In this document: in pieces, positions 1-45,201 of the stretch
How the letters are laid out: each line of letters begins with the position of its first letter
Numbering within the stretch: position 1 is the stretch's first letter
NCBI GenBank assembly: GCA_026387165.1
Contig: JAPLMG010000015.1
Span: 1 to 45,201, forward strand
Origin: Candidatus Omnitrophota bacterium
GTDB taxonomy: Bacteria; Omnitrophota; Gorgyraeia; 2-01-FULL-45-10
Direction of reading: 5' to 3'
DNA: 45,201 bases
The notes under the pieces: model-generated
Database searches by the model: none
What the model was told of the DNA's origin: nothing
Seen by the model: the letters and a program-made list of their open reading frames with translations, nothing else
Position numbers and translations under genes: made by a program

Positions 1-93
1 AGATAGTAAGATTCGGCGATTCAGATATATTGAATAATATCGACGGGGTTTATGAAGTAATTCAGGGGGTTATAGAAAACAGGAAAAAGATTG

Positions 94-176
94 TCCCCCT
101 CACCTTAATCCTCTCCCCCGGAAGGGGGAGAGGAAATATAAGGGCTAAAATCCTCTCCGCAAAAGGTGAGAGGGGA
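94..176. repeat. GC-rich REP-like palindromic element (two hairpins) in the intergenic or 3' region of an upstream gene
   Basis: Perfect 10-bp stem CCTCTCCCCC (110-119) / GGGGGAGAGG (124-133) with GGAA loop. A second imperfect hairpin is CCTCTC (152-157) / GAGAGG (168-173). Its translation (LSPGRGRG, SAKGERG) looks like the typical artefact of such repeats. Confidence 0.5.
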
Positions 177-267
177 TGCAGGGCAAAAAGAAATGGAGAT
201 TTAGGATTCTCCGATGAGAAAATAATTTTGTGAATGGCACGTCTGTATATAAAAGGAGGAAAATGTC

Positions 268-1125
268 ATGAAGCAATCACAGTCACTTGTTCTTTTTCAT
301 CAAAACACTGTGCGTAGACATTGGGATGGCGACAAGGAGCTTTGGTATTTTTCTGTAGTGGACGTGGTTCAGGCTTTAACAGATCAGCCAAATTTTCAAA
401 CGGCTCGAAAATATTGGAATAAACTAAAAGAAAGGCTAAAAAAGGAAGGCAGTGAGTCGGTGACAAATTGTCACCAACTGAAAATGCGGGCCGCCGACGG
501 CAAATTTTACTTTACAGATGCTGCCGATACCGAGACGCTTCTGCGCCTCATTCAATCCATCCCCTCGCCTAAGGCGGAACCGTTCAAGTTATGGCTGGCC
601 AAAGTAGGCTACGAACGCATAGAAGAAACCGAGGACCCTGAGCTGGCGATGGAACGGGCCATGAAAACATATCTTAAGAAAGGGTATTCGAGAGAATGGA
701 TCAATCAGCGGCTCAAAAGCATTGAAGTGCGCAAAGATCTGACCGATGAGTGGCAGGATCGGGGCATGAAAGAGGGTATAGAATACGCGATATTAACCGA
801 TGAGATCACGCGCGCATGGGCAGGCAGAAGCGTGAAGGGGTACAAAAAAATCAAAGGCCTCAAGAAGCAAAATCTGCGCGATAATATGACCAACCTTGAG
901 CTGGTGCTCAACATGCTTGCCGAAGCGTCAACCGCGGCAATCTCCAAAAAGAGACTGCCCAGGGGCCTGCCGGCAAACAAACAAGTTGCGCGCCAGGGCG
1001 GCATAGTGGCGGGCAAAGCGCGCGCCGAGATAGAAAAGCGTACCGGAGAGAGCGTTATTACCGGCGCCTCTGGCCGCGCGCTTCTGAAAGACAAAGCCAA
1101 AAAAGCGCTATATAAAAAGGTTTAA
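268..1125 (+). CDS. Bro-N domain protein, DinD-like (DNA-damage-inducible protein D / prophage antirepressor family)
   Basis: 285-aa ORF with AGGAGG at 254-259, 8 nt before the ATG, and a TAA stop. The N-terminus (VRRHWDGDKELWYFSVVDVVQAL...LLRLIQSIPSPKAEPFKLWLAKV) fits the Bro-N pattern. The C-terminal part (KGLKKQNLRDNMTNLELVLNMLAEAST) resembles E. coli DinD (KGLKKNQKILDHMGSTELAANLFRATQT) as I recall it. Confidence 0.8.
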   Translation: MKQSQSLVLFHQNTVRRHWDGDKELWYFSVVDVVQALTDQPNFQTARKYWNKLKERLKKEGSESVTNCHQLKMRAADGKFYFTDAADTETLLRLIQSIPSPKAEPFKLWLAKVGYERIEETEDPELAMERAMKTYLKKGYSREWINQRLKSIEVRKDLTDEWQDRGMKEGIEYAILTDEITRAWAGRSVKGYKKIKGLKKQNLRDNMTNLELVLNMLAEASTAAISKKRLPRGLPANKQVARQGGIVAGKARAEIEKRTGESVITGASGRALLKDKAKKALYKKV

Positions 1126-1190
1126 GCAAGATTATTTCTTTAGTGAAACAGCGGGTACCGAAAATATCGGTGCCTTGCGGACTAAAAAGA

Positions 1191-1216
1191 GATTGCTACG
1201 CTTCGCTCGCAATAAC
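1191..1216. repeat. Half-copy remnant of the palindromic repeat family seen intact at 4397-4475
   Basis: GATTGCTACGCTTCGCTCGCAATAAC compares with the right arm GATTGCTTCGCTCCCTTCGGTCGCTCGCAATGAC at 4442-4475. It has the same termini and a shortened interior. Confidence 0.35.
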
Positions 1217-1331
1217 AATAAGGCGTGCCCGCTTCGTTAAGCGTGAGCCCCATATCACCCATATGGACTCGGGCGCGATGCCGGGCACGTTTTTCGCTCG
1301 ACCCTTCGGCCTTTCGTTCCAGCCTAACCCA

Positions 1332-1360
1332 TTGCAAATTTGATAAAAATAGTGTATACT
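1332..1360 (+). promoter_or_regulatory. Candidate sigma70-type promoter of the abiE operon
   Basis: TTGCAA (1332-1337), a 17-bp spacer, then TATACT (1355-1360), in an AT-rich tract about 60 nt upstream of the 1421 start. Confidence 0.4.
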
Positions 1361-1384
1361 TTAAATAGATGAAAAGAGCAGCAG

Positions 1385-1400
1385 TTTAGTTATAACTAAA
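1385..1400. promoter_or_regulatory. Perfect 16-bp palindrome, candidate AbiEi operator
   Basis: TTTAGTTATAACTAAA is its own reverse complement. It lies between the putative -10 and the start codon. AbiEi antitoxins are known to autorepress through inverted repeats in their promoters. Confidence 0.4.
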
Positions 1401-1420
1401 TAAAACAACTTATTATATCT

Positions 1421-2203
1421 ATGGAAAAATACAATTCATTACAGTTAAGGGAAGTTTTCCACCTGGAGTTCTTAAGGCGGCTCGGCAGGGCGGTAAAGGC
1501 GGAAAATTATGCCGTCAAAGGCGGTGTTAATTTGAGATTTTTCTTTAAAAGTTTTCGCTATTCCGAAGATATGGATATTGACCTCCGCGGAATAGGCGTC
1601 GTCCCCCTCAAAGAGACCGTAATGAAGATACTTGATAATAGCTCATTCCAGGAAAATCTTAAGCCATTCGGAATAACGGGGATAATACCGCCTGATATAG
1701 TTAAAGCGAAGCAGACCGAAACGACACAGCGCTTCAAGGTCCACCTGATCTCATCTTCAGGAGAGGACCTTTTTACAAAAGTGGAATTTTCGCGCAGGGG
1801 TTTTTACGGAAATCCGGTAGTCGGCCTGGTCGATGACGGTATTTTACGCGCATACAAGCTGGCGCCGTTACTGGCGCCGCATTATGACAATTATTCCGCC
1901 GTTATTCAGAAGCTCGGCGCTCTTGCCGCCAGGAAAGCGGTCCAAGCAAGAGATATATTTGACCTGTATATCTTAAGTTCCCAGTATGATATCGGCGGCA
2001 AGCATGTTGACAATATCGGTCCCGAGATCTTCCAAAAAGCGTATGAGCGCATATTTGAGGTCGAGTTCGAACAATTCAGGGATACGGTGGTTTCGTACCT
2101 GTCCGGAGAAGATCAGATGTTGTATGACAAACCAAAGTCGTGGGAAGAGATCAGGTTAAAGGTCGTTAATTTTATCGAAGAGGCGCGTAAATCCAATGCG
2201 TAG
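1421..2203 (+). CDS. abiEii: AbiEii/AbiGii-family nucleotidyltransferase toxin (type IV TA, DUF1814)
   Basis: 260-aa ORF. The motif YAVKGGVNLRFFFKSFRYSEDMDIDL matches the family signature KGG(T)xL...R(F/Y)SxD(L/I)D. It overlaps the next ORF by 8 nt (ATGCGTAG). Confidence 0.85.
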   Translation: MEKYNSLQLREVFHLEFLRRLGRAVKAENYAVKGGVNLRFFFKSFRYSEDMDIDLRGIGVVPLKETVMKILDNSSFQENLKPFGITGIIPPDIVKAKQTETTQRFKVHLISSSGEDLFTKVEFSRRGFYGNPVVGLVDDGILRAYKLAPLLAPHYDNYSAVIQKLGALAARKAVQARDIFDLYILSSQYDIGGKHVDNIGPEIFQKAYERIFEVEFEQFRDTVVSYLSGEDQMLYDKPKSWEEIRLKVVNFIEEARKSNA

Positions 2204-2816
2204 AAGATCGATACTGCCGGCTATTAAAAAACTTGGGCATCAGGTATTTACCACGCACGAATTGTCTTTGGCGTCGGGAAGATCGCTTTCCGTGGTAACC
2301 CAATCTCTCAATAACCTGGTAAGAGAAGGAGTTGTTATTAAAATACGCAGGGGCGTTTGGGCCGAAGAGGGTATTGGAGCGATAAGCCCTTATGCCGTGA
2401 TACCGTATCTGTTTCCCGCCCATCGGGCATATGTCTCATTTATAAGCGCGCTCCATATATATGGCATCATAGAGCAGATCCCGCTGGTAACGACAGTCGC
2501 ATCAACGGCCCACGCCGGGATCATCAAGACGAAGATAGGCACATTTTATGTGCATCATATAACGCCGTCATTCTTTTGCGGGTTCGGTTGGTATAAAGGC
2601 AGCGGCAGTTTCCTGATAGCGGAACCGGAGAAGGCGTTAGTAGACAGCTTATACATTTCGGCGTATAAAGGAAAACGGTTCGGGCGTTTTCCCGAGCTGC
2701 GCTTTCCAAAAACATTCAGTTTTAAAAAAGTTAAAGAATGGATAAACAAGATCCCCAGCCCGAACACCCGTAAGTATGTCAGGAAACAACTGAAAGAAGT
2801 TCACGCCGCCAAATAG
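2196..2816 (+). CDS. abiEi: AbiEi-family antitoxin / wHTH transcriptional regulator (COG5340-like)
   Basis: 206-aa ORF with an N-terminal wHTH-like segment (FTTHELSLASGRSLSVVTQSLNNLVREGVVIKIRRGVW). The typical AbiEi core is also present: AYVSFISALHIYGIIEQIP ... AEPEKALVDSLY. It is translationally coupled to abiEii. Confidence 0.8.
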   Translation: MRRRSILPAIKKLGHQVFTTHELSLASGRSLSVVTQSLNNLVREGVVIKIRRGVWAEEGIGAISPYAVIPYLFPAHRAYVSFISALHIYGIIEQIPLVTTVASTAHAGIIKTKIGTFYVHHITPSFFCGFGWYKGSGSFLIAEPEKALVDSLYISAYKGKRFGRFPELRFPKTFSFKKVKEWINKIPSPNTRKYVRKQLKEVHAAK

Positions 2817-2898
2817 GCACGTTTTTTGCACATCTCAAGACCCACTTTTTTACACTCCTAATCAATCCGCTAACTTTTTAATGTAACTCCTTGTGGAC

Positions 2899-3029
2899 TA
2901 TAATGTTGCAACTTTGTTAAGACTTAAAAAAGCCATAAATCCCATATTGACTTATAATGTATATATGTTACACTCCATGTGTAAGGATGAATAAAAAGAC
3001 AGTTATTAACACATAGTAAGACAAGAGGA
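2899..3029 (+). promoter_or_regulatory. AT-rich leader of the giant gene with -10-like boxes and a Shine-Dalgarno
   Basis: TATAATGT occurs twice (2899-2906 and 2953-2960), and TTGACT at 2947-2952 abuts the second copy. The direct repeat TTACACTCC is at 2850-2858 and 2968-2976. AGAGGA at 3024-3029 lies 9 nt before ATG 3039. No convincing -35 sits at correct spacing, so the promoter call is weak. The SD is good. Confidence 0.35.
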
Positions 3030-3038
3030 ATCTCCAAA

Positions 3039-6000
3039 ATGAATGCTTGGCAGGCACGCCGAAAGGCGCCTCAGAGTGGAGATGTAGAGGAAGTATTATC
3101 ACGCGGCTCTTTATCCACGCGAGAAGAGTTGGGGGCGAGATCGCTTATCATGGATCTGCAGAGCCCCCGTAATAAGAAGTGGATAAGATCGATCGCTCTT
3201 GTTTTAGTCGTCTGCTTTATCAATCAGGATCTCGTCTGGGCGCAGGAAGGAACTCCCGTTTGGTCGAAAGGACAAGGCCACTCGACAGGCTCAGGGCCCG
3301 GCGGGAATTTTGCTGTAAAGACTCAGGCCGTCACCCCCCAGGGCGGCATAGCCATCCCCAAAGACGTCGCCGTCACGAAGGAAGTATACAAATCCACAAA
3401 CGGCGATGCCAGGACGGTCATCAATATCCAGGACGCCCACGCATCGTTAGCCGCGCAGGAATCGATAGCATCCATCCTTGATTCATTGGTAACCAATTAT
3501 GACCTGAAGCTGGTAGCCATAGAAGGCTCTAAAGGCTATATCGATACATCCCTGCTGAAGACATTCCCTGATGAAAATATCCGCAAGAACACGGCAAATT
3601 ACTTCATGAAGAAAGGCAAGCTCTCCGCGGGCGAATTCTTCTCCATCACATCCGACAAAGAGATCTCCCTGTACGGCATTGAAGATAAGCGGCTCTATCT
3701 GGAGAACGTGGAGCAGTTCAGGAAGATCCAGGAGATAAACGAATCGACCAAAAAAGATATCGCCAATCTCACGGCCGCTCTGGAAAACCTGAAAGAGAAG
3801 ATATATTCCAAGGATCTTTTGCTTTTGGATAAGAATTCAGTACTGCACAGGGACGGCAAGATAACATTCAGCGAAAGGTGGGACCTTGTAAGTAAATTGG
3901 CTGCCACTCAAGGTGTAACTTACGAAAAGTATGAGAATCTCAGCAAGCTTGTGGAGTCGCTGAAATTAGAAAAGAAGATAGACTTCCAGAAGGCGAACAA
4001 GGAACGTGACGCGCTGATAGACATATTGAGCAAAAAGATGGTTAAGACCGACCTCGAGCAGCTCGTCCTCAGGAGCTTATCTTTCAAGCAGGGAAAGGTC
4101 TCGCAGGGCGAATATTATCTCTACCTTCAGGAGCTCGCCCGGCATTACGGCGTGGACCCGGAGCCTTACAAAGGCCTCATAACTTACACCGAATATATAA
4201 CGCTGTATGAGTCGATAGACCTTGTAGAGATATTCGAGGAAGTGAGGAAGTTCGAGGACTCGATAAAGGAGAAGATCCTGAAAGATGACTACCAGAGAAA
4301 GCTGCACGGTTTCTCGAGATTTGTCTCTTTAGTCAGCACCCTGTATGAGCTGAAGCTGACCGGCGCAGATACGGGCGAGCTGATTTCCTATATTCCGTCA
4401 TTGCGAGGCCGCGAAGCGGCCGAAGCAATCTCTAAAGGCGGGATTGCTTCGCTCCCTTCGGTCGCTCGCAATGACAAAGAGTTGTCTATCAGCGCAGAGA
4501 CGTTGGCGGCATTCATAAAGAGCGCGTCCCTGAAATACGGCGTCGCGATAGAAGGCGGCTATGACTTAGGCGCGATATTCGCGGAGATAGAGCCGGCGCT
4601 TTCATTCTACAGGACCGCGGAAGAGAGAAACGCCGCGATGCTCGCCAACACGATCAACGAGATGCAGAAGAACGGCCAGAGCGTGGCGGCCTTAGTCACC
4701 GGCGGCTACCATACCAAAGGCCTCACGGAAATTCTAAAACAGAGAGAGACGTCCTACTTAGTCATCCTGCCGAAATTCGATTCATCCAAGGGCGACAGGC
4801 CGTATGTCGCGATACTTACCAATAAGAAGGAGCCTTATGAGAAACTGCTGCAGACAGGGGATTATTATCTCGCGACAACGTCATTCTTCGCCACGCAGGA
4901 CAATTTCAACAACGCGGCCGACATAAGGGCATTTATAAAAGAGCTGGTGCTGGTGGCGATGGCCCAGGCCGTACTGGAAGAAAAGAATCCGAAAAGCGTA
5001 GCTGAGATATGGTTAAACGCGTATGAGGGCAGGCAAAAACAGCTGGGCCTTAGAGACAGCGAAGTGCTATTCACAAGAAAAGAGCTGGAAGGCCTCATAG
5101 GTTCCGTTGAGATCTTAACCATAGAAAAAGGCAAGACGGCGGTGGCATCCATACCCACCGTGAGCTTACGCGGCGAAATCGGCAAAGAAGCGCTTTATTT
5201 GAAGGTCGTCAGGGCAGCGGACGAGACCGGCGTTGATATCGGAGTTCCGACATCCGGGGAATTGGCGAGTTTAATAGCCGCTAAGAAAACTTTAGAGAAT
5301 AGAAGGCCAGTGGTAAAGCCGGATGATCTTGAGGACCGCGTCGCGCGCTTAGAGCAAGAGACGGAAAAACTAAAGAAATATATCAAGACACAGGGGCCGC
5401 AGGATGAAGCTCTCATTATAGCGCGCTTGAAAGAAGCCGGATTATTCCAATATCTGGTCGGCCAATTCGAGGGCCAGCCCGCCGACAAGATAACCGGGGA
5501 CAGCCTGATAGCAAAACTGCGCGCCAAAGGCGTGAGGGTCAGGGACTTCGAGGGCTCCGCGGAAGTTTACGGAGAAGTTAACAGCTTATTGGAGAGGGTC
5601 AAGGCCGCCTCAGCGTCCCAGCTTGCAATCACCGAACTTGCCACCGGAGGGCTTATAACAGCGGCCCGACAACGCGCAATAGAACTGGCAATAGGTGTCG
5701 ATGGTAAAGCCGACATATTACAAGTGCCGCCAGCCGTGCCCGTGGCGCCGGCGCCCGCGCCGGCAGCTGAGGCTGAAGCAAGCGAAGCGCAGCGGGCATT
5801 GATCTTGGCTTGTCTTACCGAGCCATTGAACGAAAATTATAAGCGCCTTATAGATATATTCACAACCAGGAAGCAGACAAGATCTATATCGGACAAAGAG
5901 CTGGTCATAATTGATGAGAAACTTAAGACAGCCCTGGCAGGACAGCTCTCAGGGATATTGCCCGGCAATCCCGCGGTTGCTGAAAATTTGATAGACGACG

Positions 6001-9000
6001 AATCTTTCCGGATCTTCAAGAACGCCTTGCAGGCAGAGCTTAATAAGATAAGAAGCCTCGTTCGCGGCCTCGTCGAGATGTGTAAGGATCTACCGGATGA
6101 TGAAGTTCCGGAAGTTGTCCAAGAGCTGAAAGGGGTTTATGAGCCGGTAGACCCGGGAGAAGGTGTCCCTATAGATGTAGGACGGCTTGTTGATAAAATG
6201 CTTGGAGATAGGCAGATCACGTTTGCTTTGGCGCTTCTGCGTAATATAGATAGAATGGCGAGAGCTGGTAGAAGAGAAGAAGCTATTGAATCGATGAAAA
6301 AATTTGACAGTTTCTTCCCGTCCGATAGTGATGCGATGAAAGATCCCGGGGTAATGGCCGAACGCGGCAGAATAAGAACACTATTAAACATAGATGAAGG
6401 AATATATATCCGCGAGAAACCAGGGAAAGGCCCGGGACTAAAAGGCACAATAAATCTTTTATGGCTCGGAGCGGGGATAACATTCCTCTACCATATGGTC
6501 AAGTCGGCAACACCGGCGCTCGCCGAAACAGGGCAAGGGGTGCAAGCGATAATGGGTTCCGGGATCCATGAGGGCGCTAGAGCCGGACTCGCTGCTATAA
6601 GTACAGGTAATCTTGCCGTCGCGATCTTCGTCGCAGTGGCGGCATTTTTGATATGTATGGAAGACTTTGGTATTTCCAAGCGTAAGCAGCCCGCCCCGCT
6701 GTTTCCCGCGGGTAAGACCATGCTGACCGGTCAACCGCTCGAATGGCAAACGCCAAAGTTCCTTTCGCTGGATAATACGCTTGGAATAATTAACTTCATA
6801 GGCATCATGGCGGTTGCCGAATGCGCAATCGGCGCAGGTATAGGTCTCTTGGGTTTCTGGACGGCCATAGGGGTGTCGTTCGCTTTCGAGTTGGTCATAA
6901 TAAAGACGATCGCAAGATACACGTCCCTAATAGATCTTAAAAAGCATCCTTTCCTGAATATGGCTATTGCTATCCTTTACAATAAGATATTTTCGAAAGT
7001 TTTTATAGGGGCCGCGGCTCTTCTCCTTATCAACATGGCGCGGCCGCCAACGCAGGGAGAAGAGATCCGAGCCATGGTATATACCGGCCAGTCCCGGCCG
7101 ATGTGGAACAGCATCTACCGGATAGTCATGTTCATTGCGCTGAACTTTTTCATATACGCCTTTCTGGTCGTTCTCGGCAGAGCGATAAGGAAGTGGAAGA
7201 AGGAGCCTCTGCCGGAAAGCAATGTGAATGAGAAAGATAGGTCATTCTACAGGAGGCTCAATCTCTTTTTAGGGATAGGCAATATTTCGATACCGGCAAT
7301 AATTCTCATGTTATTTTGGCAAAGGTACGTTAGAATACTGCCCGCCGCTTTTCGGATAGCGGTTCTTTCCTTGGGCACAGTAGTTCTGCTGATGATGTCG
7401 CTCTCAGCCTTAAAATCATATTTCAGCAATAGGAAGGCATGGGCCATGGTCGAGCTGAGCGAACGCATCATAACTTCGAGACGGGATCGCCCGGTAGACT
7501 GGTTGCTTAGAGGGCTCATGAGAAGGTCCAAAATTGGCGCGGGCATTTCTCTTGAGGAGGCAGATAAAGCCAATACTAATCTTAGATTGATAGCCATCGC
7601 TCTGGACGAGCTTGCCCGCAAACTGCGTCTCGGAGGAGAATGGGCCGTAGATGCGGTTATAGCAAAGGCAAACTCTGTCTGGAATAGATTTGACGGCATG
7701 AAAGCATTGGAGAAGGCCGATGATAAAGATGCTATAAAGCTACTTGTGCGCAATAGGGCAAAATTAGGGAGTCTTATTTATAAAAAGACGGCGTCTAATC
7801 TGGATCGGATAAATGCTTCTATAGGTGGTATCTTCGGAGCGGGCATTCTCGCAAGAGCGATATATGAAAGACTTATCAGGGGCGAGACGCCCCTTCATGA
7901 GCCAGGCGTAATACAAGCGGGGATAGGAAATAACCTTTTAGTGCTGTTTGCCGTACTGGCGGCTGTCGTTACAGCTATTGTCATAGTGGTAAAAAAGCTC
8001 AAGGGAACGGCAAAGCAGATCGGTACTGTCAAAGAAGAGAATGCCGCAACGAAAAATGCCAGACGTAGGATTAGAGGAGCAAGTACTGCAATAGAAAACG
8101 CGAAAAGACGCGGGGAAATATTAAGAGAGGCTCAGGCAAAACTCTTAGTAGATAGTTTATATGCCTGCTTAGTGCCGGGGATGCCTCTGGATGTGGCAGA
8201 CGATCTAAAGGGCGCTGTAAGAGAAGTAGAAAGAGCCTGTGGAAAAACATTGACCTCCGCCGTGCCTGCAGAAAAACCCAAAGAGAAACCCGGCCGGACA
8301 GTGCAATCTGCCATTCTCGCGACAGGGCTCGGCATGAAAGTATTGAGCGTATTGAATGTGCTTAATCTCGATCCGGCCGCTGCCGCGTTATTCGGCATAA
8401 TAGGATTAGCGCTCGCCGCAGTAGCGACTATGAGCTTCGCATTTACCAATAGAGCGAATATCCTCTTGTTCTTCGCCCCGCCGGTTCCGGCCCGCGGGCC
8501 TCCGGGCGCTCGTAGACCGGAAGCTGCTCGTCAGCCCGGTAGAGCCGCTCAGCCGCAGCCATCGGCAATAACACCACGGCAAATTTCAACCTCAAAACCT
8601 ACCTTCATCCAGGAGATACCGCTCGAATCCCGCGCGGCACGCCCCAGCGATCCTCAGCAAGCCGCGTTCTATAACGCCCTAAAAGAGCGCGGAATGACCA
8701 TTTCAAAAGGCCAGTTGGCCGCGATAATCGAAAATACCGAAGCGATAGAAGAAGGCCGGAAGATGGTATTCGACCACGCCGCGACAGGCGGCGGTAAAAC
8801 AGTCATAGGCTATGGCACTGCTTATCTCTGGGTTGCGGGAGAACGGGGCAGGCGCGCCTTTGTAGCAACGGCCAAAGATTATGATTCAAAAGACAATGCC
8901 GAGGAAGCGCAAAATGTGTTCTTGACTGATGCCTTAAAAGATAAAAAAATACGCGTTGCTTATATTACAGGCGGTGAAGGCAAAAGAGGCGAAGGCAGGG

Positions 9001-12000
9001 TGGCAAACATATATGATTATGATACGGGGGGTTGGCGTGAGGTGCCGGAATCCCGGGCCTACGAAGATGCACAGGTAATATACGCGGATGAGACGTATCA
9101 CAGATTCTTCCTGCAATCCAAAGAAGGCGTAAGATTCGCGCGCGCGCCGGAACATCTTGGCAGGGTCCTGATGATACACGATGAAGCGGATAACACGCGC
9201 GTCCTGAACAGGACCCCATGCGTTATTTCAGGGGACCTGAAACCGGAAGCGGCCGCGGAAGTAAAGGATATGGAATTTGTCCATGCAAATATTTTGGCCG
9301 AACTGGGCATGAGGGGTGAGCCCGCGATAAAAAGAAGCACGCATTACTTCAAGTCAGACGATGACTCTTCCAGGACGACGCTCGACTGGATATTCGGCTA
9401 TCGGAAACTATTAGCGCTGGTCTTTTTCAAATACCGCGCCCAGATGAAACACAGGCCGTTCTCCGAATGGCGGAGGACGGTCGAGACAGCGCTCACGGCG
9501 CAGAATAACTACCTGCCGGACACCGCGCCGGTGCCGGATAATGGCAGGCATTTTAAATTTTATAAGGTCGACAGGGTTTACGGTGATGTCGTTTCGATAG
9601 AGAACGGCGACCCGAAATACGGCCAGGAGCTTCCCGGCGGGCTGCACGACTCTTTAAGGATCATCGCCAGGACCGCCGATCCGAGCTTAAGCGGCGTGAT
9701 CGAGCCGCGCGGCAGCCGTCAGACTATATCGAGGCTGACGGTTGAAAGCTCTGACGCGCTTCCCTGCATGAGGGCGACCGTTTTGATGACAGCCACGGGG
9801 CGCGAAGCGCTGGGGCAGCTATACCCGGACTTGAAATATGTGGCGGTAGAGAGCGCGTTCCCCGACAACAGGATCGTCAACGCGCCGGTATTCACGGATA
9901 CGGACCCGAATAAATGGAAAGCCATGATCGGCGAAATAGGCAGGCATTTGAGCGGCCCCCAACTCATAGATGTCAGGCACGAAGACATCGGTATCGTAGA
10001 GCAAAAATTGAGGGAGGCATTCGGCTCCCGCGTAGAAGTGGTTGTGTATAAAGGAACCCTGCCAGAGGGCCAGAGAACGGATATTATCGCCAATGCCGGG
10101 AAGCCGGGCCGCATAACACTGATAGATGATACGCTTACCAGAGGCGTCACCATAAAACTATTGGAAGAAGCGTCCAGGCAAGAGGGTCTGCATCTTTACC
10201 TCACACATATAAAATTATTCAAGATCCTCATCGACCAGTTAATAGGCCGTGTCGGCAGGCAGGGACTGCCCGGCACAGTCCACCAATTCTACTCAAAAGA
10301 AGATCTGCGCAAACTGGGGCTTTTGGTAAGCGAGAAGATCCGCGAGAATCTTGTAGAGCCCCTGATGAGAAGATTAGGCCGTCCTATCCCCGGTTCGGGC
10401 GGCGTTTATGAGGACACTGTGCCAGGCGGCAGGCGTAAGTTTGAGGATCTTGAAGGATTGTCAGGGATAGAGGAGGAGATCTTCGGCAGGGACCGTATAC
10501 TCGATACACATCTTGCGGAGACGATGTCGTCACACAGGCGCGAGATCTCAAGGGACGGCCGGATCTACGACGCCGCGGATAAAATATTTGAAGAGATGGC
10601 CGCGGATCCGGAGAGGACCGCAAAGGAAGCTCTCGAAATGATAAATAGTCCGCGCTCGCTGGAGCTTATCAGGCGCAGGGCAGTCTTAATTAAAAGATCA
10701 TCCGTAGAGAGGTCTCTGGCGGAATTATTTACATCCAGTATATTCTATGGCCTTGATGATCCGCAAAGGCAGGCGTTTGTTAGAGCGATAACGCAGCTTA
10801 TAGAAAGAGAAAGGATCGAAGAAGCGGCCGTTAAGATTCGCTCCAGGATCAGAGAAGCGGTCATCCTTCTCGTTGGGCCGCGGGTCGACAGAGCCAGGAC
10901 CGGATATATTACAGCCGCGGAAGAGATGAAGGATGACGGCGCGACAGAAATTGAAAGAAGCGCCGACCAGACTAAAGACGCGTCATTGACCGGCGCCGCG
11001 AAGGCCCGCTTTGAAGGAGAGAGGAAGAACGTAGCGACGATGCTTAAGGCCTCGGCGCTGGAGATGCTTGGCGGTGAGATAGAAGACAAGAGGGCGCAGC
11101 AAAAAGAGATAACCGTATTACCCGGCAAGGCAAGAGTCGCGCGCGTGTCCGTATACGGCGGCCTCACATCGCTCTATTACTATTATATATATCAAGGTAT
11201 AATCTCGCCTCTTCTGTCCAGTGGCGGGCTGGGCCGTTCGGTAGAAGGCCTCTTTAGTTTTCTGCCCGCGATATCGGGTTTAGGCCCGGCTGTTCTGACA
11301 GTGATAACGTTTACAGCTATTATCCTGGTCCTTACGCTAAGATCTTCTTACTTGAAAAGAATAGCGCAGATGAATGTCGCCGACATCAGGATGAAGTGCG
11401 TTCTTACAGGGCAGGAGCCGGCCTTAAAAGAACCGTTACTTTTCGGCAATTATCTTCTCTATAAGCATTTCTTAAATCCCGTGGCATTCATGACGCTGCC
11501 TGTCGCTTTGGTCCTCATGCTGTCCGCTACCTCACCTTTAATGCTGGGCCTTGTAGGCATGACTGTCACGCAGGCGCTAGTCGCCGCGGCGTTTTCAGGA
11601 GTATCGGGCCTGATAGCCTCTCTTCTTATCATGGTTGTCTACGGCAGGCAGAAAGTGCCCGGAAGCGAAAAGGAAGAGCCGCCCCTGGTTTGGGCGGAGA
11701 AATCCGTAAAGGGGTATAAGATCAACCTGGCTTCCATATCCCGGGGCGCCGCGCTGGTGATCGCCGCAAAAATATTATATCCCGCCCTGATTTCCGGCGG
11801 AATGATGAGCGTTTTAATAGCGCCCGTCATCGTGCTGGGCGCGGTATTGGCAAGCCATCTCCTTTTAAAACGCTTTTTCGCGGTCCAAAAAGGAGGAGGC
11901 ATTGAATCTAAAACATTTTTTGGAGGCAGAAGCTCACTTCTCGGATACGCGATCGGCGCCGGCCTGGCCGTTACGGTCCTGTCAATTGCCCTGAGCGCGA

Positions 12001-15000
12001 GCGGCGGTGTTGCCCTGTATGCGGGAATAGCCGGGCTTATAATGACAGGCGCGTATGCATTATCAGGCGCGATGCAATTTGCCGGACAATCGAAATCCGT
12101 CGTGACCAGGGCGGGGGTAGGACGAAAATATCTTGGCGAAAAGGGCTTTGCCAATATAATCCTGGGGGTCATCGAGAACGCCTCTATGAATCTTATCATG
12201 CTGGCGCCGGTAATACTTACGATCGCGCAATTCAATATAAAATCCTTCTTTATCGCTTCGGTAGCGCCTTCGGCGCTGGCGCTCTCGGGTTATATTTTAG
12301 CTCCTTTGTTCCTCCTGATCGGCGTCTATCTGATCCTGGCTTATAAAGATATCGTGCCCATGGTAAGGTCGAAAAAGGTCATGGCCGCCCTCGGTATCGC
12401 GTCAGCCGGAAGCGTTGCGCTGGGCGCGTACCGGCAAAATATTCAGGCAGCTACCGCCTCTCAGCAGGCGCTGGAAGATTATTTCACAAGGCTGGAAGAG
12501 AAGCTCGGCCCAAGCCGGGGGGTCAGTCCTGAGGTGGTTGCAAGACGTGATAGGCTTGTTGCGCAGGCGTACCGCGACCTGACCGCAGAGGCCCAGAAGA
12601 GCGTCACCATTTCTACAGATGCCATCATAGGGAAGATCGCTTCGGAGAGATTCAATCAAGCCCTGCAGCCGTACCTGGATAGTTACAATGCCGCGAGCGC
12701 AGCCGCGAATACCGCTTTGGCACAGAAAGATAAGCCCGATTTCAAGAAAGCCCAAGAGGAATTCGGCAAGGCCGCCGCCGCGCTTGCCGGGATAAATAAT
12801 ATCGATCCCAATCTCATGAAGTTTACAGAAATTACGGAGCCCAAAGGCTTTGTCTTAGCTCTAAACAGGGCGGCAAGATATATCGCGGGCGTGGCCAGGG
12901 TATCTCCCGACCGGGTGCCTTTCGGAGTTATAAGAAAAAATATTACTATCGCAGAGCAGATCGCGAAGCTGAATAAGCAGAAAGACGATATCGCAAAAGA
13001 GGCGCGGCTCTTTCCTTATAGAGAGCAATATAAGGAGGGTGTCAATAATGTAACCGCCGCCTTTTCCGGGGAAGGCCTTCCTGATTTTGCGGCCATAGAT
13101 AGCGCGTTTACAAAAGCAGCCGGCGCTCTTATCGAAATAAATAAGATAGATCCGAAGATCGTCACAGAAGAGCAGATCGGGAATTTGAAAAAGAAGCAAG
13201 AGGCGTATTCCAAGCTCGCGAAGTTCGCGACGCCGGAAGGCGGCATGGCAGCTGTCGGGCCGGCTGCTGGGCCGGGACCGGGCGCAGGCGCGCCTCCGCC
13301 TCCTCCGGAAGATAAGGCAGCTACGCAAGCTGCAGCGATCCCGGGCGCGCCGGGCATGGCGGCGCAGGCAATTGCCGCCGCTTCGATGGGTCAATTGCCG
13401 TCAACCACGGACCAACCCGATATAAAATTTGCCGTAACGCCGGAGATGGCGGGCGTCATAGCGCAAAACGCGAGTTATTTTGCCTACGATATCGGCGTGG
13501 ATAGGGCCACAGGCCTTCCGTATAACCACATAGTTCTTTCCGGCAACTCGATCTCTTCAACAGGCGCATACTGTAATCCCACCGACATAGGGCTATATCT
13601 GGATATAATGGCCTCCGTAGCCAACGGCAAAATTAAGATGAAAAGCGTGACGCCCCAGGAAGCATTGGGCAGAATTAAGAAGGCGCTGGGCACTTTATTA
13701 AATATACAAAAACGCGCCGCCGACAACTGGAAAGGTCTATTCAGCTGGTATCAATTTAGGGGCGGAAACGCGGTCAGGGATGAGGCGAGCAAAGTATCAG
13801 CCGTTGATAACGCAAACCTGTGCTGGTCTCTTGCCGCGGTTATCGGAGCTCTTCAGGGTGACCCCGCAAACAAAGGTATTGTAAATGCCGCGAATGATAT
13901 TATAAATGCTCAAGCCTCCGGATGGGCGGATCTTTATGACAGCGATAAAGGGCTAATGCGCGCCGGTTACGATTTAACGGGAAGAGGCTATTTAACATAC
14001 TGGCTCGACAGAAGATATAACGAAAGCAGGACCGCGACGGCGTGGGCTATACTGCACAGTAACGGTAAAGTGCCCGTAAGCGCCTTTACGAATATGAAAT
14101 ATCCGTCCAACCCTGAACAATACGCTACAAGTGACGGCAAAAATATCACTGGGCGCATGTCATGGGACGGCGCTATATTCCAGGCGCTGATGCCGCTATT
14201 GTGGATCGACGAGAACCGGATATCTCCGGATAGCTACGCAAGAGCGCACAGGGATACGGTCGAAGTCCAGATAGATCATGCGATGAAAACGAAAAAACTG
14301 CCCGCGCTGCTCTCGACATCATACGGGACGGACGGGAATTACAGGGCTTATGGTGTACCTGCCCTTGCGGAGACGGTAGTCAGTTTCGGAAATAAAAATC
14401 AAGTATTTGATGACGTCGCATCACCGCATACGTTGGCGCTTGCGGCGCTTGTTGATTATGACAGAGCTAGTGGTCTCATAACCAATCTCGAAAAGAAGCA
14501 TCCCAAGATAAAGACGCCGTATGGTTGGAGGGATGGCATAAATGCGCGCGGAGAAACGAGCGATACCATATGCGCGATCGACCAGGGCATGCTGGTTTTG
14601 GCGCTCCTGGGCCCGACGAATTCCGGTTATGTATCGGCTTATCTTAATAATGTCGAAGGGCGGATGGATCAGCTTTATTGGATCTACGGCGCAAAAAGGC
14701 CGGTAGCTGAAACCAAACCGAAAACCGAAGTTAAGGCTGCAGCGGAAACCAGGCCATCTGCCGAAACAGAGCCCGCTGCCGCAGCGCGCGCGGCGCCTAA
14801 GACGATAGGTTTTACAACTCTGCCGAAAGATATTGCCCAGCGGCTCGGCGCGAATCTGCTCGACAATATGGATAGATTTTCGGGTACTATAACCCCGGAG
14901 AAAAAAGAAGGGGTTTTTCAGATGCCGGCCGCAGAACATGGATGGACAGGAACGACAGTAGGCAATAAAAACTTAACCGGTTTCAAATACGCATATATCG

Positions 15001-18000
15001 AAGTGCGTAATACAGGCGGGGAAGATAAAACGTTTAAACTGGAGCTTAAGGGTATATTTGACGGCAAGAAGGTTGTGAGGCTGCCTAATGATGATAAATG
15101 GCATCTAATCCCCATAGAATTGCCAGGCGACGCCGCCTCACCGTTGGGTTATTTTGCCATATCCGATATTTTAAGCGCGTTTGAATTGAGAGGGGTATAT
15201 TTTTCCAAGGAGACGATAGAAATAGCGGCTCCTGAGGTCCAGAGGGTTCCTAAGCCGCAAGCGAAGCCGGCGGCAGCATCTGCTACAACGGCAACTGCGT
15301 CGGATGCGGCTACACCGGCGCCGGCGGTGACGTCCGCGCCTGCGACACAGCCTGCGCCTAAACCTGCGGTCAAGAAGAAACCTGTAGAGCAGGGAGCTCG
15401 CCCCACTACGTGGGAAGCGGCGCCTGCGCCCGCGCCGGCAGCAACTTCCGAAAAAGTCAGAGAAGATATCAGATCGTTATTCGTTTCGGCCGGCGCGGCA
15501 CTTGACGCGGCGGACAAAGCGCTTGATGCAAGAGACGCTGCCGGGGCGTCGAAGTCAATATCTGCGGCCAGCGGGAAATTCGGAGAACTCGTTTCGCTCT
15601 GGCAGCTGAATGAGCCCGTGGAAGAGAAGGCGCTGAAGGACCTGCAGGATCGCGTGCTCGACACGGCCGCCAGGCGCTCGAAAGAAGCGGAGCGTGAAAG
15701 ATCTATAAGTGGATGGTTAGGGTCGGTCCCGCAGCAGCTGCAGTGGGCGGCCGAACTTCTGCCCCCGCCAGCTAAGCCTGAACCAAAGGTGGCCGAACCT
15801 GAGCCGGTAGAGCGCGGCCTTAACATGTTATGCATAGCCGGGTTCTCTTTACTTCCGAACAGGGATCTGGAAACGTCCGTATCCCCGATATCAAATGACC
15901 TCGGATCAAGAGGTTATAAGGTAAGCCTCATAAAGCCGGGCGACCATATATTCCCGGATGGATTCGGAGAGTCGGGCGGGCACTATGTGGGAGAAGAGGC
16001 GTACATGGAGTGGTATGAATCGCACGACCCCGTTGTGCTCATCGGCACGGGCGCCTCGTCCGACGACGTCATGGGCGCGGCTAAAAAATTCATAGAGCTC
16101 GGCGGCAGGGCCGCGGATATCTTTATCGTACTCGTGGACGGCAATGCGGATTATGTAAAGAGCCTGCCTGATGGCGTGAAAGTATTGAGTTTTCATTCCG
16201 CGGCGTCGGGTGAGTTCGGGCCGATCAAAGGGGCCGCGAAGAATATAAGGATAGAAGGCGTCTCGCACAGAGATATCATAAAGGATAACGCTGTCGTACG
16301 GGGAAAGATAGTTTACGAGCTGTACGCCGCGCTCGAGGAGCGTGAACCGAGGCCGGTAAGGAAGGCGCCCGCAGCGCCCGTAAAGATCGCGGAGAATATT
16401 TTAGGTCTGATAGCCGATGCTGACGTCGCGCTTAAAATGGCGCGTGTAGAGCTCGCAAAGAATGAAGCCGGCAAAAACAGAGCGCGCATATATATTAAAA
16501 AAGCGGAGGACGCATTAAATAATCTTAAAAAACTGAAGGCGGAAGAAAAATATATATCGGCCCTCGGCGCTAGGATCGCCGCGTTTAACCGGCCTGCCGC
16601 CATTGAGCAAGACGATAAGATGGCCAGAAGAGATCCGGTGGTCGCGCAGGTTGAAGTATCCGAGATCGCCGGTATCATAGGCAGCGCTTTCCGCAAATAC
16701 GCATACAGCGATACCGCGGCAGGAAGCAAAGAGGGCGCTTACTTAAGTATGGATTCCCTTGCCGGGGAACTCGCGCTTGATATGCGTTATTATCTCGATT
16801 TCCAGCGGGATAAAGATGGTAAAAGCATAACGGCGCAGGACGTAAGGGAGGCCGCGGGCATAGCGTTAAGCGAGTGGCTCGCGAGGAATCCTGAAGCCGG
16901 CAATGATTTGCCCGGAATAATAGCCGATCTTATCACGGAAGAGACCGGGGTGATATTAAGGACGCTTTACATAGATGTTCCCGGATCCGAGGCAGAGGCA
17001 GCGGCCGACAATATTGCCGCCAGGGCCGCCGGGATGACGGGCAAGATCTCCGCCGGGATCGTAGGCAATGTCGCCTCCGCATTGACCGCAAAGCGTCCTG
17101 CACAGCCACCCGTGATGGAGATAAGAAGGCCGCTTAAAGCGAGAAGCCCTAAAGGCCGCAACAACGAATATGACATCAAATATAACGACTGGAGGCTGAT
17201 GGCCTATACTTTCGGAGAGGGCGCCGGCGCGAGAGATGGCGCGAGGTACGGATTGTTCGGGGCCGGCCACATAAAATACGGCTCAGGCGACGAATGGTTC
17301 CAGCCGAGGGACATCCCGGAAGCTGTCATGACAAGGAGAGACGGATTCTGGAAAGGATGTAAGAGGCTTCTCTTTAAAGAAGATATACAGGCCCTTAAGG
17401 ATAAGGGCTGGGAATTCTATAGTCCCGAAGAGGAGCCGCACATATCATACGAGAATATGACCGCCGCCGGTATCTTCATGGCGTCGCTGGAAAACATAGA
17501 TAATTATACAAGAATGAACGAAATAGCGAAGCAGCTGGGCATAGTCCTTACGGCTGACGACAAATTCCACCTGGATCTCATCGCGCAGGCCTCATTACCG
17601 GGAGGCGTGAGCGGCGGAGTCCAGCTTTGGTTCTATCTTAAGAACCCGGCCAAAGAGGTGAATGAAGAGATATCGTCGCAGAAAGAGAACCTGCAGAAGT
17701 TTGTCCGCTGTGACTATGTGCAGAAGATGCTCAACAATATATATGGCCTGAGGACGGCCCACAGGGAGGCGTCGGCGAGACTTAAGAACATGGAGAATTT
17801 CAAGGCGGAATTTGAGGAGATAGCAAAGCTCGCCGAGGCTAATAAGACGATAGAGAGAGCGGGATTTAAGATAGAGTCAACGAGAAAGATGATAGACGAT
17901 GCCATACGGACGGAGACCGATAAGATAATAGACGCGCGTACGGCGCTGAACAAGATAATGCGGCGCGCTCCCGAAGCTCCGTTTACTCTCAGCGAAGAGG

Positions 18001-21000
18001 AGTTCGTCGAATGGGACAGCCCTGAGTCGAAGAAAAGAGCTGATGTGCTGGAAAAGCAGATAACAGATAACATGGGCATGGCCCAGGCATCCTTCGCTTC
18101 CGAAGTCGGGTTAGCGAAAGCACATAAGAATCTGGGCGATCTGGGTTATGCGCTTGCCAAGGCCCGGAAGGAGCTGAGTATACTTCTGGGCATAAGCATC
18201 ATGTACGGATCCGACTCCGGAGCGAGCTCCGGCTTTATGCTGGAGTTCCGCAGGGACAAAAAGACAGATCTCATGGTATCCCGCCTGGGGGCGTTCAATG
18301 CGATCGCCGCGTTAAAGAATACCGAAGAGATGGCCGTGGTAAGAAGCGCCGTGCTCGCTAAAAGGCTTGATGCCATAAGAGAAGAGCTCGACTTTCTTAA
18401 TAAGAAATTGGCGCCCGCGACGCTAAAGATAAAAGAGGCCGAAGCCGAGCGTTACAAGACAACCGGGGATAAAGAAGGCCAGCCCCAGGTGCAGGTTGCC
18501 GATGTCAACGCCGCATATGCGGCGTACTTCTCCATACTGGATACTATCGCCCAGGCCCAGGCGGAGATAGAGAATATTGAGCGGGAAACCTCGACTCTCA
18601 AAAACTCGCTTACAGTCAAGACCAAAGAGATGGAGGATAAATTCAAGACGAAGGACAGCCTCATAGAGGCGCTCGTCAAGGCCGGGCAGGCCGAGATGAG
18701 GAAGCTTGACGCGACTCAAGTAACGCACATATCTCAAGATCCGCTATCCGAGATCGACGCCGGTATAAAAAATTCAGCCCAGGTCCTGGCGCTGGTGAAT
18801 GAAGAGACCGCCGCCAAGAGGGCCATGCAGGCGGTGCTTGCCCAGATACCTCAGGCCAAAAAATTCAAGGCGCTACTTAAGGAGAGGGAAGAGCTTGAAG
18901 CGGCGTATTATGAGGAGTACGAGAAGAGCCCTAACGAAGATACCGTAAAGAGGTTTATGGCCAAGAGCAGGGAGCTCGAGAAGAAGATAGACGTCATAAT
19001 GAATAACCTGCTCGATTTCGTGAATAAGACTGTTGAAGGTAAACAGGCGACGCTCGTGGGACAGAACTGGCTGGAAAAATTATTCAATGTCCGCAAGACG
19101 GTGAAATGCGAAGCGGTAGACATAGAGGGGTCGTTACCATCGGGCGGATTGTCTCTCAAGCTAAAGCTATTGATAGGTAAAGAATATTACGGTGAAGTGC
19201 GCCTCTTGAACCTCGCATGGCAGAAGGCGCAGAACAGGACCGTTAGCGCCAGGAATACGGTAGCACACAATATCGTTACGGCGCTGAATCAGATGAGGCA
19301 TACCAGGCTTTACCTCGCGGGAGAGAATAGCAGGCTTAAGGAGTCCGAGGCCGCGGCCAGGAGAATAGTAGAGAGGATCGCGGAATGGGAAAGCCGTCCG
19401 GATTCCGGAGAGCGGACGGAAGAGCTTAAAAAGCTTAAAGAGAACATGGCGAAAGAAGAAGCCCGCGGCGCGGAAATATCGATCAATGTCACAAGGGCCA
19501 AGACGCGCTTTAGCGAGCTGGAGATATCTTACAAGACCCTATTGGGCGTAGATCAGAAGACAGTTATTGATGTAAGCGTAATTATTGACTCATCGGACGA
19601 TAAGTTCAGGGACGCGGTAATGTTTGCGCTCTTTGATAAGGAAAAAGGACGGTTCGACAAGCGCCAGCTCAACAAGGAGAGGCAGATCAATATCGACATA
19701 CTCAGGGCCATAGACTACATGGCCAATGAAGATATACCTATACCGATAGAAATATTCATAGGCATGACAGGGGCGGGCATATACGCGGAATTGTTCAACG
19801 GAGACAAGAGGAGGCAGGTGGTCATCGGCAGAAAAGAGTCCGCCGGCGCTCTGAAGAGAGGGCTCGAGGCGTATAAGGACGAAGGCGCCGGGCTTTATAA
19901 TTCCAAACTCAACGCTGTAGACGAAAAAGATATAGCACTGGAACTTGCCGGACTTTTCCGCGGGAAGATAGAAAAAGCCGTTCTCGATGTCGAAAATGGC
20001 CCACGGGAAGAATCGGCATATGATGCGGACATCGACAGTCTCTCCCGAAAAGCGGACTATTTTAGGACGGTGCAGGACGAAGAGAGCGCCTTCGCGAACC
20101 ACCTCAACGCGTCCATAGTGGCCTCCGAACTCGACGACCCGGAAATTAAGGGCAAAGACACGAGAACTACCATAAGAGTTCCCGGCCTCAACAACCTGAC
20201 GATGAAGGATAAGAGCGCCGCGATAGAGGTTATGACTGCAAAAGAAGTGCTCAGCGCGGAGAAGGCGGCGTTCTTTTACAGGCCGCTCAGCGTATACGGA
20301 TTCGCGGTTATAGGATACGGCGCGCAGGGGGCTTATGTCAGCGGCGGCGGCGGAGCGGCCTCCGGCATCCCTGATACCGGTTCCAGCGGCAAATTGGGGC
20401 CATACGGTCCTATAATAGGCCCAAGCGGAGTCCCAGGCGGAGGCTCAGGCGGAGGCCCTGGCGCAATTCCAGGCGGAGGCAGCGGCAGCGGATCCGGCGC
20501 CAGCGCATCCAAAGGAGGCGGCGGAGGAGGCAGCAGTATCGCATTTAATGTAGGGTTGAACTTCGAGTATGAAATAAAAAAGCTGCTCAGCCAGGATCTC
20601 CCAAAAGCCAAAGAAAAATTAAAACTTTCAAAATTCGCTGAAGCCAAGGCCAACGGCGATAAGACGGTCATAGCGAGATCGATGGCGGCCAACATCATGT
20701 CCGAAGTCAACATGCTGGATTTGGCCAAGAGGCAGAAGCAAAGAGCCAGTGATGATAAGCTGCGGGTCGCCGGCCTATCCGACTCGTCCTTAAAAGGGAT
20801 CAGAAAATTGGGCGGGATGGAAGACGTGTCGGCGGAAGCGGACGTTTTTGTAAGAATATCCGAAAAAAGATCAAATCAGGCGCGGCTCGGGTACCAGACC
20901 GCCGCCGGCGAAACGAACGCCGATGTCATCATGACCCAAACGCAGAAAGAGACAATGGCTTTAAGTCCCGAGATGAGGGATCTTGTCGCGCCGTTCGCTT

Positions 21001-21035
21001 CGCGCGATCCGAGGATAAGAATACTTGAAAAATAG
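3039..21035 (+). CDS. Giant multi-domain membrane protein, part 1 (5,998 aa): signal anchor, TraB/ChaN-like, TM clusters, SecA-like ATPase, glycoside hydrolase-like, TolC/OEP-like
   Basis: Uninterrupted 17,997-nt ORF with a good SD. Protein-like composition throughout and several recognisable motifs (see sub-features). Antisense shadow ORFs cover it. An alternative in-frame start at ATG 3150 (M38) would place a classical signal peptide directly at the N-terminus. Confidence 0.92.
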   Translation: MNAWQARRKAPQSGDVEEVLSRGSLSTREELGARSLIMDLQSPRNKKWIRSIALVLVVCFINQDLVWAQEGTPVWSKGQGHSTGSGPGGNFAVKTQAVTPQGGIAIPKDVAVTKEVYKSTNGDARTVINIQDAHASLAAQESIASILDSLVTNYDLKLVAIEGSKGYIDTSLLKTFPDENIRKNTANYFMKKGKLSAGEFFSITSDKEISLYGIEDKRLYLENVEQFRKIQEINESTKKDIANLTAALENLKEKIYSKDLLLLDKNSVLHRDGKITFSERWDLVSKLAATQGVTYEKYENLSKLVESLKLEKKIDFQKANKERDALIDILSKKMVKTDLEQLVLRSLSFKQGKVSQGEYYLYLQELARHYGVDPEPYKGLITYTEYITLYESIDLVEIFEEVRKFEDSIKEKILKDDYQRKLHGFSRFVSLVSTLYELKLTGADTGELISYIPSLRGREAAEAISKGGIASLPSVARNDKELSISAETLAAFIKSASLKYGVAIEGGYDLGAIFAEIEPALSFYRTAEERNAAMLANTINEMQKNGQSVAALVTGGYHTKGLTEILKQRETSYLVILPKFDSSKGDRPYVAILTNKKEPYEKLLQTGDYYLATTSFFATQDNFNNAADIRAFIKELVLVAMAQAVLEEKNPKSVAEIWLNAYEGRQKQLGLRDSEVLFTRKELEGLIGSVEILTIEKGKTAVASIPTVSLRGEIGKEALYLKVVRAADETGVDIGVPTSGELASLIAAKKTLENRRPVVKPDDLEDRVARLEQETEKLKKYIKTQGPQDEALIIARLKEAGLFQYLVGQFEGQPADKITGDSLIAKLRAKGVRVRDFEGSAEVYGEVNSLLERVKAASASQLAITELATGGLITAARQRAIELAIGVDGKADILQVPPAVPVAPAPAPAAEAEASEAQRALILACLTEPLNENYKRLIDIFTTRKQTRSISDKELVIIDEKLKTALAGQLSGILPGNPAVAENLIDDESFRIFKNALQAELNKIRSLVRGLVEMCKDLPDDEVPEVVQELKGVYEPVDPGEGVPIDVGRLVDKMLGDRQITFALALLRNIDRMARAGRREEAIESMKKFDSFFPSDSDAMKDPGVMAERGRIRTLLNIDEGIYIREKPGKGPGLKGTINLLWLGAGITFLYHMVKSATPALAETGQGVQAIMGSGIHEGARAGLAAISTGNLAVAIFVAVAAFLICMEDFGISKRKQPAPLFPAGKTMLTGQPLEWQTPKFLSLDNTLGIINFIGIMAVAECAIGAGIGLLGFWTAIGVSFAFELVIIKTIARYTSLIDLKKHPFLNMAIAILYNKIFSKVFIGAAALLLINMARPPTQGEEIRAMVYTGQSRPMWNSIYRIVMFIALNFFIYAFLVVLGRAIRKWKKEPLPESNVNEKDRSFYRRLNLFLGIGNISIPAIILMLFWQRYVRILPAAFRIAVLSLGTVVLLMMSLSALKSYFSNRKAWAMVELSERIITSRRDRPVDWLLRGLMRRSKIGAGISLEEADKANTNLRLIAIALDELARKLRLGGEWAVDAVIAKANSVWNRFDGMKALEKADDKDAIKLLVRNRAKLGSLIYKKTASNLDRINASIGGIFGAGILARAIYERLIRGETPLHEPGVIQAGIGNNLLVLFAVLAAVVTAIVIVVKKLKGTAKQIGTVKEENAATKNARRRIRGASTAIENAKRRGEILREAQAKLLVDSLYACLVPGMPLDVADDLKGAVREVERACGKTLTSAVPAEKPKEKPGRTVQSAILATGLGMKVLSVLNVLNLDPAAAALFGIIGLALAAVATMSFAFTNRANILLFFAPPVPARGPPGARRPEAARQPGRAAQPQPSAITPRQISTSKPTFIQEIPLESRAARPSDPQQAAFYNALKERGMTISKGQLAAIIENTEAIEEGRKMVFDHAATGGGKTVIGYGTAYLWVAGERGRRAFVATAKDYDSKDNAEEAQNVFLTDALKDKKIRVAYITGGEGKRGEGRVANIYDYDTGGWREVPESRAYEDAQVIYADETYHRFFLQSKEGVRFARAPEHLGRVLMIHDEADNTRVLNRTPCVISGDLKPEAAAEVKDMEFVHANILAELGMRGEPAIKRSTHYFKSDDDSSRTTLDWIFGYRKLLALVFFKYRAQMKHRPFSEWRRTVETALTAQNNYLPDTAPVPDNGRHFKFYKVDRVYGDVVSIENGDPKYGQELPGGLHDSLRIIARTADPSLSGVIEPRGSRQTISRLTVESSDALPCMRATVLMTATGREALGQLYPDLKYVAVESAFPDNRIVNAPVFTDTDPNKWKAMIGEIGRHLSGPQLIDVRHEDIGIVEQKLREAFGSRVEVVVYKGTLPEGQRTDIIANAGKPGRITLIDDTLTRGVTIKLLEEASRQEGLHLYLTHIKLFKILIDQLIGRVGRQGLPGTVHQFYSKEDLRKLGLLVSEKIRENLVEPLMRRLGRPIPGSGGVYEDTVPGGRRKFEDLEGLSGIEEEIFGRDRILDTHLAETMSSHRREISRDGRIYDAADKIFEEMAADPERTAKEALEMINSPRSLELIRRRAVLIKRSSVERSLAELFTSSIFYGLDDPQRQAFVRAITQLIERERIEEAAVKIRSRIREAVILLVGPRVDRARTGYITAAEEMKDDGATEIERSADQTKDASLTGAAKARFEGERKNVATMLKASALEMLGGEIEDKRAQQKEITVLPGKARVARVSVYGGLTSLYYYYIYQGIISPLLSSGGLGRSVEGLFSFLPAISGLGPAVLTVITFTAIILVLTLRSSYLKRIAQMNVADIRMKCVLTGQEPALKEPLLFGNYLLYKHFLNPVAFMTLPVALVLMLSATSPLMLGLVGMTVTQALVAAAFSGVSGLIASLLIMVVYGRQKVPGSEKEEPPLVWAEKSVKGYKINLASISRGAALVIAAKILYPALISGGMMSVLIAPVIVLGAVLASHLLLKRFFAVQKGGGIESKTFFGGRSSLLGYAIGAGLAVTVLSIALSASGGVALYAGIAGLIMTGAYALSGAMQFAGQSKSVVTRAGVGRKYLGEKGFANIILGVIENASMNLIMLAPVILTIAQFNIKSFFIASVAPSALALSGYILAPLFLLIGVYLILAYKDIVPMVRSKKVMAALGIASAGSVALGAYRQNIQAATASQQALEDYFTRLEEKLGPSRGVSPEVVARRDRLVAQAYRDLTAEAQKSVTISTDAIIGKIASERFNQALQPYLDSYNAASAAANTALAQKDKPDFKKAQEEFGKAAAALAGINNIDPNLMKFTEITEPKGFVLALNRAARYIAGVARVSPDRVPFGVIRKNITIAEQIAKLNKQKDDIAKEARLFPYREQYKEGVNNVTAAFSGEGLPDFAAIDSAFTKAAGALIEINKIDPKIVTEEQIGNLKKKQEAYSKLAKFATPEGGMAAVGPAAGPGPGAGAPPPPPEDKAATQAAAIPGAPGMAAQAIAAASMGQLPSTTDQPDIKFAVTPEMAGVIAQNASYFAYDIGVDRATGLPYNHIVLSGNSISSTGAYCNPTDIGLYLDIMASVANGKIKMKSVTPQEALGRIKKALGTLLNIQKRAADNWKGLFSWYQFRGGNAVRDEASKVSAVDNANLCWSLAAVIGALQGDPANKGIVNAANDIINAQASGWADLYDSDKGLMRAGYDLTGRGYLTYWLDRRYNESRTATAWAILHSNGKVPVSAFTNMKYPSNPEQYATSDGKNITGRMSWDGAIFQALMPLLWIDENRISPDSYARAHRDTVEVQIDHAMKTKKLPALLSTSYGTDGNYRAYGVPALAETVVSFGNKNQVFDDVASPHTLALAALVDYDRASGLITNLEKKHPKIKTPYGWRDGINARGETSDTICAIDQGMLVLALLGPTNSGYVSAYLNNVEGRMDQLYWIYGAKRPVAETKPKTEVKAAAETRPSAETEPAAAARAAPKTIGFTTLPKDIAQRLGANLLDNMDRFSGTITPEKKEGVFQMPAAEHGWTGTTVGNKNLTGFKYAYIEVRNTGGEDKTFKLELKGIFDGKKVVRLPNDDKWHLIPIELPGDAASPLGYFAISDILSAFELRGVYFSKETIEIAAPEVQRVPKPQAKPAAASATTATASDAATPAPAVTSAPATQPAPKPAVKKKPVEQGARPTTWEAAPAPAPAATSEKVREDIRSLFVSAGAALDAADKALDARDAAGASKSISAASGKFGELVSLWQLNEPVEEKALKDLQDRVLDTAARRSKEAERERSISGWLGSVPQQLQWAAELLPPPAKPEPKVAEPEPVERGLNMLCIAGFSLLPNRDLETSVSPISNDLGSRGYKVSLIKPGDHIFPDGFGESGGHYVGEEAYMEWYESHDPVVLIGTGASSDDVMGAAKKFIELGGRAADIFIVLVDGNADYVKSLPDGVKVLSFHSAASGEFGPIKGAAKNIRIEGVSHRDIIKDNAVVRGKIVYELYAALEEREPRPVRKAPAAPVKIAENILGLIADADVALKMARVELAKNEAGKNRARIYIKKAEDALNNLKKLKAEEKYISALGARIAAFNRPAAIEQDDKMARRDPVVAQVEVSEIAGIIGSAFRKYAYSDTAAGSKEGAYLSMDSLAGELALDMRYYLDFQRDKDGKSITAQDVREAAGIALSEWLARNPEAGNDLPGIIADLITEETGVILRTLYIDVPGSEAEAAADNIAARAAGMTGKISAGIVGNVASALTAKRPAQPPVMEIRRPLKARSPKGRNNEYDIKYNDWRLMAYTFGEGAGARDGARYGLFGAGHIKYGSGDEWFQPRDIPEAVMTRRDGFWKGCKRLLFKEDIQALKDKGWEFYSPEEEPHISYENMTAAGIFMASLENIDNYTRMNEIAKQLGIVLTADDKFHLDLIAQASLPGGVSGGVQLWFYLKNPAKEVNEEISSQKENLQKFVRCDYVQKMLNNIYGLRTAHREASARLKNMENFKAEFEEIAKLAEANKTIERAGFKIESTRKMIDDAIRTETDKIIDARTALNKIMRRAPEAPFTLSEEEFVEWDSPESKKRADVLEKQITDNMGMAQASFASEVGLAKAHKNLGDLGYALAKARKELSILLGISIMYGSDSGASSGFMLEFRRDKKTDLMVSRLGAFNAIAALKNTEEMAVVRSAVLAKRLDAIREELDFLNKKLAPATLKIKEAEAERYKTTGDKEGQPQVQVADVNAAYAAYFSILDTIAQAQAEIENIERETSTLKNSLTVKTKEMEDKFKTKDSLIEALVKAGQAEMRKLDATQVTHISQDPLSEIDAGIKNSAQVLALVNEETAAKRAMQAVLAQIPQAKKFKALLKEREELEAAYYEEYEKSPNEDTVKRFMAKSRELEKKIDVIMNNLLDFVNKTVEGKQATLVGQNWLEKLFNVRKTVKCEAVDIEGSLPSGGLSLKLKLLIGKEYYGEVRLLNLAWQKAQNRTVSARNTVAHNIVTALNQMRHTRLYLAGENSRLKESEAAARRIVERIAEWESRPDSGERTEELKKLKENMAKEEARGAEISINVTRAKTRFSELEISYKTLLGVDQKTVIDVSVIIDSSDDKFRDAVMFALFDKEKGRFDKRQLNKERQINIDILRAIDYMANEDIPIPIEIFIGMTGAGIYAELFNGDKRRQVVIGRKESAGALKRGLEAYKDEGAGLYNSKLNAVDEKDIALELAGLFRGKIEKAVLDVENGPREESAYDADIDSLSRKADYFRTVQDEESAFANHLNASIVASELDDPEIKGKDTRTTIRVPGLNNLTMKDKSAAIEVMTAKEVLSAEKAAFFYRPLSVYGFAVIGYGAQGAYVSGGGGAASGIPDTGSSGKLGPYGPIIGPSGVPGGGSGGGPGAIPGGGSGSGSGASASKGGGGGGSSIAFNVGLNFEYEIKKLLSQDLPKAKEKLKLSKFAEAKANGDKTVIARSMAANIMSEVNMLDLAKRQKQRASDDKLRVAGLSDSSLKGIRKLGGMEDVSAEADVFVRISEKRSNQARLGYQTAAGETNADVIMTQTQKETMALSPEMRDLVAPFASRDPRIRILEK
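3150..3243 (+). other. Signal peptide / signal-anchor segment
   Basis: MDLQSPRNKKWIRSIALVLVVCFINQDLVWA|QE has a basic n-region, a hydrophobic h-region and a VWA-Q cleavage-like site. Confidence 0.6.
3412..4790 (+). other. TraB/GumN/ChaN (Tiki-superfamily)-like domain
   Basis: N-terminal INIQDAHASLAAQESI...LVAIEG and C-terminal EERNAAMLANTINEMQKNGQSVAALVTGGYHTKGL resemble the paired (G)xxH / E / ER / GxxH motifs of this superfamily. This is from memory, with a long insert between the halves. Confidence 0.35.
4397..4475. repeat. 79-bp nested palindromic (REP/MITE-like) element carried in-frame inside the giant ORF
   Basis: Outer inverted repeat GTCATTGCGAG (4397-4407) / CTCGCAATGAC (4465-4475). 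Inner inverted repeat CGAAGCAATC (4421-4430) / GATTGCTTCG (4442-4451). Arm hairpin GGCCGC-GAA-GCGGCC (4407-4421). It is translated as SLRGREAAEAISKGGIASLPSVARND. Confidence 0.6.
6445..8480 (+). other. Transmembrane cluster 1 (multiple hydrophobic helices with one soluble helical insert)
   Basis: Example segments: LLWLGAGITFLYHMV, LAVAIFVAVAAFLICM, IINFIGIMAVAECAIGAGIGLLGFWTAIGVSFAFELVII, IVMFIALNFFIYAFLVVLG, ISIPAIILMLFW, LLVLFAVLAAVVTAIVIVV, LFGIIGLALAAVATMSFAF. Confidence 0.7.
8660..10330 (+). other. Divergent SecA-type DEAD motor ATPase module
   Basis: Walker A ATGGGKT (8781-8801). MIHDEADNTRVLNRTPCVISG (DEAD at 9180-9191) compares with SecA DExD..L.DEARTPLIISG. LMTATG compares with GMTGTA. 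IIANAGKPGRITLIDDTLTRGVTIKL compares with IIAQAG..GAVTIATNMAGRGTDIKL. IGRVGRQGLPGTVHQFYSKEDL (10242 onward) compares with [21 protein letters not shown]. An insert of about 185 aa sits at the PPXD position. Confidence 0.75.
11150..12430 (+). other. Transmembrane cluster 2
   Basis: Example segments: LGPAVLTVITFTAIILVLTL, VAFMTLPVALVLMLSA, ALVAAAFSGVSGLIASLLIMVVY, MSVLIAPVIVLGAVLASHLLL, GAGLAVTVLSIALSA, LIMLAPVILTIAQF, ILAPLFLLIGVYLILAY. Confidence 0.7.
13420..14650 (+). other. (alpha/alpha)6-barrel glycoside hydrolase-like domain (putative glucoamylase / DUF3131 / GH144 beta-1,2-glucanase-like)
   Basis: NPTDIGLYLDIMASVANG...GLFSWYQF...VSAVDNANLCWSLAAVIGAL ... PYGWRDGIN...ICAIDQGMLVLALLG. This follows the pattern I recall for the family: TSxTNIGLYL ... 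G.(L/F)YNWYD ... VSTVDSGNL ... YGF.D.(F/I)N ... IDQG. Confidence 0.55.
19140..19555 (+). other. TolC/OEP-type repeat 1
   Basis: GGLSLKLKLLIGKEYYGEVRLLNLAWQKAQNRTVSARNTVAHNIVTALNQMRHTRLYL...ISINVTRAKTRFSELEISYKTLLG follows the outer-membrane efflux protein repeat pattern: beta strands, then paired long helices ending in ...L..LLG. Confidence 0.45.
20340..20538 (+). repeat. Gly/Ser/Pro-rich low-complexity tract
   Basis: SGGGGAASGIPDTGSSGKLGPYGPIIGPSGVPGGGSGGGPGAIPGGGSGSGSGASASKGGGGGGSS, followed by a beta-strand-like IAFNVGLNFEYEI. Confidence 0.8.
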
Positions 21036-21510
21036 GTCGAGATAGGTAAGCTGAACGTGACGCAGGCTTGGATAGACAGGTTCATACCGAGCATCAAATT
21101 GAGAGCGGTAGTTTCGGCGATGCAGCGCCTCGTAGGAGTCGAGATCAGGATTCCGATAATTACAGGCGGCGAGCAACAGGCCAACCAGCGCATAACAGAG
21201 CTTGAGCTTAGTAATATCAGATCATCACTTTCCGATGAAAATCGAGAAGTCTTCGATGAATTATACGCGATGTTTACGGAGCTCGAAAGGACGCTTAAGG
21301 ACCTTGAAGGCAGCGAGATAGCGCTTGCCTGGGCGTACGAGAATTATGAAAATGCCCGGAAAGATCTTGAACGGGGGGCTATCGATGAGATAGCGTATGT
21401 AGCGGCGATCAAGGCCTTAAACGGAGCCGAAATAAGATACACTGCGACAAGAGATAGTTATATTAAGCTCGATACGCTGCTCCGCGCGAGGCTCAATAGT
21501 TACGGCCTGA
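20955..21510 (+). other. TolC/OEP-type repeat 2, interrupted by the in-frame TAG
   Basis: LSPEMRDLVAPFASRDPRIRILEK*VEIGKLNVTQAWIDRFIPSIKL...VGVEIRIPIITGGEQQANQRITELELSNIRSSL...DLERGAIDEIAYVAAIKALNGAEIRYTATRDSYIKLDTLLRARLN. This matches the OEP consensus shape: NPdl..a...v.aa.a.v..a....lPsl.l ... l.lPlfdgG...a.i..a ... y.aG.....dvl.a...l..a......a...y......L. Confidence 0.55.
21033..21035 (+). other. Single in-frame TAG separating two giant ORFs of identical frame
   Basis: 3039 and 21120 are both 0 mod 3. The 28 codons from 21036 to 21119 contain no stop, so the TAG is the only interruption in 42,162 nt of open frame. Confidence 0.95.
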
Positions 21511-24500
21511 CCAATAAAGAGATCGCCGAAATGGAGAGGGATGCCAGAGGCAAAGAGGGCGTCGAGGAGGCTGCGAGAGCCGGCGCGGCCAGGAAAGCGG
21601 AAGCGATAAAGGCTGTGGAGCCCGCGCGCGATGCCGAGCTGAGAAGGCTTGAAGAAAAAGAGCGCGAGGCGGTCGTGATCGCCCAGAAGAGGGAAGAGCG
21701 CGAACGCGCCCGGGGCCAGAATCCGCTTGAGAAGCAGAGACTTACAGAGTCAGAGAGAGCGGCGCAGGCGTTATTAAAAGGCGCTCTCGATGCCGACGCC
21801 GAGAAAGCCGAAAATACGATGAAATACAGGGTGCGTTCCGAGATCTTTAAGGACGCGATCATCACACCTAAATACGCGACAGGTGTGAAGTCCTATTATT
21901 CGATAGCGATGGAGAGCCTGCTGACTACCATCGGGATGCCTTTTGGTGTTACAGGGGACGGCTGGGAAAGGGCGGTAAAGATCGACGACTGGCTGGATGT
22001 GGTAAATTCTTACGTCGTTACCCACAACGCGCAGTTCAACATGAATAACAGGCTATCCTTGATGGAGCAGACATACAAAGGCCTTAGCCCTGCAGAGAAA
22101 GATCAGTTAGAAAGGATCTCGAGGAGGCCCAATCAGCCCATCAGATGGGACAGACACTGGGAAGGATATTTCACCAGCGCGCAGATAAATACGCTGAATA
22201 TCCTGTTCAAAGGAAACGAGAGAAAGATCGCCAGCCAATATCTTGATGACGGAAAGATCAATCCCGCGTGGATCGGCCTTTCCAAGATAGGCATCTTAAG
22301 TTACGCGGCCAACAGGCAGATAGCCGATTCTACAAAATCGGCCCTGGGCGTTGTAAAAGAGATCCTGGCTAATGAAGCGATATTTGATAGAGAGCAGAGG
22401 TTCAGGGATCCGAAGAGCGAGGAAGACAAAAACTGGCCGGACAAAGATAAGGCGCTCGACGGATATACCGAATGGCTGCGCAAAACAAGACTGTCCTTAG
22501 ACAATATAGAGTTTTTAAATATACCGGAAAGCGCGAAGCTCGCGGATGGCGGTCCGATCTATCAGGTCAGGCGTTTGATCAAGAATATCTTCGGCAATGA
22601 GCGCGCGATATTCGGCGATTACACCGGCCGCGGCTCGGTGGAGGTATGGAACCTGTACCGGCTATTGTCGCGCCTCGCAAAGCCCGGAACGGAAAGGGGC
22701 CAGTATAAGGGTCTCGAGAACATACTTAAGCTGCTGCATGGCCTGGTCGTGGAGGGCAGGGGCTCGCTCCTGGACTTCTATGGACAGTATGACGAAAAGC
22801 GGCTGAAGGCTCTGCCTGAAGCGTTGAATTTAAGAAAGCTCATCGACGAAAGAGAAGACTACCGCGCCGCTCTCGAAGCCGCAAGGCCGGGCGATGACTC
22901 CGCGGCTCTGAAAGAGAGATTAAATTCCAAAGAGGCGCAGATACAGCGGGAAATGGATATATTAAGAGAGGGTCGTCTATATGGAAACGCCCTTTCCGTG
23001 CTGAGGTTTGCTCTCGAGTCGCCCGAGAATAGTGACATATTGGCTAAACTCGGGACCGGCGATCTCGCGTCCGGAGATACCGATAAGATAATGGATTTTG
23101 TAAGCTATTACTACAAGACCATGGATACTGCCCTGCCGTATCTTGAGAGAGTGTATGATGATCTGCCAAACGGCACCATCGACAGGGACAATCCCGAACA
23201 TATAGGTATACTGAGCCACTTCTACTCGCTCAGAGCGGCCAATAAATGGACAGACGACGAGACGCGGTATCTCCTGCAAAGGTTAGTCTCCGCCAAGGAA
23301 GAGGCGAAGGAATTTCTCGCGATGCTGCGCAATACGATGGTGGATCAAATAACCTTCGACTCCAAAGACACCGGAACCGTCGGCTTCTTATTCGGCCACG
23401 TATTCGCCCGCATCCAGAACGGCTGGGACAAAACGGCCATCAGGGACAGGATCCCGATCATGGGGATGATAAAACCGTGTCTTGAAGCATATCACGGTTA
23501 TAAGATAGATGATAAGGGCACGCCTGAAGAGCAGGCTGATAAAATAGGCAATCTGCTATATTGGAATAAGTTCCTTAAGGAAAATTTGAAAGATGATTTT
23601 GAGCTTTTCAAAGATATTCTCAGTAACCGCAAGGCGGTATCGCAGGCTATTAAGGAGGCGGATCGTGAGCAGTTAGAAACTGCCTTAGCGCAGGCAGATA
23701 AGCGCACAGAGGCTGAAAAATTTGCCATAGCCGTAGCGATTCTAAAAGATCAGAAGCTTGAAGAATGTGTCAGGGCGGATATTGAGGAAAGAAGGACAGT
23801 TGCCGGCAGGGCGCTTTCGCCGGGCGAAGAAACCGCAGTACGCGCAGCTGCCGAAAAAGCGTTTAATGAGTTATACGGCCTCCATATGATGGGGCCGCGC
23901 TATGTGGAAGCGGCAAAGCTCGCCGACGCCGAAAAAGACCGCCGTGTAAAAAAGCTGAACAAGGAGTTCGGACAGATATACGCTCTCTATATGGCCGAAC
24001 GCCGGCTATTCACAGAAACCAAAAAGGCGGTGAGAAGTAAGGCGTTGGAGGCGCTGTATGTCATAGATCCCTCTACTCAAGAGAGGCGCGCTGAGATCGA
24101 TAAGGAGCTTATGGAGCTCGAGAAGAAGGATGAAGAAGAATTCCTCAGGTTATATAAGAGCGGATTTATCTCCTCGGTCGCGGACGCGTTGATAGTCGAC
24201 GCCGGTTTCGTCAGGCTGACCGGAAAAGCATCGATAGTCAAGAATATATCCGATGTGGGCAATGTTATAGCGCTAAGGAATTTATTGACCAGCCTGAAGG
24301 ATGAGGGTATTCTCGCGGCTGCCGAGAAGGGGATGGATTTTGAACTTGAAAGAAGGAGGTATCTAGATAAACGCCGCGGGGAGATAGAGGCGAGCCTAAA
24401 AAAAGCCGACGTTAGCTTAGATGAAAATACTAAAAAGTCGTACATGAAAACCAGCGAAGAAAGCTTCGCCCATATCTACGGGCAGGGCGTCATAAACTCA

Positions 24501-27500
24501 AGGACGAATTCATTCTTCCTTGAGGGCCGGGCCGATCCTGCATTGGTCAAGAAAGTGCTGTACGCCGAATACTTTGTAGATAAGCTTGCGAAACTGAACT
24601 GGCGACCGTTAAATGCGGGCGAGGTGGGCAACTGGTCATGGGATCTAATGGAGATGATCTATCTTACCGAAAAGCAGCGCAAGCTTCCGGAGGCAGAGAA
24701 GGCGGCCATGCTTAGCGCTGACTTGAAAGATGCTTTCGACATAGCGGATTGGGAAGCATCCGCCGGTAGGGTCTTAGAAGCGAAAAAGCACATGGCGAAC
24801 CTCTTTAGCATGATAGATCGTGTGCAGAGGGAGCGCGTCAAGGCCGTGGACGCCACCAAAAAATATCTTGCCAAAAAAGAGAAGACGGCTGACGGGGCAT
24901 TCAAACTGCTATTCACCGCTCTTGAAGGTATAAGTGAGGCCGATCTCAAAAAAGCGGGCATAAGCGAAGCCGAAAGAGCCGAGATAGAAGCTCTAAGAGG
25001 CAAGATAGGAGCCTTAAGAAAGATGACGGAAGAGTCCGACGCGTCAAAGCAACCGTCTCTGCGCGAGGATATAGAGAGAGCCGACAGGTCAAAAGATGAT
25101 TTTCTGCGGCTTGACAGGGAGGTAAAAAGAGAGACAGAGTTAGGAGTGGCGCTCAGCGATATTGATGCGCTCCTGCTCCGGGCGGCTTCGTTGGATGCAG
25201 GTGTTGTCAAGGAGCTAAAAGAAGCTATCATTGACCTGGGTACGGCCAGGACTAGCGTAACGAAAGACGGCGAGAATGAATTTGGGGCTGCGTACCCTTC
25301 GGACGCGGCCGAATCTTTTGTCGAAGGATTATTTAAGAAGTTCGACAAGGTTTTTGAAGAGCTGAGAAAAGCCAAGGAGAGAGAGCTCAAAGATGGCAAG
25401 AGCCTTTACGAGAAAGTGAAGGCTGTCGAGGGGCGTCTCAGGGAAGAGCTGAGGAAAGAAGAGCTGGCCGGCTCTGAATTCGCCACGGGTAAGGCCTATA
25501 TTGACAGGGTCAATCAGCGGTTGGATGAATTGCGGCAGAAGGTCAGAGGCACATGGAGCTCGAGGTCGCTTGCGGTGAAGAGGGCAAATCTGGAAAATCT
25601 GCAGAAGGCGCTCGAGGACGCGAAGCTCTTCTATAATCTCGATACATACCGGAAGAAGCATAACGACGAGTTCTCCGTCTCCTCAGGACAGCTCCGCTAT
25701 GAAAAGATCCTGGAGCAGCTCATCTCCGAGAGTATGCCCTCTGATGCATTGGCGGCAAGGTTGGCGTCGTTAATAGAGATAGATAAGAAGAAGCTGGAAG
25801 GCGAAACTATAAACGGAGTCTATCTGAATTCCGTATACAGGGCCAACGGCAAGGAGCTGGAGACCGGGGAGCTCGGGTTCTTCCAGGGCGAGATACGGGA
25901 GAGCGTCCATCTCGGGGAATTAAGAAAAGCGTACGAAGACGACCTCATCAAAAAGGAAAATAAGACGAAGGAAGAGGCGAGCGTTCTGGGAGAATGGTTC
26001 CTAAGAGAGAGGATAGGCAAATATGTGAGATACGAAGCCCTTGTGACGGGGCTTGAGGAACTATTGATGCGCGATCAGGGCATTACGGATATGAATAGCC
26101 CGGAGGCAAAAAGGCTCAGGATGACCCGCGGCCAGAAGATAGGTCTCTTTATGAGCCTGGAAAAGAGGGTCTGGAAGGAAGAAGAAGAGATAGCGTATCT
26201 GAAAGAGTGGTTTAAGGACGCCTCTTTGGTACAGACATTCGCCGGGGAGCATCTGGGGTATCGCCTTGCCCACTCGCTGCTCAGTTATACCGTAGAAGTC
26301 ATGAGGAGCGGATTCGGCATGCCCGTACTGATGAATAGTGTTGATAGGTTAAGTATAGAGTTCCAGAAAGCCTTCCCGTATCAAATGGCTTACATGAATA
26401 TAGGGGATCATTTAAGGAGTATGGAGGCCGCCCTCTGGAACGAAAGGGAGTTATCGGTCATTCCCGACGATTCCATGACGGACCTGATATTGGAAAATAC
26501 ATTCTACAGGAATGGCGATCTTGACAGGGTATACAGGGCGGAGGCGATAGGGCAGTTGTACAGTTTCCACAACCAGGTCTCTTACCGCTTATCAATGGCA
26601 GATTATGGTAAGGACAAGGTAACGTATAGGGACCTGGAGAATACCGCGAAAGCGTTAGACTCCGTTATGATGCCGGAGATAGCATATAATGCCGCGAACG
26701 GCATACCCAAGCTAACCAAAGACTGGATGAGGAAGAATAAGGAGACCCTTGACGGATGGTTCGAAGGCCGCCGAGGTGAAAAGGACGCGAGGAAAGCCAG
26801 GGCTTTGAAGTATGAGAATAGCTTGAAGAATCCGGACAATATCCCGGCCGCCTTGAAGGAGACGGGCGATGAGCTCTCTAAGGCATGGAAGGCCCGGGGC
26901 AACACAGACCCGATGAACGAGGATCTAGCATGGTACTTCCAAAAGATCATGCTGTCCACCGGGATTTCCGCCGAAGACCTATTAAAAGTCACTTATGAAT
27001 ATCCGGCCGATATAGAGAAGGTCTGGGAGGAGGTTAACGGCCGTAAGCCTACTGAGGCGGAGTCCGGGAAGATCAAGTATTACGCGAGCAAGATGGACCT
27101 TGACGGCTGGACGCTGAATTACGTAAAGACGATACTTGTTTACGGTAATTATATTAGCGGCCTTATGGAGACTCTCCGCTCCGCCAAGCCCACAGAGGTC
27201 GAGGTGGAGAACCTTGTCAGGCTTGCCATAGATAACGGCATCTTGCCTGCGGACCCATCAATACCCGAGGCTAAAGGGGGCCTTGGTATAGAGATCGACA
27301 GTTTGAGCGTCGGCGCTCTCCTAGATAAAAAAATGCCGTTAGCGAGAGTCATCGATCTTACTAAAACGATCCACAGCAAGATCAATTCCCCCAAGATATC
27401 TATAGATGATGTGCTATATCTCGTAGGTCTTGCCATGGATACGAACATAGCGAAGCCGCCGGAGGAGGAGCGCTTTTCTTTAAGCAGGGAAGAAGTGAGA

Positions 27501-30500
27501 GGCGTCGTCGCCCGGCAGTTCACGAAAGAGAGGATAGATCTCGGCGAATTTGAAAATCATAGAAGCGTTATTATTGACGGGATAACAGACGCTCTTATTG
27601 GTAAGCGTATACATCCCGTGAATTTTGTCATCCTTGTTGATAGAACGCTCGCGCTGAGAGACGCCATAATCAAGGCGGCGGCGGATAAGGAAGTCGACAG
27701 CGAGGTAAGGCCTAAGCTGGAAATGACGAGGGGAGGCTTTGAGATGCTCGCGGTCTTAGATCAGCAGGCGCTGGACATAAACAAGATAATAGGCATAGCC
27801 GATATAGAGGCCCTTGGTATGGGCCGCGGGTCCGCAAAATATACCCTTACCGAAAACGCGGTTAAAGAGCCGGTGAACAGCCTGCGCAGGATGCTCATCA
27901 ATAAGCGCATAGAGACTAAGTATAAGGCGACGAAAGATTTCGTAAAAAACAACCTGCTCAAGGATCTTAAGCGGCCAGAAGATTTTAAGGCTAAGCTGGC
28001 GGCTGATGTAGTGGGTGAAGATCTGGTAGAGACGAAACGCGGCGCAGACGGCAAGGAATATTTTAATGTTAAAAATAACGAAGACGCAAAAAAATTCATA
28101 GATAAGAAGATAGGTGAACAGAGGGGTAAGGAGGACGGAGATCGGGGGAGTTTTTGGCGCGCTTCCTCATACGTAGCAGGCGCCTTCTCTGTCTTTGTAG
28201 CCATCTACGGCATCGGGCTGATAAGGAGAGCTTTACGTAAGCGTGACAAAACCGCCAAAGAGAAGATCGCGGCCGGTGAAGCGGGCGCTCTAGCGCCTCC
28301 GCCTGAGGGCGCGGGCATTGAAGGAGCTTCTCCGGGCGCCGGAGAAGCGTCTCTTTCCACGGCAGAAAGGCGGACGGACAAAGGGCCAGCTCCGAAAAAA
28401 GAGAAGCTGGCAGCCTTGGGAAGATACCTCGTATTTGCATTGAAACTATCGACCACATTCGTTGTGCTATACACCTTTAGCCATGAGTTTAGGATCACCA
28501 TGATATGGTGCGCCTCCAGCGGGATATTCATCGGCGCTCTCGCGATATCCATAATCTTACTATACTCCACGATAAAATTACTCAGCGGCAGATTCCCGTT
28601 ATTCAAGGGAGAGCTCAGGAAGTATGCCGGCCTCCATATAAAAATTGCCAATTTTATAAAATTGCCCTCTACAAAGATCTCGGAAAAGATAAAGGAGATG
28701 GAATCTTACTCCGATTCTTTCAGGGACTCCGCGGGCATATTCGCGCTGAGGCTCCTTAAGGTGCCGGTCGGTCTGGTGACGGGCCTGATCGGGACTGGTG
28801 TAAGGCTCGGTGTTCCGCTCTTTCCCGCGGGCTATTTTATATGGCAGTCGGGCGCGTTCACGCTCTTCGCCGCTAATAACGTAATGATCTTCCTGCTCGT
28901 ATTCATGCTTATTTCCACTGTCGTCAGCAAGGGATGGGACCTGCTGGTGAGCGCATCCAAGCTTGCGTTCATGTATTTAAAAAATTCGGTGTCCGAAGGC
29001 TCCTATACCGCGCCGCAGATGAAAGAGGCACGGCATGCGGCATTGACGGCGTCATTTAATCTGGCCGTAGCGCTGGCGGCCAATATAGGGACGTTAATAT
29101 ACATCTATTTCACGCAAAACTGGTTTGCCTCCATGCCTTGGCTTCTTGCCATAGCGGCGCTGGCATTCACCTACTGTAACTATTGCGTGGCTTATATACT
29201 GGTGTCGGCGTTAGTATACGGCCTAATGGCTGTAATAACGGCCTGCCGCCCCGGCAAAAAGCCGCTGTGGGATATCTCCTCCTATAAGCTGATAGAGAAG
29301 ATCAAGCGCGTTCCGAAGAAATATTTTACCACCGTCTATAATATGGGAGCCATGAAAGTGGACGATGACTTCAGGACAGTCATGGGCACCACTACAAGAT
29401 CTTTTGAGAATAATGTCCACATGACGGAAGTGTCGGGAGAGGGCGTCCCGTACCTGCGCAAAAACAGTTCCGGCAAAAAATTCGCATACGACACCACCGA
29501 CAATCTCTCGATGATGGTAAAGGTTACGTCCGGATATTTTGATAATACAAAGGACAGTTTCGTAAAGACTCTGCGGGATACGCTGAGGCTGAGGAGAGAA
29601 TATGGCAGGGGCAAGGCAGGGATCATCTTTACCAATACGGATGCCGCGAGGGCGGACCTGGCCGGTATGAAGCCACACTGCTACCGGGATGATTTCAAAT
29701 ATTTGCTCGAAGGCTGGAACCACCCGCATGTGTATGTCTCCATATCGGATATCGATGTCGATAACCTGGAGATGATCACGGGAGCCGTGGATACAAGCGG
29801 CAACTTCACGGGAAGGGTCATAGCCACGAAAGATGATGAGTATTTCATAGACAACGCCACAGGCGAAGCCGTTTTGAAAGACGGCAGGATATTAAAGCCG
29901 GGCGAATATATACGCGATGAAAAATTTAATATCATAACAGACTATTTTTTAAGGCCGATAGGCCCGATAGCGAGGAACGACCCGAAGTATAAGGAAAAAT
30001 ACAGCGATGAGAGCAAGTACTACAGGAAGAAGAAGATAGTCAACATAAACGGCGCCGACCTGGATGTCAGGGTGTCGACCGAGACCTATTACGTGGATGC
30101 CGATGATCCGTCCATAAGGTACAGGCTCATAAAGGGAGACCTTTATGATGACCGGACCGGCGTACCGGTCCTGACCAAGGACATGTATGAGAAGAGTCCG
30201 AGGCACGGCTATCTCCTGAATAAACGGACGAAGCAGAGGATCGACAGGGGCCTTGACGGGAAGAGCCTGCCTGAAAGGGTAGTAACGGTGACCGAGCAGA
30301 AGGTCTTCGCCAAGAACGCCGCCCAGAACAGGATCGATATTTATACGCTTACCAAAGACGGGAAATTGCTGGACCCATCGGGCAAGCTTTTTGCCGATAT
30401 AAGGAGCATATCTTCCATAAGAACGCTTTACGAAACTTTCAAGCTCGATAAAGACGGTTCTCTAAAGAAGACATCCGATCCGGATATGGAGATAACGGAC

Positions 30501-33500
30501 AAAGAGGACCCCCTCGCCTCCAATGACGGAAGAAGGTTCGAACTCGACGTATACAGCGTCATATCGAAGGAGCTTCTCGACCAGTTCGTCGACAAGACCG
30601 ACGCGGGCGGTTATGTGACTGAGGCGAGCAAGAATACGGAGAAGATATCGAAAGACGAATGGCGGGTGGACGCCGCATCGGGCGACGCTCTTATGAAAGA
30701 CGGACTCATAGTGGCGAGAAGAGGGACATGGCGAAGAGACAAGGAAGGCAACCTTTATATAGGAGGCATAAGCCAGGAAGATGCCGACATCTTCCTAAAG
30801 GAAGGCAATCTGCTGGACGTGGACTGCCTTAATATCGGCAAGAACGGGCGGGAAGAGACGTACTTTATAAGTACAGATACGGTGCGCGGCATACCCGTTG
30901 CCAGCAGCGCCGGCAAGAAGGATTTCGGCGCGAAGAAAGAGTTCGAGCGGTTCGCGAAGGAAGTGAACGGCGGATATCTCGTGAACGCCGCGGACGGATT
31001 CCGAGTAGTCGACGGGAAGCTCGTGCAGTATCAGAAGGACGGCATAGGATTTGATGAAGAAAAGAAGTATGTGATAGGAGAAAATTTTGAAACGACGGTA
31101 CAGGATTCCGTCGCGGTGGATCCGCTTACGGGAGAGCTCTTCCAATCACAGCGCATAGCCAAGCATGATACATATTGGCATCTGAACGACGAGGAGAAGG
31201 GTCGTAATGTATTCAGGATAAGGAAGATACTGGCAAGGCTCGAGGACGTCTATTTTGACGGGAGTGGTAACGCCAAGAAGAAGGGCGGGCTGGACAAACC
31301 GGTGGAAACGATAGCCGGCGCCGGGACGTTCGTGCTGGATGAGGACGGCAACCTGCGCAGTAAGAATGTAACAGCCGAAGACGCCGCTATAATCCAGCCT
31401 AGTACATTTGAAGCAAAAGATATTACCACCGACCACAAGTCCGGCGACCTGATAGTCAAAAAAAGGATTGCCGGAGCGAATGAATTCGACATAAACGAAA
31501 AAGGCCTGGCGGTGAGGTTGCCTGGCGCGGGCGGCCAGGCGATAGCGAACATAGGCACGTTCTTATTGAAGGCCGATAGGGGTGAGATACTTGACAAAGA
31601 AGGCAGAAAAGTCGAACCGGATTATTCGATACAGCTGGCCGCGCAGATAGACAACAAGAATGAGTATCCCGCCGACCACATAGGCAGGATAATATCCCGC
31701 GCCGTGAATGACATGGAGGGAGAAGAGGAAGTTGGTATGTATCAGCCACTCATAGATTATCCCAATTTCGGGAAGTCTCTTTACAGCAGGTTCCAGGGCT
31801 GGGCGCAGTCGATACTCTCCTATATTAATATGTCCGATTTCGCGGTATTCGGCGAATCATCGGCCGTTGGAAAGATGACTTTCAACATCAACAGGTACAA
31901 TAATGATGTCACCGAAAAGAAGGTTATACCCTATAACGTCAGATCGCACGATTTCTGGGAGGCGATGTTTACCAAGACCGCCAGACTGATGGGGACCGAG
32001 GAAGAGAAGATACGCGTCCTCGAGACGACGCCGTCCAGCTTCTTCGCCCAGGTGATAAGGTCCAAGCGCTGGATAGACGGAGACGTGCTTGCCCTTAAGA
32101 TAGAATACTGGCCCGTCAAAGCGCTCTTTGAGATACTCCGGTTCAGGCCGGTAGACGCTATCGGGACGATAGCAAGAGGACTACACAGAGGCATCACCGG
32201 GAAGACGCACATAAGCGCCGAGTCGAAGATGCATATCGGGGCGATCATAAGGGGGCTGATATCGGAGCCGGTCTTCTTCTTCTGGTTATTTATTCTCGGA
32301 GTCACCGCCACAATAATACCGGGCGTCATGACGGCGTCAGGCCCTATGATCTCATTGTGGGTCCTCTCTACGGTGCTGATCATACTGATAGGCCAGAAGG
32401 CCGTAGTGCCTATCTGGAAAGAGGTATGGGAAAAGAGAGGCTCGCGCGCGTTCAGGGCGCTCGGCGCGGTACTTGGGGCCGGATTCTCCGTCACGGCAAT
32501 TGGCCTGGGAGCGCTGCATTTTATCCCGTATGCCAAGGAGGCCTCTTTCGCGGTCGCGGGCGTCCTCATACTTATAGCCGCCGTCCGTTACGCTAATAAG
32601 ATGATCAGATCGCGCCATCTTATGCGCGGCATCGTGCCCATAGCTGTCCTGGCGGCCGTGATAATTATGGCAGTTTTCCTGTATATCAATCCGCCGTTTG
32701 CTATAGAGCTCGCGCTGACAAAGATGCAATCGGCCGTCTGGATCGTCGATTTCTTCAAATGGATACCTAAGTCCATGCCGTTTATAGTATCCGCGATATT
32801 GATCGTAAAGGCGGTGGGGTGGCGGGCAGACGTCTTAAGCAAGCGGGGTTCGGAACAAGATATTAAAAACGCGGATATATTGAGAATAGTGCCAAGAGCG
32901 TTCTATATCTTTAAGAGAGCGGTCTGGGAGACGATACTTGGCACGGGCATACTCATGGTCCTCATACTTTACAAGCCCAAATATTTATTGGACGGCATAA
33001 AGAAGATATTTGAGGGAGAGAGGTTCGTATGGTTCACCATGATACAGGGTGAACGCATGGTCGCAAAAGGATACAAATTGTCGAGGGCTTATGGCGAATA
33101 CAAATGGGCGCCGATACTGGGCGTCACGATACTTGTCGCGACGATCCTTTACATGACATTGGGCGCCTACTTCCCCGCCTTCAGGATACTCGATCCGGCG
33201 CTCGCGTTCAAAGGATTGCCCATATTCATATTCTCGTGGATATTCGGCCCGGGCATAGCGTGGTATTCGGCGCAGTACGGCGGCAGCGCGGGGCACAGAG
33301 AGCCGGCATTCATGCATTCTGTATCGGAATTCAGATCGTCCCTTAAGGCAAAGCCGCTGGATGCATATGGCGCGATAGAAAAGATACGGGATATCCTCAA
33401 GGATTCCGGGGAGTTTAATATAGATGTTGACAGGTCAAGGATGTACCTGCTTTATCTGACCCAGATAGATTTTAGCCGCGACGAAAGAGGGCTTAAGCTC

Positions 33501-36500
33501 GAAAGCTATTTGAGCAGCGTCCTGAGATCGGCCAACCTTACAGATATGGAGCAGGAATTAAAAGACCAGCTTAAGTGGTGGGAACCGGGATTCGAAAATG
33601 AATGGGACAGCATTACGGAACTATTGAGGGTTTATCTGCTGGATAGAGCGGTAAGGGCGGCGGCGAAAGACGGAAAGGCCGCTGAGCTCGCGTATTTAAT
33701 AGGCCAGATAGATGAAGACCGGCAGAATCTCATAAGGGCCGTCAACGATATCGTAAGGCGTATCAGCCCGAGGAAGATAGGGGAGACGTACTGGGTATAC
33801 GCGTCACTTTCGGAGAAGCAGGATTTTGTCAGGAAAACGGTAGAGTTGCATATAAAGGACGCCGCCAAGCGTGCGGAAGCTATAGGGCATATCAGTAAAT
33901 TGCTCGCGCTTACTCCGGAAGAAGAGGTCAAAAGGCTGATAAAGATGCAGGATTCATTTGATGCCGAGAGGGCCACGGAGCTGCAGAATGCCGTGAAGGA
34001 AGAAGAAGGCAAGGCGCCGGAGAAGAAGAAGGGCATCCCTAACAGAAGAAAAGAGATGTTCAGGGCTACGATAGAGCCTTTTGGCAGGTTGGACGATATT
34101 CGCGTGCTCGGCATCTCCTTCTCATGGGGGCTGTCGCGCAGGCTCAAGGGCATCAGCGGGGAAATATATAGAGAAGGCCTGACCGGCGCGGACAGGATGA
34201 AAGTTATCAGGCGCCACAGGAAGTTCTATGGAAGGCTGCTCGCGCTGGTCGGAGGCGACGCGCGAAACGAAGAACGAACCGAAAAAGAGATGCTCGAATT
34301 ATACGATTATCTCGTCAAGCGCGACGCGTCCATAAGGCTTAAGGCGGACGCGGACGTCATGATAGACAGGCTGAAAAAAGAAGAGGAGAAGTTGAAGGAG
34401 AACGCCTTTAAGCAATTTGTGCTGGAAGAGTGGGATAAAGTTGTCGCCTTTATGAAGGGGCGTTCTGCCATAGAGAGAAGACCGATAAAGAAGGATGAAG
34501 ATGCGAGGAAGGCCTCGCGTGAATTACTGGAAAAATCTATTTCGGAGGCCATCGGCAAGGCGGCTGGGGGCCTGACTGGCGAAGAGCTTACGTCGAAGCG
34601 CGAGTGGACGCTCGATCGGGGCTCGAGGGACCTGGAGGCCGGCGAAGGCGATGGCAAGATAGCCGCGGACGGAGCGCTTGCCAGATTTATGGCCGCGGCG
34701 GGAGAGGATGTCGTCGTCTTCGGCGGAGCGGTAAGGAACGCCATCATGCATAAGGAAGAAGATACCGAGGAGTTCGATATATTTATCAGGGCAGGGGATC
34801 CGACGGATGAGGAGATGAGGGAGATATACAGAAAAAGTAAGGAATATATGAAGGACAGGCGCGCCTTGGATGAGCTGATCTACAGGCTGCAAGCCGACCC
34901 AAGATTCAAGGAGCGCCTTGCTCAGCACCTGAGGAGCGTGACGGTGGATATGTTATACGGAATAAACGGTATAAGAAGAGATAATATGCTGGAAGAGGTC
35001 TTGTACAGATATATTCTATATGAAGCGGTGCGGGACCTGCTTATGAGAAAGGCTATCACAGTTATCGCAGCGGAAGCGGCGGTTCTTGGCTGTGATCCAG
35101 AAGCATTGCAGCAGGGTATGGCAATAGTAGATGGAAAGCTGGTGAGGATAGCCGGGTTTCTGGATGGTTCCGGAGATATATTCGCCATACCGGGCAATGA
35201 AGACGTCTTCTTCGATATACCGGAGCTTACCATGAACAGGCTTGCCGTGGGAAAGAAGGATGGCAATTATACTCTCTATGACCAGTATGGCGGCGAGACT
35301 GATATAAAGAGTAAGGCATTAAGGCTTAACTTTAGTGACGGAGTTAAAGATGAAGCGGGCCTCATGATAATATTCCGCGCGCTCAGATTTATTAAGCAGT
35401 ATGAAGAGGCGGGCTTCAAGCCTGACGGAGCGCTTACGAAATTACTTGAAGAGTTCTTCAAAAAACCGAAAGATTTCGGTATCGACAGCCTGGAAGAGCT
35501 TCTCCTGAAATTATATGAATTCACAGCCGACGCGGAGGAAGCCGATGCGTTACTCGAGAGCGTAGGGGCGCTTAAGTTCATTAAGGATAAAGGCATAGAC
35601 TTAGATGATATCAAAAAGGAAGCTCTGACAGCGCAAGAATTAAGAGAAAAAGAGCTTGCCGTCACGGAATTGAGAGCAGCGGAGCTTGCGGACGAAGAAT
35701 CATCTCAGACTGTAATAGGCTTATTAAGCTGGGTAGGCCTTTTAGCCGTGACAGGCGAGAAGAAGATAGCGATAGCAGCCGGCGCCGCCGCCGGCGTACC
35801 AACTGCCGCAGCCAAGCCGGCAGGCGGATACGCAAAAGGGGGCGCTAAGGCTCCTGCCGCGCCTGCCGGAACAGCGCCCGCGTCAGCCGCAGCCAAGCCT
35901 GCAGGCGGATACGCAAAAGGCGGTAAGGTAGCTCCAGCACAAGCTGCAGGCACAGAAGCCTCCCAAGTTTCGGTGCCGACAGGCAAGTCGCTCTTGAGAG
36001 CCGAGCAAGTCGCGCTCGACATACTCTTAGGCCGCGTCTTGCAGAAACCCGCGGAGAAGCCCGGAACCGAAAAAGCCATAGAGGACGGATATGAGCCCGG
36101 CCCGAAAGCAAAAGCTTTTATGCAGAGGTATCTCGGCAAGGATTACAAGTCAGGTGAGAAGCTATTGGGTCTGGGTTACAGAAAGATGAAGAAATTTAGT
36201 AACGATCTGGATAAGATAATAGAAGACGAGATCGAGAGGCGCGCTATAAAGGACGAAGAAGAGATAAGGTATGTTAAATACATAATAAGCCGCATAGTGA
36301 ACTGGAAACCGGTGTATCTGGGACACAAAGTGCGCAGGGATTTGACCGTCAACGAATATTACATACTGAACTGGCGCGCGCTTGAAATAGCGCTCATGCT
36401 CTTGGACAGGCAGGGCTTTGAGAAGAAGAATAAGGAGCTCGCGGAGGAGAAGAGGCTCGCTAATATGAAGTCGTTATTGACGGGCCATGCCCCCGAAGCG

Positions 36501-39500
36501 AACATAGCCGGCATAGATACTATGGATAAGATAACGCTGATCCTCGGCGACAACGGCAGGATAGGCGATCTTCTATTCATCCAGAGGATGCTCGCCGATA
36601 ATCCGCGCCTTCAGGTCTACGCGATACCCAGGGCAAGGCGCTTTATGGACGCGATTACTAGCGAGGATATCGAGAATCTGTTGTTGGGCAAAGATGAGCT
36701 GCGCAGGTCAATGCTTACCTATATAAAATCGAAGGTAAAGAAGGTTATCGACGCCCTTCCGGACAAAGAAAAAAATGAGAAGAAGAAAAAGGAAGGGCTT
36801 TTAAAGGAACTTGCGGGTATAGACGTATCCATCGACGGATCGTATGCGCAATTGAGAACATTCATAGAAGCCAATATAGATGACAATGAAAAGAAAGACG
36901 TTTTAACTAAAGATCTTAGCGCTCTCCCTGATATCGATCCTCTCAAAGGCCTGCGCGAAGCGTGGTTGATGGGGCGGTTTATCCTCGTGGAGGACGGGCC
37001 TGCCGGTGAGGGCATCGACTTAGAGACCGTCTCGGAAGGCGTCGCGGAGGCGCTGTCCGGCGCCGACCGGGTGATAGCGCCCGGCGCGAATAACGCGGCA
37101 TCGATCGCGGCGAGCCGCCTGCCGACCGCGGCAGCGCGCGAAGAGGCTGTCGAAGTAACGGAGTTCGTGCCGCTGATGTCACGCAAAGAGCGCGTCGCTT
37201 CATGGAGCGAAGGCCAAAAGAGGATCGCCGGGCTTTCGGCGCAGGGCCAGAATTTTGTGGTGGCGCTCTTCGACATAGATCATCTTACCAAGTACCACAC
37301 CGCCTACGGAAGAAATCAGCAGCTTGCCGGAAAGGTCAGGATAGTGATAGCCGATATCATCAAAGATATGGAAAAGAGCCGGCTCTATCCCGGTATAAAA
37401 GTGGAGCAGTTCACTAAAAAAGGAGATGAGTCCGCGCTGATCATCAGCACGACAGACAATTCGCCGCTCGACAGGGCCGTGGCAGCGCGGGTATTGGAGC
37501 ATATAAGGCGGGAAGTCGCAAAGGGCACATTCAGGCGCTTCGGCAAGGCCACCATCACAGGTCTGGCGGGATTAAGCGCGAAGAAGATAAGCCAGATAAA
37601 GAGCGTTCTCGGCGCCAGGTTTGCGGTGAAAAACGGTTCAGCCGATATAATCTTCGATTTAATAAAAGGTGAGAAGCCGGAGGAGGCGTGGAAGAGGCAG
37701 CTTGAAATATGGAATGGCCAGCTTACGGAAAAAGGCCTTAAGATAGGCGGCGACTTTAAGCATATCGTGCCCGCCTTCACCATCTCACTCGGCGCCGCGC
37801 AGAACAACGCTGTTGACGGAGCGATATACAACTTGACCAAAACACTGCAAACCAATGTCGATAAAGCCCAAAGAGATTTTGAAATAGCCAGACAGAAAAT
37901 ATCGGATATTTTAGCAGCGCTTTGCGCGACTCAAGATGAGCGTGAAATGATCAGAGATATAATTTATAGAATAAAAGACGTGGACGATATCGGGTTTTTT
38001 GTACAAAATATCGCGGAAGATAACATCCTTTTTAAGTTAGATGATCTGATTTACAAAATTCGGAATATGTTAGATAGCGAAAGAGTAAGGTGTATTAAAG
38101 CTTTGAGGCGACACTATAAAGAGCGCGAGAGAATGATAATAAATGAGCTAAATAATATAGCGGATAACACGACTACTATAGATGCGCTACAGTCGAATAT
38201 AGATAAAAGCTTTGCGGAGATATCCGGGCTTAAAGTTTCCGAAACTGACAAGCAATTTATTATGGGTATTCTGCGGCAGTTGGGTATCAACGTATCTCAA
38301 AAATATGCTAGAAATAAAAATTTGAATGGTATCCTGAAAGATGAATTGGCCGGCAGCATCGCTAAATTGAAAGAATATTTTAGAGGTAAAAGGCGTAAAG
38401 TAAATGAGGACATAGATAATGTAGATAATGTGCTAAAAGGCGCGACGGATATATCGGATGTTGACGCTACAATAGAAAAAGTTTTTGGTCACTTGGGCGA
38501 TTCAGAATACGGAGCTGCATATAAAAAATTTGTGCGCCAAATGGGCGAACGGATAAGAGAAAGATTCGGGCGCGAAAGAGGCGAAATAGGCCCTTATATA
38601 TCGCCGTCTTTGAGTTCTATGGAAGATATATCCAGGTTAAGGAAGATTTTCGAGAGACATAACGCTGCAGATTTACTTAATGTAGCTGATGATGTTTGGA
38701 AAAATTTTGTTAGCATACGAAAATGTATGGCAGGAATTGTGGATGATGAATATGAACGTAATTTGAAGGGTGCTTTAAACATCTCAGAATTGCGGAGATA
38801 CGCTAACAACACTGTTGTGAGTGTTCACAAAGCACTGCAAGTAGCGGCTAATGACCATGAGGCAACTTTATTAGAGAAAAAATATAGGATCGTAAAAATT
38901 CTAACGCCGTTTATAACTCGAGATAGAAATTTTGCTTTAATAAATGCTGCCCAAAGCCCCGAAGACATTCGTCCTGTACCGATACAAGTTCGCGCCGCTA
39001 AAGCCGCAACTTTGGCTAAAGACAGAGGTAGAAATAAAATTGCGTGGTCTGATGACGTGCGATATCCTCAAGGTGTTGTAGAAACATTCTCGCCGCCTGA
39101 AGTTTTGAGGGAAACGACAGAAGAGATAGCGCTGACGGCAGAAGAGGCCCCGAAAGCTCCGCAGACAACTCAGCCGCCGGCCCAGGCCCCGCCCGAGGCG
39201 TTGTCGATAACTCCGCAAAAAACATTTTTACAAAGAATGTTTTCTTTCCTAAGGAATCCTGCGAATATTTCAATTATTCTGATAGGCGCCGCGCTATTAC
39301 TCATGCCGGGATGCACTTACTATACAGCCGCTTCATCTATGCCGTGGTTTCAAATCGGCGCTTTCGTTGTGCCGTCACTGCTTGCTTTGGGACTTGGCAC
39401 TTTCTATTTATACAGACGAGCGAAAATTAAAAAGTATATGAATGAATTGGAAGACAAGGATTTAAATGTTAATGATAGAGCCGCCAAAGCTCTTATAGCG

Positions 39501-42500
39501 TTAAGAGCGCTGCCCACAAAAACAGAATTTACGGTTATTAAGCGCTTAAGAGATTTATCGTACCTATACGACGAGCCATTACTTGAAGATGCTAGAAATG
39601 ATTTAGTAAGAATGGGGAAGGCTGCAGAGCCTTATCTTGTTAAAATATTCGAAAATAAGAATTCAAGACTACGCAGGGCGGCTATAGGTGTTCTTGGTAG
39701 GATCGGTGTAGTTCCTGTCCTCATAAAAGCATCAGAAGATAATGATTTTTACATTCGTGATTTCGCTTATGAGGCGCTTGAAAGATGCAGAGCCTTAAAT
39801 GTAGAGCTTAAGGTTAAGCGATATTTAAAAGATTTAGAAGATGGTAATAAGCGTATTAGTAAATCAAGCGCCTTACTCGCACTCGGCAATATTGGCTCTA
39901 AAGCCGAAGAGGCCGTTCCTGCCATAATAAGATTGTTGGAATATGGAGACGAGAATGATCGTACCAATGCTGCTGATGCATTAGAAAAAATTGGCGCTCT
40001 TACCCCAAATCTTGCTGTGCGCCGATACATAAAAGATCTTGATGGAGTGCGCGACGGGTGCGGTTTCCGTGGAGAGGCTGCCGCTAAAGCGCTTGGCAAC
40101 CTAGGGTCTGAATCCAAGGAAGCCATACCTATTTTAACAAATGCATTAGAAGGTGAGCACTCAAATGTTCGCCAGGAAGCTGCCGCCGCATTGGACAAGC
40201 TCGGAGCCTTAACTGTAGAGCTTAAGGTTAAGCGATATTTAAAAGATTTAGATGAGAATCTCGAGGGTTCTCAATCTCGTATTGTTCGTTCATTAGCGGC
40301 TGAGGCTCTTGAAAAACTTGGTGCTTTCAGCACAGAACTTAAAGTAAGACTATATATAGCTGAATTAAAAGACCTCTTTTATTCTTATGATGATCGCAAG
40401 CCCGCGATCGAAGCTCTAGTAAAAATTGGTCAATCTGCGACTCCTTCCCTCTTAAAAGAATTAGACAATGATCGATATAATATTCGAAGTGCTGTTGCGG
40501 AAACCCTCGAAAGACTCGGAGCCTTAACCGTGGAGCTTAAGGTTAAGAAATATTTAAGAGATTTAGAACATGGTGATTTTAGTTATATTGATGAAAATTG
40601 GCGCTACCGTGGACTAGCCGCAGAAGCTCTCGGTAAAATGGGTCCAGAAGCCAAGGACGCAATCCCCGCTCTCATCAAAAGCTTGACAGATTGTCAGCCA
40701 GATAATCGAATCGTTGCTAGTGAAGCTCTTGTTAAAATAGGAAAAGTCGCTGTACCAAACCTCATCAAAGCATTAGAAGATAGTGAAGAATACGTCCCCA
40801 GTTTCGCCGCCGACATTCTTGGTAAAATAGGCCCTGAAGCAAAAGAAGCTGTCCCCGCTCTCATCAAAAGCATGACAGATAATAAGTCGCCTTATAGAGG
40901 CGCCGCTGATGAAGCTCTTGTTAAAATAGGAAAAGCCGCTGTCCCAGGCCTCATCAAAGTATTGGAAGATAATAATAGCGTTGTCCGTGGAAGTGCCGCA
41001 ATGGTCCTTGAAAAACTAGGGTCATTAACAGTAGAGCTCAAAGTAGCGCGGTATCTTAGTGATTTAAGAGATACAGATAACTCTATCCGTAAAAATGCCA
41101 CCGAAGCTCTTGTTAAAATAGGAAAAGCCGCTGTCCCAGGCCTCATCAAAGTATTGGAAGATAATAATAGCGTTGTCCGTGGAAGTGCCGCAATGGCCCT
41201 TGAAAAACTAGGGTCATTAACAGTGGAGCTCAAAGTGGCGCGGTTTATAAATGATTTAAAAGATAAGGATAGCTCTGTTCGCAGCTGTGCCGCTGACAAC
41301 CTTGGTAAAATAGGTCCGGAAGCTAAAGAATCAGTTCCCGCTCTCGTAAATGTATTAAAAGATAATGACAATGACGTTCGCCGCAATGCTGCCGCAAGCC
41401 TCGGCATAATAGGGGATATACAGGCCTTGCCGGCCCTTATTGGCTTGATAAACGACTACAAAAGCGGCCCTGCGGCAATAATGGCCATTGCCTCCATTGT
41501 ATTTAAAAATAAAAGCGTCTTATCAGAAGATGCTTGGAAGTCTATAATATCTCAGAGTCATATCGACTTAGTAGTAGATATTTTCAAAAAATATCCGGAT
41601 TTATTTAATCAAGATATACAGTGGTTGAATGCAATAAGGCGTCTTATTGAACAGATAAACGAGGAGATTAATATATATCCTGCAAGCGAACAGGAATCCG
41701 TCCGCAAACAGATTTGCGGCAGCATAGACAACTATATCAAAATGTTTGTCCCTGATAACAACGCAGATCGCATAATAACGGAATATAAAGAGATCTCTTC
41801 TCTTTTTGAAATAGTCCACGATAACCTACCGCTATGCCTTGATTCTTTAAGGCAAATCGGTCTGAATATGGCCTATTTCGAATCATTAAGAAAGGCGCTT
41901 CCTTTGAATAATGCCTTGACCAGAATATTAAGGATGCTCGGAGAAAGTGAAAGTGCAATAGGCGGTTTCAGAGATGTTACAACAAAAGTCCAAAAGTCCG
42001 GTAACTTTGGCAGGCTATATTCAATGATAGTTGATGTGGCCAAGAGAAAACAAAGGACCGCCCCCCAGGAAGTATCCGGCCTACTTGAGATATTAAGATC
42101 ATTAGGTAACATTTCAAGATGGAAAGAAAAAAAATGGGAGCGTATTAAAGGCCAGATAGAAAAGTATTACTCATCAGGCTTTAAAGTTATCACATATAAT
42201 CTGTTCAAATACTTTGTAGAACACGAAAACGATGCAGCTGCCTTGTTCACGATGAAAGAAGATATACAGAAACAGTTAGGTAATATCGGATGGGGTGGTT
42301 TCGCTGGATTAACGGACGATTTTAAAAAGAAATACGGCATAACCACGCGGGATGAGATAGCGCTGTTGGCTAAGTATATGGCTATATCAAACCTCACCGC
42401 ACGAGATTATGCCGGTAAATATGAGGATATCAAAAAAGTCCTCGCTAAAAGGGGCGGCGCATGGAAAGACGAAATTGATGAAGGCTTACGAGAACTATTC

Positions 42501-45201
42501 TCTTTAAGAGGAACAAAGAGCGTTGTTGTCTATCAGCCTAAAGATGCGGAGAGAGTTGATAGAGCGGCCCTCCATGGCCGTCTTAGCGCTTACGTTAAAG
42601 ATGAAAATATAAAAGATCCTATTAAGGTTATTCGGGAAGATATTCAAGGGGCTGTGATATCGAGTAGAGAGGCTCTTAAGCAAGCTTTGTTAGCATTTAC
42701 TATACGAAACAGCCAACTCGACAGAGCTTACTATACTGAAACTCCTGGCACAGAAGCTGACACACAAAGATGGCTTACTAGATGGCAAGCTCTTTTAACA
42801 GATGCGTATAAACACGATGCATTCGATAAAATAAGAGATGTGGTGCGTAAAACTATAGATAAAACTAGCGGCAAACGATTGACTGAGCTGATAGCTAATA
42901 ATAATATTCCCGAATTCTTAAGTGTAAAAGACAAGAAAGAATTATCCAAAGAAGATAGTGATATGATCTCTGCGATATCTGATACCAAAGTATCCCCTAA
43001 GCAAAAACAGGATGCGTTATCCTCTATATTCTTGAATAAATGGATGGTTTTGGTAAATACTGATGAGTTAAACGATAAAACATTAATGGTCTCATGGATA
43101 GATAAGGGCTTGGGTAAATTAGCAAGAAGGCTGTTTGAAAAGGCGAAAAAGAAAAATCAGGCGCTTGATCTGACAGAAAGCTCTGTTAAAGATATAGTAC
43201 GGACTGCTTTGCTTGAGGCGGCAGATAATATGAGCGCAAGCCTAAAAGGAAAGGCCGATATTGACAGAAAGAAAGTCTTCCTTGCCGACAGAGTAAGCCA
43301 GAATTTGCGAGATCTATTTAAACAGGATATTAATGACATAGGAAAAGGATTAAAAGGATTTAAGACTGTCGAAAGGGAAGTCAGCAATAATTTATATACT
43401 GGTTTCTTTGATGATCTCTTGCATCTCATGGGATTCATGATGACGGGTGTATGTACATGGGCCGAAAGAGATAAGCAGGTGGCATCGCAAAATTACCATT
43501 TCGGGAAGATTGCTCTCAAAGACGCTACGGGCAGGATATTGGGCTTATCTCAGGTTCAGCTTCTCAAATGTGGCATTCATGGAGTAGCAAGGAAGCAGAC
43601 ACCTAAGGGATGGCGAGTAATAGCGTTGCCGGGCACTAACCTTTATCAGGGTGATATCGGTATGGATAAGGAGAAAGCATTGCTCGCATTATTCGAAACC
43701 GCTCAAACTTTGGCTGAAAAATCGGGCATGGAAGGGGCCGTGTTGCCGGTCAATCCCAACATTCACTCAAATTACGGATTTGAAAAACAGTTTATACAGA
43801 AACTTGTATCTAAAGGGTGGCTTAAAAAAACCACCTTAAGCAAAAACATCAATCTTACGCCTGCAGGATATGCTTATGAGGAAGTGTATCTTATAGCTAT
43901 CCCTAAGGAAGAAACGTTCTTGGTTTCATCATCCCTGGAAGAGAGGATCGACAAGGAAAGGCTTCAGACAGAAAAGGCGGAAAAGGAGAGGACGGTTTCT
44001 ATAAGGGGCGATCTGATAGAATTAATATATGAAAAAGAAATCCCTGAAGAGACTGTATCTGTTGTAAGAAAAGAAATAGAGACTTTGATTTCCAAGATGC
44101 CGCAGGGATTAATAGGGAACATTGGCCTCAATGCTTCATTAAAGGACGTCTCCATCAAGATACGCATAGACTCCGGCGCTGATAAGAGCAGTGTTAATAA
44201 ATCCGAAAATGAAATCGAGTTGACCTTAGCTAAAGACATCCTGTATAAAGAGGGCAAGGTCGAGATAGTAACTTTGAATGAAATGTTATCAGAATTATTC
44301 GCGGCATTTATTTTAGATGATTATGCGCAGTTAAAAGAGAAGTCCCGCACAAATGAAAACGCCTATTTTAAACTTGAACTTGTTAAGACGCTTTTGGGCT
44401 ACAAAAGATACCTCGCCAGATACCATAAAGTTATAAATAAATACGCGTGGAATGAACATAATTATCTCGGCGAAAAATCCGCTGAAGCACAGAAGGCGTT
44501 ATTTACCAAGTATAACGCCGATCTTGATGGATTCACGGAAGGCATGCGGGATATCTCGCAGTGGAACATGTTTCTGAATGTTATGGATGACTCCGACCCG
44601 GACTTCATGGTAATAAACTACGCCCACATACTTTTAAGTGATCCCGTATTTAAGGAGGATGATGTAGAAAAGATAATAACGGATATGGCAGGATCCAATA
44701 TTTTAAATAAACCGAGCATAGCTCATCTGAGGAATTTGATAAAAGATTTCATTTTAAATGGAAAAGCTCATGTTAAGATAGGCGACAAGATTGAAACGAA
44801 AGAGGCATTTACTCACTTTGACAACACGCGGGCATCATCTGAATTAAAAGATGTGCTTCTCACCACCAAAGATCAGGATGAGTTTTATGGCACGTTAAAA
44901 AGTTTGCTCGAAAGCAGTCTGTTGCTCACTACTACAAATATAAACGAGGAAATATCGAGGCTTATTGACAAAAACATATTTAGCTCACCAAGCAGAGAAG
45001 AGTCGATTAGGGCAGCTCTTACAGAAATACTCATACGAAGAATAGGTAGAAGCGCCTTCATGAGCTTCAAAGAACACGAAACGGGCAATAGAGGTTATAA
45101 GGATATACCGCGTATTAAAGTTAATACCTTGAGCTTGCCTGAAGGGATCGATGCAGACGAATATGGATCTTTGGGTGAAGACGACTTCCAGGGTCCGGTC
45201 G
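21120..45201 (+). CDS. Giant multi-domain membrane protein, part 2 (over 8,027 aa, 3' end beyond the window): OEP-like repeat, TM clusters, NTase-like, GGDEF-like, HEAT array
   Basis: Frame 0 stays open from 21036 to the window end by my own translation. It is not in the ORF track, most likely because no stop falls inside the window. First ATG is 21120, and upstream in-frame alternatives are GTG 21057 and TTG 21099. None has a strong SD, there is no N-terminal signal peptide, and there is no terminator or gap after the part 1 stop. Confidence 0.85.
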   Translation, partial: MQRLVGVEIRIPIITGGEQQANQRITELELSNIRSSLSDENREVFDELYAMFTELERTLKDLEGSEIALAWAYENYENARKDLERGAIDEIAYVAAIKALNGAEIRYTATRDSYIKLDTLLRARLNSYGLTNKEIAEMERDARGKEGVEEAARAGAARKAEAIKAVEPARDAELRRLEEKEREAVVIAQKREERERARGQNPLEKQRLTESERAAQALLKGALDADAEKAENTMKYRVRSEIFKDAIITPKYATGVKSYYSIAMESLLTTIGMPFGVTGDGWERAVKIDDWLDVVNSYVVTHNAQFNMNNRLSLMEQTYKGLSPAEKDQLERISRRPNQPIRWDRHWEGYFTSAQINTLNILFKGNERKIASQYLDDGKINPAWIGLSKIGILSYAANRQIADSTKSALGVVKEILANEAIFDREQRFRDPKSEEDKNWPDKDKALDGYTEWLRKTRLSLDNIEFLNIPESAKLADGGPIYQVRRLIKNIFGNERAIFGDYTGRGSVEVWNLYRLLSRLAKPGTERGQYKGLENILKLLHGLVVEGRGSLLDFYGQYDEKRLKALPEALNLRKLIDEREDYRAALEAARPGDDSAALKERLNSKEAQIQREMDILREGRLYGNALSVLRFALESPENSDILAKLGTGDLASGDTDKIMDFVSYYYKTMDTALPYLERVYDDLPNGTIDRDNPEHIGILSHFYSLRAANKWTDDETRYLLQRLVSAKEEAKEFLAMLRNTMVDQITFDSKDTGTVGFLFGHVFARIQNGWDKTAIRDRIPIMGMIKPCLEAYHGYKIDDKGTPEEQADKIGNLLYWNKFLKENLKDDFELFKDILSNRKAVSQAIKEADREQLETALAQADKRTEAEKFAIAVAILKDQKLEECVRADIEERRTVAGRALSPGEETAVRAAAEKAFNELYGLHMMGPRYVEAAKLADAEKDRRVKKLNKEFGQIYALYMAERRLFTETKKAVRSKALEALYVIDPSTQERRAEIDKELMELEKKDEEEFLRLYKSGFISSVADALIVDAGFVRLTGKASIVKNISDVGNVIALRNLLTSLKDEGILAAAEKGMDFELERRRYLDKRRGEIEASLKKADVSLDENTKKSYMKTSEESFAHIYGQGVINSRTNSFFLEGRADPALVKKVLYAEYFVDKLAKLNWRPLNAGEVGNWSWDLMEMIYLTEKQRKLPEAEKAAMLSADLKDAFDIADWEASAGRVLEAKKHMANLFSMIDRVQRERVKAVDATKKYLAKKEKTADGAFKLLFTALEGISEADLKKAGISEAERAEIEALRGKIGALRKMTEESDASKQPSLREDIERADRSKDDFLRLDREVKRETELGVALSDIDALLLRAASLDAGVVKELKEAIIDLGTARTSVTKDGENEFGAAYPSDAAESFVEGLFKKFDKVFEELRKAKERELKDGKSLYEKVKAVEGRLREELRKEELAGSEFATGKAYIDRVNQRLDELRQKVRGTWSSRSLAVKRANLENLQKALEDAKLFYNLDTYRKKHNDEFSVSSGQLRYEKILEQLISESMPSDALAARLASLIEIDKKKLEGETINGVYLNSVYRANGKELETGELGFFQGEIRESVHLGELRKAYEDDLIKKENKTKEEASVLGEWFLRERIGKYVRYEALVTGLEELLMRDQGITDMNSPEAKRLRMTRGQKIGLFMSLEKRVWKEEEEIAYLKEWFKDASLVQTFAGEHLGYRLAHSLLSYTVEVMRSGFGMPVLMNSVDRLSIEFQKAFPYQMAYMNIGDHLRSMEAALWNERELSVIPDDSMTDLILENTFYRNGDLDRVYRAEAIGQLYSFHNQVSYRLSMADYGKDKVTYRDLENTAKALDSVMMPEIAYNAANGIPKLTKDWMRKNKETLDGWFEGRRGEKDARKARALKYENSLKNPDNIPAALKETGDELSKAWKARGNTDPMNEDLAWYFQKIMLSTGISAEDLLKVTYEYPADIEKVWEEVNGRKPTEAESGKIKYYASKMDLDGWTLNYVKTILVYGNYISGLMETLRSAKPTEVEVENLVRLAIDNGILPADPSIPEAKGGLGIEIDSLSVGALLDKKMPLARVIDLTKTIHSKINSPKISIDDVLYLVGLAMDTNIAKPPEEERFSLSREEVRGVVARQFTKERIDLGEFENHRSVIIDGITDALIGKRIHPVNFVILVDRTLALRDAIIKAAADKEVDSEVRPKLEMTRGGFEMLAVLDQQALDINKIIGIADIEALGMGRGSAKYTLTENAVKEPVNSLRRMLINKRIETKYKATKDFVKNNLLKDLKRPEDFKAKLAADVVGEDLVETKRGADGKEYFNVKNNEDAKKFIDKKIGEQRGKEDGDRGSFWRASSYVAGAFSVFVAIYGIGLIRRALRKRDKTAKEKIAAGEAGALAPPPEGAGIEGASPGAGEASLSTAERRTDKGPAPKKEKLAALGRYLVFALKLSTTFVVLYTFSHEFRITMIWCASSGIFIGALAISIILLYSTIKLLSGRFPLFKGELRKYAGLHIKIANFIKLPSTKISEKIKEMESYSDSFRDSAGIFALRLLKVPVGLVTGLIGTGVRLGVPLFPAGYFIWQSGAFTLFAANNVMIFLLVFMLISTVVSKGWDLLVSASKLAFMYLKNSVSEGSYTAPQMKEARHAALTASFNLAVALAANIGTLIYIYFTQNWFASMPWLLAIAALAFTYCNYCVAYILVSALVYGLMAVITACRPGKKPLWDISSYKLIEKIKRVPKKYFTTVYNMGAMKVDDDFRTVMGTTTRSFENNVHMTEVSGEGVPYLRKNSSGKKFAYDTTDNLSMMVKVTSGYFDNTKDSFVKTLRDTLRLRREYGRGKAGIIFTNTDAARADLAGMKPHCYRDDFKYLLEGWNHPHVYVSISDIDVDNLEMITGAVDTSGNFTGRVIATKDDEYFIDNATGEAVLKDGRILKPGEYIRDEKFNIITDYFLRPIGPIARNDPKYKEKYSDESKYYRKKKIVNINGADLDVRVSTETYYVDADDPSIRYRLIKGDLYDDRTGVPVLTKDMYEKSPRHGYLLNKRTKQRIDRGLDGKSLPERVVTVTEQKVFAKNAAQNRIDIYTLTKDGKLLDPSGKLFADIRSISSIRTLYETFKLDKDGSLKKTSDPDMEITDKEDPLASNDGRRFELDVYSVISKELLDQFVDKTDAGGYVTEASKNTEKISKDEWRVDAASGDALMKDGLIVARRGTWRRDKEGNLYIGGISQEDADIFLKEGNLLDVDCLNIGKNGREETYFISTDTVRGIPVASSAGKKDFGAKKEFERFAKEVNGGYLVNAADGFRVVDGKLVQYQKDGIGFDEEKKYVIGENFETTVQDSVAVDPLTGELFQSQRIAKHDTYWHLNDEEKGRNVFRIRKILARLEDVYFDGSGNAKKKGGLDKPVETIAGAGTFVLDEDGNLRSKNVTAEDAAIIQPSTFEAKDITTDHKSGDLIVKKRIAGANEFDINEKGLAVRLPGAGGQAIANIGTFLLKADRGEILDKEGRKVEPDYSIQLAAQIDNKNEYPADHIGRIISRAVNDMEGEEEVGMYQPLIDYPNFGKSLYSRFQGWAQSILSYINMSDFAVFGESSAVGKMTFNINRYNNDVTEKKVIPYNVRSHDFWEAMFTKTARLMGTEEEKIRVLETTPSSFFAQVIRSKRWIDGDVLALKIEYWPVKALFEILRFRPVDAIGTIARGLHRGITGKTHISAESKMHIGAIIRGLISEPVFFFWLFILGVTATIIPGVMTASGPMISLWVLSTVLIILIGQKAVVPIWKEVWEKRGSRAFRALGAVLGAGFSVTAIGLGALHFIPYAKEASFAVAGVLILIAAVRYANKMIRSRHLMRGIVPIAVLAAVIIMAVFLYINPPFAIELALTKMQSAVWIVDFFKWIPKSMPFIVSAILIVKAVGWRADVLSKRGSEQDIKNADILRIVPRAFYIFKRAVWETILGTGILMVLILYKPKYLLDGIKKIFEGERFVWFTMIQGERMVAKGYKLSRAYGEYKWAPILGVTILVATILYMTLGAYFPAFRILDPALAFKGLPIFIFSWIFGPGIAWYSAQYGGSAGHREPAFMHSVSEFRSSLKAKPLDAYGAIEKIRDILKDSGEFNIDVDRSRMYLLYLTQIDFSRDERGLKLESYLSSVLRSANLTDMEQELKDQLKWWEPGFENEWDSITELLRVYLLDRAVRAAAKDGKAAELAYLIGQIDEDRQNLIRAVNDIVRRISPRKIGETYWVYASLSEKQDFVRKTVELHIKDAAKRAEAIGHISKLLALTPEEEVKRLIKMQDSFDAERATELQNAVKEEEGKAPEKKKGIPNRRKEMFRATIEPFGRLDDIRVLGISFSWGLSRRLKGISGEIYREGLTGADRMKVIRRHRKFYGRLLALVGGDARNEERTEKEMLELYDYLVKRDASIRLKADADVMIDRLKKEEEKLKENAFKQFVLEEWDKVVAFMKGRSAIERRPIKKDEDARKASRELLEKSISEAIGKAAGGLTGEELTSKREWTLDRGSRDLEAGEGDGKIAADGALARFMAAAGEDVVVFGGAVRNAIMHKEEDTEEFDIFIRAGDPTDEEMREIYRKSKEYMKDRRALDELIYRLQADPRFKERLAQHLRSVTVDMLYGINGIRRDNMLEEVLYRYILYEAVRDLLMRKAITVIAAEAAVLGCDPEALQQGMAIVDGKLVRIAGFLDGSGDIFAIPGNEDVFFDIPELTMNRLAVGKKDGNYTLYDQYGGETDIKSKALRLNFSDGVKDEAGLMIIFRALRFIKQYEEAGFKPDGALTKLLEEFFKKPKDFGIDSLEELLLKLYEFTADAEEADALLESVGALKFIKDKGIDLDDIKKEALTAQELREKELAVTELRAAELADEESSQTVIGLLSWVGLLAVTGEKKIAIAAGAAAGVPTAAAKPAGGYAKGGAKAPAAPAGTAPASAAAKPAGGYAKGGKVAPAQAAGTEASQVSVPTGKSLLRAEQVALDILLGRVLQKPAEKPGTEKAIEDGYEPGPKAKAFMQRYLGKDYKSGEKLLGLGYRKMKKFSNDLDKIIEDEIERRAIKDEEEIRYVKYIISRIVNWKPVYLGHKVRRDLTVNEYYILNWRALEIALMLLDRQGFEKKNKELAEEKRLANMKSLLTGHAPEANIAGIDTMDKITLILGDNGRIGDLLFIQRMLADNPRLQVYAIPRARRFMDAITSEDIENLLLGKDELRRSMLTYIKSKVKKVIDALPDKEKNEKKKKEGLLKELAGIDVSIDGSYAQLRTFIEANIDDNEKKDVLTKDLSALPDIDPLKGLREAWLMGRFILVEDGPAGEGIDLETVSEGVAEALSGADRVIAPGANNAASIAASRLPTAAAREEAVEVTEFVPLMSRKERVASWSEGQKRIAGLSAQGQNFVVALFDIDHLTKYHTAYGRNQQLAGKVRIVIADIIKDMEKSRLYPGIKVEQFTKKGDESALIISTTDNSPLDRAVAARVLEHIRREVAKGTFRRFGKATITGLAGLSAKKISQIKSVLGARFAVKNGSADIIFDLIKGEKPEEAWKRQLEIWNGQLTEKGLKIGGDFKHIVPAFTISLGAAQNNAVDGAIYNLTKTLQTNVDKAQRDFEIARQKISDILAALCATQDEREMIRDIIYRIKDVDDIGFFVQNIAEDNILFKLDDLIYKIRNMLDSERVRCIKALRRHYKERERMIINELNNIADNTTTIDALQSNIDKSFAEISGLKVSETDKQFIMGILRQLGINVSQKYARNKNLNGILKDELAGSIAKLKEYFRGKRRKVNEDIDNVDNVLKGATDISDVDATIEKVFGHLGDSEYGAAYKKFVRQMGERIRERFGRERGEIGPYISPSLSSMEDISRLRKIFERHNAADLLNVADDVWKNFVSIRKCMAGIVDDEYERNLKGALNISELRRYANNTVVSVHKALQVAANDHEATLLEKKYRIVKILTPFITRDRNFALINAAQSPEDIRPVPIQVRAAKAATLAKDRGRNKIAWSDDVRYPQGVVETFSPPEVLRETTEEIALTAEEAPKAPQTTQPPAQAPPEALSITPQKTFLQRMFSFLRNPANISIILIGAALLLMPGCTYYTAASSMPWFQIGAFVVPSLLALGLGTFYLYRRAKIKKYMNELEDKDLNVNDRAAKALIALRALPTKTEFTVIKRLRDLSYLYDEPLLEDARNDLVRMGKAAEPYLVKIFENKNSRLRRAAIGVLGRIGVVPVLIKASEDNDFYIRDFAYEALERCRALNVELKVKRYLKDLEDGNKRISKSSALLALGNIGSKAEEAVPAIIRLLEYGDENDRTNAADALEKIGALTPNLAVRRYIKDLDGVRDGCGFRGEAAAKALGNLGSESKEAIPILTNALEGEHSNVRQEAAAALDKLGALTVELKVKRYLKDLDENLEGSQSRIVRSLAAEALEKLGAFSTELKVRLYIAELKDLFYSYDDRKPAIEALVKIGQSATPSLLKELDNDRYNIRSAVAETLERLGALTVELKVKKYLRDLEHGDFSYIDENWRYRGLAAEALGKMGPEAKDAIPALIKSLTDCQPDNRIVASEALVKIGKVAVPNLIKALEDSEEYVPSFAADILGKIGPEAKEAVPALIKSMTDNKSPYRGAADEALVKIGKAAVPGLIKVLEDNNSVVRGSAAMVLEKLGSLTVELKVARYLSDLRDTDNSIRKNATEALVKIGKAAVPGLIKVLEDNNSVVRGSAAMALEKLGSLTVELKVARFINDLKDKDSSVRSCAADNLGKIGPEAKESVPALVNVLKDNDNDVRRNAAASLGIIGDIQALPALIGLINDYKSGPAAIMAIASIVFKNKSVLSEDAWKSIISQSHIDLVVDIFKKYPDLFNQDIQWLNAIRRLIEQINEEINIYPASEQESVRKQICGSIDNYIKMFVPDNNADRIITEYKEISSLFEIVHDNLPLCLDSLRQIGLNMAYFESLRKALPLNNALTRILRMLGESESAIGGFRDVTTKVQKSGNFGRLYSMIVDVAKRKQRTAPQEVSGLLEILRSLGNISRWKEKKWERIKGQIEKYYSSGFKVITYNLFKYFVEHENDAAALFTMKEDIQKQLGNIGWGGFAGLTDDFKKKYGITTRDEIALLAKYMAISNLTARDYAGKYEDIKKVLAKRGGAWKDEIDEGLRELFSLRGTKSVVVYQPKDAERVDRAALHGRLSAYVKDENIKDPIKVIREDIQGAVISSREALKQALLAFTIRNSQLDRAYYTETPGTEADTQRWLTRWQALLTDAYKHDAFDKIRDVVRKTIDKTSGKRLTELIANNNIPEFLSVKDKKELSKEDSDMISAISDTKVSPKQKQDALSSIFLNKWMVLVNTDELNDKTLMVSWIDKGLGKLARRLFEKAKKKNQALDLTESSVKDIVRTALLEAADNMSASLKGKADIDRKKVFLADRVSQNLRDLFKQDINDIGKGLKGFKTVEREVSNNLYTGFFDDLLHLMGFMMTGVCTWAERDKQVASQNYHFGKIALKDATGRILGLSQVQLLKCGIHGVARKQTPKGWRVIALPGTNLYQGDIGMDKEKALLALFETAQTLAEKSGMEGAVLPVNPNIHSNYGFEKQFIQKLVSKGWLKKTTLSKNINLTPAGYAYEEVYLIAIPKEETFLVSSSLEERIDKERLQTEKAEKERTVSIRGDLIELIYEKEIPEETVSVVRKEIETLISKMPQGLIGNIGLNASLKDVSIKIRIDSGADKSSVNKSENEIELTLAKDILYKEGKVEIVTLNEMLSELFAAFILDDYAQLKEKSRTNENAYFKLELVKTLLGYKRYLARYHKVINKYAWNEHNYLGEKSAEAQKALFTKYNADLDGFTEGMRDISQWNMFLNVMDDSDPDFMVINYAHILLSDPVFKEDDVEKIITDMAGSNILNKPSIAHLRNLIKDFILNGKAHVKIGDKIETKEAFTHFDNTRASSELKDVLLTTKDQDEFYGTLKSLLESSLLLTTTNINEEISRLIDKNIFSSPSREESIRAALTEILIRRIGRSAFMSFKEHETGNRGYKDIPRIKVNTLSLPEGIDADEYGSLGEDDFQGPV
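28150..29260 (+). other. Transmembrane cluster 3
   Basis: Example segments: YVAGAFSVFVAIYGIGLI, LVFALKLSTTFVVLYTF, MIWCASSGIFIGALAISIILLY, VPVGLVTGLIGTGV, FTLFAANNVMIFLLVFMLISTVV, LAVALAANIGTLIYIYF, WLLAIAALAFTYCNYCVAYILVSALVYGLMAVI. Confidence 0.7.
29780..31630 (+). repeat. Degenerate beta-hairpin-like repeats (D-x-x-G-x-L type) in the roughly 1,000-aa loop between TM clusters 3 and 4
   Basis: Recurring short motif: FIDNATGEAVLKDGRIL, LIKGDLYDDRTGVPVL, IYTLTKDGKLLDPSGKL, FKLDKDGSLKK, WRVDAASGDALMKDGLIV, WRRDKEGNLYI, VNAADGFRVVDGKLVQY, VAVDPLTGELF, FVLDEDGNLRS, LLKADRGEILDKEGRKV. Confidence 0.3.
32260..33285 (+). other. Transmembrane cluster 4
   Basis: Example segments: PVFFFWLFILGVTATIIPGVM, MISLWVLSTVLIILIG, LGAVLGAGFSVTAIGLGALHFI, FAVAGVLILIAAV, IVPIAVLAAVIIMAVFLYI, MPFIVSAILIV, ILGTGILMVLILY, ILGVTILVATILYMTLGAYF, LPIFIFSWIFGPGIAWY. 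Confidence 0.7.
34690..35430 (+). other. Class-II nucleotidyltransferase head domain (CCA-adding enzyme / poly(A) polymerase family-like)
   Basis: VVVFGGAVRNAIMHKEEDTEEFDIFI compares with the GGxVRD...DxD motif. ELTMNRLAVGKKDGNYTLYDQYGGETDIKSKALRLNFSDGVKDEAGLMIIFRALRFIKQYEEAGF compares with D.TiNA.A....G...D..GG..DL....iR......F.EDplRiLRA.RFa..l.F. The spacing between the two motif blocks (about 170 aa) is longer than usual. Confidence 0.6.
35805..35921 (+). repeat. Two copies of a 36-nt unit (AAAKPAGGYAKGG), period 81 bp, just after a single TM helix
   Basis: GCCGCAGCCAAGCCGGCAGGCGGATACGCAAAAGGG (35805-35840) against GCCGCAGCCAAGCCTGCAGGCGGATACGCAAAAGGC (35886-35921), with 2 mismatches. The preceding helix is VIGLLSWVGLLAVTG. 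Confidence 0.85.
37245..37810 (+). other. Degenerate GGDEF-like (nucleotide cyclase palm) domain, signature KGDES
   Basis: VVALFDIDHLTKYHTAYGRNQQLAGKVRIVIADII compares with l.l.DiDhFK.iND.yGH..GD.vL. FTKKGDESALIISTTD (KKGDES at 37416-37433) compares with R.GGDEFail. PAFTISLGAAQ compares with vtvSiGvA. An insert of about 90 aa precedes the last strand. Confidence 0.5.
39264..39415 (+). other. TM hairpin (two helices) preceding the HEAT array
   Basis: ISIILIGAALLLMPG and WFQIGAFVVPSLLALGLGTFYLY, followed by a basic RRAKIKK. Confidence 0.6.
39447..41500 (+). repeat. HEAT / PBS-lyase-type repeat array (about 680 aa)
   Basis: Many units of the form xxVRxxAAxALGKIGxxAKEAVPALIKxLxDxx, for example NDVRRNAAASLGIIGDIQALPALIGLIND. 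They are interleaved with a recurring LGALTVELKVKRYLKDL segment, whose DNA copies lie near 39793, 40206 and 40522. Confidence 0.75.
40930..41263 (+). repeat. Near-identical tandem duplication inside the HEAT array (142-bp core, period 192 bp = 64 aa)
   Basis: 40930-41071 against 41122-41263 shows 3 mismatches in 142 bp (GTC/GCC, GTA/GTG, GTA/GTG). An older diverged copy starts at about 40726. Confidence 0.9.

What the first reader, a model, noticed from the sequence alone, without database searches (positions are those of the whole stretch)
37800..45201. Abrupt compositional break inside the open reading frame near 37.8 kb
Hand counts of 60-nt lines give 65% GC at 36961-37020 but 35% at 38101-38160 and 27% at 44701-44760. 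The switch occurs within about 100 nt of 37.8 kb, right after the GGDEF-like domain. Leu codons change from CTx-rich to TTA/TTG-rich. The only GC-rich interruption is a Pro-rich linker at about 39120-39210. The frame stays open across the break, which argues against a random mis-join. It suggests that the distal 7.4 kb or more (the HEAT array and following helical modules) was recruited from a different compositional background, making this a mosaic or modular giant gene.
Basis: seen in the sequence. Interest (0 to 1): 0.6.

Follow-up and report, generated by a model that had tools for sequence, protein, structure and literature searches.

The report
Foreign 8-kb cassette inside giant gene
The sharp drop in GC content at 37.8 kb is real: it marks the left edge of an 8-kb piece of foreign, low-GC DNA, encoding a membrane hairpin, a HEAT-repeat array and a large conserved domain, that sits in frame inside a giant Omnitrophota gene, which shows one way such genes grow.

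Summary
In the open frame 21057-45200, third-position GC falls from 0.62 to 0.38 within 37803-37875. Synonymous codon choice changes for almost every amino acid, so amino-acid make-up does not explain it.

The low-GC part is an internal cassette of about 2,665 codons (8.0 kb), not a recruited distal tail.
- The window is a whole contig (C251). Its last 15 nt equal the first 15 nt of contig C62, in the same frame.
- Native codon usage and homology to relatives resume at C62:~669.
- Three relatives (37-54% identity) have an empty site: the GGDEF-like domain, an 86-94 aa linker, then the 'VLKGGEFGG' module.
- The HEAT array plus the 1,150-aa domain has relatives in 13 of 400 Omnitrophota genomes sampled across the phylum. 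None were found in the genomes searched from its own family.
- Those relatives are stand-alone 2,000-2,300 aa genes or segments of open frames of 45,000-82,000 codons.
- The two closest lie on 36-43% GC contigs with matching codon usage.

Best reading: horizontal gain of a cassette, inserted in frame at a module boundary. An assembly chimera is unlikely, because it would need two in-frame junctions on two contigs.

The parts
3039..21035 (+). Upstream part of the giant gene (5,998 codons). It ends at TAG 21033-21035 and has native composition (GC 0.523, GC3 about 0.59).
21057..37859 (+). Native part of ORF2 (codons 1-5601), GC3 0.62. Collinear with giant ORFs of relatives G031:C8 and G034:C18 (27-41% identity) up to residue 5581-5590. 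The last roughly 200 codons are the GGDEF-like domain.
37803..37875 (+). Left junction: support interval of the GC3 change point (best 37839). The codon-usage Viterbi boundary is at 37857/37860. It falls just after the conserved 'VPAFTISLGAA' strand of the GGDEF-like domain.
37860..45201 (+). Window portion (7,342 nt) of the foreign-composition cassette. The whole cassette runs from codon 5602 to 8266 of the joined ORF, that is C251:37860 to C62:666 (2,665 codons, 7,995 nt).
37860..39026 (+). Cassette part A: a helical region of about 390 aa with no detectable relatives (an orphan).
   Evidence: one marginal hit, E 3.4e-4, in 400 phylum genomes; one hit at E 4.8e-5 in 1.84 billion representatives; no Pfam family passes its cut-off
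39027..39257 (+). 'AKDRGRNKIAW' motif followed by a Pro-rich linker (the GC-rich interruption). The motif resembles the end of the GGDEF-like domain in relatives, but its codon usage is foreign-like and the match is not significant.
   Evidence: (z 2.2; 9 of 200 shuffles reach it)
39258..39404 (+). Two hydrophobic helices (residues 6068-6089 and 6098-6116) forming a membrane hairpin. An even number of crossings leaves the sidedness of everything downstream unchanged.
   Evidence: Kyte-Doolittle only. A similar pair precedes the HEAT array in the 44,966-codon open frame of G405.
39447..41636 (+). HEAT-repeat array (residues 6131-6860).
   Evidence: PF13646 HEAT_2, E 9.5e-61, 8 stretches
41757..45200 (+). 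Conserved 1,150-aa helical plus alpha/beta domain of unknown function. With the HEAT array it forms the recurrent module (30-57% identity to stand-alone HEAT proteins and to segments of open frames of 45,000-82,000 codons).
   Evidence: model pLDDT 82; no Pfam, PDB-sequence or significant fold match
45187..45201 (+). 15-nt exact overlap with the first 15 nt of contig C62, in the same reading frame (..EDDFQGPV | QGPVDFLGTD..). The cassette continues for 651 nt in C62.

Best explanation
The break at 37.84 kb is the left edge of a horizontally acquired cassette of about 8.0 kb (2,665 codons). The cassette was inserted in frame into an Omnitrophota giant membrane-protein gene, in the short linker between a GGDEF-like domain and the next module (which begins 'VLKGGEFGG').

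The cassette encodes, in order: an orphan helical region, a two-helix membrane hairpin, a HEAT-repeat array, a conserved 1,150-aa domain, and a 200-aa tail. It still carries the codon usage of a lower-GC donor, so the gain is recent relative to the time composition takes to drift to the host's.

Shown:
- both junctions, each inside an assembled contig;
- the empty site in three relatives;
- relatives of the module elsewhere in the phylum, and the module's position in their tree;
- codon usage like that of the hosts of its nearest relatives.

Inferred:
- the direction of the event (gain rather than loss);
- the donor: a low-GC organism, possibly another Omnitrophota, and either a stand-alone HEAT-protein gene or another giant gene;
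- the integration route: illegitimate or homology-facilitated recombination at a module boundary, kept only because it was in frame and free of stops;
- that the even number of membrane helices is what let the downstream protein keep its topology;
- that the HEAT array serves as a protein-binding scaffold added to the giant protein.
For: Composition
- GC3 falls from 0.619 to 0.378 at 37803-37875 and returns from 0.383 to 0.624 at C62:630-681.
- A two-state codon-usage model conditioned on the amino acid gives one foreign block, codons 5602-8266. The result is stable over switch penalties 1e-2 to 1e-4.
- Synonymous usage differs with chi-square 636, 41 df.

Contiguity
- The C251 end and the C62 start share 15 nt in the same frame.
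- About 5e-4 contig-end overlaps of 15 nt or more are expected by chance in this assembly. The assembly otherwise shows 141-nt graph overlaps.
- Alignments to P0002, P0003 and P0007 run through the contig break in register.

Empty site
- G031:C8 and G034:C18 align with ORF2 up to residue 5581-5590, then with C62 from nt 579-618 onward.
- These two relatives stay homologous to each other straight across that point, with flat GC3.
- L027, a closer relative (51% identity over 1,026 aa), has 86 aa between the two flanks on a single contig.

Foreign relatives
- The module is found in 13 of 400 genomes sampled across the phylum. It was not found in 16 of those from its own family, nor did a query spanning the junction match it in 36 family genomes.
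- It was not found anywhere else in its own genome.
- In the tree the window copy is sister to P0002 (support 97/94), then P0003 (98/95). Both are stand-alone genes with their own start and stop, on contigs of 43% and 36% GC.
- RSCU correlation of the insert is 0.77, 0.74 and 0.78 to P0002, P0003 and an unrelated gene on P0003's contig. It is 0.23 to the native part of ORF2, which correlates 0.97 with ORF1.
- In other hosts the module's GC equals that of its flanks.
Against: - Both junctions rest on a short-read metagenome assembly of a 77%-complete, 5.5%-contaminated bin.
- The C251-to-C62 link rests on a 15-nt overlap plus frame, codon usage and homology, not on a spanning contig.
- There are no mobility genes, tRNA or target-site duplication at the edges. 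The only repeat is a 10-nt inverted match, which is not significant.
- The nearest relative of the module is only 57% identical, so no donor is identified and the event cannot be dated.
- A 'GRNK' motif like the end of the relatives' GGDEF-like domain lies 390 aa inside the cassette and has foreign-like codons. A plain insertion does not predict this.
- No closer relative (same species or genus) with or without the cassette was found.
Confidence: 0.78

Rival explanations
1. Assembly chimera. The low-GC stretch belongs to another organism in the sample, and the assembler joined it to the giant gene.
For: The source is a fragmented short-read metagenome bin: 308 contigs, 5.5% contamination. The assembly graph overlaps are 141 nt. 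Contig C251 ends inside the low-GC stretch. No read evidence is available. No second assembly of the junction was found.
Against: - Two independent mis-joins would be needed, one in C251 and one in C62.
- Both would have to keep strand and frame (about 1/36 by chance).
- Both would have to land at adjacent positions of the same gene (relatives' residues 3557 and 3620).
- No repeat or shared sequence lies at either junction.
- Neither contig breaks at its junction, as a branching graph node would cause.
- 2,665 AT-rich codons contain no stop.
Confidence: 0.08
2. Allelic replacement by homologous recombination. The cassette came with its flanking domain ends from an orthologous or paralogous giant gene of a lower-GC Omnitrophota, with crossovers in the conserved GGDEF-like and 'VLKGGEFGG' motifs. 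This is a sub-type of horizontal gain and differs from the best explanation only in the route.
For: Both edges abut conserved motifs. A second GGDEF-end-like 'AKDRGRNKIAW' motif with foreign codon usage lies inside the cassette. The module also sits inside open frames of 45,000-82,000 codons, behind a pair of hydrophobic helices, in G405 and G241.
Against: - Neither the first 467 aa of the cassette nor its tail shows homology to the relatives or to the other loci examined.
- The GRNK match is not significant.
- With GC3 of 0.62 against 0.38, stretches of identity long enough for RecA-type exchange are unlikely (inference).
Confidence: 0.1
3. Ancestral segment lost three times. The cassette is old, the relatives deleted it, and its low GC3 is kept by local mutation bias or selection, for example on translation speed.
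For: Repeat arrays are deletion-prone. The module is widespread in the phylum.
Against: - It needs at least two independent precise deletions that leave similar 86-94 aa linkers.
- An old resident would have host composition, as the module does in every other host examined.
- The codon usage resembles that of specific foreign contigs.
- The tree places the copy with proteins from low-GC contigs, not with genomes of its own class.
Confidence: 0.04

Closest known systems
Giant multi-domain membrane proteins of Omnitrophota ('Archaeovorins'; West-Roberts et al., bioRxiv 10.1101/2023.11.21.568195; also 10.64898/2026.06.07.730766)
   Same: The host gene's relatives are Omnitrophota MAG contigs (record titles). 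It has many transmembrane clusters and enzyme-like domains. HEAT repeats are the commonest domain reported for these proteins. The same HEAT-plus-domain module occurs in open frames of 44,856, 44,966 and 81,822 codons.
   Different: Neither paper's text contains 'horizontal', 'recombination' or 'mosaic'. Here one module is caught with the donor's composition still intact and with empty-site relatives. West-Roberts et al. predict HEAT repeats to be extracellular. Here a two-helix hairpin puts the array on the same side as its flanking domains (hydropathy only).
Horizontally acquired genomic islands and mosaic genes recognised by atypical composition. Examples recalled from my own knowledge: Lawrence and Ochman's amelioration concept; mosaic pbp genes; module exchange in NRPS/PKS genes; Reva and Tuemmler 2008 on the atypical oligonucleotide usage of bacterial giant genes.
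   Same: Sharp GC3 and codon-usage discontinuity, absence from relatives, and discordant phylogeny of the segment.
   Different: The island lies wholly inside one reading frame, is fused in frame at both ends, and carries no integrase, tRNA or flanking repeats.
Variable-end cassettes of polymorphic toxin systems (Rhs, CdiA), whose C-terminal tips often have lower GC (own knowledge)
   Same: A conserved giant or large protein with a replaceable, compositionally distinct segment that starts right after a conserved motif.
   Different: The segment is internal and the native protein resumes after it. There is no toxin or immunity signature.
Stand-alone HEAT-repeat proteins of 2,000-2,300 aa from metagenomes (P0002, P0003, P0010; JGI 'HEAT repeat protein')
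   Same: 30-57% identity over the HEAT array and the 1,150-aa domain, in the same order, reaching nearly to their C-termini.
   Different: They are separate genes with their own start and stop, in ordinary neighbourhoods. One of them, P0004, has a single N-terminal hydrophobic anchor instead of a hairpin.

Membership tests
Horizontally acquired segment (genomic-island criteria) | Composition and codon usage deviate from the host genome, with sharp edges | tested here: met
Horizontally acquired segment (genomic-island criteria) | Absent from related genomes that keep both flanks (empty site) | tested here: met
   G031, G034 and L027
Horizontally acquired segment (genomic-island criteria) | The segment's own phylogeny disagrees with that of its flanks | tested here: met
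   The flanks' relatives are in its own family. The module was not found in the family genomes searched and is sister to proteins on low-GC contigs.
Horizontally acquired segment (genomic-island criteria) | Mobility genes, a tRNA target or flanking direct repeats | tested here: not met
   No integrase or transposase domain. No direct repeat longer than 8 nt at the edges. Not found on viral contigs.
Omnitrophota giant ('Archaeovorin-type') proteins | Encoded in Omnitrophota; very long ORF with transmembrane clusters and HEAT repeats | tested here: met
   Relatives' record titles; 16 hydropathy peaks in the native part of ORF2 (some overlap) plus the hairpin; HEAT_2 at E 9.5e-61
Omnitrophota giant ('Archaeovorin-type') proteins | Length in the range that the papers call giant | tested here: inconclusive
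   The joined ORF2 has 10,473 codons, or about 16,470 with ORF1 across one TAG. The locus continues over further contigs. I did not check the papers' length threshold.
HEAT repeat family (Pfam PF13646 HEAT_2) | Score above the Pfam gathering cut-off | tested here: met
   202.5 bits against a cut-off of 27.7, in 8 stretches
GGDEF domain (Pfam PF00990) immediately upstream of the break | Score above the Pfam gathering cut-off | tested here: not met
   No hit for window 37197-37976, even at E up to 10. The L027 orthologue gives 12.8 bits against a cut-off of 23.8.
Intein or other self-splicing in-frame insert | Hint or intein splicing domain at the edges of the insert | tested here: not met
   No such Pfam family in residues 4001-8048 or in the first 406 residues of the insert
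Polymorphic-toxin C-terminal cassette (Rhs/CdiA type) | The variable segment forms the C-terminal tip and carries a toxin domain with an adjacent immunity gene | tested here: not met
   The segment is internal and the native ORF resumes for about 2,200 codons. No toxin family was found.

The most novel reading that the evidence does not exclude
Omnitrophota giant genes may grow and diversify by repeated in-frame capture of whole foreign genes or modules at module boundaries. The 'membrane hairpin + HEAT array + 1,150-aa domain' unit would be a self-contained, topology-neutral cassette that moves between stand-alone genes and open frames of 10,000 to 80,000 codons across the phylum. The window would then hold the first such event caught before its composition drifted to the host's.
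Probability: 0.4. Interest if true: 0.65.

Novelty: new member of a known kind. Interest (0 to 1): 0.5.

Why it matters
How bacterial genes reach tens of thousands of codons is an open question. The two preprints on Omnitrophota giant proteins describe domain content but not the process that builds them.

This locus gives a concrete, testable example. It is an 8-kb module with donor-type codon usage, fused in frame at a module boundary, with three relatives that show the site before insertion. The same module also occurs both as a stand-alone gene and inside much larger genes. Together these point to horizontal cassette capture as one route of growth.

The locus also gives a marker for finding more such events: codon-usage segmentation within a single ORF.

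There is a practical caution as well. Contig ends in such bins can hide the second junction, so a 'distal tail' seen on one contig may really be an insert.

Tried and rejected
- A metagenome scan with a 400-aa query spanning the junction found nothing. A second scan with the downstream alignment only re-found G031's contig.
- The five same-genus genomes gave no match to the 1,000-aa query that spans the junction or to the downstream flank alignment A1. No close empty or filled site is therefore available.
- The idea that amino-acid make-up explains the shift is rejected. GC3 and codon usage conditioned on the amino acid carry the signal.
- The idea of two separate inserts with a native island around the GRNK motif and Pro-rich linker is rejected. 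Viterbi gives one block, and the GRNK window is foreign-like. Only a 25-codon Pro/Ala-rich window scores native-like.
- Target-site duplication or terminal repeats: only a 10-nt inverted match, at about chance level.
- No copy of the insert was found elsewhere in the genome at protein or DNA level.
- The module was not found on viral contigs.
- Donor taxonomy through a RuvB-like neighbour of P0003 was uninformative: no match in 201 Omnitrophota genomes.
- Function of the 1,150-aa domain: no Pfam, PDB-sequence or significant fold match. There are only weak GNAT-like hints (Foldseek probability 0.6-0.7, E above 0.4) for the central alpha/beta part.
Full report
SETTING

The window is an entire contig (C251, 45,201 nt) of a fragmented metagenome bin. 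The bin has 1.93 Mb in 308 contigs, GC 47.5%, 77% completeness and 5.5% contamination.

It holds two huge frames on the + strand: 3039-21035 (5,998 codons) and 21057-45200 (8,048 codons, open at the contig end). Earlier notes of this scan read them as one Omnitrophota giant gene cut by a single TAG. Record titles of the relatives I found confirm the phylum.

THE OBSERVATION

- In 600-nt bins, GC3 is 0.51-0.71 up to 37856 and 0.29-0.44 afterwards. GC1 and GC2 change little.
- A likelihood change point puts the switch at 37839, with support 37803-37875. GC3 is 0.619 against 0.378, and the log-likelihood gain is 201.
- Synonymous codon choice differs for almost every amino acid (chi-square 636, 41 df).

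The break is therefore real, abrupt, and not an effect of amino-acid make-up. It is also the largest low-GC3 tract in the genome.

WHAT LIES BEYOND THE CONTIG END

Two same-family genomes carry collinear giant ORFs.
- G031:C8 has ORFs of 7,806 and 7,289 codons. G034:C18 has one of 13,898 codons.
- Both align with ORF2 up to residue 5581-5590, which is exactly the break, and not beyond it.
- They remain homologous to each other straight across that point for another ~10,000 codons, with flat GC3.
- Their downstream part is present in the window's own genome on contig C62, from nt 579-618 onward.

C62 is the direct continuation of C251.
- C62's first 15 nt are identical to C251's last 15 nt, in the same frame (..EDDFQGPV | QGPVDFLGTD..).
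- The assembly otherwise shows 141-nt overlaps typical of graph-adjacent contigs. Only three short non-repeat overlaps exist in the assembly, and about 5e-4 would be expected by chance at 15 nt or more.
- The joined frame runs 10,473 codons to its first stop.
- Low GC3 continues for about 650 nt into C62 and flips back at C62:669 (support 630-681; GC3 0.383 to 0.624). That is exactly where homology to the relatives resumes ('YAAIVLKGGEFGG').

A two-state codon-usage model conditioned on the amino acid gives a single foreign block. It covers codons 5602-8266 (C251:37860 to C62:666; 7,995 nt) and is stable over three switch penalties. The low-GC DNA is thus an internal insert with both junctions inside assembled contigs.

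THE EMPTY SITE

In G031 and G034, 88-94 residues separate the conserved 'S-x-G-A' strand from 'VVLKGG'. A third and closer relative is L027 (contig CAZHIO010000153.1). It is 51% identical over 1,026 aa downstream and 37% upstream, and it has 86 residues there on one contig. The window's genome has about 2,680.

WHAT THE INSERT ENCODES, IN ORDER

1. About 390 aa of helical sequence with no relatives. It gave one marginal hit in 400 phylum genomes and one in 1.84 billion representative proteins.
2. An 'AKDRGRNKIAW' motif and a Pro-rich linker, which is the GC-rich interruption.
3. Two hydrophobic helices.
4. A HEAT array (PF13646, E 9.5e-61).
5. A conserved 1,150-aa helical plus alpha/beta domain. 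Its model is confident (pLDDT 82), but it has no family, no PDB sequence relative and no significant fold match.
6. A tail of about 200 aa in C62.

WHERE THE MODULE OCCURS ELSEWHERE

Items 4 and 5 together form a recurrent module.
- It is 30-57% identical to stand-alone 2,000-2,300 aa proteins that have their own start and stop in ordinary neighbourhoods (P0002, P0003, P0010).
- It was found in 13 of 400 genomes sampled across the phylum, and in none of the 16 of those that belong to its own family. A query spanning the junction matched only its native half in 36 family genomes.
- In three genomes it lies inside open frames of 44,856, 44,966 and 81,822 codons.
- In every other host its GC equals that of its flanks.
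- In a maximum-likelihood tree the window copy is sister to P0002 (97/94), then P0003 (98/95). Those genes sit on contigs of 43% and 36% GC.
- The insert's RSCU correlates 0.74-0.78 with those genes and with an unrelated gene next to P0003. It correlates only 0.23 with the native part of its own ORF, which correlates 0.97 with ORF1.

INTERPRETATION

The simplest account is a single horizontal gain from a lower-GC donor. The DNA was inserted in frame at the boundary between two modules of the giant gene, recently enough that the donor's codon usage survives.

The site is a poorly conserved linker. The module that follows begins with a motif ('LKGGEFGG') that occurs only twice in the genome. The second copy stands directly after the next in-frame TAG, which suggests that these are real module borders.

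The two-helix hairpin gives an even number of membrane crossings, so the insert need not disturb the sidedness of the thousands of residues downstream. A similar pair of hydrophobic helices precedes the HEAT array in the 44,966-codon open frame of G405. This point rests on hydropathy alone.

RIVAL EXPLANATIONS

- Chimera. It would need two independent mis-joins on two contigs. Both would have to be in frame, and they would have to land at adjacent positions of one gene with no shared sequence at either point. I rate it at about 8%. It cannot be closed without reads, and the read tool was shut.
- Ancient segment lost in the relatives. This fits neither the composition nor the tree.
- Homologous replacement from a low-GC orthologue. 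This is a variant of horizontal gain. The internal GRNK motif with foreign-like codons hints at it, but the match is not significant and no flanking homology was found.

COMPARISON WITH WHAT IS KNOWN

Giant Omnitrophota proteins and their HEAT repeats are described in two preprints. Neither text contains the words horizontal, recombination or mosaic. Compositional islands and mosaic genes are textbook phenomena.

This is therefore a new and clean member of a known kind, not a new kind. Its value is as direct evidence for how these genes are assembled. I did not test that note.

Noticed in passing
Contig C62 of the same genome, nt 7290-7292 (outside the window): A second in-frame TAG ends the joined 10,473-codon frame, and the same frame reopens at once for 5,535 codons. 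The residues right after it ('LLKRGEFGGLE') repeat the motif that follows the cassette at C62:672. With TAG 21033-21035 in the window, that makes two in-frame TAGs in one giant locus. G034 reads through the equivalent region as one 13,898-codon frame.
   Followed up: partly
window 1-16 and 45187-45201: Contig ends link C121 to C251 (16 nt), C251 to C62 (15 nt) and C62 to C293 (141 nt). The giant locus therefore spans at least three or four contigs of the bin. The short overlaps look like coverage gaps rather than graph branches.
   Followed up: partly
window 37860-39026: A 390-aa helical stretch at the start of the cassette has no credible relative in 400 phylum genomes or in 1.84 billion representative proteins. 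It is an orphan carried along with a widespread module.
   Followed up: yes
window 38982-39056: 'AAKAATLAKDRGRNKIAWSDD' resembles the C-terminal helix of the relatives' GGDEF-like domain (L027: 'AARSVVRAKREGRNKVVLSEE'). Yet it lies 390 aa inside the cassette and uses foreign-like codons. The match is not significant (z 2.2).
   Followed up: partly
L027 (CAZHIO010000153.1, 3,531 nt): The closest orthologue of the flanks found anywhere sits on a contig whose record title says 'uncultured Planctomycetia bacterium'. This is probably a mis-binned or mislabelled Omnitrophota contig.
   Followed up: no
Genomes G001-G005 (same genus): None of the five same-genus genomes (86-92% complete) matched the 1,000-aa query that spans the junction or the downstream flank of the giant gene. 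Two genomes of another genus in the family do match. The giant gene itself is patchily distributed, or it regularly fails to assemble.
   Followed up: partly
Other contigs of the genome: C40 ORF residues 435-1319, C17 residues 1239-1831, C269 residues 889-1502, C81 residues 586-1111, C68 (3,758-aa ORF) residues 652-1174: The same codon-usage model flags smaller internal 'foreign-like' blocks of 500-900 codons in several other long ORFs, with much weaker support (log-likelihood 18-56 against 228 here). These may be further cassettes.
   Followed up: no
window 37833-37842 and C62:589-598: A 10-nt inverted match (TTGACCAAAA) lies at the left junction and about 70 nt before the right junction. It is at about chance level for the region searched.
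   Followed up: yes
L011 (JGI Ga0118719_1005443), nt 10394-19077: The stand-alone homologue P0003 lies a few kb from a resolvase gene, a RuvB-like AAA gene with no match in 201 Omnitrophota genomes, and a phage-type integrase. It may sit in a mobile region.
   Followed up: partly
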